From Isurus oxyrinchus (Eukaryota): a stretch of 64,000 nt of DNA. A program made the position numbers and the translations under genes. The stretch is taken from contig JANJGN010000042.1 in assembly GCA_026770705.1 (NCBI GenBank), positions 6,076,001 to 6,140,000 of the forward strand, written 5' to 3'. Below, one piece after another: positions 1 through 64,000 of the stretch. The notes beneath the pieces were generated by a model. The model was not told the DNA's origin. It searched no databases and was given only the letters and a program-made list of their open reading frames with translations. Positions within the stretch are counted from its first letter, which is position 1. Each line of letters starts with the position of its first letter.

Positions 1-509
1 TTCTGGGAATTAGAGGTCAGAAACGATGAATCCAAGAGTAACCCATTTCATCCAGTAGTTCTGCATGTCTCTCATTTTACATCTAAAATGTGCATGACAT
101 CGTCGGAGAGCAGAATGCTTGAGAACAACTCAGTGGTGCAACACACTTCCCAGTCCACGGATCGAAACCTGCAGCCCGGCAGCACTGGGGGCATTTTCCA
201 ATGGGCAGTGGACAAACTGGTTCTTCGTGGGCATAAGAAAGTCAGGTACTGAGCACACTTAAGCCAACAGAGCTATTACAAAGTGTCACCCGCTCTCAGG
301 CAACTTCGGGTTTGACATCGAAGCAACTTCATATCGTAGGGCCTTCAAAATCTTTCCCCAGCACAGCTCAAACTGTGATGTATGCGGGGATTTATAATAC
401 ACATATGTACAAAACTGCCTCTTTTAATTTGATCTTGGAATGTGAGGATTTTACAGGAACACCGTCCAGAATTTATTCACAGCAGCCACACCATAAACAA
501 GCATAATAG

Positions 510-1362
510 GACGATAAGGCATAACAATGCGTGGTGGAAAGATGGTGCAGGAGAGAGGGCTTTAGTTTGCTGGGGCACATGGACTGGCTCTGGTGGAGTT
601 GGCACCAGGACAAACCGGCTGGTTGCATCCGATAAGACCGAGAATAGGTTCCTTGGGAGGGTTTGAAACTTACTCGGCTGGGATGTTGAACCAGGGGAGC
701 GTATTAATGAGGAATATCAGGGTACACAAAATACTTGGAGACATATATAACGCCATAAAAGTGATTAATAAGTTAGTAGGTGGGGTTTCTGTGAGGGAGA
801 AAATAACAAATTCTAAATCATGTTTACTATACATGTATGTGAATGCGTGGTTTACAGTGAATACAATTGGGGAATTACAGACGCAGGTTGCCCGGTGCAA
901 ATATGATCTGTTGGCGATAGCAGAAACCTGGCTCAAGGAAGTGCAGAACTGGGTGTTAAACATTTCTGGTACAAGGTATTCAGAAAAGTTAGGTAAGGAA
1001 GGAAAGGAGGAGGTTGGCTTTATTGTTTAAGGAGACCGTTGCAGTGCTGGAGAAAGAGGATGTCCCACAGTGTCCAAGGACAGAATCAATTTGGCTAGAG
1101 CTAAGGAGCAAAAGAGTGCGATTACATTGGTGTACTCCATAGGCAGCCAGCTAGTGAGGAGGGCGTAGAATGACAAATCCCCAGGGATAATATGGAGGTT
1201 TGCAAGCATTATAGAGTAGTTTTAATGAGGGACTTCACTCACCCGAATGGAGACTGAGACAGTGGTAGTGTAAAAGTTGGAGAAGGGCAAATGTTGGTAG
1301 ATTGTGTTCAGGAAAGAATTACTACAGTAGTATGTGTCCAATCCAACAAGAAAAGAAGCACT
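510..1362 (+). mobile_element. Decayed CR1-clade LINE, 5' part (ORF1 remnant and ORF2 APE endonuclease), interrupted by a Penelope-like element
   Basis: Translation LYMYVNAW..NTIGELQ...KYDLLAIAETWL resembles the N-terminus of the CR1 endonuclease. YVSNPTRKEA resumes as LLDLFPGNEVGQV after 4658. Many stops and frameshifts. Confidence 0.85.
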
Positions 1363-1412
1363 TTTTTTGTTTTTATCTCTGTGTTTAATTGACTGCCACT
1401 GCTCTTCAAGAA

Positions 1413-4156
1413 ATGCTTAACTTGAAGAAGTTCTGTCCGTCTCTGCGACAAGATTTCTGTATCTCTCTTTTGCCTTGCTCACATTCTTTGCTTTCCATTT
1501 CTCTCCTGGTGTTTGACAAGGTGTTTACTAAAAGCCGCTTTCACAGCCATATCTCCTTTCTCAGTGACTGTCTCCATCTCCGACTTACCCCACGTGGATT
1601 TCAACTGAAATTCCACCCCTCATGTTTCGAACCCACCCAGGATTACAGGTATCTCCGGGACATAAAACGTTTCTCGGACTGCTGTTCCCGTCACATTCTG
1701 AGATCCACACTCAGTGCCATGCGCCGCCATATGAACACACTCGACCTCTCCCTCCAGCAGCACCGCCGTACCCTTTTTCAAAGCTGCGCATGCCCCCAGT
1801 TTCATTTTACTGTTCGGCTCATCCGACGCCTCAACAAGAAACTTTTTCTCTTTCTCTCAAGTGCTAAGGAACGCAAGCTCCAACAACTCATCGACACCAA
1901 CACCCATCTAGGACCCTCCACCCCTGCCTGTCCCTCCGACCCCACTCCATCTTCTAATCCCAGCCCCAGCCGTGTATTCACTATACCCCCTGACCTTCCT
2001 CTCTCCGATGCTGAACGGTCAGTGCTCAGCAAAGGACTTAGTTTCATACCCTTACGCCCTCACCTCAATGAATTTCGGGCTTGGCATGATGCTGAACTCT
2101 TCGTCCGCCGTCTTCGTCTCTGGGCTCACATCTTTGGGCAGAGGTCCTCTCCCAGTTCAATGGATCCTTTCACCCACCTCCAATATTGTCCCTCCAACTG
2201 GACCCCTCCCTTTGGATTCTTACGTTCTCTTGATCTTTTCATTGAGAACTGTCGGTGCGACATGAGTCATCCTAATTTCTCTGCTCTTCTCACTCATTCT
2301 CATCTCTCTCTCTCTGAACTGACTGCACTCCGTTCTCTCAGGTCCAACCCTGACATTGTCATCAAACCCGCTGACAAGGGTGGTGCTGTTGTTGTCTGGT
2401 GCACTGACCTCTACCTCGCAGAGGCTGAGCGTCAATTCGCAGATGCTTCCTCCTACCACTCCCTGCACCATGACCCCGCCACTGAACATCAAATCATTGT
2501 TTCCAGGACTGTCACTGACCTCATCTCCTCTGGGAATCTTCCACCCACAGCTTGCAACCTGATAATCGCCCAACCTCGGACGGCCCACTTCTATCTCCTA
2601 CCCAAAATCCACAAACAGAACTGCCCCAGTAGACTGATCATGTCAGCTTGCTCCTGCCCCACAGAACTCATTTCTCGTTATCTTGACTCCCTTCTCTCTC
2701 CCCCTGTCCAGTCCCCTCCCACATACATCCGTGATTCCTCTGACACCTTACGTCACATCAACAATTTCCAGTTCCATGGCTCCAACTGCTTCCTCTTCAC
2801 CATGGACCTCCAATCCGTCTACACCTCCATCCCCCACCAGGATGGTCTGAGGGCCCTTAGCTTCTTCTTTGAACAGAGGCCCAAACAATCCCCATCCACC
2901 ACTACTCTCCTCCGTCTGGCTGAACTTGTTCTCACACTGAACAATTTCTCCTTCAACTCCTCTCACTTTCTCCAAATAAAAGGTGTGGCTATGGGTACCC
3001 GCATGGGCCCCAGCTATGCCTGTCTCTTTATGGGGTATGTGGAACATTCCTTGTTCCAGTCCTACTCCAGCCCCCTTCCACAACTCTTTCTCTGGTACAT
3101 CGATGATTACTTCGGTGCTGCTTCATGCTCTCGTTGAGACTTGGAAAAATTTATTAATTTTGCTTCCAATCTCCATCCCTCCATCATTTTCACGTGGTCC
3201 ATCTCTGACACTTCCCTTCCCTTCCTTGACCTCTCTGTCTCAATCTCTGGTGATAGACTGTCCACCAATATCCATTACAAACCCACCGACTCCCACAGCT
3301 ACCTCGACTATCGCACCTCACACCCCGCTTCCTGTTAGGACTCCATCCAATTATCTCAGTTCCTTCACCTCCGTCGCATCTGTTCTGATGATGCTACCTT
3401 CAAAAACAGTTTCTCTGACAAGTCCTCCTTCTTCCTTAACCAACGTTTTTCACCCATGGTCGTTGACTGGGCCCTCAACCCTGCCCGGCCCATCTCCCAC
3501 ACATCTGCCCTCACGCCTTCTCCTCCCTCCCAGAAACATGATAGGGTCCCCCTTGTCCTCACCTATCACCCCACCAGCCTCCACATTCAAAGGATCATCC
3601 TCTGCCTTTTCCACCAACTCCAGCATGATACCACCACCAAACACATCTTCACTTCACCCCCCTTATCGGCATTCCGCATGTATCATTCCCTCCGGGGCAC
3701 CCTGGTCCACACCTCCATCACCCCCTACTCCTCATCCCCCTCCTATGGCACCACCCCATGCCCACGCAAAAGATGCAACACCTGCCCCTTCACTTCCTCT
3801 CTCCTCACCGTCCAAGGGCCCAAACACTCCTTTCAAGTGAAGCAGCATTTCACTTGCATTTCCCCCAACTTAGTCGACTGCATTCGTTGCTTCCAATGTG
3901 GTCTCCCCTACATTGGAGAAACCAAACGTAAACTGGGCGACCGCTTTTCAGAACACCTGTAGACTGTCAGCAAGAATGACCCAAACCTCCCTGTCGTAAC
4001 ACTCCACCCTGCTCTCTTGCCCACATGTCTGTCCTTGGCTTGCTGTATTGTTCCAGTGAAGCCCAACGCAAACTGGAGGAACAACGCCTCATCTTCCGAC
4101 TAGGTACTTTGCAGCCTTCCAGACTGAATATTGAATTCAACAACTTTAGGTCGTGA
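1413..4156 (+). pseudogene. Disrupted Penelope-like RT-endonuclease ORF
   Basis: ORFs 1389-3137, 3141-3338 and 3456-3962 are in one frame, broken by stops at 3135, 3336 and 3960. A probable small deletion/frameshift lies near 3997. Confidence 0.88.
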
Positions 4157-4556
4157 GCTCCCTCCCCCATCCTCACCCCCTTTCTGTTTCCCCCTTGCTT
4201 TTGTTTTTTCCAATAAATTATATAGATTTTTCTTTTCCAACCTATTTCCATTATTTTTAAATATTTTTAAATCTTTTATACACCCCCACCCCCACTAGAG
4301 CTATACCTTGAGTGCCCTACCATCCTTTCTTAATTAGCGCATTCGTTTAGATAATATCACCAACATTAACACCTATGTGTACTTTTGTTCTGTTGTTTGT
4401 GACACCTTTTGATGATCTGCTTCTATTACTGCCTGTTTGTCCCTACAACCACACCAACCAGCTCCACTTCTCTTTCTCTTCCCCCATCCAATCCACACCC
4501 CCCCCCCAACACACCTTAAACCAGTTTATATTTCACCCCTTTCGTGGACTCACTCA

Positions 4557-4595
4557 AGTTCTGTCGAAGGGTCATGAGGACTCAAAACGTCAAAT
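4557..4595 (+). ncRNA. Degenerate minimal hammerhead ribozyme motif at the PLE 3' end
   Basis: agtt-CTGTCGA-a-gggtc..gactc-AAAAC-GTC-aaat has the hammerhead layout, but both core boxes are mutated. Confidence 0.5.
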
Positions 4596-4657
4596 CTTTT
4601 CTTCTCCACTGATGCTGCCAGACCTGCTGAGTTTTTCCAGTTAATTTTGTTTTTGTT

Positions 4658-6033
4658 AAGAAAACAAGCACTGTTGGACCTGTTTCCTGGAAATGAGGTG
4701 GGCCAAGTAGATCCAGTGTCAGTGGGGGAACACTTCGGAGACAGTAATTTTAGGATTGTAAATTTTAGGATGATGAAAGAAAATGGCGACAGACAATCCG
4801 GAGTAAGAATATTTAGCCGCCATCGATGGGGCATTTAGGGAGCTGTGCCAGAGAGGCTGGAAGGAAAGATTGACGGGGAAAGAAGAAACTGGAGTGGAAC
4901 AATGAATTAACTTCAAAAAACAATTAGTTCACGCACAGTCAAGGTGTATCCCAATGAAAGGGAAAGGTGAAACGAACAAACCCAGAGCTCCCTAGATGTA
5001 TAAAGAGATAACATTTACGTTGAAGTAGAAAATATATGCTTATGACAGGTCGAACATACAATTGAGAAACAACAGGAATAGAGGAGATTCAGGGGGGAGG
5101 TGAAAAAAACAGAGTAGAAAAACGAAGAGGGGTTACCAGAAAAGGCTGGCAGCCAACACAAAGGGGAGTCACTAAGTCTTCTCTGGGCCTGAACATAGTG
5201 AAAGGGTATAAACGGAGGAGTTGGACCGATTTGCGAGCGAAAAAGGAATTTACACATGTCTGAGGTATTATGTGAACAATTTGCATTCGTCTTGACCTAG
5301 TTGTTAGAAGCTATCAAGGCCTTGGTGACAGAAAAGGAAACGCTGCCACTTGAACTGTTCTAATTGATAAGGGAAGTGCTGCATAGAATGTCGATACTTA
5401 AAGCTGTCAAGGTGCTGGTACACAATGAGGTGCGTCCAAGGATATTGAACGAAGCGAAATTGGAAACTGCAGGGGCACTGACCATAAATTTTCAGTCTTC
5501 CCTTGAATCAGGGGGTGAGGGGGAGGGCTGTGGTGGTGGGGGTGTGGGGGGGGTGGGGGGGGCGGTGTGAGGTGGGGCGGGCGCGGGGGCTGGTGGTGCC
5601 AGAAAGACTGGAGAATTGCAAACATTACTTCTTTATTCAAAAATGGTTGTAAGGGTAAACCCAGCGAATAAAGGCCAGTCAGTTCAACATGGTGGTGGGC
5701 AAGATTGTAGAATCAAATATTCGGGGTAGAATTAGCAGCTGCCTGGAAAAGTATGGGTTGATAAGGAAAAGTCAGCATCGAGTTCTTAAGGGGAAATCGT
5801 ATTTAACTAACTTGTGGAGTTGTTTGAAGAGGTAGCAGAAAAGGTCGATAGGGGTAATGCTCTTGATGTGGTGTACATGGACTTTCAAAAATCATTCGAT
5901 ACACTGCTAAACATCAGAATTGTGAGAAAATTAACTGCTCATATAATAATGGAGACATTGCAAAATGGATACAAAATTGGCTGAACAATAAGCAGCAGAG
6001 AGTAATAGTCAATGGACATTTTCCGGGCTGGAA
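4658..6033 (+). mobile_element. Decayed CR1-clade LINE, continuation (endonuclease end to RT)
   Basis: LLDLFPGNEVGQVDPVSVGEHFGDS, followed by RT remnants (cagcatcgagttcttaaggggaaatcg; gatgtggtgtacatggactttcaaaaa = DVVYMDFQK). Confidence 0.85.
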
Positions 6034-6901
6034 TGGTCTACAACTGCTCCAATACTCCATTGTTCATGTCTTCCAATGCAATTAATGCTAAATTATCTGT
6101 AGGCAATATAAAACGTTCTCCTTAAAACATTCAAAGTTAATCAAGAACATGAACATACAATCTCGCAAGGCGATTCGGGAGGTCCTGTACAAGTTGGCTG
6201 CCGAGATCTCTTTATAAACAATTCTCAAGGCGCAGGTTGGAGCTTAGGGTGTCTTCCCATCCGCATGATTTAATGTTTAAAAGCATGCAAACACTTTTCA
6301 AAATATTTTGAAATGTGTAAACCAATTGCAAAGTCTTGAAAAATACCTTTATTGTGTTTAGATGTATTTAAGGTTATAATAAAAGACGCAACAGCTTTTG
6401 AGCTGAATAGTGACCGCAAGACAAGTGTCTGGGGTTCGTTACCTCTTAAGAAGGCGCGATTTCGCCATGAATTCGGCCCTCTGCTGGTCTACGTCAATGT
6501 TTTACTCTGTGGGCCCTACAACAACCTAAGGTTGAAATCTTCGTGTCAGCCAATGAAGAAGGCAAATTTGCAGACAGCGTGGTCATTCCCAAACATGGCT
6601 GCTTTGACGCGGATGCAAAATGTCCAGTCCGTTTTTTGTTTAGAAAAACTTGCAGCTGGAATCATGCTGTAGCCTCTGGGCATTTTAGTTCAGAGCCTAG
6701 TCAGATTCCATGAAAAAAAATTGAATTGATCAACACATTAACAGCCGAGAAGCAGCTGCATTAATCTGTTTATTACAAAAAAAGGTAATACATTTTTAGG
6801 TAGATCAAACCATCTAATTATTTCCCTGGAGACTGAGATTAGGTGTAAAGGTGAGATTTCTTACAATGTAAGGTAGAACTTGCTCAGAGTTCCTAATCGG
6901 A

Positions 6902-6971
6902 ATGCACGTCTCACCAAAAAGCCTGTTGTTTGCCATTTACTATCCCGTCCTTGCTGCTATCGGGATTCCGG
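6902..6971 (+). pseudogene. Exon 1 of GPR139/GPR142-like class A GPCR pseudogene
   Basis: MHVSPKSLLFAIYYPVLAAIGIP, then a phase-1 GT donor at 6972. Splices in frame to 9026, giving the TM1 motif GIPANL. Confidence 0.8.
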
Positions 6972-8669
6972 GTAAAATTTTGTTGTTATTTCATAGTTTT
7001 GTGAATCATTGTTTAGATGCATTATTCCTTCAATTTTAACAGTAGGGTGTCTACACGGTCCTGAAATCCGTTCTCCCATCTAATGGGAAATAATTTTCAC
7101 ATTGATTGATATAAATTCATTACATTAGCTGACACCATTTCTCCACCATTTTTCCTCTACAACTGTATCATTCCTCCATGTTAACGGTGCGATTTCTTTT
7201 ATTGACACAGTTACTCGAAATTGATGGTTAAGTATCTCTCTCTTAGCAATGTGATGCTTTCCTCTTTGCTCGCATCGATCATTCACTTTAAAACTTCTCT
7301 TCCTTAATTATATGCTGACTTCCTAAGGCTGGACCCATTTAATCGGTTTAATTATACAGTTCATCCCATTTACCACCATCATCTTACGATGTCATTGTAC
7401 TTCAGCTGTGTTGCTGGCAGTATTACTTTACGTGCCTTCTCCTAATGTTGTCACGATGTAAAATGTGCTGTTGATAATGTCATTGTTCTGTTAACAATGC
7501 TGTTATGGGTAAATGACCGCAATGTCAAAATGGTGCAAATGCAGTTTTATTGTGTCACTTGGAAGGGTACCCTGGGTATATTTTCAGTCTGTTAACACAG
7601 TGTATATGCACTCCTGTTTTATTCACGCCTTCACTTCGAGAGAATTATCACACTGTTGTCACAATGTCCATGTTCATCTATTTAATTATTGCCACTGTTA
7701 ATTTGATTGAATTATCACATTACAGTCACTATGCAACTCGACACATATTGGGATTGACAATGATGGGTGTAATTAGCAGAAGTGAGATATTATTGAAATA
7801 ATTGTCCCATTTAGCAATTTCTCATTGAATTTAATTAATTTATATATTCTACAATAGCTTATTAGTGTTCGATGTATTGATAAATATACATGTAATGTAA
7901 AAATAGCACTTTGATGAATGATTGAATTTGTCTCAGTCGCACAAAGCAGTGTTTTTGGTTCTCAGTTTCTGACATTCGCTGCTTCAGCCCTGCACTCTTC
8001 TTCCGCATTAGCTCCTGCTAGTGGCTGTACATTTATGAGTGCTGAATCTGGGAAACCCTTCTGCTCCGAGCAGCAGGCAATATCCCGGAACATTCCCATC
8101 TTCATTGTCACGGCCAGACTGACTTAGGACACAAACTGGTCACATCGTTCTCATCTAAGGCACAGAGATTTGAGTCCAAGTAGCCACGAAAGCCCAAAAA
8201 TAATCATTTTTCATCGATGGTCCAGTGCAACGCTCAGGAAGTGCTACATTGTAGGAGTGTCTTTTTGTTGCAAATGAGACCTCATTCTCTCCCACTCTCA
8301 GTGGTTTGAATCGCACCAGAAGATTCTGGGTGATTATTAGCAGAAAAAGCCATGCTTAGCTCTGTGTATACCTATCATATCCTCTGCAAAGTCAGAGAAA
8401 CGCTGATTGTTCGGTCTCTCTTCTGAGGTTGATTTTATTTTTGATCACGTTGCCTGTCTCCTTTTATCCAAAGGATCAGTTTTAGAGCAATTCATTGTAT
8501 GTGACAACTGTTGACCATCCGTGAGTTGTGGTTCGATGTATTATTCGTTTCCACAACTGTTGTTGGTTGTCCTTTTTTGTCCACGTATTTATTTGCCAGT
8601 GTGTTATTTTCTTACACATTCGTTATTCTTGTGCTGGTCTTGATGTGTTTCGATGATTACTTATTTCTC

Positions 8670-8772
8670 AAATAAAACAGAGAATGCTAACAAATCTCAA
8701 AAGGCCTGGCAGCATCTTTGGAAAGAGAAATAGAATTAATATTTCGAGGCTGAATGGCTCTTCATCAGAGCA
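8670..8772 (-). mobile_element. Penelope-type 3' terminal fragment with hammerhead-like core
   Basis: The reverse complement reads CTGATGAagagccattcagcctcGAAATATt...agatgctgccaggcc, similar to 4560-4657. Confidence 0.6.
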
Positions 8773-9025
8773 GTTGCTTGTTTCTCTATTGGTTCTCATT
8801 ATATTATTGTGCATTCCATTACAGTCAGCCCACCTATCTGTTTTAACTTGAATGATTATTTCAATTGATTCTAGTGCAAATAGTACTTTGCAACTCACTA
8901 TCACACCTCTGATGTATAAATATCACACCAACTCCTGTTACATGGATGTTTTTGTTGGAATCCAAGCAGTAACTTTCCAGGTTTATCACTGTCACACACA
9001 CTTTTTTTTTCTCTATATATTACAG

Positions 9026-9978
9026 CTAACCTGATCGTAATCCTGTCTTGAAGAAGATGTGGTCTCTCTAAATGTGTCACCTGCTACCTGGTGTCTATGG
9101 CGGTGACAGATCTCATGGTCATGGTCACAGCTGTGATATTAAATTGGATTTCTGGGATCTATTTCCCATCCAGTTTCCTGTCCATCACACCAATATGCAG
9201 CCTCCGCATTGTCCTAATTTACATAGCCATAGACAGTTCTGTCTGGTTAACCGTTGCTTTCACCTTTGATCGATTTATGGCCATTTGTTGCCACAAGCTG
9301 AAAATAAAATATTGTACTGAGGAGATAGCGGCGTGGGTGATTGGAACTGTGTGCACAGTAACCTGCGTAAAAAACACTTTCTTGTATTTTGTATACGAAC
9401 CTATGTACATAATTAACAATGTGCCCTGGTTCTGAATCCTAAAATTAATGTTTTATACGTCATCTGCTTGGGCTGCTTATGATTTAATTCGTTCTATTTT
9501 AATGCCCTGTCTTCCATTCATTCTCATTTTACTGCTCAATGCTCTGACCGTCAGACACATTCTACTGTCCAATAGAGCCCGCAGGAGACTCTGGGCCCAG
9601 AGCAATGGAGAGAATCAGAGTGACCCGGAGACGGAGAAGTGGAGAAAGTCAATGGTTTTGCTTTTCGCCATCTCGGGCAGTTTCATCCTGTTATATTTGT
9701 TATTTTTTGTTACGATCCTCTACGTCCGGATTGCAAAGGTCATTTATTTCTCAGGTTCTGATTTCGATGGATCGACATTTAACCTGGAAGAAACTGGATA
9801 TATGCTTCAGTATTTGAGTTCCAGCATCAACCTGTTCATTTATGCTGGGACCCAGAGTAAATTCAGAGGTGAGTTAAAGAATGGGGTGAAATATCCACTG
9901 AGCCTATTTGTTAAAATGTTTAATTTTTTTAAATGTCGAAAATGCAACATGAATTCTGCATTAAACTCCAACATTTAA
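9026..9978 (+). pseudogene. Exon 2 of GPR139/GPR142-like class A GPCR pseudogene
   Basis: Pyrimidine tract and AG acceptor at 9024-9025. ANLIVILS*RRCGLS..YLVSMAVTD, SVWLTVAFTFDRFMAIC (DRF), LPFILILLLNALTVRHIL and INLFIY (NPxxY variant). One frame with premature TGA at 9049 and 9433. Confidence 0.9.
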
Positions 9979-10199
9979 ATTTCTAGTTCGTGGCCCACAC
10001 GGCCTCCCTTACAAGTTGCACACGTTTGTAGACCATTACCAGATCTATTGAAATGTATTAAGAACCTTGAATCTGCACACAAATCTGCATTGGAAACTGT
10101 CTTGCTGGAGTTCCACAAGTTCTTGCCTGTCGGGCCCTGACAGGCATTCCCAGCAACCTTGAGGGCGCCTGAAGCCAGAATACATTTCGGGCTTAGCAC

Positions 10200-11780
10200 C
10201 AACTGGCGCATGCAAGCACGAGATTTATATTATTCTTCCAAAGGATGCCACCCTCCCTGGAAAGGCCAGCAAACATTTGGCATCCATAAATATCCTTCCC
10301 AAGTCAGAGTCCTGGCTCTATGCACAGCCTAGGTATTCCTCCATTGCCCTCGCATTGGAGGGCATAGCATCTTGAAGCTGTGCCTGATGATTACGCACCA
10401 CCCACAGCTGCTTCAGTATCTGCCACCTCGGTGATGTCTCCAGATGTACTTGAGCATGCTGAATCGAAGCAACGCCCGGCCCTAACGTGTCTTCTGGGCA
10501 TAATTGGCACCTACTCCTTCACACCTCTGATGTGCTTTCCAAACTGTGACACTCTGACTGCTTCTATGCGATCATGCACCAACGTGGATCCACCTGCGCA
10601 GCAGACAAAGGAGAAAAGACGTGACTTACACTCTAAGAAAATTCTTTCTTGTCTTCCGATGCGGGATCTTCCTGCAGACGCCGATCTGGCTGCTGTTGTT
10701 CAAAACCTGCAAGAGATAGCAGCAATGAGAGGGCAGCAAGTCCGTCTGACTAGTCAAGATCTGGAACCCCTTCTGACTAATGGGTGACATGTGCACTTCA
10801 TGTTTTGTTCTCTGCAGAGGATCTCTTGCGCCGATGTTTTCATGCATTCACTCTCTTGGCGATCCACCTCCGTGTCATCATTAAAGATGTTCCACTTTGC
10901 CTTCATGCCTCACATATCCAAATCCTCTTCATTCACAGGCATGATGCTGGCCATGCGTGTCTGCTACCTCCAGTTCTTTCCTTTCCTTTGTATTGTGTTG
11001 GGCCTCAGCCTGCAAGAGAATAATTTACATTGTTGTTCGTCCATCAAAAGCCTGCCTCATGGCTATGGGTGTGGCAGTAATCTGTAAGTAATTGCTCCAC
11101 AAGCATGGCTTCTGCATGTGGCAATTAAGTACCCTTTGTACAGGGGTGGTCACTGCTTCACCATTGTGTTGCACAGAGAGGATAGCAGCATTACACAGGC
11201 AACAATGATTCTGACCAGATGTGCAGATCCTTCATCTGAATTCTCATTCGAAGCTGCCACCTCAATACTGTATGCTGCAGTTTCCTTGCTTCCCATCATT
11301 GCCCCTCGTTCAGCACTGCATTACTGCCCACTTCCACACTTATCCCCATGTTTGCCCGCTTGGCCAACGTCCCGGTAGTGCCGCGAAAGAACAGAAATTG
11401 CCTTTGAGGGTCTGCAAACTGGCAGCCATCAATAAGTCGAGGTGGACCCATTTCTCCGCCCTCTGCCAAGTCTACAGTGTCGCTATCCCTTGCTGTTTCC
11501 TCGGAGATGCTGTCTTTGAAAGTAATGCTGGTGCCCATGCATTTTGTTGGCAATCATATCTCCCCTGGTACTTCCTGTCGCACACAACTAGGAATTGAAG
11601 GAGCAGAAAGGGTGACATATTAGAGGTCTTACCTGCATGGTGGCCGATCACAGGTTAAACAAAGAACAGGAAATGCAATGCATATTTGCAGCTGGCCATT
11701 ATGATTGGAACAATGTGGGAAATCGCCAGCAAACACAGTTAGCCCTGTAGTACTGCCTGTATGAAGCAGAATACCATGTC
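10200..11780 (-). mobile_element. Possible highly decayed PIF/Harbinger-like transposon relic
   Basis: Only weak support: the minus-strand peptide LVRIIVACVML near 11190-11220 resembles the C-terminus of Harbinger transposases. Confidence 0.25.
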
Positions 11781-11794
11781 ACCCTTCTTACGAC

Positions 11795-12420
11795 TTTTTA
11801 AAAATTCATTCATGGAATGTGGAATTCGCTGCCTGGGCCAGCATTTATTGCCCATCTATAGTTGCCCTTGAGAAGGTGATGGTGAGCTGCCTTCTTGAAC
11901 CGCTGCAGTCCATGTGGTATAGGTACACCCACAGTGCTTTAAGGGAGGGGGTTCCAGGATTCTGACCCATTGACAGTGAAGGAATAGTGAAATACTCCCA
12001 AGTCAAGACGGTGAGTGGCCTGGAGAGGAATTTACAGGTAGTGGTGTTCCCATCTATCTGCTGCCCTTATCCATCTAGATGGTAGTGGCCGTGAGTTTGG
12101 AAGTACTGTCGAATGAGCCTTGGTGAAGTTCTGCAGTGCATCTTATAGATGGTACACACTGCTGCTACTGTGCTTTGGTGGTGGAGTGATTGAATGTTTG
12201 TGTATGTGGTACCAATCATGCGGTCTGAGTTGTCTTGGATGGTGTCAAGCTTCTTAAGTGTTGTTGGACCTGCACTCAACCAGGCAAGTGGAGAGCATTC
12301 AATCACATTGCCCTGTGCCTCGTAGATGTTTGGCAAGCTTTTTGGGGGGTGGGGTGGAATGGTGGGGGTCGGGGGCGGTCAGAAGGTGAGTTACTCATCT
12401 CACGACTCCTAGGCTCTGAC
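11795..12420 (-). mobile_element. LINE (CR1/L2-clade) 3' end
   Basis: Reverse complement of the tail ggactgcagcggttcaagaaggcagctcacc...gggcaataaatgctggcc. Peptide AGPTTLKKLDTIQD matches the copies at 17218 and 25807. Confidence 0.8.
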
Positions 12421-14294
12421 ATGATATTGTACCCACAATATCTGATATCAGAAACTATCCCAACCAATGAACAGCTCATGTTCTCACACTGAACACGCTG
12501 CACCAAACAAATATATCATTAACTTCCCAGTGCCTAGGTCTGATTACAGTTGTCGACTGAATCCATGGCATCTCACAGGGAATTCACAAAATTCCCCTTC
12601 GGTGGTGTGCCTCAGAATTTGACGATTGTGACAGTTACTAAGAAGGGAATATTTTAAACTGCTTCTTTTACCCAGAACCTGCGAAGAATCAAATCAAATG
12701 TTTAACACCTTGGCAGGAGAGGACATTTATTAGGCTGGGGGGGGGCGGGGGGGGGGGGGGGGTTAAAGTTGTACGTACAGCTGAAAGACAAGGAGAGGGA
12801 GACTGAAATAGCGGCTGCTGCTGTTCAAGTCCGAGGTCAAGTGTGTTATGGGTCAGCCATTATGCAGGATGCTGGTAGAGATTCATTCTGCTTTTCGAGG
12901 TGATGCCATTTGTGGAGATATAAGGAACAAATAGTTCCCGGTGTGGGTCTCACTGCTGGAATTCGATCCTGGGTAACTAAGAACACTGGGAACAAAGGCA
13001 TTGAAAGGACACCAGAAGACATCCCAGTGAAACGTGAGCCTGCTGAAAATATGGGGGCAGTTTGGAATTGAATATTCATGGCTATATACAGGTTGGGAGC
13101 ATGGTAATATTTATTTCGTTGTATTAATCAGTTAATGGCAAAGCAGCTTTGCATTTAGTTACTTGGATTAGTTGGCAATTAAGCAGTGCTTAGTAGATGC
13201 CTACATTAGCTTGCTTGTCACGGTAAGTGGTTTGAAATGTGAAACATTATCACTGGGAAATCCATCTCATCTTTAAAGATATTGGTCTCTATCGGGATCT
13301 TAACATGAATCAGGTGCTGAACACACTTGCTCACATCGCCTCCCACTTCCCCCCGCCCCCTACCCCCGCCCAGACATCACAGGCGACACACTCCTGGGTA
13401 ATTCTCTGCCTCTGACTAATTGTTACCAGAGCTCAACATGTTTTTTCACCTGCTGATGAAGGTCAGTGAACCTGATCCAGGCTAAATTCCCCATTAACAG
13501 CAACAGATTGAAAAGCCAGGCAGAGCAGAAGGGGTCTGCAAAAAACTGCAGGGAAACATTAACACAAAACACAACTCAGACCCACAGATTTGGGAGACTG
13601 GACATTGGGTCTTTCCATGTGTGAGACAACTATTCTCTCACCAAAAGCCCTCCACCCACCTCCCCACCCTCCCCCGCCACCCCCCACCCCCACCACCCAA
13701 GCGAAGTGCACTGTAATAGAACAGTGAACAGTGCACGTTTATTTTATTGAAGGAGCACCACTTTGCAGAAGTCTTCAAATCCACCTAACTGCCTTACCAG
13801 CGCCTTGAACTCTAGCTCTAGAGACCACCTTGAGGGGCTTCATGGACCACAATACGCAGGCTGCGAGTTGAGCAAGGCTGAAAGATTACAGATAGTTTGA
13901 TATATTTCCTTTATATGCTATCATACAAGATGCTTTCACTCGAGCTGCATAATGTTTTATTTACAAAACTGTATACTCCACAATAATTGCTGATGTATGT
14001 ACTGGTGCTGGCATGTAGCGAAACGGTTCCAGAGGTTGTAGTAAAAGGTGTTTGGTGACTTGCCTAAAATGTACTTTTGGTGCTATGCGGCATGTGAGGG
14101 TTTGGAAGAGATAGCGGCAGTGAAAAGGCAGAATCAATGCCCTGCAGGCCGCTTAGTGCTGGGCCAGCACGGCACTAATTTGTTATCAGTTTGTGGGAAA
14201 GAAACAATGGAGTATTTCTCTTATATATTATATACACATAAATATTCCACAATTCACAACCGTAGGGCGCCTAAAAATTGTTTGCACCAATAAC

Positions 14295-14662
14295 GCAGTT
14301 TGGAAATGTGATCACTGTTGAAATATACCAGGTTACTGGGGAATTCCACACTGTAAACTCTCACAAACAACATTGAGATCATGACCTGGTAATTTGATTT
14401 TGTGATGTTGATAGGGTGATAAGTTTTGGCAAGGTCACCAGAATAACTCTCTTGCCCTTCTTCAAAATGGCGTTAGGGCATCTCTTCCCTTCAGCGACCA
14501 TGGGCCATAATTATTGCTTAGGCATCTTATCAGAATGAACGTACCTCCGATAGCACAGTGCTTCCTTAGTTCTCCAGTGGAGTGACACACATGGCACTTG
14601 TGTTCGTACCCTAGAGTGTGTAGTTTGCCTCAAAGGTGAGAGTGCTGTCAGCTGAGTCACGG
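14295..14662 (-). mobile_element. tRNA-derived Deu-domain-type SINE
   Basis: The minus strand begins ccgtgactcagctgacagcactctcacctttgag (tRNA-like head). The body is similar to 24515-25300. Confidence 0.6.
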
Positions 14663-15504
14663 TAAATACTAACGGATTGGAACACAATGTTCCAAATGCA
14701 GCATTTGCTCAACATATTGGCGGGCGCAGAGGGTTGACAAGGTATGTCACTTTCCAACACAGCACTGATATCCCAAATTATATGTTTGTTTCAAATCAAC
14801 ATTACTGGCCTATTGCAAAATATAACGGACGTCTTACTTTACATGTATGTATCTATACAACTATTTATTTATTTTAGACCAGCTACCCAATCCTAGGTTA
14901 CCTCGGATCCAATGCTCGCTTTACTAGCTAACTCTGCACTGACTCCAGTGTAAGTAGTTCCTTCCTGAGATGCAGAGAATAAAACCAAACTCGGTATTCC
15001 AAGTGCAGACTCACAAACTCCTGTTTTCCATTCTTACAATCAAAGTCACATATCTGCGCATTTGCCAACTTGTACCCACTGACTCAACCTCTCCGGATCT
15101 CTTTGCAGCCTCTCCACATCCTCATCACAACCTGCATTTCCACCAAATATTCTATCTTCTGAAAAATTCATCACATTATTCCATGTCACTGTCTAAGCCA
15201 TGAAAATGAAGAGTCATAGTTGAGGCCACAGGACCTGTCCTTGCGGGTGCCAAAAAGTCACAAGTGGCCAACCTGGAAGTCTTCACTTAAAGCAGCACTT
15301 TTCTAGCTGTCTGTAACCGCTCCTCCATTCATGTTAAAATATTACTACTAAGCGAATGAACCCTATTACAGTCAGTTATTATTTTGCATGGAACCTTTAA
15401 AAAGCACATTTGGAAATCCAGATAAATTGCCTTAAATGTTTACACATTTAGTTACCTATTAGTTACATTGGTCTCCTTATGTCAGGAAAAATATAAATGC
15501 ACTT

Positions 15505-15995
15505 TTTCAGAGAATGTTTACTAGATGCTTAACAGGAAAGAGTGGGTTGCCTTCTGAGGCGAGGCTTCTGTCCACTGTAGTTTAAAAGGTTAAGTGGTGA
15601 CTTGACTGAAACATATAAAACTCTGAGGGGCCTTGGCAGGGAGGATGTGGAAAGGATGGTTAATTCTGTGGGGGAATCAAGATCTCAGATAACTGTTGCA
15701 AAATAAGGGGTCGCCTATTTAGGACAGAGATGAGGAAAAACTTGATTTTTCTCCCAGGCGGTTATCAGACTTTCGAATTCTTTTCCTCAAAAGGTGATTG
15801 AGGCAGCGTCCTGGGATACCTTTCAGGTAGAGGTAAATATTTTCTTGATACGCAACGGCGTGAAACATTACCAGGTGTAGCCTGGAATGTGAAGTTGAAG
15901 TTAAAACTAGATCAGCCACGAACTTATTGAATGGTGCAGCAGGGTCCAGGGCCGAATAGCTTACGGCTGCTCCTAATTCGCATGTTCGTATGCAT
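15505..15995 (+). mobile_element. CR1 LINE 3' end
   Basis: Decayed ORF2 C-terminus and the tail gatcagccacgaacttattgaatggtgcagcagg..ggccgaatagcttac. Confidence 0.75.
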
Positions 15996-16239
15996 GTACA
16001 CTTACTCAAACATTTCCAATAACATTATAGAACATGATTGCTCTTTTATAAATTCATGTTTTACCTGCGTGATCAGACAATGAGTTTACAAGTACAGTAT
16101 TTCAATTCCAGCATTGGGCCAACTGCTGATTCAGGCTAACTGGCAGTTTATCTCTGTTTTCTCTCTCTTTCCTTTCTGAAAAGCTGTGTTGCAATTGCAA
16201 ATGCTCATTCTGCCGAGCCCACTTCAGAAACTATGGGAT

Positions 16240-17630
16240 GATGGGGGAGACCAGCACATCATGGAAAAAGACACGGTTGAATTATTTGCAAGCATCTTCA
16301 TCCAGAGGTGCCAACCGGATGATTCATTTAGGCCTCCTCCTGAGGTCCCCATAATCACAGATGCCACTTTGATCCAATGTCAAGAAATGACTGAAGGCGC
16401 TGGATACGGAAAAGGCTTTGACGCCCTGAAAACATTCCGGCAAAAAAAAAAATGATGGATTGTAAAGGATAAATTGCAACCTGCTCAACTTGCTGCGCCC
16501 CAAGCCAAGATTTTCAGTTGCAGCTGCAACATAGGCTTCTACCGGCAATGTGGAAAAGCGCCCAGGTATGCCTTGTCCACAAAAAGAAACAGGGTGAACC
16601 CAATCCGGTCAATAATGACCCAAATATTCTGCGCTCGATCATCAGCCGCCTAAAGGCAGGTATCATTGACACTGATATTAAGCAGCTCATACACTGCAAT
16701 AACCTGCCAAATGAAGTTCTGCCTGGATTCCACTCTACTCCTGACCTTCCCTCAATCTGGTTTTCAACATGTACAAAAGTTGAACTCACGGGAGAAGGTT
16801 CCTGTCACTGCCCTGCACATCAAGGCAATAGTTTACACATGAGTGACATCACGGAGCAGCTGAACAAAGTGTGGAATTAAGGAGCAGTTGCAAAACAATA
16901 ATTCAATCGGAATCAAGCACTCTGCTTGGAGCAATTGCTAGAAATAGCTAGCAGAACGGCTGCTGGAAACCAATCAATGAAGATCTCGAAAAAGGGACAA
17001 TCTTACCATATAGCCTTGCCAATTAATGTCATTCCCATAGCTGAATTACATCAGGTTTAATATCCCTGGGTTTACCATTGATCTGAAACTCAACTGCACC
17101 AGCTTTATAAATACTTTGGCTACAAGAGCAGGTCATGGACTGAGAACATTGTAGCGAATAATTCAGTTCCTTACTCTCCAAAGCCTGACAAGTTTCTACA
17201 AAGAGCAAATCAAGACTATGATGCATTGTTCTACATTTACCTGGATGATTGTGGCTGCAGCAACTTTCAAGAAGCTTGACATCATTCTGGGTAAAGAAAC
17301 TTTCTTGACTGGTGCTACATCCAGCAATTTAAGCATTCACTCCTCCCAGGGTCGACTCAGAAGTACAGCAGTGTGTATCATTTCCAAGATGTACTGCACC
17401 TCCTTCTACATGCTCCGTCGAAACCTTCCAACCCTATGATGACCCCGAATGAAAAGGGCAAGATAAGCAAACGCATGGGTATGGCATCACTTGCAAATTG
17501 CCCTCAAAGCCACACACCTTCCTGACTTTGACCAATATCACCGTCCAGTAGCTGCCACGTGATCAAAATCCGACAGCTCCCTCCCCAACAGCACCTTGGG
17601 TGTAGGTTCACCATATTGACTGCAGCGGGT
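16240..17630 (+). mobile_element. Decayed LINE (CR1/L2-clade) RT and 3' region
   Basis: PAMWKSAQVCLVHKKK..PNPVN and AATFKKLDII. Same family as 25480-26365. Confidence 0.7.
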
Positions 17631-17634
17631 CTTA

Positions 17635-18535
17635 TCATTGCCACAGAGGGAGTGCAACGAAGACTCATTCAACTACTTCACGGGATGGAGGGATTGTCCA
17701 GTGAGAAAAAATTAAATAGACAAGGCCGTTATTCTCTGGAGTTCAGAAGAATGACAGGTGATCACATGCAAAGGTGCAAAATTCTCACACGGCTTCACAG
17801 AGTAGATGCAGGCAGCATGTTTCGCTTGGCCAGTTTGTCGAGCACCAGGGAACACAGACTCTGAATGGACCGCCGGCCAATGAGGCATGAGATAAGGAGG
17901 GATTCCTTTAACCGGAGGGCTGTGACTCTTTGTAAGCCTTTGCCTGAGAGGTCTGTGGTGTGCAGTCACTGATTATGCGCAAGACTGAGGTCGATAGATT
18001 TCGACACATTAAAAAACATTAAGGACACAGGTATAATGCAGAAAAATCTTTTTTCAAGTAGAAGATCAGTACGAACAAATTGAACAGAGGAGCGGGGTCG
18101 GACTGCTGAACAGCCTAAGCCTACTCTAATTTCTTATGATCTTACGTTGAAGAAGGGCACTCAGCCTACGCTTTTTCAGTGAAAATTAGGCATGGGAAAA
18201 AAATCTGACATTTCCATCGATGCCACATCACATGAAAGGAGAAAATAATACTTAGAACTATGGGGCATAGTCTCAAAGAAACTGTTGATCCTGTTAGTCC
18301 TGAGAGGATGGGGTTTGACACTCTTTGGAATTCGCTGCCCCATAGAGATGTGAATTCTCAAATGTTGAATCTAATCAAGGCAGATGTCGATAGACATTTG
18401 GATGCTGCGGGGTTTACGGGACATGAGGTACTGAACGACGTTGGACCAGAGATGAAATATCAGCCAAGAGCTTTCGTAATGGCAGACCTGGCTCAAAAGG
18501 CCAAATAGCCTATTGCAGTTCATATTTCTAACTGT
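17635..18535 (+). mobile_element. Two tandem CR1 3'-end fragments
   Basis: EGVQRRLIQLLHGMEGLS..YSLEFRRMTGD and LWNSLP. Two CR1-type tails end near 18140 and 18530. Confidence 0.7.
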
Positions 18536-20390
18536 TTGAAGGTTCTTATGAGCGACCACAATGAGTGGACAGAATGGGAGACAAGCCTTTTCGGAGACGA
18601 GGGGGATAGGGTAAAAATGTAAATGTAAAATAAAACGCTGAGCCCAGCCAGAAATTGCAACTCTGGGAAAGGGACGCCGGCCAGTGAATGCAGAACTGTA
18701 TTCAGTGAGAGACAATAGTTTGATGGAGGAGAGGGAAAGGAGCCAGTGGCTGTAAGTAAAAAAAATTATAAATACTTCGCAAAATCGAAGATGAAGCAAA
18801 AGTCTGAGCATCCACAGACAAAAAAGAGGAAGCAAAACCAGCCCGTCCTCTCCCATTTCGATAATTCAAATGTTCACGAAATTAGCAGTTATAACGTTCT
18901 GTGAAGGCCACGTTACCCTCCACACTGAAGGCTTAACCAAATGCATGAAGCCAACAAGAATATGCAAATTCAGGGAGGGGACGGGAGGAAACGGATAGAG
19001 TGTAGATCTGAATTAAGACAAATTTTGAGTCTGAGGGCCAGGTGATCCCGTGAGGAAGGACATGAACCCAACCAGAATCAACACATTCGTGGAGGAGGGG
19101 CAACGGAACCAATGATTGTAGAAGTCAATGCAGTCAGATTGAGCAACTTCAGAGGAGCCATAGGTCCTCTCCAGACTGAAACGATCTAAAGTTGATTAGT
19201 TGCATTGTTTAAGAATGGCTGTGTTAGAATTGGGAGACAGAATATATGTCGTGCTACCTGGAGTGAAGAAATTAATGTTAAAGATAAAATATTGGTTTAT
19301 ATTTCGGAGCAATGTGATTCGAGACTCGATGGGACGGGTACTAAAAGCTACTGTGGGATAAGAAATGAAAGAATGATCAATATAAAGTAAAAATTCAAAT
19401 GTGGAAATCATACCCTTTAGTATCCATCATGTTATTTAATCCCTTTCTTTGATGTCTTAGGCAGTACCTCTGGATAGATGATAAATTCCTTCTATTGTGT
19501 ATTGACGGGTTCTAAGGTGGCCGGTAACCCCAAGGTGTCTTCACAAAACTGTTCCACATTATGTCCAAATGCAGCAAGACCTGGAAATATCCAGGCTTGG
19601 GCTGACAAGAGGCAAGTAACATTCGTGCCACACAAATGCCAGAAAATGACCATCTGCAACAAGCGAGAATCTAATCATCGCCTTTTGATGTTCAATGGCA
19701 TTACCATCACTGAAAACTCCACTATCAACAACTTGGGGGGCACTCAGGCATTCACCCGTCTTAAATACATTAGTGTTCACAAAGGGGCTGCAGGAGACAG
19801 ATTTGGCAGTTGTTGCTGCTTCTAATCACATCCAAGATTGAGCAGTGTCCATTCCAACGGTTGTGACATGCTTCTGTTGATGTTTAAAACACTGAATAGC
19901 CGGGTTTGATTTTAATAGTTCATACCCTGGAAATATATCAAATAAAGTAAGAGAGAAAGTGCAATTATTTAAGTAGCTCAATTATAACTCGAGTATCTCT
20001 GTAAATCCACTGGGAGTTAACTTTCATGTTTGTAACTGGACATGGTATTGGGGTTACTGTGGCTAATTACCGGCTGAAAAGATGTGCCATCCAGTACTGC
20101 CGGCATCCAGCAGATGGAGGTGTCTCGGCTTTAAATTCTAACATGCGTGTAAGTGCTTGCGAGATCAGGATGAGTCCGTGAAGCTCAGCATGAGAACAAA
20201 CTTGCCCATTTGTAAATCCGAAACTATCTACTCCCCTTGTGTCACTCAGCGTCAAACACTGGACAAACTGACCCCGCACTGACATCACAAACTGCCCCCA
20301 ACCTGGGGCAATGCAGGATCAGACAGTGAACGCTGAGGGCCACACCCTGTAATCATAAACTTCCCACTCCCTGAAGAAGCTCAGGGGAGG

Positions 20391-21546
20391 CACTGAACAC
20401 ACTGCACCTCACAAAGATCCCGCAAACTGCCTCCTCCCTGCGGCAGCACAGTGACCAACACTGAACACACTGCACCTCACAAAGATCCCGCAAACTGCCT
20501 CCTCCCTGTGGCAGCACAGTGACCAACACTGAACACACTGCACCTCACAAAGATCCCGCAAACTGCCTCCTCCCTGCGGCAGCACAGTGACCAACACTGA
20601 ACACACTGCACCTCACAAAGATCCCGCAAACTGCCTCCTCCCTGCGGCAGCACAGTGACCAACACTGAACACACTGCACCTCACAAGGATCCCGCAAACT
20701 GCCTCCCCCCTGTGGCAGCACAGTGACCAACACTGAACACACTGCACCTCACAAAGATCCCGCAAACTGCCTCCTCCCTGTGGCAGCACAGTGATCAACA
20801 CTGAACACACTGCACCTCACAAAGATTCCGCAAACTGCCTCCTCCCTGTGGCAGCACAGTGACCAACACTGAACACACTGCACCTCACAAAGATTCTGCA
20901 AACTGCCTCCTCCCTGCGGCAGCACAGTGACCAAAACTGAACACACTGCACCTCACAAAGATCCCGCAAACTGCCTCCTCCCTGCGGCAGCACAGTGACC
21001 AACACTGAACACACTGCACCTCACAAAAATCCCGCAAACTGCCTCCTCCCTGCGGCAGCACAGTGACCAACACTGAACGCAGTGCACCTCACAAAGTTCC
21101 CGCAAACTGCCTCCTCCCTGTGGCAGCACAGTGACCAACACTGAACACACTGCACCTCACAAAGATCCCGCAAACTGCCTCCTCCCTGCAGCAGCACAGT
21201 GACCAACACTGAACGCAGTGCACCTCACAAAGTTCCCGCAAACTGCCTCCTCCCTGCGGCAGCACAGTGACCAACACTGAACACACTGCACCTCACAAAG
21301 ATCCCGCAAACTGCCTCCTCCCTGCGGCAGCACAGTGATCAACACTGAACACACTGCACCTCACAAAGATCCCGCAAACTGCCTCCTCCCTGTGGCAGCA
21401 CAGTGACCAACACTGAATACACTGCACCTCACAAAGATCCCGCAAACTGCCTCCTCCCTGTGGCAGCACAGTGACCAACACTGAACACACTGCACCTCAC
21501 AAAGATTCTGCAAACTGCCTCCTCCCTGTGGCAGCTCAGGAACTGG
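20391..21546 (+). repeat. 68-bp minisatellite, 17 units plus degenerate flanks
   Basis: Unit cactgaacacactgcacctcacaaagatcccgcaaactgcctcctccctgcggcagcacagtgaccaa repeats with an exact 68-bp period, no indels and few substitutions. Confidence 0.98.
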
Positions 21547-21710
21547 CACTGAACATGTTGCACCTCACGGAGTCATCAGAAAATTACCACAGCCTACGGA
21601 ATGTCATGTTCACAGTGAACCTCACAGACAGATCAACAACTGCCTCACAGCCTGTCCTGTACAAGATGAAACCAAACTGCCCCACTTCGCTCGGCCCTTC
21701 CCCAGACAGT

Positions 21711-21980
21711 AGTGGCGTCGTGGTTTTCTCACTGGTCTAGTAAACCAGAGATCTAGGTTTCAAATCCCACCACAGCAGATAGTAAATTCAATAAAAACCT
21801 TGGAGCAGAAGTCGAAAGATGGCCATGAAATCAGTGGCATTGTCATGAACACCTATTCTATTCACTAATGCCCTTGAGGGAAGGAATTGAGCTGCCCTCA
21901 CTGAACAGAAAAGTAGTTGACTCTTAAAAATGCCCACTTAACATGGACAATTAGCAGCGCCCACATCCCATGAGCAAAAA
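21711..21980 (+). mobile_element. tRNA-derived SINE with LINE-like tail
   Basis: A-box-like tggcgtcgtgg, B-box-like gtttcaaatcc and tail cagcgcccacatcccatgagcaaaaaa. Confidence 0.7.
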
Positions 21981-24514
21981 ATTAATGCCCACCTCAAAGT
22001 GCCCCAAGCCTGTGTGATCCCCGCCTCACCGGTCCTATCTGCCATGTTAACCAAACGGTTTCAGCAGACTGTTCCCTTTCATAGGCTGAACCACACATCA
22101 ATGTTCCCTTCCCCAGATGTATATCGCCACTTCCACAGTCCAATCCACACTGCTGCACCGTCACCAATACTGTACCAAACTGATCCACTGCCCGACCTCA
22201 CAGGTCCCTCTCCCGACAGAGTAAGGCTGCCCCACCACACTAACCCGTGCTCCAGACCGCCCCAACTCACTAGTTCCCTGATTCAGGCAGTGCATACTAC
22301 CCCAACTTTCCCAGCCTCATAACACAAATGACACCGCCTTGGCTCACTAATGTCTCTCGCATACTGAAACACTCAGCCGCACATCAAATGTCCCTGCCCC
22401 GGCTTGAACCACCAGGAAGATCTCTGTCCCAGGCAGCAGCTAAGACTCTCTACCTCAGCAGCCCCTGCCCTTGACTGGAGCAGATTTTTTTCACATCACC
22501 AGCCCAGACTAGACCGCACTGTATCACCTCACCAGTCCCTGTCCCAGGATATCACAAACACTCCATCACATTGGTCACTCTGTTTGACTGAACTCGACTT
22601 CCTCAAATCACCAGTTGCTGTCCTAGTGTGAACAACATGGCCAAATCTCACGGGCACCTGCAGCAGATTTGAGCAACTTACCGGTCGATGGGCCAGGAAG
22701 TAACATCCACTGCCCAGCTGCCCAGAACGTAAAGGCAGTACTGATGTGCTGGAAAGACGACATTTAGCCTCCATCCCCGGTAACCCAGCAAAAAGCGGTG
22801 CCGAGGGAAGCGGGATACAATGCTGTGAACCCATTCAATAGGACCTAAATTCAGTTGGATACATTTTACTGGAGACCCATAGGGGAGAAACTGAGTAGGG
22901 AACATCCTTTCAGATCACTGCAGACAATTGACCAACTGACTGATACTAGTCACAGATGTTTTCCTTTTAAATATTTTACCAGTGCAGAACTACACTTTTC
23001 CAGAATAATTTACTTGACCTTTTCAAATGTGTGTCATATATTTTGTCTTAGCTGTATCCGAATTTTTCTTCCCCGATATTAATAAGATGTACAACACGGA
23101 TTCTGTTACAATTTAATAGCGTCCTCATTTTCAAGCGTTAACTGAGTTCACTGCTAGTTAGCTTCTGTAATGAGGTTGTTGCATTGCTGTGACAGTGCAT
23201 TGTGAAGGTGCAAATCCGTCACTTTTCAGTTATAATGTTTCTCCAAATACTATGATCCTTTGCCCAAACACTATTTTTCAGCCGGTTCTCTCTTTTTTTC
23301 AGAACGTTGGCTCCACCAAATTGTAAGCCCTGCATGGTTGCTACCGTGAAATGCATTCTTCTCTATTACAGTGTAACTGAGTGTTTAATTGAAGCTTGCC
23401 ATTCCCAATCCATCGGCACATGCCTCCCTCACCTGCCTGTAATATTGAGTAACCTTTGCATGCGTCATTCATGGCTCTAATTGTAATGTCAGTCAGATTC
23501 AGCAGCGGCTCCAACCCTCACCCCAGTATCGCAGTCCCGCTTACTTCCGTTCCTTATGCCTGTTATGGACAGAATGGAAATGTTGTCTTTCTTGGGAAGA
23601 TCTAATTATTTCCTGAAGATACCTTTCCCTTATAAGGGTTGTAACTTATAACTGGTAAAACTTCAGCGCCTGATTGAACACACACCCCTTTCTGACATTG
23701 GGCTTTTCATCGAAACAGTCACCTGGGAGCAGCACAAGCAGAGTGCTGTAGTGCCGCTTGTCTTTGTGATAATTTGTTAAACAGAGGACTAATGCAATGT
23801 GGATCTACAATTCTCCATGGTGGAAGGTTGGAGGTTAATCTTCCCCACCTAATAGAACAAAACAGATTATTCCATAGTAATTCTACACCATTGACTCAAG
23901 AGAGATAGTAAATACGCTTGAAGAGGTTCCTTGAAAACATGTGCATGTGGCAAATTCAGTGATACTGGCATCAGTTCGCCCTGAGAACAAAACACTTAGA
24001 ATATTATCGACAGTGTTTACATCATCTGCAATAACTTCATCCTGATCGTACATTTAATTCTTTCTTCCTGACAGCACCACCGACATTGCTGCCCAGAGTC
24101 TGAAGATCACAGAGAACTCTACACTTTTCTGGAATATACTGCCGTTCAGTATGATTTCATTCGAGGTGCACAATAGTTTACGGTGAAATGTGAACCTGAC
24201 GAATGCATAACACGGTTAATTAGAGGCAGTGGTGTTGCTGGAGAGTTATACGATTCCAATTGTTGGAGAGAAAGGCGTTCAGTGATGAGTCGAAAGCAGA
24301 TTCGCAATAATTGGTGGGAAGTGGGGTATGAGGGGTTGGAACAGAGTGCGGCAGTGATACCGCAAGATGTATGCCCCACGGGCCACATTGTCTTGGGCTG
24401 ATGGCATATTTATATGTTCCGGGGGGCTGGGAAACAAAAAGAAAACAGAAATATATGCTTGCATTGGCATATCGCTTTGCATGGCCACCGGACCCCTCAA
24501 AGCTCTCTGCAGGC

Positions 24515-25300
24515 AATGACGCACTTTTGTAGTGCTATGGATGTTGTAATGTTGGAAATGTGACAGCCAATTTGCACATTGCATATGCCAAAAAAAAACC
24601 CCAGCAGTTTAATAATGACTGTGTAACCTGACTTTGTCACGTTTATTGAGGGATAAAAGTGGGCCAGGACAGCGGGGATACCTTACCTCATCTTCTTTAA
24701 AATAGTGCCATGCGATCTTTTAACTTCTCCCGGGATGGCACACGAGGCGGTCTTCATTTAATATTTCATCCTAAATATGGCACCTCGGACAGTACATCCT
24801 TTGCTCAGCACTCCAATGGAGTGCCAAGCGTTATGTTTGGTTTTGTTATTATTTCACGGGATATGGGTGCTGCCGGAAAGGCAATCAATTGCTACCCGCC
24901 CCTCACTTCCCTTGAACTGCGTGCTTGCTAAGCCATTGCTGTAGCTCTTGAGTCACATGTAGATCAGGCGGGGAAAAATGCCGGGTTTTCTTTCCTGATG
25001 GACCTTCATGAACCAAATGTGTCTTCATGACAATCGATGATAGTTGTCATGGTCACCATTCCTGAGTCTAGCTTTCAATTCCTGGTTGTATTAATCGAAT
25101 TTAAATTCCACTAGTTCCAGGGTGAGATTTCAACCCATATATCAAGAACATTGGCTTGGGCGTCTGAGTTACTGGTCCAGTGAAATAAACAATATGTCAC
25201 CATCTCACCATCAAGACCTGTGCTCAAGACGTGGATTAGGATATGAAAGGGACACCTTGTGATCGAGAGGAGAGAGCGCTCCAAACTGAATCATTGCCTG
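24515..25300 (-). mobile_element. Deu-type SINE interrupted by a second SINE (about 24845-25210)
   Basis: The Deu-like body (aatagtgccatgcgatcttttaac, catcctaaatatggcacctcggacagt) stops near 24840 and resumes at 25219 (tgtgctcaag). The insert is the reverse complement of the 21711 family. Confidence 0.65.
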
Positions 25301-25479
25301 TGAAGCTATGGAAAAGAGTGTGGCAGCTCCTGGCCCTGCTCAGCATCTTGCAAGGCACTGAGGATTGGGCATGTATGTCTCTGCCAAAACAGCACTAACA
25401 GCCCGAATACTACTTACCTCGAACTCACAACTATTGAAACACATGAAATATAAACGGGCGATTTAGCATCCGTGTCGAA

Positions 25480-26367
25480 ATGCTGCAAGCCCTGGAAAAT
25501 ATCCGGGCTTGGGCTGATAAATGGCCCATTGTAATTGTGCCACACAAGTGTCTGATAATGTTCATCTACAACAAGAGAGAACCTAACCATCGTTATGTGG
25601 CATTTATTGGCATTGCCATCGCTGAATTCCCCACTATCAACATTCTGGGGGTTACCATTGACCAGCAACTGAACTGGAGCAGCCATATTAATACACGGGT
25701 GGAACGGAGGCTAGGAACCCTGCGTGAATAACTCGCCTTCCTGACTCCGAAAGCCCTTACACCACCTACAAGACACAGGCCAGGAGAGTAATGGAATGTT
25801 CCCCCCTTGCCTGGAAGAGTTCAGCTTCGACAAAAGAGGCTTGACTCCATGCAGAACGAAGCAGCCCACTTCATTGGCGAACGATCCAAAAACATCCACT
25901 CCCTCCAGCAACGACGCACAATAGAGGCAGGGTGTGCTACCCAGAAGATGCACTGCAGGAACTCACCAAAGCTTCTTCAACAGTACATTCCAAAGCCATT
26001 ACCATTACCATCATGAAGGGCAAGGGCAGCAGACACATGGGAACACAATCACCTGGGACTTCCCCGCCAAGTCACTCATCATTCTGACTTGGAAATATAT
26101 CGCCGTTCCTTCACAGTCAATGGGTTAAAATATTGGAACTGCACCCCACACCACCCCCCAACACCCCACCGCCTCTAACACCCCCCACACCCCCACCCCC
26201 TCCCCGCCGGACCACTTCATCCCTAACAGCACGGTGGTGTTACATGCACCATATGGACTGCACCGGTTCAAGAAAACAGCTCACCAAAACCTTCTCAACG
26301 GCAATTGCTGATGGGCCATAAATGCTGCCCTACAGAGCGATACCCACATCTTATGAATGAAAAAAAT
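25480..26367 (+). mobile_element. LINE (CR1/L2-clade) RT C-terminus and 3' tail
   Basis: LENIRAWADKW...INILGVTIDQQLNWSSHIN, and tail cccacatcttatgaatgaaaaaaa. Confidence 0.85.
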
Positions 26368-26539
26368 GCATGTTGCCAGGTAATGTTATAAACAGTACAC
26401 AGTCAGTCCTGCCGCAGTTGCTGTAATACCATTTCACAATGACGAAAACAGGGGTTAAAATCCAACTCCAGAAGCTTCAGCACCTTTTCTAGTCTGACGA
26501 TCCAGTGCAGTACTGAAGGTTTGCAAACTTCCCGATCAG

Positions 26540-27620
26540 AAGGAATCTCTTCTCTCAGAGGGTCGTCAATCTGTGGATTTTTTTTACCTCAGAGGGCTGT
26601 ACAAATTGGGTCGTTAAGTATATTCGAGGCTGAGATAGACAGATTTCCATTCAGTAAGGGAATCAAGGGCTATGGGGAAAAGGCAGGGAAGCGAATTTGA
26701 GGATTATAAAATCAGCCATGATCTCATTGAACGACGAAGCAGACTCAATGGACCGAATGGCCTTTATCTGCTGCTACTTCGTATGGAAGTGATGCAAAGT
26801 CCTATTAACCCTCGCTGTTGATTTTTCAGTCCATTGAGTCTGTGCCCACTCTCCATGGAGCAATGCAGTCAGTCCCATTTCTCCCTTTATCCACCTAACC
26901 CTCAGCATAAGTTATTTCAAGGCCGCATTGAGTTTCCTTTTGAAATCATCATTGGTCTCTGCTTCCAGCACCATTGTGGGCAGTGAGTTCAGGGCCTTGT
27001 CACTTGCTGCATTACAAAGACAAGCTGTTCCTATCATTTCCCCGACGTCTTTTGCCCAAAATCTTGAACGTGTGCCCGATAGTTCCATTCCCATCAAATA
27101 ATCTGGGAAAAGCCCTAACCTGCCTCCTCCAAACGAGCTACAATTTTTTACAATATTATCCCACCTCCGCTCAATCTTCTATGTGCAAAGAAGAACAACC
27201 CCAGTTTCCCCAAACTAACCTTGTAGCTAACATCCTGCACCCCCGCCAGCGCGCACTCTCCCCCCTCCTGATCCCCAGCCCTAAATCCCTACAATCTTCC
27301 TGCTAAACCTTCTCTGCACCCTCTCAAGGACCATGAAATCCTTGCTAAGATGTGAAGGCTAGAACTCGATGCTATACTTTAGTTGTGGCCCAACAAGACC
27401 TGTGCAATTTCCTTGTTTTTGTACACAATGTTTCTCTTTCTGAGTGTCAAGATCCCACTGCTTCGCAATTCAGTCTCTCAATAAATTCATGTTACCTGCA
27501 AAGGCCAATGTACATGCACCCTCAGGACCCTCTGCCCCTGCGCACTATTGAGAACTTCACCAAGGTATTGATATTGCCTTTCCCTACCCCTTCTGCCAAA
27601 ACACATCCCCCCACATTTCC
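26540..27620. mobile_element. CR1 fragments (+ 26540-26785; - 26810-27620)
   Basis: CR1 3' tail on the + strand. The minus strand gives NSLPTMVLEAETNDDFKRKLN. Confidence 0.65.
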
Positions 27621-27729
27621 GCTTGAAGCTTTTATCAAATGCTGGGCAGCAATAATTTCAGAATCGACAAGTTGCACACTGTTCTCAACATTAATAAACA
27701 CTGCACTAATCTATCTTTCTTTTTCTATT

Positions 27730-28025
27730 CTTTGATGCGATGTGGGCGCCGCTGGTAAGATTAACGTTTGTTACCCATCCCTAATTGCCCCTGGACTGAA
27801 AGTTTCGCTCTGCAATTTCAGAGGGCAGTTAAAAGTTAGTCCCTTTACTGTGTGTATGGCGTTACAGGGTGGCAGGCTGCTGACTTTCTAGTCACCATTA
27901 CTGATTTCTTAATTGAATTTAAAGTGCACCAGCTGCTGAGTTGCAATTTGAACCAATGTCCACAGAGCATAATCCTGAGCCTCTGGTTTATTGGTCAAGT
28001 GAGTTTACCATTACTGCAGCGCCTA
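27730..28025 (-). mobile_element. tRNA-derived SINE (21711 family)
   Basis: gatgtgggcgccgctgg..cccatccctaattgccc..gaatttaaa..atttgaaccaatg. Confidence 0.65.
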
Positions 28026-30779
28026 TTTCCCCGGCCCACCAAAGTCCATTATATTATGCCATCTCAGTGAGAAATAGGAAGGCATTCCATACTAATTATT
28101 AAAAATTCCATTCACAGATTTCCATATTTATCACATTCACAGAATAATATAATCATGGAGTTGTAAATCCTCCAAACATGCATATGCCAGTTCGCTCTCT
28201 CTCTGTCTCTAATAGCTATTCAAGAATTCCCACTTACTTCTCCTTTACCGACACCACTGCAAATATTATTATCTAATTACTTTCTAATTACATGTCCAGT
28301 TTTCATTTGAATCAATGGTGCACCTGCTTGCACTACCAGTTCAAGCCAAACCACAGCACATTATGTAACAAAAATAATTTGTTCTCCTGCTCTCTGTTTC
28401 TTTACCGTTTATTTTGAATTTGCGTTCCAAGTATGCAGACCCTCTTACAACTGAAGCGCTTAATCTTTTTCGGGCCCATCCAAAGCTCTAAACATTTTGA
28501 GCATCTTGATTATATCTCCTTGTCGCATTTTCTATAGGAAGAACAGGGAAAGATTTCCTAGTCTCCTCACAAAACTGAAGTCCATAATCGTTGTTAAATC
28601 TCAGTTTCGAGATCTTGGTATTGTTCCTAAATTGTAGTACCTGGAATGAAATGCAAAACTGCAGCGGATGCATAATCATTGATTTATTTAAAAAAGTGGA
28701 AAATCTTCTGTGGTCTATACCTTTATTAATAAAACCAAAGATCGCTTTTATCCTATAAACAAACTTCTCAACTTGTGACGGTTCTTTAAATATCCCTGCA
28801 CCACTTCTTCCTTTCCCCTCCTCAAATATTATCCCCGTCCGTTACCCCCTATTCTGTAGCATAACATTCCCCCAAAGCAGCCCCTCAGTAGAAAATAGCA
28901 ATGTTTGTATCATTAGTCGATTTTTTCATTATTAGTCACCTTCACCTTCTTGGAGATATCAGGCGTGACATTGTTCCATTGCACCTTTCGGTACTTCCTG
29001 TTTGCCGTCCATCTGTGCGAACCTGCTCCAAATTTACATGGTTCACAAGAAAGCGGTACAGAAATATGAATGTGATTTGCAGGTGCTAAAACTACTGAAC
29101 ATTGGGCGGTTTCGCCCCCAATTTACATATTTTATGTTTTTTTAATACCAGCAGAAAATCACAAATAAATACTCAGTTGTGAGTTCTGCCTTGTCTTAAA
29201 AAATGAAAGAATTGTTCGCCGATCAACTCAGCTGAAGTGAGATTAATTGATAGACAAATAACAATAGTCGTTAATATATGGGTTTACTTGTGTGTCTTTA
29301 AGCAAATATAATCATTTATGATCTAACCATTAGGTGGAAAACGTCATCAGTATGCTGAAAAATAGTGCTCAGTTCCCAGAATGCAAGGTAACTGAGCACG
29401 GATGAGCAGCCATCTGGACTGCTATCGATAAGAGATTTAAATAAAAGTCTGAGATTCTATTGTGCTCATTTATTGCAAATTCTTTGATCGATTTTCCAGT
29501 AACAAATATTTGAACATTCATTAGTCTTGGCTTCCTACTAATCCACTTTTGGACGCTCGCTGGCTCAACAGTGAACTCGCTGGTTCAGCTCTGAAATGTG
29601 TTGTGCACTATTCTCAAATATTTTTCACGAATATATTGCGGAACTGAAAGGCTTACAGTGTTATTTTTAGTTACCTCCCCCATATTTGTCAACCTGCTTT
29701 GAGAGCAGTTTCTGGCTGAGAACTTGTGTGAGGAACTGAATCAATATTCAATATTTGGCTTGCAATGCCGACGTGTCAGCCATTAGCTGAAACGTGCAAT
29801 AGTTGAGATAACTCCATCCCGGTGATAAGGATGTGGCTTAGGACAGTTTGCGATGCATGACATGGTCTTAATCTGTGTCTGTTGCAAGTCAACTGTAGTT
29901 TAATAAGTTGAAAAGTGTTCTGGAGGTTGACTGAATTGGGGAACACATTATCATCACCAGTTGACAATATGGAAGAGAGGATATAATGGTGATCACATGT
30001 AAGGAAAGAGTCAGTTCCTTGTTTTAGTTCCTTATGATACCAGAACTGGAGGTTATTAGTGACATCGGGGCGAACCCCGCCTGTGTGTTGCGGTGAACAT
30101 CAATGATATTGATTGGCTGAACTCAAGCTTGATTTATTTATTGTGATATATTTATATCTGTGCGTGTGTGTATTTCTGTGTGCATTTATAGATGTGTGCG
30201 TGTGTGTGGATTAATTAGTAGTATTTACATAAAAGAACGTACTATAGCGTCTTTCACCACCGTATGACACGTCAAAACATTTCACGGGCAATGGGAGACT
30301 TTTGTAGTCGCTGAAGTATAAGATACACGTGTATAGATAATGTTCACCCCTAAGCAGTTAATTTAAGCGATTGCATCGCCGTTCATTTGGACTTCCGTTC
30401 GTTGATTTGTATTCCTGAAACAACATGCATCAATCAAAAGTGCACTGAAATTTGGGCACTGTAAGTTTATCACCGGGATTAGTGCTAAATTGGGTTGGGT
30501 CTGTAGCCGGTTCCTTACTTGGTTCATCCGTAAATGCTGATTATTTGTGACCATGTGACCGCACATGGAAAATGAATCCTATTATAGTGACCGGATTTTA
30601 GAGAACATGAGGAACATATGCTCTGGATTGATATGCTTGTTGACGTTGGTGTTCAGATTCCAAGCACGGCACAAATGAATTTTAAATCCCAGGCAGACGT
30701 TAAATGGGCTGATGAATCGTTGTGATGCGCCTTTTTACACAACTATCAATAAAACATCCCTCCCCAAAGCGAAACCTGC

Positions 30780-32110
30780 AAGAAGTGGGCCGAATTATGG
30801 TGATAAAGTTGGGAAATTTAGACTTAGTGTCAATTTGAAAAAAAAGGAGGGTATTCGTTATGTTAGGCATGCCCCTGCCAAGTGTATCAATGTAACTGTT
30901 ACTCGGGTTAGTAATGGTGAGGCTGAGATCATTCAGGCAGACATCAAACATAAGCAAAAATGAAAGAATCATATTCTCTTGATTCAACTGCCAGAAGCCC
31001 AGAAGACTCTTGCACCATTTCCAGATTTTATTTCCACATCCCTACCAGAATACCCTTCCAGGGATTGCTAATTCTTGGTCTATACAAGTTCTATCAAAAA
31101 TCAGTCAGAAACGCACCAGTTACCAGTTTGTGCCTGCGTTCAATTGATGTGCACTCAATTTAAATTTGATCTCCGGCTTCATTTCTTGTATTAAACTCAT
31201 AGATTCACCTCATTTATAGGTCAAAGATCTGCACTTTCCTGAGGCCTTCTAATATTCTGATCCTCTGACTGTAGGAATATCCTCTGTTAACGCCACCCAG
31301 CACCATTGCCAATGCTTGGGCCTTACTGTTGTGACACAAGTACCCGAGTTGAAATCTAGTTTCAAGGCTTGACCTGAAATGTTCAAGGTGTCAGGATAAA
31401 CCAACAGACTTAGAGGGCTACCCTACCAAGGTGGCGGTATGGATTAGAAATCATTACTTTATCGAACAAGGCTCTGATCTCTATGACATTTTCAGGGATC
31501 AGTGTTTGCCTTTAGCACCAACCTGGATACAATGGCCTGGGTAACAGAGAGGAGAATCAATCGCTGTTTATCAAAAAAGGTAGGCAAATCGGAAGGATCT
31601 CTCTACCAAACTGCCAATCAACCCTCCCGATTTTCCACCTTTGGCTGGCTGAATTATGCCCCCATAATTTGAAGACATAAACTCGGCTCCTACCCCATCC
31701 ATTTCAGCTTAACTTTCATCCTCAAGGTAGCGCGTTCCACTTCATAATTTCAAGGTTAATTGCTTGCATTGTATTTAACTTGTCGTAGTCCTATCCGGAC
31801 AGACACCAAATAACTAGCCCCCAGTAACCAACTGATTGTGTGCTTAACGAAATTCCAATACATTTCTTCTGTGATCTAGGCCATCTTGCATTTCTTTCTG
31901 AATTGGGATCACTTGAATAATGTGGGCAGCTTGAGCCCCATACTTGGGCAGCCCACCTTTTTAAACACTAAACAAAACCCCTAACTAGAATTGAATACTT
32001 AACATTCTTCAGCGAAATGCTACGCCATCTTCACCTTTTATCCATACCATTAAACCTTAGGCAGGCGCCTGGCGAATAGTTGTCACCAGCAGTCAATAAA
32101 ACTTCCTCCC
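30780..32110 (+). mobile_element. Highly decayed, internally deleted L1/Tx1-like ORF2 relic
   Basis: YGDKVGKF resembles the L1 GDKxGKLL motif. HFFCDLGHL near 31860 resembles the C-terminal HxFWxC motif. Confidence 0.4.
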
Positions 32111-33006
32111 ACAATGTGTTAATCTGCTGCTACAGCCTTTGATGTGGAACGTTATGGAAAGCTTGTTTTGAAACCAAGTGTGCTTCATGACCAGGCCGTC
32201 CAACATTCATTTTTTTGTGCTATTTATTCACAAAATGTGTTTAGTTCAGAAGGTCTGCTATGACGGAGATATCTATTACTAATAACAGTAAAGTGGTGCA
32301 AAACAGAGTCGCATTTTGCGTTACCATGATCTTGAAAACGGTCATGAAAAGAGATTTTCATTTTTCAATCCCGAGATGTTTCTTCGTTTCAAGGATTCAC
32401 TCAGTATAGCATCTGCGGTGGGTAACTACATCTATTCTTGCACTGAGAGCGATTGTATGTGCAATGGTCCTCCTTAGTTATTTATTGTTTTGGGTATCTA
32501 CAGCCACTATAGAGAGCCCCATGGAAATGACAAGTTCATCATGATTGATTTAAGAGGATATGTCGTGACTTGCATAAATTTTGGTGCAGTTCATTTTGTT
32601 CTTAGGTTTTGATGAGGAGAAAGAAAGTGTTGGAAATTTTCAAAATAACACGCTTGCCAGCAATGTTAATGCCATTGTATAAAAGGCAGAGTGGCATGCT
32701 GGATCCGAAGATGGATGAGTGACAGATAACAAAGAGCAGTGATGAATTATGATTTTTTTTCTAACTGGAGGAAGGCATAAAGTAGGGTTCTCCAGCAGCA
32801 GGTACTAGGATAACTGTTTTCCTTGTTATATATTTAGGGCTTGGACTAGGGTTTGCAAGGAAACAATTTCAACATTGACGCATTGTTGAAATCGTGGATG
32901 TATTGCAAACTTGTTGGATGGATAGCCATCGATTTGAAGAGGACATGGGCACACTGGTGGAATAGGTGGACAAGTGATAGATGTAACTTTAGACAACGTT
33001 GGAGTG

Positions 33007-33501
33007 AAAAAAACAAAAATAGCTGGAAAAACTCACCAGGTCTGACAGCAGAGAGGAATATAGTTAACGTTTTGAGTCCATGTTATCTATCGGTTTATCT
33101 CTACCTTTTAACCCATTTCGATCCCTTCCCCCCAACCCACCCCCACTAGGGCCATCTTTCACTTGGTTGTCCTGCTTTCCACCCTTAATTTCACCATTAG
33201 CACATTCCTTAGATAATATCACCACCGTCAACATCCCCTCGTCCTTTTGCCTATCACATCTTTAGGAATCTCGTCTTTGTCTTCACCTATCACTGGCCCT
33301 TGGTCTAGCTCTATCAGTCCCACGCCCCTCAAGTAAATTATATTTTACCTCATTTGTATATTTCCTTAATTCTGAAGAAGGGTCAAACAGACTCGAAACG
33401 TTAACTGTGTTCCTCTCCGCAGATGCTGTCAGGCCTGATGAGTTTTTCCAGATATCTTTGCTTTTGTTTCAGTTTTGCAGCATCGGCAGTATTTTGCTTT
33501 T
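33007..33501 (+). mobile_element. 5'-truncated Penelope-type element with inverted terminal segment
   Basis: 33010-33080 is the reverse complement of 33388-33470. The 3' end is homologous to 4560-4657. Confidence 0.75.
33367..33407 (+). ncRNA. Minimal type I hammerhead ribozyme motif
   Basis: taatt-CTGAAGA-a-gggtc(aaaca)gactc-GAAAC-GTT-aactg. Core boxes are intact, stem II is 5 bp, stem III is the ACGT palindrome, and stem I has one mismatch. Confidence 0.6.
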
Positions 33502-34849
33502 AATGAAGTGATAAATTTTGGCAGGAAGAACGAGGCAAGGCAATGAATAAATAAGGGCACTTTCCTCAGGGGAATGGAGGCGCAGAGTGACCTGCAGGGT
33601 ATATTTGCAGAAACCAATTGATGCAACAGAACAAGTTGAAAACATGGTTAAAAAGTTATAGCTAATCGGGGGCTTCATAATTAGAAGCATATGATGCAAA
33701 AGCAAGCAGGTTGTCATACAAATGCTTGACATTAAATGGAATATTATGATCAGTTCTGGTGTCTACACATTTGGAAGGATCTGAAGGCATTAATTAGGGT
33801 ACAGGAGCGAATTTCAAAAACGGTTCCAGGGAAGAGGTGTTTTCGTTGCACGGGTGGTTTAGAAAAACTGTGGCTGTTCAACTTGGAGAAGAGAAGGGCC
33901 AGAGCAGATTTTATAGAAGTAATAAAAATTATGATGTGCCTGGACAGAAAACAAAGCGAGAAACTGTTCCATTGGCGGAAGAATCAAGAACGAGGGGAAA
34001 CTTATTTAAGGTGAAAAATGTCACACAAGGGAAGGGAATAAAAGTAATGTTGCTTTCACTCAGCAAGCGGATAGGCTCTGGAATGCCCTGGAGGGAGAAT
34101 CAGTCATGGCTTCAAAAGGGAATTGCATAATTATCTGAGAGAGAAACAATGCAGGGCGGAGAATTGGGTCTAGATGAGTGGCTGCTGCAGAGAACGGGCA
34201 CGGACATAGCGATCAGAATAGCTTCTTTCTGCGCTGTTCCCAGTCTCTGATTGTATGGTTGAAATTCATTCCTCTGTCGAATTCCCAGATGACCCGATTA
34301 TGAAATGAGTGCTGAAAGCCTGGCATGTGGATCACTGTTTAATATTCAGGGATTGTGCGACTAACTTTCCCAGACTTTATATTCCAAAGTTTCTTCCCAC
34401 AGAAACTTAATTATCTGCGGATTTGGCAAGAATACCGAACGTCTGATCCTTTGGAATGACTTCAGTTGTTAAAATGATTGGAATGGATTTCGGAAGAGCG
34501 TGATGGGTATATTAACATAGGTGCAAGTTGTTGATATTTTGGAGCAGTTTCAGTGATTGATGGACACACTGAAATCTTTACATGTGGGATCAAACGGCAC
34601 CTTCCCCCTCCACATCTATCCAACAATCCCTTGATTCCATAGTGTAAGATTTATATCTTTCCCAAAATTCATATCCTCAGCTTTTATTTATTCGTTCATG
34701 GAGTTTTGTTGTTGCTGGCTAGGACATTATTAATTACTCATCCATAATTGCCCTTGACAAAGTGGTGGTGTGCCGCCTTCCTGAACTGTTACAGTCCCTG
34801 TGGTATAGGTGCACCCACGGTGCTGTTAGGAAAAGCTTTCTACCCAAAT

Positions 34850-37425
34850 GAAGCCATATGTGTAGAATTTAAAAACAAAACACGAGCACATTTTGGGAAT
34901 GTACTATAGGCCCCCAATCAGTCAGAGAGAATTGGAAGAGAAGATATGTAGGAAAATATCATATAAGTGTAAAAATAATAGAGTATTAATGGTGGGGGGT
35001 TTCAATGCCCCCAACATTGTTTGGATTAATCATAGTGTTATACGTTTAGAGGGAACAGAATTTCTTAAAATGCATCCAGAAGTGCTTTTTTAAGCCTGTA
35101 CGTGGAAGGTCCAACACAACATGGGACGGTCCTGTAGCCGGGAAAGTGGTAGAGGTATCAATGGGGGAACATTTTGCATATAGTGATCAAAGCTCCATTA
35201 GATTCAAGATTGTTATGGTAAAGGACAAGGATGAGCCAGAAATCGGAGTTCTAAATTGGGGGAAGGCCGATTTTAATGAGTGCAGATATGATTTGGCCAG
35301 ATTGGACTGGGAGCAGCGACTTTAAAGTAAATCTGCCTCAGAACAGTGGGGCCCATTCAAGAAGGAAATGTAAAGAGTACAGGGCCAACATATTCCATTA
35401 AAGACAAAGGGTGAGACGAACAAATTCCGGGGACCCTGGATGTCGAGGGGTAGACAAGATTGGATAAAGAGAAAAGTGGAGGCTTACGAGAGATACTGAA
35501 GGCTCAAAACACCGGAATCCCTAGAGGAGTATAGAATGTGTAGGAGGAAGTTAAAAAGGAAATTAGGAGAGAAAAAAGGGGGCATCAAAAAACAGGTAAA
35601 ATATAGGGAAATGCAAAGTTATTTTACATGCATCTTAGGAGCAAGAGGATAAGTAGGGAAAGAGTAGGCTCCATTAAGGACCACGGTGGTAATTTGTGGG
35701 TGGAGCTGAAAGACGTAGGTATGTTCAAAATGAATACTTTGTGTCAGTGTTCACTGGTGAAAGGGACAACGTGGGTAAGGAAATCAGACAGAAGTACTGT
35801 AATATAATTAAGTAAATTAGCATAGAAAGAATGGAGTTCCTAAGTGGCCTGGCAGGCACAAAAGTAGATAAACTTCCAAGTCTGAATGAAATATGTCGCA
35901 GGCTGTTGACTGAGACATGGGAGGAGATTGCAGGGCCGCTGGCAATAACTTTCAGTACCTCTCTTTCCATCGCAGAGTTGCCAGAGGACAGGCAGCAGCC
36001 AACGTGGTGTCATTTTTCAAGAAGGGAGGAAAGAATAAACCAGGGAACTGCAGACCAGTCAGCCTCACCTCAGTGGTGGGGAAGCTATTGGAAGTAATTC
36101 TGAGAGACAAAATTAATCTACACTTGGAGAGGAAGTGTTTAGTCAAGGACAGTCAGCATGGCTTTGTTAGGAGGAGATCATGTCTGACCAATTTGATTGA
36201 ATTTTTCGAAACAGTGACTACTCATGTAGATGAGGACAATGCATTTGTGGTAGCCTACTTGGACTTCAGCAAGGCGTTTGGTAAGGCCCCGCATGGAAGA
36301 CTGATACCAAAGGTAAGAGCTCATGGGATCCAAGGCAATTTGGAAAATTGGATCCAGAATTGGCTGTGTGGAGGAAGCAGAGTGTGATGGCCGAGGTTTG
36401 CTTTTGTGACTGGATGTCTGTGTCCAGTGAGTTTCCACAGAGATCAGTGTTGCATCCTTCGCTATAAATGATTTAGACTTGAACATAGGAGGGTTGATTA
36501 GTAAATTCATAAATGACATTAAAATTGGTGGCATGGTAAATTGTGAGGGGGATAGCCTTAGATTACACGAGTTCATAGACGGTTGGTCAGATGGGCTGAT
36601 CAGTGGTAAATGGAATTTTATTCAGATAATTGTGAGATGATGAACTGGGGCAAGACAAAAAATGTACGGGAATACGTATTAAATGATAGGACCCTGGGAA
36701 ATATTGAGGGTCAGAGGTATCTCGGTGTACATGTCCACCGGTCCCTTAAGGTAGCAGGGCAGGTAGATAAGGTGGTTAAGAAGGTTTATAGGATACTTGC
36801 CTTTATTAGCCGAGGCATTGAGTATAAGTCAGGCATTTTATGCTGGAACTGAATAAAGCGCTAATTAGGCCCCAGCTAGAGTATTGTGTACAGTTCTGAA
36901 ATCCATATTATAGGAAGGATGAGATTGCACTAGAGAGAGTGCAGAAGAGATTTACCAGATGTTGCCTGGGCTGGGGAGTTTTAGTTAAGAGGAGAGATTG
37001 GATAGACTGGGGTTACTTTCCTTAGCACCGAGGAGATTGAGGGGGGATAGGATTGAGGTGTATAAAATTATGAGGAGTATAGATAGGGTAGACAGGAATG
37101 AACCTTTCTCCTCGGTGGAGAGATCAATAACTAGTGGCAATAGATTTAATGTAAGGGGCAGGACATTAAGGGGCGATGTGTGGAAGAATTCTTTAACCCC
37201 GAGGGTTGTGAAAATCTGCAACCCACTGCCTGAAAGGGTGGTAGATGCAGAACACCTCATAACATTTAAGAAGCATTTGGATATGCACTTGCGATGCCAT
37301 GGCATACAAGGCTATGGGTCTAGTGCTGGAAAATGGGATTAGAATTGTAAGGTACTTGTTTGACCGGCGCAGACTCGAAGGGCCGAAGGGCCTTTTTTAT
37401 GGTGTAGGCCTCCATGATCCTGTGA
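34850..37425 (+). mobile_element. CR1 LINE ORF2 (endonuclease part to 3' tail), frameshifted
   Basis: YYRPP..VGGFNAP; GNCRPVSLTSVVGKLLE..SQHGFVRRRSCLTNL..YLDFSKAF; LGLLSLAPRRLRGD. Confidence 0.92.
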
Positions 37426-40400
37426 CTGTACAATTTTCACCTAGCGACAGTGAAGGATCGGGGATATAGTTCCAGGTCAGGATCTTTATTCTCTTGGTAG
37501 AAAAATCTGAAAGTGATGATCCCTCTAAATAACGATTTTTGTTTTTTAATCATCACGGTTGCAAATGACTGGCCACTTAACAGAGGGAATGAACCCCAAT
37601 TCTAGACCCTCCGAACAGAGGAAACACCTTAGCATTTAGCCTATAAATCTCCCTAAGAGGTTTATTTTTGCCTTACAATGCATTTGTCTCTCATTCCCAA
37701 AACTTCAGAAAGTATAGGCTAAATTTATCGTTATATGAAATTCCTCTCACAACTGAAACAAACTAGCGAGCATTAAATTTACTCCCACTAGGAGAAGTAC
37801 ATCTTTCCATAAGGCCGGGGACACAAACAGCACACGCTGCTCCAGACCTGGCCTCACCAATTTCCTTGATTAATTCCATCCACGATGGAAATATAGCGAC
37901 AGGCATTGGACGCGTTCAGCAACTTAAAATTCAGAGTGAAGACTGCGGAGTGAATGGACATCGGTTTGTAAATTGGTTCACTTTATGACTTCCGCCCCCA
38001 TCCGGGATCACTTCCAGCCATCAAGAGATACTGGCCAATCCAGTGGCTGGCAACTTTCCAATGCCAGCTGCAGAAACTGGAGGGGTGGTGAATACTCCGA
38101 CTGCAGCCAATGCCCAATGGAGTGCAGAGCTGGAGCCGGATAAGAGTCCGGATGGGGACAGGTGGGGGCGGAGGTGGGAGCAGCAGTGTTGCGGGTGGGT
38201 AAATTGGGCTTCTGTGAGTGTTTGTTGTGAATCGTGATCGGAAGGAAAGGGAGATTTCGAATTTAATTCCCTTATTTAAAATGGCTGGAAGAGTTAACGC
38301 AAGAAACTGTAGGCCTTTGAATTTATATATAGATAGATATATGTATCAGAGATTATTGGAAATGTTGAGAACGCAATTTCCATGCTGCACTTAAACTTAC
38401 ATCGAAGCTTCCACATATCAGACATAATGTAGTCCACAGTTTATTCTAGTCGCAAGTAAAATGGTAAGAATGCTATTAAGCAATATTCATTATTGTTGTA
38501 CCTGCCCACCTACTTTTAATAAGTCGGTTAGCTGTCCAGTATATTTGCTCATCTACATTTAATTATCTCTGTTGAAGTCTAATATGCCCGAGAATTTACC
38601 ATAAGCTCTGAATTATTAAGAAGGAGATTGAAAAGCAAATTTGGAGCCATATTACAGAAAGAACATGTGATTACATAGTAGTGACAAACGGGGCTTCAAT
38701 TATCTTAATACATACGGACATAGCGGCAATGTGAAGTGCAAAAAGGGAGAGGAATTCCTGAAATATGTTTAATTTGTGTGTTGTCAACTCAAGACGAAAT
38801 GCAGCAAATTTATAAGGATGCACCCATTTGGCATAGTTTGTGTCTTGGATGGGAGGTAGGAGGCAGAGTTTAGAGATTAAACGATATGTATTCAGATTGA
38901 CAGGAGTTATGGGTTGCTGCCGTGATCATTATGAATGCTATACAGTGCTGGTACTCCGAATGAATGTTTGGTATATTGTTCGGCTTCCTTGTCCAGGATG
39001 GCGCCGAGCTTCGTTATGATTGTTGGAAGTGCACTGATCCAGTCGAGAAGAGATATTCCATCACATTTCTTACTCGTAACTCGATGATGTTTTACAGGGT
39101 TTTGGGAGGTTCGGGGTGAGGGGAAGTGGTCAAGAGATGAGTTACTCGCCTCAGAAATCCCAGTCACTGATCTGCTTCATTTTGTAGTTACTTTATTTAC
39201 ATAGTTGTTCCAATTTAGCTTCAGATGAATGGTGATCCCCAAATAATATAGCCGACGCGGTTATGATGATATTATGCTTACTGTTTCTGAAATATTTTCC
39301 CAATGAACCACGCTCCGCTAGCAACATTTCATTTCCTAGAACTAGATCCATTGCTGTCCTTGGTTCTTGAGATGGAAAGACATGATTTGTACGTATTTCA
39401 TGAATTCTGCTCCAAATTTGCAGTTTATATTGCCACTATCTCAGGCGCTTGGATAATGTTACAAACTGGCAGAAGTTAGCTAATGTAGAGGAACGAAAAC
39501 ATGACAGCCAAGCTTACGATTAATTAAAACGTGTAGGCAGGTCGAAAAAAAACAATGTCAGTTGATTAATAGTATGTTTACTGTTTCACATTTGGCTGGA
39601 CTATAAAGGGGAGCGTGTTATGAATCAGTTGCACTAACCCTTATAAGTTGAAGTGCATCGGTTTCGAATTGCCATAGTAAGCTTTTTTTTTAAAAAGCAT
39701 TTTTTTAAAAATAGATAATTCCATATTGCGTATTAAAATCTACGTGCATCTGCAAACTTTGCCCCCACCACGCTCTGTGGTTGAGCTATATAATGTCCAG
39801 GGCGGTCAGTCTTACTATGTTGAAGACAGTGTCTCACTTGCCGCTCATTAGAAGGGAAATTCTACAGGAGATATGTAGTAAATCATTCAATAATATAGGC
39901 GTGGGCAGAAACGGTGTGCACAAGCCTGTACATGTGAATGAATTAGGCTTCAAAGCATAACGTATGTGCGGAACGCTGGGGAGCAATAACACCCACATAT
40001 ATCAAGAACACTGACTCTCAATAGCTTACCGATGAATACTATTGTGTTGGAAGCACGCATTATCCTGTGCATCTAAATGTATAATAAATTTAACACTCTC
40101 GAGTTCATGGGACATTTATAGATATCTGGATATGTGAGCTTTTTAGAATTCTATTTCTGGTTTTCAATTCCCTTCGTGACCTCACCCCTTATTATCTTTA
40201 TAGTTTTCTTCAGGCCTAATATCCGTCGAGATAAGTGAACGCCACCAAATCCGGCCTGTTGTATACCCTCAATTTTAATCACTCCATAATTGTGCCTTCC
40301 ACGGGCAAGGCCCTGGGCGCTGTAATTCCACCCCGACACATCTCCACATTCCTACAACTCTTTCCCTCCTTACGACGATTCTTAATAGCGCACTGACCAA

Positions 40401-40438
40401 GCATATTTTTTTACATCTGTCCAAATATCTCCTCCTAT

Positions 40439-40662
40439 GAAAGCAAAATACTGCGAATGCTGGAAATCTGAAAAAAAAAAACAGTGAATACTGGAAAACC
40501 TCAACAGGTCTGGCTGCATTTGTGGAGAGCCAAACTGAATTAACGTTTCGAGTCCGTATGACTCCGAAGAAGGGTCCTACGGACTCAAAGTGTTAATTCG
40601 GTTTCTTCCTCCGTAGCTGCTGCCAGACCTGCTGAGTTCTTTTTCAACATTTTCAGTTTTTC
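40439..40662. mobile_element. Head-to-head inverted pair of Penelope-type termini
   Basis: 40480-40564 is approximately the reverse complement of 40572-40660. Both arms are homologous to 33380-33501. Confidence 0.75.
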
Positions 40663-40689
40663 TCCCGTTATGCGGATTGTTTAGGCTCC

Positions 40690-41360
40690 CCTTAATTAAT
40701 CCTTTACTATTCGATTCAGCTTGTGGTAGCGAGTTCTGAATTTTCATCACTCTTTGGATGAATAAGTTTATTTTGAAATACAGGCCGGATTTGTTGTCTC
40801 TCTTTTGATGATTGCCTCTGGTTATGTTATTTAACAACAAATAAAGTATTTCCTTCGTATAGATTCTATCCAAACCTTGCAAACATAATGGCCTCCTTAG
40901 TCACCTTGCAGCCTTCCTTACATCAAGGGAAAAGTGATGCTGGCTGCTAAGCCCTTCCTGATCGGTATATCCACCAAATTCTGGTAACATCGGTGTGCAT
41001 TTTCTTTTCACTCTTAAGCACCTCTATACCCTCTAATTTTATAATACGTAGAGCATAACTCTACTCCGAGTGTAGTTGAACCAAGGTTCGATACAGGTTA
41101 AGCATAAAGTTCCTGCTTTTCAAATTTAACCCTCTATAAAGAATTCATGATGGTTTTTTATTGTCTTGCTAACTTGTGATATAACCTTTAGAGAACAACG
41201 CACTAACACCCCACGATCATGCTAGATTCCACGTTTACCCCATTATGACTTACATCTTCCAAGTTAAAAGTTACCTCCACATTATTCCCACCAAAATGTG
41301 TCCCTTCGCATTTATGTGTGCTCAACTTCATTTCCCAAATAATTGTCACTTTTTCAAGTT
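40690..41360 (-). mobile_element. Decayed CR1 3' region
   Basis: Minus-strand peptide GLDRI..NNITRGNH..FIQRVMKIQNSLP. Confidence 0.65.
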
Positions 41361-42639
41361 TATTCAGGAAACACAGAGGTTAGCAAAAATTCAGCACTCG
41401 TTCTTACATGGTGTGGTCGTGACGAATGTTAATAATAAATTTAGGAGAAGCTAGAATACATGCTAGTGGAAGGCGTGAACATATTTTCATCTGTTGACAT
41501 GAAGCAACTGGAAAGCGGTTTTTCTGGAGTATGAACACCCGTACAGAGCTATTTGTCAAAATAACCAGTAACTGCACTGTAATGTTCTCTTCAATAATGG
41601 TCAATAAAATCAGCGCACATTTGGCCTTATTTTTGATTCGCTGTTGCACCTCTGTACAGCTTTAACAAATATGAGTAGTTGGAAATCTCTTTCTTCTTCC
41701 TCTGCAGTATATAGTTGTATCAGAATGTAGAATACATCTTGACATGTTTGTCTTGCATGAAAGCAAAGTGACCTCGCACTTACGCAAATTAATCTCCATC
41801 TGCCGGCTTCAGCTGAACTCCTAATCTGTAGATACCTCTATGCAATGCTGTGCCCCCAGCTGCACTATTTTCTAGCGCACATGCTTACAACCCTCTGCAG
41901 TCTTAGACATTTAAATGTATTTTCTTTGATCCAATACATTCAATAAATAAGGCAGATATTTGAAAACCCAGATAACAAAGTTGGGGAACCACGACATGTC
42001 AGATCCTATCAATCCGAATGTGTAACATTTATCACAACTTTTTGGGTAGTTCTTTTTGCTTCTTTTTGAGTGCCTGTCGACCTTTTTCGAGGGTTTCAGT
42101 AAATCTATATAGCTAATGTCTCAAGATACACTGGTTTCTGCTTACTGGTATCATCCTCAAAAAATCATCTAAATTTGTCGACTCACCATAATCTTAACAA
42201 TGCACTCCGGACACTATGGGAGGAAATCTTGGCCCACCCGCTAGTGAGATTTTCCCGTCCCACCAGAGTCAATGGACTTTTGAGCGACTCGTCACATTTT
42301 AAGGCCCCGTCCCCGCTGTGCTTGATTAATTTAACGGGAAAGCTCAGTCAACCCAATGCGAAATCTTTGAGAGGAATAAGGAACGGAGTTTGGGATAATC
42401 GAGCATCAAAGTCAGGAGAAAAGTTCTAGTCTTACGCTATTGAAGACAGAATCAGGAACATGGGCTTTAGTGGAAATGGAGTTACAGGGGAATGGGGTAT
42501 GGAGATCACACATCGTCATTTTGCTTCTGGCATTTGAGTTAAGATTCAGGTGCCAGTACATTTCATTCAACCAACTCTAGGACACGTCCTACATTGCTGC
42601 CCTTTGTGCGTTTGTACTCGCTAAAACATTCCCTATAAC

Positions 42640-43450
42640 CAGTGAGATTATCCATTTTGGTAGCAAAAACAAGAAGGCAGATTATTATCTGAATGGCTAT
42701 AAATTGAGAGAGGGGAATTTGCAACGACACTTGGGGATCCTTGTACACCAGTCGCTGAAGGTAAGGATGTAGGTGCAGCAGGCGATAAAGAAAGAAAATG
42801 GCATGTTGGCCTTCATACCGAGAGGATTCGAGTACAGGAGCAGGGATGTATAGCTGCAATTGTACAGGGCCTTGGTGAGACCATATCTCGAATATTGTGT
42901 TTAATTTTGGTCTCCTTATCTGATTAAGGATGTACTTGCTATAGAAGGAGTGGAGCAAAGATTTGCCCGAATGAATCCTGGTATAGTGAGACTGACATAT
43001 GAGGAGAGGTTGAGTCGATTAGGATTATATTCACTGGAGTTCAGAAGAATGAGGGGAGATCTCATAGAAACTTATAAAATTCTAAGAGGACTAGACAGGG
43101 TAGATGCAGGAAGAATGTTTCCGATGGTGGAGGAGTCCAGAGCTAGGGGTCACAGTCCGAGGATGTGGTGTAGACCATTTAGCCCTGAGATGAGGAGAAA
43201 TTTCTTCACACAGAGAGTGGTGAGCCTGTGGAATTCGTTACCACAGAAAGTAGTTGAGACCAAAACATTTGTGTGCTTTCAAGGAGTTAGATATAGCTCC
43301 TGGGGCGAAAGGGTTCAAAGGGTGTGAGGAGAAAGCAGAAGCAGGCTATTGAGTTGGATAATCAACCATGATCATAATGAAAGGCAGAGCAGTCTCGAAG
43401 GACTGAATGGCCTATTCCAGCTCCTTGCTTCTATGTTTCTATGTTTCTAT
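42640..43450 (+). mobile_element. CR1 LINE 3' end with short-repeat tail
   Basis: LTYEERLSRLGLYSLEFRRMRGDLIETYKIL..FFTQRVVSLWNSLP, ending (ttctatgt)2. Confidence 0.92.
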
Positions 43451-45409
43451 TTATCTTCTGGAAGCTACATTACAATCTCAGTCTGTATGTAGCACGGAAT
43501 ACACTCCATGTAACATGTTGTGGCTGCCACATATACAGCAGATGGTTAATAATTAAAACTGGGCAAGAAGAAAACAGTGTGACGTACTAGGATCCCTTAA
43601 ATGCCCATCATTCCATTTCATAATTGGGTTATCATATTCTTAAATTAAACCAATTAAAATCTCTGTGAATGAAAATGGCTTCCCGATGCTCTTAATATTG
43701 GTTTCCTAACGCCATCAACATTAATATGCAAATATTAACGTCAGCTGCAATGCTCATGGTACCAGCAATTAGAAATAGTACAGTTCACCTATCAGTTATT
43801 ATCAAACCGACGCTGTTTTCATAATATGAACTTCATCCATGCCCATTAACACTATCATATTGCCAGCTTATGTATATGACCAAGTTAAGGACAGCAAACC
43901 CCAAGTACGTGAAAACTCGTTGACCATATGGGCATTGCGCTTGCGTGAATCGAATTGTAAGGCCCACGTTCTAACAATTATGAGTCACAGATGATTGGGA
44001 TGTTGATGGTTCGGGAGATTATTGGCAGGTTTGTATCAAAGTACATCCGGACGGTGATTTACCGCCCGTCGATATTAATGATCAAAAATTATGAGAGGGC
44101 GGTTCAGTTATGACGATTTGAGTTACAAAGCCTTGTGGGAAGGGTACCGGAGGGAAGCACATTCTTTGAAACTTGTATCTTTGATCTTACAGTTACTCTT
44201 CCAATGAATGCCGATAGGCTCGACTATTGGAGGGCTAAAAGAGTACTATTCCCTGCTTTCAAAGGATGAGTCCACATAAACATGGCTTTGTGCTTTTTAG
44301 GGGGTAATGCACATTTCTATCTGTCAAAGGCAATGCACCTGGCTCCTTGAGCTCTGTTTACGAGATGCGAAAGTGGCGTCAACTCCAAACGCCTTCCAGA
44401 CTAATCATACAGGTTCACATAGCTCATGAATCAAACATTATACTTGCTCGTAAATCCCGCAGCCCAACAACTTTCTGTATGAAGACGTTTCACTCGATTA
44501 CTGTTTAAAATCCCTCAATTTTAATATTGTCCTCTCCTTGATCACTTAACCATTAATAACGTCCTGCTCCCATCTATCTACCCTGACCAATTCGTTGACG
44601 TTTTAAACAGTTTGCTTTATCTACTCTTAATGAAAGCTTTCTTTAAAAAAATGACCAAGCTTATAGTTTTTTTATTCCTATTTACATATCGTCATAACTG
44701 GCATCGTTCTAGTCATCAAGAATAGCAGCAGAGTGATTAAGCTACAGAAAAAATAACTTTCAAGGCTCGCCTAATAGTATAGGAACATGAGTAAAAATAC
44801 CAAAACAGCAGCTTGGGAATTAACATTCAGTAAATTTAATAAATCTGCAAATAAAATGCTACAGTGAGCAATGTTGAGATGAAATTACCGGATTCTTTTA
44901 GAGGACGGCCCTTTCGTTTTCTAATTCCCATTATGTTCTCACCCGGTCTCACATACACAAAAACCCAAATGCCTAACCATGTAACTGGCTTTTGTCTGCT
45001 CTCTAAAATTATCAAGTAAGTCATTCTTGTCAGGAAAGATGCTCACCACCACTTCCAAAGGGCAATTAGGGACAGTAAATAAATATTAGTTTTACCAGAG
45101 GCGTCCTGTGAATGAATGAGGCAACAAAAAATGTTTGGCACAATATTTAAACGTCCATATCATATTGGAGGGCCAAAATTGCATAAACTCTCTGCTCTTC
45201 CACAACACTGAACTAATTTTCTTTCAGAGTACCATTGCCAGCGCCTTCTTTACAAAGGGAATCATCTCAATGTTATTGGCATTGACTGTCCCCTGCCACT
45301 TATTAGCACTTCCCCGCATATTACCCAACTCCGTTTCGTTTTCCAAATATTAAGAAGTGTTTCTTATGTTGCGTTCACCATTCGGAAAACTCTCCTCACA
45401 GCTATAACA

Positions 45410-46200
45410 ACAAAACTAATAAAATCAAATGTAGCGCCTTTCATTGGCCTATGGGGTTTCCCTGTGTGAATTATTAAATAAAGAATGACACCAAGGCACA
45501 TAAGGAGATATTGGGTCTGATTGCCAAAAGCTTCGTCAAACAGGTAGTTTAATGAATGCCTTAAATGGAGAAAGCGAGGCAGAGAGGCTGAGAGCTGTAA
45601 GGACTGCATCTCAGAGTTTGTGTTCGAGACAGTTGAAGGCACGGCCACCAGCTGTGGAGCAATTAAAGTTTGGAGTGTACAAGAGGCCAGAAATAAAGAC
45701 ATAGATCTCTTGTAGGGTTTTTGTGTTTGGAGCAAATTATAGATATAGAAATGGGCAAGGCTATGGAGGCTTATGAAAACAAGGATTATAATATTAAAAT
45801 CAAAGGTTGCTTGCCCAGAAGTAAATGTCAGTCTGTGAGCAAAGAGATTATGGGTGAGTGGGACTTGCTGTGAGATAAAATGAGGGCAGCAGAGTTTTAC
45901 ATGACTTCAAGTTTACAGTGGGTAGAATATGGGAGGCAGGAGTGCGTTGGAATAATTGAATCTAGAGGTAACGAAGAAAAGAGCCAAGGGTGAGCTGAGA
46001 CAGGGGCGAAGTCAAGTAATGTTATGGGAGTGGAAATAGTGCATCTTAGATATGATGTGATTATGAAGTCGGAAGCTCTTTGCCGCATCAAATACGACAT
46101 CGAGGTTGCAATGAGATTGCCATGAACAGAGCCTGCTGCCGGGGAATTAGTTGGAGTCAGTAGCTAAGAAAGGGATTTTGGAGCGGGGACCACAATAATA
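45410..46200 (-). mobile_element. Decayed L2-like LINE 3' region
   Basis: Minus strand includes ttacctctagattcaattattccaac (xTSRxxYSN-like). Similar to 54780-55720. Confidence 0.55.
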
Positions 46201-46689
46201 TCACTGAATTACGGGGTGAACAAACATGCCCAGAGAACAGAATCATGTGCTAGCGTTTTACCCATTTCCAACAACAATGATTATATTGATATCCCTGTTG
46301 GCCTTGCTGTGATGCATTTTAATTGATCTGCACTCTTTTCCTTAATCTTTCCATAATTCTCCAGTACTGTCCTATCAAAGGCTTTCTTAAGCTTCGCGTG
46401 CGTAACTGTACATGACCAAAAGTCGAAATATCACAGCAAAAAAAAAGGAAAACAAGGAAGGTTTCTTGCATGAACACAGCTCAAACCAAGAATGCGGTCT
46501 TTGTTTATCACTGGTAGGTCAATAGATTTGTCACATTAAAGGCATGACTGTTTCATTAGACGTTATTTCAGTGAGAGCTGTTTATTTCATTCGGTGCACA
46601 AAGCTGACATTTAAACATGGATATCATTATCAATCTAACACTAATGCATCGCCAATTGTTAAACATGTACGTTTACAATATGCAAGATG

Positions 46690-47030
46690 AACTACAGTGA
46701 TTCACCAAGTCTCCATCGAAAGCACCTTCCAAACATTCCACATCTACCATTTTGAAGACAACAATATACACCAAACGCATGATAACACTACGACCGGCAG
46801 GTTTCTCTCCAAGCCCCACAACATCCTGACTTGAAACTATATCGCCATGCATTCACTGTGGCTGAATCAATGTCCTGTAAATTTGTTGCTAACAGCAGTG
46901 TGTGTGTACCTGCATAAGATGGACTGCTGAGATTCAAGGAGCCACCTTCACAAGCACAAATAGTGATTGTTCACCAATGATGGCCTTGCCAGCGAAGCCC
47001 ACACCCCATGAAAGTACAATTAAAACAAAC
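46690..47030 (+). mobile_element. LINE 3' tail directly upstream of the IgNAR promoter
   Basis: agcaccttccaaac..atcctgacttgaaactatatcgcc..ggactgctgagattcaag..gccagcgaagcccacaccccatgaa. Same family as 25950-26365. Confidence 0.7.
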
Positions 47031-47230
47031 AAAATAGTATGAAAAGCAATCAGCGTGTATGGAAACAAGCTGAACATTGTGACCGTGAAGTATCTTCATT
47101 TTTAGTCAGCCGATCTGTCCACATTAATTGGATGCAGATTCGACTAGTGGGACTGTGACTGTGAACATAGAAGTCATAACCTAACCTATGGCAAACCCTA
47201 AGCTAACCACATTGCTAATGGTCTATCACT

Positions 47231-47270
47231 CCGCCCTATGCAAATCCGCCCATCCTCTTGATGTTTATAA
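47231..47270 (+). promoter_or_regulatory. IgNAR V promoter: GC box - octamer - GC box - TATA
   Basis: ccgccc (47231-47236), ATGCAAAT (47238-47245), ccgccc (47246-47251) and tttataa (47264-47270), about 100 bp before the leader ATG. Confidence 0.8.
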
Positions 47271-47363
47271 GGTCGGTGTTCTGCTACACACCGTTACACA
47301 GAACAGTTGATGTTGAGGTCTAGAGTTCGTTCTGCTTATGTTTTCCACACTGGTGAAGAAACA

Positions 47364-47406
47364 ATGAATATTTTCTGCCTTTCGCTCCTTTTAACCTGGT
47401 TACCAA
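47364..47406 (+). CDS. IgNAR: IgNAR leader exon (signal peptide)
   Basis: MNIFCLSLLLTWLP closely resembles known IgNAR leaders (MNIFLLSVLLALLP). Phase-1 donor gtaagt at 47407. Confidence 0.95.
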
Positions 47407-47548
47407 GTAAGTGCTGTTCGCTAAAAAAGAATGTACAGTAACTGGATAAATTAGTGTGGCTGCGCCCGTATTGTGTAATTTGCCTTTGCCTTTAAATGTT
47501 TTCATTGTTTCAGACCCGCAAGTTATTTAATATATTTTCTCCATTCAG

Positions 47549-47820
47549 GTACCTTCAGTGTTAGAGTGGACCAAACACCAAGAACGGCAACGAAAGAGAC
47601 AGGCGAAACTCTGACAATCAACTGCGTCCTAAAGGATACTAGCTGTAGCTTGTACTCTACATCATGGTTCCGGAAAAACCCGGGATCAACAGATTGGGAA
47701 GGGATAACCATTGGCGGCCGATATGTTGAATCAGTCAACAAGGGAAGCAACTCATTTTCCCTGCGAATCAATGACCTGACAGTTGAAGACAGTGTCACGT
47801 TTTACTGCAGAGCTGAAACT
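47549..47820 (+). CDS. IgNAR: IgNAR V exon (germline VNAR, type II-like)
   Basis: Acceptor cag ends at 47548. (S)[90 protein letters not shown] has the canonical Cys/Trp/Cys, no CDR2, and an extra CDR1 Cys. Confidence 0.97.
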
Positions 47821-47858
47821 CACAGTAATGAGTTTGAGCTTCTGCTCATACAAGAACA
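47821..47858 (+). other. V 3' recombination signal (22-bp spacer)
   Basis: CACAGTA - 22 nt - ACAAGAACA. Confidence 0.92.
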
Positions 47859-48048
47859 CCCTCGGATCTTCTGGTGATTAAAATAGGAACTGTTTCGTTT
47901 TTTCGCTCAAACGTTGCAGTCACAGATTCCCATCTGAGACCGGCGGAGTTGTGTAAATAACTGGTGATATTTTCAAGATCAGAAATCTCCGCAGTGAGAA
48001 TGCGGATTTGAAGTGCGGTTGTTCAATGTACAGCCCCGCATGTGAACG

Positions 48049-48131
48049 TATTTGTGCACTGGGCTGTACCACTGTGTACATACTATAGCTGCCACAGCAA
48101 TCGAGAAGACGGTTCCTGTAATACACAAACT
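48049..48131 (+). other. IgNAR: IgNAR D1 (48077-48092, tacatactatagctgc) with 12/23 RSS
   Basis: TATTTGTGC-12-CACTGTG [D1] CACAGCA-23-ACACAAACT. Confidence 0.92.
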
Positions 48132-48319
48132 ACCAGCAGAGATTATGTTTTAAAAGTGAGAACAGAGTCATCATATCTCAACGGGTTTAGCAGCAAGTTT
48201 TCGGTTTCTCAGTGATTTGGATGGGTTTAGTTATAAAAGGCTTAAAAGAACAATGTTGTGTTGTGTATACAGATAGTGTATACATCAAAACTGAGAGCGT
48301 TGCATTACTGCACGTGCGA

Positions 48320-48397
48320 CCTTTTTGCACTGATCCCTATGACTGTGTGACTGGTGTGCCACAGTGATGAATCCTGGATTCGCATAATACACAAACT
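48320..48397 (+). other. IgNAR: IgNAR D2 (48348-48359, tgactggtgtgc) with 12/22 RSS
   Basis: CCTTTTTGC-12-GACTGTG [D2] CACAGTG-22-ACACAAACT. Confidence 0.92.
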
Positions 48398-48712
48398 TCC
48401 CCACACCTCTTAAGGCAAAGCGAACAGATATCACTTTCTGAATGGCTAAGATATCTCATGACTAAATATTTATTATCTTCGTCAGACAGTGCCTGGTATT
48501 TTAAAGGCTTTTTTCTAGCTATTTAGGTGGTTATTTTATAAATTTTATAAATGTCATCTTCATAATGGAACACTTTACATTCGCCAGGATTTTTCTAGTG
48601 GGTGAGAATTATAGACATCTAAGGGATCCTAACATAAAGGCAACGATTTACCACATTTTTCAATCAATTTTTTGAACACCTGAAGGATTTATTGTAAAGT
48701 TTTGGAGAATGG

Positions 48713-48780
48713 ATTTATTGTGTTGGAATGAATTGATGTGTAACTGCTATGACACAGTGACTCGGGCCACAGCACAAACC
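48713..48780 (+). other. IgNAR: IgNAR D3 (48741-48752, taactgctatga) with 12/12 RSS
   Basis: ATTTATTGT-12-TGATGTG [D3] CACAGTG-12-GCACAAACC. Confidence 0.88.
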
Positions 48781-49095
48781 TCCCCGACAGTTATTTACTT
48801 TACTGCTCGTGAATATGGCTGAATAATCTACTTTCTTACACTTGATCTCTTGCTGCACAGAGGTTGAAATCAATTCCTGATCGACTTTTGTTTGGAATCT
48901 ATCCGCATTCCCAGTAAAATTGAAACACTGGATTGTCTTTTTCAATGTTACAAAAAGCCCCATTGCTCATACGAACTATCGGCACGGACAGAAACGGACA
49001 GAAAATAAAGTTTTATTAAGGAATAAAAAATATGCAACATGTCCTTGGATCCGTCTTGCTTTGGAATATTTATTGCCAAACTCTTCTTCGTTGAT

Positions 49096-49134
49096 ACTTT
49101 TTGAACTGGGCTGACTGGGAGCTGACTGACTGTG
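49096..49134 (-). other. J 5' recombination signal (23-bp spacer)
   Basis: ACTTTTTGA-23-GACTGTG as read on the + strand. Confidence 0.9.
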
Positions 49135-49182
49135 ACTATAACAACTACGATGGGGCTGGCACGGTGCTGACTGTGAACTCTG
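49135..49182 (+). CDS. IgNAR: IgNAR J segment
   Basis: YNNYDGAGTVLTVNS contains the VNAR FR4 motif. Phase-1 donor gtaagt at 49183. Confidence 0.95.
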
Positions 49183-50447
49183 GTAAGTGACCTTTCTTTC
49201 TAATTTGTTAATAAGATTTTGTACATATAGGATAAGAAGAATTAATGTTCTCATTCAAATCGGCTGAAGCAGGTTTGTGATGTTCGCAGCTCTTTCCAGG
49301 ACCTGATTGGTTTGACTGTCAGTCAACTTCGAACGGGCTTAGAACTTTGTTATTTCAAAAGGTATTTCTTTCGAGAATCTAGTGAAATTGGTTTTAGGTT
49401 TATAACTTATCTGTCACATAACACTTAAGATAGTTGTTTAGAAAGATGGTGATGTTTTAAATACTTAAAACGGAAGCGGATTTGCAAAGTTCCTCCTTAC
49501 TGAGATGTTCCTTCACAAAGTAGAGGCAACAATTCTAATCCGAAAAGTTAATACAATGTTGCAGTGAGGAATGGTTTCTGAAAGCAAATAAATGATGCGT
49601 GCTATTATTTTGTAAAACACAGCTTACGATTTATTACTCCCTCTAAACCTTTTATCGTTCTCTATGACAAAGATTTACGTTAATATCGGAACAGAACCTT
49701 AAAAATCTGTTGTCCATTCGCACCTGGAGATTTGTGACTTTTGATTTAAGGGCACAAGTCAGTGACCTAGAAAGTGACTCACTGGGCATGACACTGGTCT
49801 GTCCAAGTGGCGTTAAAGGTGCGCTAGAAATTGAGAAACCTATTTTACAAGCGCCAGCTTCCCCCACCAGCCCCCCTCCTCCCACCCCCCGACCCCCCCC
49901 CCCCCCCCCCCGCCCCACCACCCCCCACTCGGTTGACGTGGACTACAATGTCATCGTTTTAATTTCTCATCAAGGAAAAATGACAGTGAAACCAGTCGAG
50001 TTTCCTAAAGGAGATTGAAATGTTCTGTGAACTTCAATGGAAATTAGACAGTATAAGGTGAAACACTAACTAGCGATTCGCTATCAGGTTGTGTTGTATT
50101 ACCAACGACAACCAATTTCAGCTCTGGACTGCAATGATATGGGAATCATGTTTCCATGGAATCCTGTATCCTAGACCTGTATTTCAGCTGATAGCGGCGC
50201 TCTGTGTTTATGATTAGGAGGAACAGCAGAGAGCTTTGAAACAACAGCAGGTTACAATGTTCCAATTATATTCTCTTTTAAATTCGATGCATGGAAATAA
50301 AGTAAGAGCTGCTCCCCAACCACCCCCTCCCTGCCCCTTTATTTAAAGCTTTATTGAGAATGGTGAAGCTTTTTCTAACACTTGGTATGTTATACCGTTC
50401 ATTGCCTTACTGTATTTGAAGAAGAAATTTGTTAATTTGGGATCTGA

Positions 50448-50632
50448 GGGCTGGAAATCCGTCCCTGGTGGTAGTGCAAAGACGGGCGGTTTTGGCTCGG
50501 CCGCCTGTTTAAAGCAGCATCTGATGTTATGTTTCACTGACTGCAATGGGCGTTACATCAGGCACTGCACATAATAGCTGCCGATCCGCTTCTGCCCGAT
50601 TTGCGCCATCGGCAGAGATGAACCTTTAGCCC
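50448..50632. mobile_element. Short MITE-like element
   Basis: CpG-rich patch bounded by imperfect inverted ends gggctggaa...tttagccc. Confidence 0.35.
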
Positions 50633-52149
50633 ATTAACACTGAGAAGGTAGGGGTGAGATGCAGACTGGACTAGGAGCATTGCTGAGGTTGAAGGGAATC
50701 GCTGCATAGATGGAACAGTCATTAATAGAAAAGTGCAATATTCTATGAAAGCTGAAAAATAAAACACGTGGCGATAAACTGGTATCGCTTCCATTACCTG
50801 GAGTCATACAGGTTGTTCCACCCATAGAATTCCTTCTCTCTGCAACTGATGCTCCCCAATTTAAGCTACGTTAAAACTGTTAACTTTCCCTTGAGCTGTT
50901 ACAGGACCGATAAAGCAGGCATTCATTTATTGACATAAAAATGTTTTAAACCCTTTATCAAATAGTGTAAAGAGGAAGATTAAATGCTAATTGCGGTTCC
51001 CTGAAGTCGGAAAAGGAGGTTTTGTGGCTTAATATCATTCCTTGCCTTTACTGACAAATCAACGGGTAAAACGTTGGTTGCAACATATACTTCAATAATA
51101 TTCACATTCTCAACATCAGAGGGAAATAATTTTATATAGTTTTTTTTCCAACTTGGCAAATGATTGTTAATTTAAGACTTCCATTGGCCATAATTATGCA
51201 GCTGATTAAATTGTTCACTTCCTCATCCCCATTTCCGCACTCCATCTTTTATTTTTGCAGACACGTATCAATTTTTACTCAGTTTTGTACACTTTCATCA
51301 ACTGTAATTTGTGATACATTTTATTTTTCTCCGAATTTTCCATTTTTTTAGGCTGCCTATATAATCTCCTATAAAAATCCTTCCCAACTTTGCCCATGTT
51401 ATCTTCCCGACATATCTGAAGAATGATTGTTTGCAATTTTCACTCGAACACATTCAAGTCCATAAATAATGGTAATTGCCTTCACCTTTATGACTCCAGA
51501 AGATGACTTATCATTATTTGCTCCACCCTTATCCTGTGTATTCCTTTACCACTGCTCAAATAATTAAACTGCATTGCTAACACTCCATATCTCTGGCACA
51601 GGTTCAGTCCAAAGATATTTGGAAGTTTCTCGATAAATCATCTGCTCTTTGTCTGTTATCGATATTTTAGGCTATGTGCCATCAATTACCTCTTGCAGTT
51701 TCTTATTTTTTTTTCCAATTTCAACTTAACGTTCTCACATTTGAACTCCTCCACACCATGCCCTTCTAACATTCAATCTTTATGAAAGTATTTTATTTTC
51801 AGTCGAGGCAAACCCCGTGTTTATCCTTGCGTTTTTTTTATTTTTTTCATCTTCCCGAAGTAAATCTCATTCTTCGTCCATTTTCAAATCGTATCTTCCC
51901 ATTTGTCTTGTGCCACTGTGTAACTAGTTTCTTATTCTTACTGGTTAGCCAAGGAACGTTTTGTGGCAACGAATGACACGACAGTAATGTACTGTTCTCA
52001 TATCGCAGTGAGAGAGCCCAAAAGATCCAATATAGAGAGAGGACTCTAGGAATAAAAACCACCCTTTATTTAATGCTAATTCCTGTAAACTACTAATATT
52101 AAGGCAGAACTGCATGAAAACTCCTCCCAGAAAATGAGAAATAATACAT

Positions 52150-54560
52150 ATAAAATTGTGAAACATTTTCAATGATATGTTAATGGACCTGACACAGGAT
52201 GATTGGAATCATAAATTGATAGTTAAAACCACAAACGTATAATAGATCTTTAAAGAGAAAATGGCTCGGGTACAGGGTAGACACATTTCCATGAAATGAA
52301 AGGGAAGAACATCAAACTGGAATTCCATGAATGACTAAACGTAGAAATTAATATGAAGCAGAATCGCAATGCTTATGGGAAATGTATGTTTCATAAGTAC
52401 AGAAGCAAATTGAGCATATAATGTAAAGGGCGAACGAGAAAAACAGAATAATAGTGGCAATGTATGTGAATATATATATGCCTTTAAAATAAAAGGCAAA
52501 CTCAAAGTGTTTCATAACTTCTTTTATGAGCACCTAAGCAGTAGGATTGTCAAAGGAAGTGTGAGGATAATTAGGCACCGAAACCTATATTGTTCTGGCG
52601 GTAAAGGGCGTGGCAGAGGCAAAAATAAATAGTTTACTTGTGCCTTCACTGAAAAAGTTGCTTAATTCTGTCAATGTCACAGTAAGTTGGGGGCACTAAG
52701 GAAACTGAAGAGATTCGATATATTTAAAAACGTTACTTAAATGTTAGCAGCGCTTAAAGAAGAAAAAAATCACATGGACGGATGGAATGCTGATAGAAGC
52801 AAGTGATGAAACAGTTAAAGCTACCACCACAGCCTTCAAACCTCCTTAGATATGACAGTGGTCCTGGAAGACTGGGTGTTCCAAAATGTTGTACCCGGGC
52901 ACACAAAGCGGAGAACTTGAAAAATGCAGCCAATCAGCCCAGAAGTAGAAATGTGGAAAACTGTACAGACGATAATGCGGCGAAAATTAATTGGTACTCT
53001 CATTAGTTACAAGCAAACGGAGTTTGTTAAAGGAAAATTATGTTTAACTATCTTGGATGAATTTTTGATGGTGTAGCAGAGACGGTTGTTGAGCTCAGTG
53101 CAGGTGATGCTGAGTATATGGACCTACAAATATTGTTTGCTTAAGCATCAAAACTAAAGTCCACGGGGTTAAAATGGAGGCGACAGGCTGAATACAAGAT
53201 TTGGGAAGGGATAGAAGTCACCAAATAATGGTTCTGAATTATTGTTTCTGATTGGAAGAAATTGCCCGTTGTCAGCCCGGGGCGGTTTGAGAACTATTGT
53301 TCTTTCTGATACATATTAATGACCTGGACTCAGGGATACGGGGCAGAATTTCAAAGATTTCAGATGGCATGCAATGTGTAAATATAATGAAGAGCTAACG
53401 TAGTCTGACTGGTCAACTGGGTTGATGCATTGCAGGTTCTGTTAAATGCAGGGAAGTGTTGTGGTATAGGTTTTTGATGGATGAATGAGAAATTGTAACA
53501 AAAACTAAATAATCAGTTCTTAGTCGGTGGAGAAGGGGACTGGAATCGAGCGACCTGGGGCCGCATGCACAGTGATCTTGAAGGTGGCAGACATTTGCAG
53601 TTGTTTCATAAAGCATAAGGTAATAAGGTTATGCTAAACTTAAAATAATGTCAGGAAGAAATATTAATCGATGCAATGTAATTGTTTTTTTAAATAGGGG
53701 TTTAGTCTGTGTGTGTTAATTGGACTAAAGGCAGCTTGCCTGCCTGCTTTGATGTATACTAATTTTGAGATGTAAACAGTATGCTAGGGTGCATTTGCAT
53801 TTTGTTGAATGCAGCATTCGAGAAGCAGAGCGAAAACTTGCACTAAGCCAAGAGAAACAAAGCAATGTCTATATTACTAACAAAATTGGTATTGTGAAAG
53901 GCGTTCAAATGACCTGGTGATAGAATGAACAACTGCATTCAAAGGGGAAGGCTCGGTATATGCGTAAGAGTTCTGTGTGTTAAACCAGAGTCATGTAAGG
54001 TCAAAAGCTGTAAGCCTACAGCTGCCTGCAAAGGAACCAACTTGAAAGGAAACTCATTTTCAATTCATAAGATGAAATTGCTTTGCCGGGGCTCTGGTTA
54101 AGTCTATTGGCTATTTTTGCCTTCTTGGAGATTAATTTGGAAATTTGTTATAAGTTATGTTAATAATTTGTAGAAATGTTTATGTGTTCAATGCCTTGTT
54201 GTCTATTCATAAATGTATCATTTAGTTTGATATAATAACCACTGAAGGGTTGAGGGGGTTCATTTCTGAATTCAGAGTTGCATCTCAAACGCACCAATTG
54301 AAAATGTAGATAATGACAGTTGTTTAAAGTTTCCATCTGGGATTTTAAAGGTTAGCCTTTATCAACAGTTGTGTCATAACAGTAAGAATAGTGCTTAAGA
54401 ACCATTTGGAATAATGTGCCTAATTATGTGAACTGCAGATAAGGGATGATGTTAACATCTTAGCAAGGGCATAGAGGAAATAAGCTATAATAGTACATGT
54501 GACACGGGATTTAACTTATGAAGCAACTTAGATGAACTTGGATTGTTATCATTAGCCGAT
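52150..54560 (+). mobile_element. Old CR1 LINE remnant in the J-C intron, interrupted at 53677-54381
   Basis: gagtttgttaaaggaaaattatgtttaacta, gatgctgagtatatggacctacaaa and atacatattaatgacctggac (RT motifs), all heavily decayed. Confidence 0.65.
53677..54381. mobile_element. Probable solo LTR (705 bp)
   Basis: Ends TGTAAT...ATAACA, flanked by gcaa/gtaa (possible 4-bp TSD with one mismatch). Interrupts CR1 sequence. Confidence 0.5.
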
Positions 54561-54779
54561 GCGAACAAAAACATTTGGAGTGAGCTGATGTGCCGCTTCA
54601 TCTTGTTCCACCATTTGATGATATCATGAATGATTTGAGTGTGTCCTAAATTCTTTTTTGCTGTCGAATATGAATCCCATTATTTCAGAAAATTTTGTTT
54701 GAAAATGTTTCCAGGTGAAGTTACAAAACCATAGTGCTCCATAAACATGAAAGATAAAACAGGTTATCGATAGCAGTTA

Positions 54780-55720
54780 ACAAACAAAACTTGGACTTAC
54801 ATTATCTTCAGCGCAATGAAACTTCCCAATGCACTTCAGAGGAGTCTTAAAAGCCAAACCAATGAGATACGTAAGGTGATAATTAGGAGAATGGCTAATG
54901 TTTGGTTAAAAAAAACGCTGGATAAGGGGTGAAGTTTCGAGAGGGAATTCTAGTGCTTCGGTCCTTAGGGCGGGCAGGGGTGCAATTAAAATCAGAGAAG
55001 CTTTATTTGGCAGGCCCACATTTTTGGAAACTTACGTAGCTGGATGACTTTACAGGGTGTGGGATGTTCAAGATCATGGATGGATGGGAATTTAAAAATC
55101 AATGCTTTGGTTGAACGGGGCACAATGCCATTCAGCAAGCAGAAGGTGATTGGTGAATGGTACTTAAAGTGATTAATACACGGGCAGTAGTTTTCGATGA
55201 CCTAAAGTTCACTGAGGATAGAATGTGGGCTATTGGCTACAAGTGCATTGGAATAGCCAAATCTAAAGGGAATAAAGGTATGAATGAAGCTGCAGCATAG
55301 ATTGTGGAGAAGTGTGAGCGGAGTGGGAAGATCTTCCTGAGGTTTAAATAGACTGTCGGAGCAATGGAGCAAATATATGGTCAGAAACTGGTCTTGGGGT
55401 CAAATAATTACACCAAAGTGGCAAAGACTGTGATACAGCCTCAGCCATTGACAGACAGAGGGGTGGAACCGGCTTCAAGGGAGTGGAATGTGCAGCTGGT
55501 TCTGAAGATTACGGCTTCAGCATTCCCGATATTTAGTTGGGCGAAATTACTGTTAATCTAGGACTGAATGTCGGGCATTAGTCTGGCAATTTCATGACAT
55601 TGGAGGAGTCGATAGTGGTGGTGGTGGTGTAGAATTCAGCATCATCATCATAGAGGTGAAAATTAATGGTGTGGTTTCAGATAACATCGCCGAGGGGCAG
55701 GGTTTAAATGGGAAATGACA
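54780..55720 (-). mobile_element. Decayed L2-like LINE
   Basis: The minus strand near 55650 reads cacctctatgatgatgatgct (HLYDDDA, a decayed YADD motif). Similar to 45410-46200. Confidence 0.6.
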
Positions 55721-56570
55721 GAGAAAGAATCAATGTGCATTCAATATTTGACAATCACTACTTAGCAGAGCAAAAGTGAAGAAATATTAGACCTACATCA
55801 CTGACAACAGTTAAGTCATAAATTAACAAGTGCTCACAATCAGCGTTTGCTGCAGGTCAACCCACAATGCCCAATACACGCGTTGGGACTCTTAAAGTAC
55901 CAAGCACTATAAAATTGGTCTTATCGTAAAACCCCTAAATTGGGCCCGAGCCATTTGCTCTCTATGTAAGCTTGATGCTTGTGGATCCTCCGCAGCAGAG
56001 CCTCTACCAATCAGAGCCATTTTCCAACATTCAGCAATCTTTAATGAACAAAACAAAGAGGAGCAGGAGTAGGCCATTTGGCCTCTCAAGCCTGCCCCGT
56101 CTTTCAATAAAATGAGAACTGATCTGCCCCAGGCCACAACTCCTCTTTCTTGCCAGCTCCTCATAGCTCTCAACTTCCTGATATTGCAAAAGCACATCCA
56201 TCTCCTCTTTAAGTACTTTCGGTAGCCTAGCCTCCACAACACTCTGGGGTAAAGAATTCCAGGCATTGACTACCCTCTGAGAGGCCAAATTCCGTTGCAT
56301 CTCATCTTCAAATGATTGTCCCTTTATTTTCTAACCATGTCCCCTAGTTTTAGATTTCCCCAGTGGTGGAAATATTTTCTCAACGCCTACCCTGCCAAGC
56401 AACCTCAGGATTTTGTGCGTTTCACTAAGATAACACTCATTCTTCAAAACTCTAATGGATAAAGGCCGAAACTGTTTAGCCATTCTTGATAAGTCAACTC
56501 CTTCATTCCATGAATCAGCCCAGTGAATATCTTTTGAACTGCCTTCAATGCGACTACTTCCTTTCTTAAA

Positions 56571-58255
56571 TGTGTTGAATGAATACTTCTCATGCGTCTT
56601 CACAGAAGAGAATGAGGATGAAAAGTTCGAACTATTGGAGAGAGATTGCGAGGTTGTTAAGCAAATTGACATTGGGACTGACAAGATATTGGAGTTGTTG
56701 GCAGGCTTAGAGGTGGACAAACCTCCAGGTCCAGATGATTTATGTCCCAAACTGCTGAGGGGGGCAGGTATCTGGCCCAAATTTTTAATTCCCCTATGGC
56801 CATCGGGGATGTGCCTGAGGACTGGAGAACAGCGAATTTGGTTCCGCTATTGAAGAAGGGGTATGGAGATAAGCCAGAAACCTACACACCAGTGAGTCTC
56901 ACATCAGTGGTAGGGAAACTATTGGAGAAAATTCTGAAGGATAGAACCGACCTACATTTGGAGAGGCAAGGCTTGAACAGGGATATTCAGCATGGCTTTG
57001 TCAGAGGGAGGCCATGCCTAACAAATTTGCTTCACTTTTTTGAGAAGGGGACCAGGCGGGTAGATGAGGGTACTGCTGTTGATGTAGTTTATGTGGATTT
57101 CAGCAAATCCTTTGATTAGTTCCCACATGGGAGACTTATACAGAGGGCAAATGCGCATGGGATACAGGGTAATTTATAAGGTGGATTCAAAATTCGCTTA
57201 GTTGTCTGAGACAGAGGGTGATGACACAGGGATGCTTTAGTGACTGGAAACCAGCGTCCATTGGCGTACCACAGGGATGTGTGCTGGGTCCCCTTTTATT
57301 CATCATTCATATAAACGGCATATAAGACTATGTGGGGGGTAGGATTAGTGAGTTTTCGGATGGCACAAAGATTTCCCAGATGTTTAACAGTGAGGTAGGG
57401 TGTCTTGGGTAACAGGAATATATGTAAAGGATGGTCAAATGGGCAGATAAGTGGTGGATGGGATTTAACCCTGAAAAGTATGAGGTGATATGCTTTGGAA
57501 GGAGTAATTTGACAAGGAAGAATTCAAATGAAAGGCACGACAGGAGGAAGTTCTGAGGAACAAAGGGGCCTTGGCGTGTGTGTCCCTAGATGTCTGAAGG
57601 CGGAGCGTCATGTTCGTCGGGTGGTGAAAAAAGCATATAAGACACTTGCCTTTATCAATCGAGGCATAGATTACAAAACTAGGGAGGACATCTTGGAGAA
57701 GTATAGAACCTTGGTGAGGCCACAGCTGGAGTAACATGTGCAGTTCTGGTCTCTCCATGATTGCAGTGGAGGAGGTGCAGAGGAGATTCACCAGGATGAT
57801 GCCTAGGATGAAACATTTAAGTTATGAAGAGAGGTTGTATGGACTGGGTTTGTGGTCGTTGGAGCAGCGAACATTGAGGGGCGTTCTGATCGAGGTGTAC
57901 AAGATTATGAGGTGCATATACAGGGTGGATAGGGAACAGCTGTTCTCCTTAGTTGAAGGGTCAGTCACGAAGGGACATAAGTTCATGGTGAGGGGCAGGA
58001 GGCTTAGGTGGGATGTGAGGAAAAACATTTTTACCCAGAGGGTTTTGACATTCTGGAATGCGCTGAATTGGAGGGTGGTGGAGGCAGGTTGCCTCACATC
58101 CTTTAAAAAGTTCCTGGATGAGCACTTGGCACATCATAACATTTAAGATTATGGGACATGTGCTGGTGAATTGGATTAGGTAGGTAGATCTCACGTGTCG
58201 GTGCAGACTCGATGGGCCAAAGGGCCCCTTCTGCACTGTGTGATTCAGTGATTCT
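56571..58255 (+). mobile_element. CR1 LINE (RT to tail), nested insert
   Basis: VLNEYFSCVFTEE..PGPDDL; VPEDWRTANLVPL..QHGFVRGRPCLTNL..YVDFSKSFD; tail ctgcactgtgtgattc. Confidence 0.9.
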
Positions 58256-58449
58256 CTGAAAATCAGGAACCAAAACTACAGACAGTGCTCCAGGTGCGGC
58301 CTCAACAAGGCCCTCCACATTTGTAAAAATACTTCCTGTTTTTACACTTTAACCCCCTAGCAATACAGACCAAAATCCATTTGCCTTATTAATCACCTGT
58401 TGCACCTGTTTGATAACTTTGTTTTTGTGCTTCATGTGCAATGTTGTTC

Positions 58450-59815
58450 CACCGGTGAGTGGTATGGAAATTATTGGAGAAGATTCTTTGTGACAGGATG
58501 TACTAGCATTTGGATGCAAATGGGTGTATTAGTGAGAGGCAGCATGGTTTTTGAAGGAAAGGTCGTGGTCTCACTAACTTGACCGAGTTTCCGAGGAAGT
58601 GACAAAGATGATCGACGATGGAAGGGCGGTGGATTCTATCTACATAGATTTCAGTAAGGCCTTTGACAATGTCCCTCATTGCAGACTGGCACAGAAGGTA
58701 AAGTCGCACGGCATCAGATGTGAGTTGGTAAGATGGATGCAGAATTGCCTTGGTCATAGAAGACAAAGGGTAGCAGTGGAAGGTTGCTTTTCTGAATGGA
58801 GAGGTGTGATCGGTGGATTTCCACAGTGATCAGTGATGGGACATTGGTTGTTTGTAGGATATGTAAATAATTTGGAAGAAAATGTTACTGGGTTAATCAG
58901 TAAGTTTGCAGACGACACTAATTTTGGAGGAGTTGCAGATAGTGAAGAGGATTGTCAAAGGATACAATGGGATATAGATAGGTTGGAGACTTGGGCGGAG
59001 AAATGGCACATGGAGTTTAATCCCGACAAATGGGAGGTATTGCCTTTTGGAAAGTCTAATACAGGTAGGAATTATACAGTAAATGGCAGAAACTTTGAGT
59101 GAATCGACGGGCAAAGGGATCTGGGTGTACAGATCCACAGGCCACTGAAAGTGGCAACACAGTTGGATAACATAGTCATGAAGGCATATGGCATGCTTGC
59201 CTTCATCAGCAGGGTTATTGAATCTTAAAGCCTGGAAGTCATGCTGCAGCTGTATAGAACCTTGGTTAGGCCAGACTGGGATTATTGCTTGAAGTTCTCG
59301 TCACCACATTACTAGAAGGATATGGAGGCGTTGGAGAGGGTGCAGAGGAGGTTTTGCAGGATGCTGCTGGTCTGTAGGTTATTGTATATGAAGAGAGGTT
59401 GGAGAAACTCGGATTGTTCTCATTAGAACAACAGAGATTGAGAGGCGACTTGATAGAAGTTTACAAAATTATGAGTGGCATGAACAGAGTAGATAGAAGC
59501 TTTTTTTCCCAGGGTGGAAGAGTCAATTACTAGGGGACATATATTGAAGGTGAGAGGAGAAAACTTAATAGGAGATGAGCAGGGCAAGCTTTTTACCCAG
59601 AGTGTAGTGAGTGTCTGGAATTTGCTGCCAGAGGAGGTGGTGGAAGCAGGTACGATAGTGGTGTTTAAGAGGCAGCTTGACAAATACATGAATAGGATGG
59701 GAATAGAGGGATATGGACCCCGGAGTTGTACAATGTTTTAGTCTGACAAGCAGTATGATCGGCGCAAGCTTGGAGTGCCGAAGGTCCTGTTCCTGTGCTG
59801 TACTTTTCTTTGTTA
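58450..59815 (+). mobile_element. CR1 LINE (RT to tail), nested insert
   Basis: YIDFSKAFDNVPH; ISKFADDT; VWNLLPEEVVEAG; tail cctgttcctgtgctgtac. Confidence 0.9.
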
Positions 59816-60305
59816 TTGGTTCTATAACTACCAGATCCGTCTCTGCTGCACGTTTTTGGAGCATCTCTCAATTTAAATAATAGTCTGACTTTTGCTTCTT
59901 CCTACCATAGTGCATAACCTCACACTTTTCTGCAGTAAGCTATATCTGCAAGTTTTTCCCACTTACTCAACCCATCTATATTCCCTTGCCAATTGATTAT
60001 GCGTTCATCACAACATGCCCTCCCACCTATTTTATATTGTCTGCAAATTTGGATATATCACACTCTGCCCCGACTCCAAGTAATTAATATTGATAGTAAA
60101 TAATTGAGGCCCTTGGACTGAACTTTGTGGTTTTTCCACCTGAAAAAAAACATTAAATACCGATTCCTTATCTTCCCTGTGATAGTCAATCCTTAATCCA
60201 TGCTAATGCATTACCCGCAATACGTGAGCTCCTGGCTTGTGCGTCTGTTTTGTCATGCGGTATAAATATGTCATTTCCCCTGAGAGTAAAAAATTTCTTG
60301 CGAAC

Positions 60306-60339
60306 TATCCTGATGAGTGCAAGACGAAAATCATCGACA
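60306..60339 (+). ncRNA. Minimal hammerhead ribozyme-like motif in the IgNAR J-C intron
   Basis: tatc-CTGATGA-gt(gcaag)ac-GAAA-atc-ATC-gaca. Core boxes are perfect but the stems are weak. Confidence 0.55.
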
Positions 60340-61289
60340 GAAAAATCATTTTTTCAGCAATATTTGAATTGTTATTCAAGACCTGACTTCCTTTATGACA
60401 ATATTCCCATTCTCATGTGTTGCTTGTAACAGGCTGAGTGGGAGCAGATATGGAGCTGACTGCAAGAATGTTGGGTGGCATCCTGTTTTTCATTCTGCTG
60501 GCCAGCAGATATAAGGGGTCCATTAATATTTAATTTAACACCACTGCAGCCACCTCCATACCTGCTCCCAGGCAGCTTTCATAAGCAGAAATATAACATG
60601 CAAGCAATAATGGTGCATTAGTTTCATACCTGCTCCGACTGATCCCTTTCTACCAATGTACTTCTTTTAAAATAGCTTGAGGAAAGTTCCAATTTCCATA
60701 GCTACCTGCAACAGGCATTGGTGATAAATCATTAAAATAAATTTCAAATGCGTACTACCGGTTTGTGGATTCCATCCTGAGCAGTCTCCACGCCCGCTAA
60801 TATCGGCCCTAAATAAATAAATAAACAGCTTTCTAAGTTCACAGCCAAATTTCCATTATTACAGGGTCGGGTTGGATGAAGGACATGGACTTTTGCCGAG
60901 CCCTTGGAAGCGAAATGCAACTTCCTGATTAGAGCATAAATTGACTCCCAATAGTTGCAGTTCAGTTCCCTCCCGCTTAAGCGGTGACCTTCTCATATGT
61001 GCGCCGATATGACGGAAGGAAATTCCAGGAAATTTTATTGTATTATGTGAACGGGTCGGTAAAGCTTCAATTGCTGTTATTAAGATAATAATAATATTGA
61101 TAATCTCTAATCTGTCCGCCATTTGTGTTGCACCCGGTGCAGACTAGGGCCGTGAGTCATTCATATTATCTTAAGAATCTGGCCTCTATTTTAGGTAAGA
61201 TTTCAGGTGGTGTCACATTCCATTGCATTGCTACGATAATAATAGAAATGACAATTAACAAAGCGCAAATATTCCAATAAATAATTGAG

Positions 61290-61535
61290 GAAAAAGTTGA
61301 ATTTCTATTGTGTCTTCCAGGTCCTCAGAACACCACATAGCGCCTTACAAACTATGAGATTATTTTTGAAGCGCAGGCACCATTGTCCTGTAAGAAACCC
61401 GGCAGTTAATTTGCTCATACCAAGCTCCTATAATGAGCCTGTGACTGCAATATCTGATTTAGATTTTGGCCAAGGGATAAATACTGGTGGAGATATGTTG
61501 GAAACGATTTATCGTACTTTTAGTAAAGAACTAAG
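61290..61535 (-). mobile_element. Deu-type SINE 3' fragment abutting the C1 acceptor
   Basis: Similar to 24520-24700 and 14295-14460 (cagttaatttgctcat, agggataaatactgg). Confidence 0.5.
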
Positions 61536-61557
61536 ATGTTTTTTTTTCTAATTTTAG

Positions 61558-61872
61558 GGCCGACTCCTCCAATAATAAGTCTCTTCTACCTCGAAAATTC
61601 CGAACTGAGAGCAAAGGGTTTTGTGCAGCTGCTTTGCCTCATCAGGGAGTACAAGCCAGAAAGCATTGGGGTGACCTGGCAAAAGAACGGAAATAGCATA
61701 GACTCTGGCTTTACCACTACGCCCCCAGCTAAATCATCGAAAGGAGACTTCAGCTCCACGAGCTTCCTGAATGTGCCTCTTCAGGAATGGAGCAGCGGTT
61801 CCGTGTACAGATGCCAAGTGACCCATTCCGCAACCAACAGTAACAAGCAGAAAGAAATTCGATCAACGTCAG
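61558..61872 (+). CDS. IgNAR: IgNAR constant domain C1 exon
   Basis: Acceptor ttttag ends at 61557; donor gtgagg at 61873; 315 nt, phase 1-1. GPTPPIISLFY..FVQLLCLI..VTWQKN..VPLQEWSSGSVYRCQVTHSATNSNKQKEIRSTS matches IgNAR C1 as I recall it from nurse shark. Confidence 0.95.
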
Positions 61873-62269
61873 GTGAGGAAATGGAACCAGTTCATACGGT
61901 TTGCAGATGTCAAACATGGTTACTTTATTAGCATCTGATTAATTGGGATTGTTATTGCAATAATTTATCATTTCGGATTCAAGGTCCTGGAACAGGCAAC
62001 ACTGAGTGTGATCAGTGACAGAGCAAGATGCAGTGAAACACTACAATAAAATTTGCTGGAAGAGTTTCAGCAGCATTGACCAATGCATTTGATGGTGCTC
62101 TTTCAAAAAGGTAGTGAGTGTCATGAACGGCCGAATGGTCTCCTGCTGCTCTCTCGCATTCTGTATTGCACCGGCAATGCCTGAAGTTCAGGATGGTGCT
62201 CATAGTCGGGCGAATTTTGCAAAATTCTTTTCCATGGCGCCTTCTGATGAATGTTATGCTCTGGTTAAT

Positions 62270-63570
62270 GTGCACATTGAGCATAATCTTGCTTTGAGCA
62301 TTGAGCATATTGACTTCTTTGAAAATGTGACAAGCAAAGTGGGCAATGGTGATCCTGAAGATGTAATATATCTGGACTTCCAGAAGGCCTTTCTTAAGGT
62401 GCCACACAAAAGATTAATACACAAAATAAGATTACACGGTGTTAGGGGTAACACATTAGCTTGGATAGAGGATTGGCATAACCAACAGAAAGCAGAGATT
62501 CGGGATAAATGGGTCTTTTTCTGGATAGCAAGCTGTAACAACTAGTGGTGTGCCCCGCGGTTCGGTCCTTGGGCCCCAACTATTTACCATCTATGTTAAT
62601 AACTTGGATTCAGAGATAGGAGATACCATAACCAAATTTGCAGATGACATCAAAATAGGTGGGAAAGTAAATTGCAATGAAAAAGAAATAAATTTACAAA
62701 TGGATATGGACAGGTTAGGTGAATAGGCCGAGATTTTGCAGAGGGAGTTTAACGTGGATAAGTGTGAGGTTATCCATTTTGGTCGAAAGAATAAAAAGGC
62801 TACTTATTGTTTAAATGGAGAGAAACTTCAGAATCCTTCAGTGCAGAGGGATCTGGATATCCTTGTGCATGAATCGCTGAAAGGTAGCATGCAGGTACAG
62901 CAGGTAATAAGGAAGGCAAATGGAATTTTGGCATTTATTGCTCAAAGCATAGAATATAAAAATAGGGAAGTGTTTGTTGCAAGTAGGCAAGGCATTGGTG
63001 AGACTGCACCTGGGGTATGGTGCACAGATTCACCCTTACTTGAGGAAGGATATAGCTGCACTGGATGTGGTTCAGAGGAGGTTCACTCGATTGATTCCAG
63101 CGATGCGAGGCTTGTCTTAAGAGGAGAGATTGAGCATTTTAGGCCTATACTCGCTAGAGTTTAGAAGGATGACAGGAGATCTAATTGAGGTATATAAGAT
63201 GCTAAAGGGGATAGACAAAGTAGACATGGAGCGGATGTTTCTCTTTCTGGGGCTTTCTAGAACAGGAGACCATAGCTTTTGTCTAACGGGTGGTAGTGTT
63301 AAATCAGAGATGAGGAGGAATTACTTTTCTCAAAACGTCGTGAACCTGTGGAATTCACCACCTCAGAGTACAGTTGATGCTGGGACGCTGAATAAATTTA
63401 AGGAGGAGATAGACAGATTTTTAATTAATAATGGGTTTAAAGGTTATGGGGAGAGGGGGGAAATTGGAGTTGAGGCCAAAATGAGATCGGCCATGATCGT
63501 ATTGAATGGCGGGGCAGGCTCGAGGGGCTGAATTGCCAACTCCTGCTCCTCGTTCTCATGTTCTTATAAC
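62270..63570 (+). mobile_element. CR1 LINE RT and 3' end in the intron after C1
   Basis: DVIYLDFQKAFLKVPHKRL; KFADD; [20 protein letters not shown]. Confidence 0.92.
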
Positions 63571-64000
63571 CTATTTTGATATTATGATAAAAAAAAATGT
63601 TGACACACCCTACCCACTGAATTCACCAAATTTCTGCAGGCAAAATAGAACAGAGAATTACAGCAAATGGATATATTTTCAACACAATCTGTCAAACTGT
63701 AAAGCCTCATTCAGATAATCGTTCCAATTGCCAGAGTGGATTCTATTTGCTGCTGAGTATCGGTACCAAAATTTGCATGTAAGATGAAACGGAAGAATGG
63801 AGCAGAGAGAAAGCAAGGGCAGAGAAATAGACAATGGAATTAACCTGTCACTGGCAGGAAGTTCCGGATCAGTAGACCCCAGCACTGCCAGCCACAGAAT
63901 CGGGGTGAGGTGTGGGGGCTGGGCAAGGTTTTTGGGGGGGTGCAGAGCAGGGGAGGTTGGTGGTTGGATCACATCCCCGCCAATCGCAGCAGCCCCTGAA

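Follow-up and report, generated by a model that had tools for sequence, protein, structure and literature searches.

Does a tandem repeat that holds recombination signals near an immunoglobulin gene act on that gene, or are its signals an accident that repeat turnover has multiplied? The question is raised by the window (the whole stretch of 64,000 nt of Isurus oxyrinchus DNA that was analyzed), where a 68-bp minisatellite carrying sixteen RSS-like words lies upstream of an IgNAR cluster, an arrangement for which a preliminary description had suggested cluster inactivation, a RAG decoy or germline instability.

A 68-bp minisatellite with sixteen RSS-like signals

The array and its first and last signals are located as follows.

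20391..21546 (+), 68-bp minisatellite of 17 units, with a homogeneous tract at 20391-21535
20447..20485 (+), first candidate cryptic 23-RSS (heptamer and 23-nt spacer, with the nonamer falling in the following unit), recurring every 68 bp
21467..21505 (+), sixteenth and last candidate cryptic 23-RSS

Tandem Repeats Finder (TRF) reported a period of 68 with 17.3 copies, 95% matches and 0% indels over 20391-21568, the only long multi-copy array among its eight rows. Units 1-16 comprise 13 distinct sequences, with a mean pairwise divergence of 3.8%, and several features by which minisatellites are recognized are present: head-to-tail units, interspersed variant units and degenerate flanking units. 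Certain variants are common to non-adjacent units (11 and 13; 8 and 17; 6 and 14), which is a pattern of internal exchange. There is no CpG enrichment at the array (observed/expected 0.33).

The heptamer CACAGTG recurs at 20447 + 68n for n = 0 to 15, the last at 21467, so that 16 of the 16 full units carry it, just as had been described; unit 17 reads CTCAGGA at this site. The nonamer at spacer 23 is TCACAAAGA in 12 of the 16 signals, TCACAAAGT in two, TCACAAAAA in one and TCACAAGGA in one. The agreement with the consensus nonamer previously given as 5/9 holds for 15 of 16 units, the remaining unit having 4/9; likewise C2 and A5-A7 are kept in 15 of 16, with G at position 7 in one. The signals have the same plus-strand orientation as the V RSS at 47821, with 26.35 kb between the last array heptamer and that RSS, bearing out the earlier placement of the array some 26 kb upstream and in V orientation. 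With the RAG nick position at 12/23 signals as reference, the homogeneous tract ends (at 21535) no more than 1 nt from the predicted nick of a seventeenth heptamer, and its left edge lies 12 nt from the nick position.

The IgNAR cluster and its own RSSs

The window contains one IgNAR cluster with leader, V, three D, J and C1.

47238..47272 (+), octamer and TATA-like box, the putative promoter, upstream of the IgNAR leader
47364..47406 (+), IgNAR leader exon, giving an open frame once spliced to V
47549..47820 (+), IgNAR V exon, intact, matching VNAR structures (best E 6e-39)
47821..47858 (+), V 3' RSS, CACAGTA-22-ACAAGAACA
48049..48131, D1 (48077-48092) with 5' 12-RSS on the minus strand, CACAGTG-12-GCACAAATA, and 3' 23-RSS, CACAGCA-23-ACACAAACT
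48320..48397, D2 (48348-48359) with 5' 12-RSS on the minus strand, CACAGTC-12-GCAAAAAGG, and 3' 22-RSS, CACAGTG-22-ACACAAACT
48713..48780, D3 (48741-48752) with a weak 5' 12-RSS on the minus strand, assigned by position, CACATCA-12-ACAATAAAT, and 3' 12-RSS, CACAGTG-12-GCACAAACC
49096..49182, J 5' 23-RSS on the minus strand, CACAGTC-23-TCAAAAAGT, and J segment (49135-49182)
61558..61872 (+), IgNAR C1 exon, matching novel antigen receptor chain 4q97 (E 5e-38)

The order V-D-D-D-J with 12 and 22/23 RSSs, followed by C1, is the expected layout, and V-D-D-D-J-C1 agrees with that in PMC8692893. The longer spacers in the cluster (47821-49134) are mixed, at 22 nt (V, D2 3') and 23 nt (D1 3', J). The D3 5' RSS is unusually weak, scoring 6.7 when left out of the matrix described below. 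We also observed that Cys is encodable in one frame of all three D segments and that the V exon encodes an additional Cys after the first canonical one.

Against these signals the resemblance of the array nonamers to those of the locus, remarked on previously, proved real, but the closest one had been overlooked: the nonamer of the J RSS, CACAGTC-23-TCAAAAAGT, from which the array nonamers differ by only 1-2 bases.

Quality of the array signal as an RSS

We built a scoring matrix from the cluster's eight RSSs and took the background from the window without the array region and the V-J region. The common array unit scored 20.1, and under leave-one-out matrices it scored above the omitted real RSS in seven of eight rounds. 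None of the 5,725 background site-spacer pairs reached its score (best 15.0). The strong-RSS filter of PMC11153149 (CAC and at most four mismatches) was passed by 15 of the 16 array signals, seven of the eight real RSSs and 10 of 5,727 background pairs, the last representing nine distinct positions in the window. The best background RSS-like site of the 22 type is at 35736-35773 (-), with the score of 15.0, and the best of the 12 type at 32212-32239 (-), with 13.8; the latter is between array and promoter and convergent with the array.

We also estimated the nonamer term of the RIC score by summing the single-position differences of Table S2 of PMC12711392 on the published standard spacer. On that spacer, and assuming additivity of positions 4 and 8, the array gives -34.7 and J -33.2; additivity held in 3 of 3 checks, every one involving position 9. 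The RIC23 threshold is -60, and spacers alone shifted RIC by up to 22 units (Table I of PMC2193808); the full RIC23 of the array unit, spacer included, is likely above the threshold, judging from its sequence. The top-1,000 list of predicted 23-RSS nonamers (Table S2 of PMC12711392) contains none of the four array nonamer variants, and position 4 of the array nonamer differs from the purine of the motif in that paper; the cluster's V and J nonamers are likewise outside the list, and the nonamer shared by D1 3' and D2 3' is inside. The array spacer matches those of the cluster at 5-10 of 22-23 positions when left-aligned.

Whether judged by the matrix, by mismatches or by the estimated nonamer term of RIC, heptamer and nonamer of the array thus equal those of the J RSS in quality, and 5/9, as the earlier measure of the match, understates a signal that is RSS-grade by all three. 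The array unit, with its CAC heptamer and nonamer at 23, has the sequence features of a cryptic 23-RSS.

Rarity of such a match

How often a random repeat unit would look this good was calculated per random 68-bp unit, the 16 copies counting as one event. By mismatch count (CAC and at most four mismatches), the 10 background pairs correspond to ~1.1% per 68 bp, or 0.6% when only spacers 12 and 23 are allowed (5 of 3,818 pairs). The locus-trained matrix gave 4.5e-5 to 1.4e-4 per unit, from just two and six hits in 6 Mb of Markov sequence. Shuffling the unit 300,000 times with an approximate sampler produced heptamer plus nonamer core in 8 mononucleotide, 63 dinucleotide and 917 trinucleotide shuffles (rates of 2e-4 for dinucleotide and 3e-3 for trinucleotide). 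The RSS match in one random unit therefore exceeds chance, by an amount that depends on the score used, and such a match at one locus is not trivially expected. The excess of heptamers across the window (29, with 10 expected) is no independent evidence, because it is mostly the array itself. Coincidence had been called quite possible; an accidental origin is the best supported, but a match of this quality is less common than casual coincidence would make it, near 1e-4 per unit by matrix.

An older repeat family around the array

Degenerate units of a 67-68-bp family flank the array and recur at 12.4 kb.

20189..20390 (+), three older degenerate units (31/65, 44/66 and 38/67 identical to unit 1), without CAC at the heptamer site
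21547..21680 (+), two older degenerate units (37/64 and 34/61 identical)
12420..12625 (+), second degenerate cluster, of three units (nhmmer E 2.6e-5, 6e-4 and 1.2, from a model built without them), without CAC at the heptamer site

The non-amplified units (array flanks and 12.4 kb) have 48-67% identity to unit 1, and none of nine has CAC at the aligned heptamer site; the two units that adjoin the array read CTCAGG there, and one mis-registered row reads TACAGTT. Since the older units lack CAC at that site, the heptamer would be recent and would have arrived with the amplified variant. The array is likely a recent expansion inside this older degenerate repeat, the older units being, on the order that the alignment suggests, ancestral. 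Extending the model with the 12.4-kb units revealed no further family copies below E 0.2 in the window.

Heptamer-like words (at least 6/7) are enriched in the family, with six in 610 bp and 1.2 expected (P = 0.0016), a set in which one word sits in the homogenized part of unit 17 and another is a separate perfect heptamer at 21611-21617 (+). The latter belongs to an older unit and to another register, has the orientation of the array signals and has a weak nonamer (5/9) at spacer 12. We considered whether the family consensus predisposes to an RSS; this was unsupported at the register of the array, where the family column frequencies give exact heptamer plus core a joint probability of 4e-6 (from 8-9 units, one row being mis-registered).

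Other features and rejected readings

A coding role for the array was rejected, as the unit length is no multiple of 3 and the ORFs inside the array encode 41-67 aa; a 107-aa ORF across the array end had no homologue among proteins of 58-188 aa and no Pfam match. Among 40 short ORFs near both clusters of the repeat family, none matched Pfam below E 0.1 (two came at 0.15 and 0.24), lending nothing to the idea of a transposon host for the family. No Rfam match for a structured RNA was found in the window, and no match that would indicate plasmid or vector origin. An Ig switch region consists of AGCT-rich repeats in the J-C intron; the array lies upstream of V and has no AGCT in units 1-16, and this reading too was dropped. 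WGCW density is 32 per kb in the array and 20 elsewhere. Derivation of the array from one of the cluster's RSSs was discarded, the spacers being unrelated.

Elsewhere in the window, 1389-3962 (+) holds a 582-aa reverse-transcriptase ORF (RVT_1) followed by more open frames, a long and partly broken retroelement that we take to be Penelope-like. A Rhodopsin-family 7TM receptor sequence at 9052-9978 (+), with Pfam 7tm_1 on both halves and an in-frame stop at 9433-9435, is probably a pseudogene. Downstream of the array, a C-rich, G-poor stretch at 21940-22640 (+) has no clear period and no family match, and the insert between the two, near 21700-21940, is presumably SINE-like. Self-BLAST showed dispersed repeat families with multiple copies (11796-12330, 25473-26361, 34682-34830 and 46671-47025; 35939-37392, 56772-59651 and 62560-63567), one of them with RVT_1 remnants, and dispersed repeats occupy much of the interval from array to V.

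Geometry and possible partners

Under RAG a 12-RSS pairs with a 23-RSS. The array signals are of the spacer class that pairs with the D 5' RSSs, and their orientation relative to the D 5' 12-RSSs is the deletional one; the claim that a joint from array to D 5' 12-RSS would remove promoter, leader and V is thus correct in its geometry. D1 has the V RSS at a distance of 255 bp and the array at one of 26.6-27.6 kb, so that the V RSS is 100-fold closer.

Once V, the three D and J have been joined, no strong minus-strand 12-RSS is left: the best score is 0.4 among nine sites in leader and V and 7.7 among 257 sites beyond J. Two lone heptamers in the J-C1 intron are convergent with the array.

51914..51920 (-), lone perfect heptamer in the J-C1 intron, without a nonamer (1-2/9 at spacer 12)
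58234-58240 (-), second lone heptamer in the J-C1 intron, nonamer 1-2/9 at spacer 12

Their number is at chance level (two observed, 0.9 expected). With no convincing 12-RSS partner after VDDDJ joining, the array has no obvious means of editing a gene already assembled, the capacity that makes RS/KDE useful (PMC2605238). Weak partners are possible, since even a genuine RSS may have a low score, as that of D3 5' does (6.7). Within the unit, a 12-RSS for intra-array 12/23 joining was looked for and rejected (best score 3.2 among eight CAC sites).

In mouse, RAG scanning yields very low-level joins to convergent cryptic sites (PMC11153149). For nurse shark IgM, partial rearrangements stayed within the minilocus in all but possibly one of 97 clones (PMC2435157). 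Such shark PCR data would be blind to array-to-D joints, because the primers were in the leader or leader intron (PMC2435157).

Origin of the array and its possible roles

The reading that we find best supported, and hold with reasonable though not full confidence, is that of an accidental, likely RAG-competent array of cryptic 23-RSSs that arose by ordinary minisatellite expansion and would cause rare deletions at most. By accident, a consensus heptamer would have arisen in one unit, 23 nt ahead of a nonamer-like word, and minisatellite turnover (presumably by unequal exchange, slippage or conversion) would then have copied this one cryptic 23-RSS sixteen times. Judging from the competence that its sequence suggests, RAG should cut the array in vitro; in B cells we would expect low use, with at most rare accidental deletions. 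A joint from array to D, removing promoter, leader and V, would be possible while a D 5' RSS remains, before V-D joining; because it loses V and could occur only at that stage, such a joint would count as an off-target dead end and no regulated switch. Selection has left no sign, in that the share of variable columns is alike inside and outside the RSS (3 of 16 and 10 of 52, Fisher P = 1.0, a test of low power with 13 variable columns); no heptamer column varies (0 of 7, P = 0.21). Cryptic RSSs above the RIC threshold have a frequency of ~5e-4 per bp (PMC2193808), which we count for the accidental reading, together with the gamma-satellite cRSs that recombined (PMC2193808), the strong orphan RSSs of mouse Igk (PMC11153149) and the confinement of shark IgM rearrangement to the minilocus (PMC2435157). 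Against it are the RSS-grade rarity of the match, its suitable spacer and orientation, the standing of the array as the sole long one and the low joint probability from the family column frequencies, and it leaves to chance that the right tract edge falls within 1 nt of a nick.

Could the signals be even less than this, that is, look-alikes that spacer, nonamer or chromatin make non-functional even as cryptic sites? The absence of all four nonamers from the top-1,000 list and the lack of the motif purine at position 4 (PMC12711392) point that way, as does the failure of one of three gamma-satellite cRSs with passing RIC to recombine (PMC2193808), but the V and J nonamers of the cluster are missing from the same list, and the additive RIC estimate on a standard spacer puts the array close to J; we regard inertness as unlikely. 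At the other end of the sequence of events, RAG might have nicked the newly formed cryptic RSS in the germline and so have triggered or driven the expansion, a role that would be causal and not adaptive. RAG-like activity in shark germ cells has been argued from germline-joined genes (PMC2193156), the sole expanded unit among 10 aligned family units is the one with an intact RSS, and the tract ends next to the predicted nick site. This is nonetheless one event at one locus, and the germline events were called infrequent (PMC2193156); with two edges, and a few positions out of 68 that would count, chance puts an edge this close to a chosen site in several percent of cases, the tract's left edge lies 12 nt off, and the old neighbors differ from the array at the heptamer block, so that homogenization would stop there anyway. 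We consider germline nicking quite unlikely as the cause.

Two further readings give the array a role in the cluster itself. In one, a mirror image of the kappa-deleting element, a selected bank of non-coding 23-RSSs would be joined to a D 5' 12-RSS or a J-C1 intron heptamer, so that promoter and V or VDJ are lost and the cluster is silenced for exclusion or editing. The RSS-grade match, right spacer class and convergent orientation are what such an element would have, and RS/KDE, non-coding and 25 kb from C-kappa (a similar distance), joins a non-canonical intron signal (PMC2605238), to which the two convergent perfect heptamers of the J-C1 intron could be compared. These heptamers, though, lack a nonamer and are at chance level in number, the array heptamer is missing from nine of nine older units, conservation of RSS columns is not in excess (at low power), and heavy-chain exclusion in sharks has been attributed to limited cluster activation (PMC2435157). 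We judge this explanation very unlikely. In the other, the 16 signals would act as a decoy or loading platform, binding RAG unjoined and tuning the cluster's rearrangement rate. Sixteen near-canonical sites within 1.1 kb would suit this, and a "safe site" role has been proposed for gamma-satellite cRSs (PMC2193808), but RAG recruitment also requires H3K4me3 chromatin (PMC12711392), the array is ~26 kb from the promoter in sequence without CpG enrichment, and it shows no conservation signal; we give this the least credence of all. The suggestions of a programmed inactivating, decoy or instability role thus found no positive support, the RSS columns being not extra conserved and the heptamer present in none of nine older units, and for inactivation the distances to D1 and the want of a good 12-RSS after VDDDJ joining tell against it as well.

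Comparison with known systems

From the cluster's own V, D and J signals the array differs in having no gene segment, in its unrelated spacer and in lying inside a repeat family; by the latter two features it cannot be regarded as a copy of a V, D or J signal. Orphan strong RSSs of mouse Igk (PMC11153149) resemble the array signals, 15 of 16 of which pass the same filter, in standing without a coding segment; the Igk orphans are real RAG junction peaks, whereas the array is known from its sequence.

In RS/KDE (PMC2605238), too, a non-coding RSS stands ~25 kb from an Ig gene and inactivates the locus when used, and the array shares with it the property of a non-coding RSS in cis in deletional orientation. 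RS/KDE, however, is located downstream, removes C-kappa, still has its partner after V-J joining and is backed by knockout evidence (PMC2605238), whereas the array is upstream, is multiplied, is missing from the older units and has no convincing surviving partner. We do not class it as a KDE-type element, because the signal showed no conservation within the array (a test of low power) or in the older units, and the candidates for a surviving partner are the weak 12-RSS-like sites and lone heptamers described above. That each B cell makes one heavy chain despite many clusters is a long-standing puzzle in sharks (PMC2435157); if a deleting element were true after all, it would be a new answer to shark heavy-chain exclusion, with cluster silencing tunable by copy number.

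A close parallel is the mouse gamma-satellite (Cowell et al. 2003, PMC2193808), in which two of three 23-cRSs recombined and RAG-induced breaks were detected in cells, and for which "genomic remodeling" and "safe site" roles were proposed. In both, the unit of a tandem repeat includes an RSS-like signal with a 23-nt spacer, and amplification of the repeat has multiplied that signal. The gamma-satellite has a 234-bp unit, makes up ~6% of the genome and was studied by plasmid assay and LM-PCR (PMC2193808), whereas the array has a 68-bp unit in 16 copies at one locus, with a consensus heptamer and beside an Ig cluster. By analogy, the array would work at most like the gamma-satellite cRSs.

The proposal of an undescribed mechanism is therefore not borne out, as both cryptic 23-RSSs in a tandem repeat (PMC2193808) and inactivation by a non-coding RSS (RS/KDE, PMC2605238) have been described, while among titles and abstract openings of the open-licence literature we found no report of a repeat with RSSs in the vicinity of Ig genes in sharks. 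On present evidence the array is, by its sequence features, a further case of cryptic RSS in a tandem repeat, joining the gamma-satellite in that respect; and if accidental, it still provides sixteen natural copies of a cryptic RSS whose distance from a recombining cluster is known, useful to gauge the reach of shark RAG.

Follow-up and report, generated by a model that had tools for sequence, protein, structure and literature searches.

The window, a stretch of 64,000 nucleotides analysed at its full length, carries on its plus strand a leader, V, D1, D2, D3, J and C1 at the positions that the preliminary description had assigned to them. Read from its letters, the interval 47364..61872 is the front half of a germline, unjoined type II IgNAR cluster, running from leader to C1. 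The cluster belongs to a well-known family, of which it is an unremarkable representative, probably from a lamniform shark, and the system itself is not new. The features are listed below; X1 and X4 denote public sequencing runs from an organism referred to as organism A.

47238..47245 (+): probable promoter element, an immunoglobulin octamer without mismatch (ATGCAAAT) flanked by two CCGCCC boxes
47264..47270 (+): TATA-like box, 18 nt past the octamer
47296 (+): likely transcription start, 30 nt past TATAA
47364-47406 (+): leader exon, 43 nt, phase 1; leader-V joint in X4 contigs
47549..47820 (+): VNAR exon covering FR1 to FR3b, with the cysteines of type II; gap-free VNAR alignment
47821..47858 (+): V 3' signal, 22-nt spacer, 3 mismatches
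48049..48076 (-): D1 5' signal, 12-nt spacer, 4 mismatches
48077..48092 (+): D1, 16 nt, cysteine in one frame; D1-D2 joint in X1
48093..48131 (+): D1 3' signal, 23-nt spacer, 4 mismatches
48320..48347 (-): D2 5' signal, 12-nt spacer, 4 mismatches
48348..48359 (+): D2, 12 nt, cysteine in one frame
48360..48397 (+): D2 3' signal, 22-nt spacer, 2 mismatches
48713..48740 (-): D3 5' signal with heptamer CACATCA, 12-nt spacer and 6 mismatches; weakest of the eight
48741..48752 (+): D3, 12 nt, cysteine in one frame; D3-J joint in X1
48753..48780 (+): D3 3' signal, 12-nt spacer, 2 mismatches
49096..49134 (-): J 5' signal, 23-nt spacer, 4 mismatches
49135..49182 (+): J, no FR4 cysteine, phase-1 GT donor; identical over 40/40 nt in X4 record 29
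49183..61557 (+): J-C1 intron, 12,375 nt, devoid of Ig domains; contains decayed LINE-like fragments of reverse transcriptase
61558..61872 (+): IgNAR C1 exon, 315 nt, open, with both core cysteines and the tryptophan

Layout of the cluster and its recombination signals

The window contains a single V, a single J, a single C1 and three D segments, and this V-3D-J-C layout agrees with the plan described for IgNAR clusters (PMC4622739, PMC5192425, PMC8692893), as had been proposed. The leader-V intron of 142 nt and the J-C1 intron both have GT-AG ends in phase 1, confirming the proposed splice sites, and the absence of germline joining was borne out by three separate D segments, each flanked by signals on both sides. 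The proposed spacer series, V22 / 12-D1-23 / 12-D2-22 / 12-D3-12 / 23-J, was recovered exactly. The description of every segment as open held for leader plus V, J and C1 and failed for the D segments, each of which runs into a stop in one of the three forward frames and is open in the other two.

The recombination signals are far from consensus (2 to 6 mismatches per 16 positions), and a scan permitting 3 mismatches recovers 3/8 of them. We assessed chance at the least stringent setting needed to recover all eight, chosen after the signals had been seen. At this setting the window holds 182 signal-like matches, yet one complete ordered chain. The reverse orientation of the window yielded no full chain, and none arose when a first-order Markov model was used to simulate the 1.4-kb region 3000 times or the whole window 60 times. 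Elsewhere, an isolated D-like signal pair at 444-460 with 11 mismatches was regarded as a chance match.

Within the cluster the signals are 12/23-compatible, and enumeration gave four deletional joining paths, all of which go through D3 and its 5' signal. In a developing B cell RAG would cut the eight signals and, with 22 serving as 23, the 12/23 rule would permit V to be joined to J through as many as three D, all inside 1.3 kb; nucleotide loss and addition at the joints, four at most, would then generate the long CDR3 established for the IgNAR family. Each D encodes one cysteine in one frame, and from the type II definition any of them could supply the CDR3 partner of the CDR1 cysteine. As D3 lies in every deletional path and its 5' signal is weak, we predict this signal to be the slow, rate-limiting step of assembly. 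Its heptamer retains CAC, and no change in it appears among the 40 best-supported differences, which rank ahead of 179 others and do include the neighbouring base 48727; this faintly suggests that the heptamer is the same in sister clusters.

V domain, first constant exon and promoter

The V exon aligns without gaps to all 11 VNAR-bearing proteins compared, with its core cysteines 61 residues apart, and sequence alignment identifies it as a VNAR-type V devoid of CDR2 and of the C' and C'' strands. The exon by itself is without the last strand of the domain, but its gap-free identity to solved VNARs, 64-76%, is enough to settle the fold. Cysteines occur solely at residues 25, 32 and 86 of the translation P0001 and J is cysteine-free, a pattern that assigns the V to type II as defined previously (extra CDR1 cysteine, none in FR2 or FR4; PMC4622739, PMC11641339); type I was rejected, the FR2 and FR4 cysteines being missing in V and J. 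The database search results contained no identical protein, the closest being a basking-shark gene model labelled 'uncharacterized protein'. Use of this V as a VNAR scaffold appears plausible.

The first constant exon is IgNAR C1, whose best single-domain PDB match, 4Q97, extends across all 104 residues. Its acceptor is the sole one of 8 in-frame AG sites in the 360 nt upstream that gives an open J-C1 reading; the other 7, considered as alternative acceptors for hinge variants, all run into stops. The window stops 2.1 kb past C1, with C2-C5 and the tails beyond its reach, and a tblastn search of it with five full-length IgNAR proteins returned no C2-C5, tail, second V or second J. The leader would be spliced to V and J to C1 across 12.4 kb, followed presumably by C2-C5 and a secretory or membrane tail. 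IgNAR is secreted as a homodimer without light chain, a property of the family (PMC5192425), and the product here would likewise be a light-chain-free homodimer matured by hypermutation, as established for IgNAR.

The 64 kb contain 7 octamers, 4 of them in plus orientation, of which the one upstream of the leader alone has a TATA within 50 nt, and this octamer is unchanged among the differences listed for diverged sister contigs. Two X4 contigs start at 47296 with an identical run of 16 non-genomic letters ending in Gs, which we take to be a cDNA template-switch adaptor. This hints at 47296 as the transcription start, a point that contigs cannot prove, and the octamer and TATA box probably form the promoter driving a transcript from about this position.

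Expression of the family and status of this copy

Part of the stretch is present in 20 of the 23 sequencing runs found. None of these 20 is recorded as RNA, a blank given no weight in either direction, and the RNA nature of the runs is a guess; four of the 23 runs were compared with the window over 47200-49400. X4 contains a joint from 47406 to 47549 with GT..AG ends, coinciding with the predicted leader-V splice. X4 record 29 (2078 nt) follows V to 47817, continues with 46 other letters and enters J at 49144-49183 with 0 differences, the V-J join being in frame with a CDR3 of 20 residues. The 1899 nt after J are of the size expected if C2-C5 and a tail follow C1, and their first 30 letters match window positions 61559-61588 at 28 (compared by eye). 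X1 contigs carry a D1-D2 joint and a D3-J joint, and none of the 5 joints was seen in the genome-sized run X17 (about 91% read). A reading of D pieces within an X1 loose end at 47814 was dropped as too weak.

Regarding the copy from which these contigs derive, the spliced X4 record 27 has the window bases at 47556, 47561 and 47565, where sister V genes differ. Across V, record 27 differs from the window at 7/206 letters and record 29 at 2/93, and every RNA-like contig listed departs from the window somewhere in this exon; overall, transcript-like contigs differ by 2-9%. At 47810 record 29 has the G>A change also seen in DNA contigs of sister clusters, and it shows 2/30 differences at the start of C1. 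Both J joints start at 49144, as does an X17 DNA contig, and they may therefore use a sister J. Given these differences of a few percent and the existence of sister clusters, expression is shown for the family and not for this copy. The earlier designation as functional thus stands for a family that is spliced and rearranged in organism A contigs, and for this particular copy becomes a likelihood.

The main competing reading is that of an intact-looking but silent or crippled recent duplicate, with downstream exons lost or the D3 5' signal too weak, whose sisters are transcribed. The divergence of the transcript-like contigs and the bases they share with sister DNA would fit this reading, as would the 6 mismatches of the obligatory D3 5' signal and the published precedents, in which silent and incomplete clusters are common, 1/3 IgNAR clusters being unexpressed in nurse shark (PMC11641339) and 3/7 incomplete in bamboo shark (PMC8692893). 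Against it, leader, V, J and C1 are free of any stop, frameshift or splice lesion, the D3 heptamer keeps its CAC with, as a weak sign, no change listed in sister clusters, and spliced record 27 bears the 5' V bases of this copy. We therefore regard a silent copy as unlikely, though a serious contender, and a functional one as probable.

Much less probable is that the assembly has collapsed several near-identical sister clusters, or pieced them together as a chimera, in place of one real allele. X17 does hold 72 near-copy records (20 at 99% or more, 31 at 95-99 and 21 at 90-95), no listed X17 piece covers the whole stretch, and at several positions the entire X17 depth disagrees with the window. 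The latter may indicate that organism A is a close relative and not the same species. Against a faulty assembly, X17 may come from another individual, contigs break at repeats by design, the window sequence has no N, and over 47490-47607 X15 record 10, with the highest depth listed, shows 0 differences from the window. A NAR V-D-J unit of NARTCR in a TCR delta locus, which would likewise use a rearranging NAR-type V (PMC12227049) together with a supporting TCR delta V and a TCR C, is effectively refuted by the identity of C1: no supporting TCR V is present, none of the 21 intron ORFs of 85 aa or more matches an Ig family, and the J-bearing contig continues straight into C1-like letters. Equally negligible is a type III cluster, or a developmental one joined in the germline, whose CDR3 would be restricted. 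Type III likewise has the CDR1 cysteine, and its clusters in spiny dogfish are not pre-joined (PMC4622739), but CDR1 here has no tryptophan (the only W residues of P0001 are 39 and 49) and the three D stand apart between their signals.

Implications and comparison with known systems

For the preferred reading of a functional type II cluster, we tentatively advance a regulatory idea that we hold to be rather doubtful as yet: OCT/OCA-B acting through octamer and TATA would decide IgNAR fate, and the obligatory weak D3 5' signal would make the D2-D3 join the last. If true, IgNAR would use a light-chain or tetrapod type of promoter that is missing from shark IgM heavy-chain clusters, reported to have no upstream octamer (PMC2435157), and D1-D2 and D3-J intermediates would pile up, D2-to-D3 being the last of four joins. 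This would bear on isotype choice (PMC11641339) and on the order of IgNAR joins (PMC4622739), and the octamer and the D3 bottleneck offer testable leads on IgNAR regulation and assembly order in sharks. Searches of a limited literature collection listed no germline IgNAR description for lamniform sharks, where the one database neighbour is the misassembled basking-shark model, and the base-level map given here of V, three D, J, eight signals, promoter and C1 of a probably lamniform cluster is of the kind needed for repertoire analysis and VNAR library primers. The IgNAR system has been known since 1995, and the gain is accordingly modest.

Among characterized type II clusters, nurse shark GcIgNAR2 (PMC11641339) and whitespotted bamboo shark IgNAR1 (PMC8692893) likewise have one V, three D and one J, and share with the window one exon per C domain, the CDR1 cysteine, the gap-free VNAR framework and spacers of 12, 22 and 23 nt. 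Identity to these orectolobiform sequences is 63-71% for V and 64-69% for C1. C1 has two cysteines in the window and three in nurse shark, and pre-joined D, present in 3/4 complete bamboo shark clusters, are absent from the window.

The basking shark (Cetorhinus maximus) gene model LOC144673922 (P0017) is identical at 76/89 positions of V (85%), 14/16 of the J region and 92/104 of C1 (88%), its translation of the V signal region is identical over 14 residues, and both loci have a 7-TM receptor sequence upstream. In P0017, automatic annotation has fused a GPCR with a membrane-tail-like piece, a repeat and a full IgNAR, and the model reads through the V signal; unlike there, no tail exon lies upstream in the window. 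The secretory IgNARs of banded houndshark (Triakis scyllium; V 81%, C1 75% identical) and horn shark (Heterodontus francisci; V 76%, C1 71%), known as rearranged proteins, share the V lineage, CDR1 cysteine, J ending and C1 start. Finally, the shark IgM miniloci (PMC2435157) differ from the window in having two D, light-chain pairing and no upstream octamer, whereas they resemble it in their cluster plan with segments a few hundred bases apart, and resemble the IgNAR family contigs in their partial D-D and D-J products.

Anatomy and identity of the cluster

The preliminary description had proposed, from sequence alone, an apparently functional germline IgNAR cluster. Its segment anatomy was confirmed in all parts, with every segment on the + strand:

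47364-47406, +, leader exon, ending in phase 1
142 nt, +, leader-V intron, GT-AG
47549-47820, +, V exon, open together with the leader
48077-48092, +, D1
48348-48359, +, D2
48741-48752, +, D3
49135-49182, +, J, open together with C1
61558-61872, +, C1 exon

Phase 1 was observed at every junction of leader, V, J and C1, with gaps of 255-382 nt between V, D1, D2, D3 and J and a J-to-C1 distance of 12,375 nt. Each D segment has one forward frame with a stop and another with a cysteine.

V and C1 matched the Pfam families V-set and C1-set, respectively. Among the best 30 PDB matches of V, nearly all were labelled VNAR or new antigen receptor (top, 4HGK and 7SPO); the top single-domain match of C1 was 4Q97, a novel antigen receptor covering all 104 residues, outranked in summed score by a multi-domain IgA chain. 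V aligned gap-free to 11/11 VNAR-bearing proteins compared, at 56-85% identity, with core cysteines 61 residues apart. That the locus is an IgNAR cluster is virtually certain. NARTCR, with a NAR-type V rearranging in the TCR delta locus (comparison based on available parts of PMC12227049), was rejected because a protein-versus-window translated search found no further Ig exon in the window, and none of 21 J-C1 intron ORFs matched an Ig family.

Because CDR1 of V holds an extra cysteine and lacks tryptophan, while neither FR2 nor J has a cysteine, the sequence of V places it in type II by the definitions in the available text of PMC4622739 and PMC11641339. AGC codons flank the CDR1 cysteine, in keeping with the site reported as a hotspot of hypermutation in type II. 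At codon 47698-47700 (FR2/HV2), V has glycine against arginine in Triakis and Heterodontus and tryptophan in the basking shark, a variable site rather than a clear lesion.

Recombination signals and joined contigs

From V to J, the spacers run 22 / 12,23 / 12,22 / 12,12 / 23, and the eight signals deviate from the consensus at 2-6 of 16 positions, the D3 5' signal being the worst. A strict scan recovered only 3/8 signals, and stringency for the chance test was relaxed until all eight were admitted. At this stringency the window contained a single full ordered chain and none in reverse orientation, and the chain arose in 0/3000 regional and 0/60 whole-window simulations. The odd V nonamer is common to the window and the basking shark rather than a lesion, since the V signal region of the basking-shark gene model P0017 has the same translation over 14 residues. 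Enumeration of deletional 12/23 paths gave four, all using D3.

Within the IgNAR family, RAG-mediated recombination brings together V, the three D segments and J of one cluster, up to four joints generate a long CDR3, hypermutation comes afterwards, and the chain dimerizes without a light chain (PMC4622739, PMC5192425, PMC8692893, available parts).

A run search gave 23 runs, 20 of them containing part of the cluster region and none recorded as RNA; four from organism A (X1, X4, X15 and X17) were aligned to 47200-49400 at 90% likeness. X4 contained the leader-V splice precisely at 47406-47549 (GT..AG), as well as a 2078-nt contig in which V, followed as far as 47817, is separated by 46 other letters from J (49144-49183). 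This V-J join is in frame with a CDR3 of 20 residues, and 28/30 letters directly after J equal C1 in a by-eye comparison. The 1899 nt 3' of J would correspond in size to C1-C5, a secretory tail (1635 nt coding in the IgNAR protein P0018) and a 3' end. X1 yielded a D1-D2 joint retaining both outer signals and a D3-J joint with the 5' flank of D3 intact, each in one contig at a depth of about 3. The joints might stem from a pre-joined sister cluster; all five were absent from the genome-sized X17 (about 91% read), which makes a somatic origin likely.

For such somatic joining, the D3 5' signal may be the rate-limiting step, at which the D1-D2 and D3-J intermediates would both have stalled, two contigs being an anecdote. 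The available text of PMC4622739 describes the order of IgNAR joins as undetermined, and that of PMC2435157 describes shark IgM joins as unordered, with a locus-specific bias ascribed to signal efficiency.

Assignment to this copy and putative promoter

Organism A has several sister IgNAR clusters, of which more than one is apparently transcribed. V 5' ends at 47549-47565 in X1, X4, X15 and X17 are of at least three kinds, two of them spliced to the leader at the same site. The 72 X17 records comprised 20 at 99% or above, 31 at 95-99% and 21 at 90-95%, and among the differences listed the entire X17 depth differs from the window at several sites. These many sisters, the V mismatches in X4 pieces (7/206 and 2/93), the 47810 G>A that the long X4 contig has in common with sister DNA contigs, and the coincidence of both J-joint starts with the start of an X17 contig (49144) speak against assigning the contigs to this copy. 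Assignment is favoured by spliced X4 record 27, carrying the window's bases at three sites variable among sister V genes, and by X15 record 10, exact over 118 nt. This copy is, on balance, probably functional. In X15, presumably a restriction- or capture-based DNA library by its appearance, depth stacks to 2,600-4,400 over the V exon (47490-47790), and an adaptor-like loose end adjoins a TTAA site.

An exact octamer at 47238-47245, flanked by two GC boxes, had been overlooked in the preliminary description; a TATA motif follows:

47264-47270, +, TATA sequence motif

Two X4 contigs begin at 47296, preceded by an identical 16 non-genomic letters. The 64 kb hold seven octamers, giving a chance of about 0.02 for one in a given 200 nt, and among the differences listed sister contigs vary at 47246-47262 without change in the octamer. 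Further octamers occur at 53793 and 58514 (J-C1 intron) and 63771 (after C1). The octamer-TATA pair constitutes the standard Ig promoter of B cells (PMC13043367, available text) and occurs in shark light-chain genes (PMC2193156, available text), whereas shark IgH genes are stated to lack the octamer in the available parts of PMC2435157, an IgM study that there never names IgNAR. No earlier report of an IgNAR octamer was found in the literature searched, whose scope excluded the primary IgNAR gene papers, and it may already be known.

Neighbourhood and relatives

Upstream lies a reverse-transcriptase ORF (1389-3962, +, 582 aa, RVT_1), followed by a frame with a GIY-YIG-like motif, likely a young Penelope-type retroelement. 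A 68-nt unit repeated 17.3 times with 95% matches forms a minisatellite at 20391-21568. Several degraded reverse-transcriptase copies of LINE-like type, resembling one another at about 74%, occupy 35900-37340, 42650-43330, 56500-59800 and 62090-63530. At least two of them fall within the J-C1 intron and one lies beyond C1; an imperfect 56-nt C tract (49871-49926) starts 0.7 kb into this intron. A rhodopsin-family 7-TM receptor pseudogene (9001-9978, +) has two in-frame stops and a possible first exon near 6878-6975. Its 51% identity to the GPCR portion of P0017 suggests a GPCR-IgNAR neighbourhood common to the window and the basking shark.

P0017 is the NCBI model LOC144673922 (Cetorhinus maximus), named 'uncharacterized', a chimera of a GPCR (7-TM receptor), a membrane-tail-like piece, a repeat and a full IgNAR (V, C1-C5, tail) whose translation continues through the V signal. 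This fusion and read-through show that automatic annotation mishandles IgNAR loci, and LOC144673922 needs re-annotation.

The IgNAR system and its cluster plan are already known, and the germline loci of the nurse and bamboo sharks have been mapped. No lamniform germline IgNAR study was found among the papers listed by the literature searches, figures and most subscription papers being outside their scope; the available parts of PMC12907318 and PMC11767079 name none, and one paper from this search reports no IgNAR in its annotations. P0017 is the nearest protein (V 85%, C1 88% identity), ahead of the IgNARs of Triakis (81%, 75%), Heterodontus (76%, 71%) and Chiloscyllium (63%, 64%), a ranking by which the window is likely lamniform.
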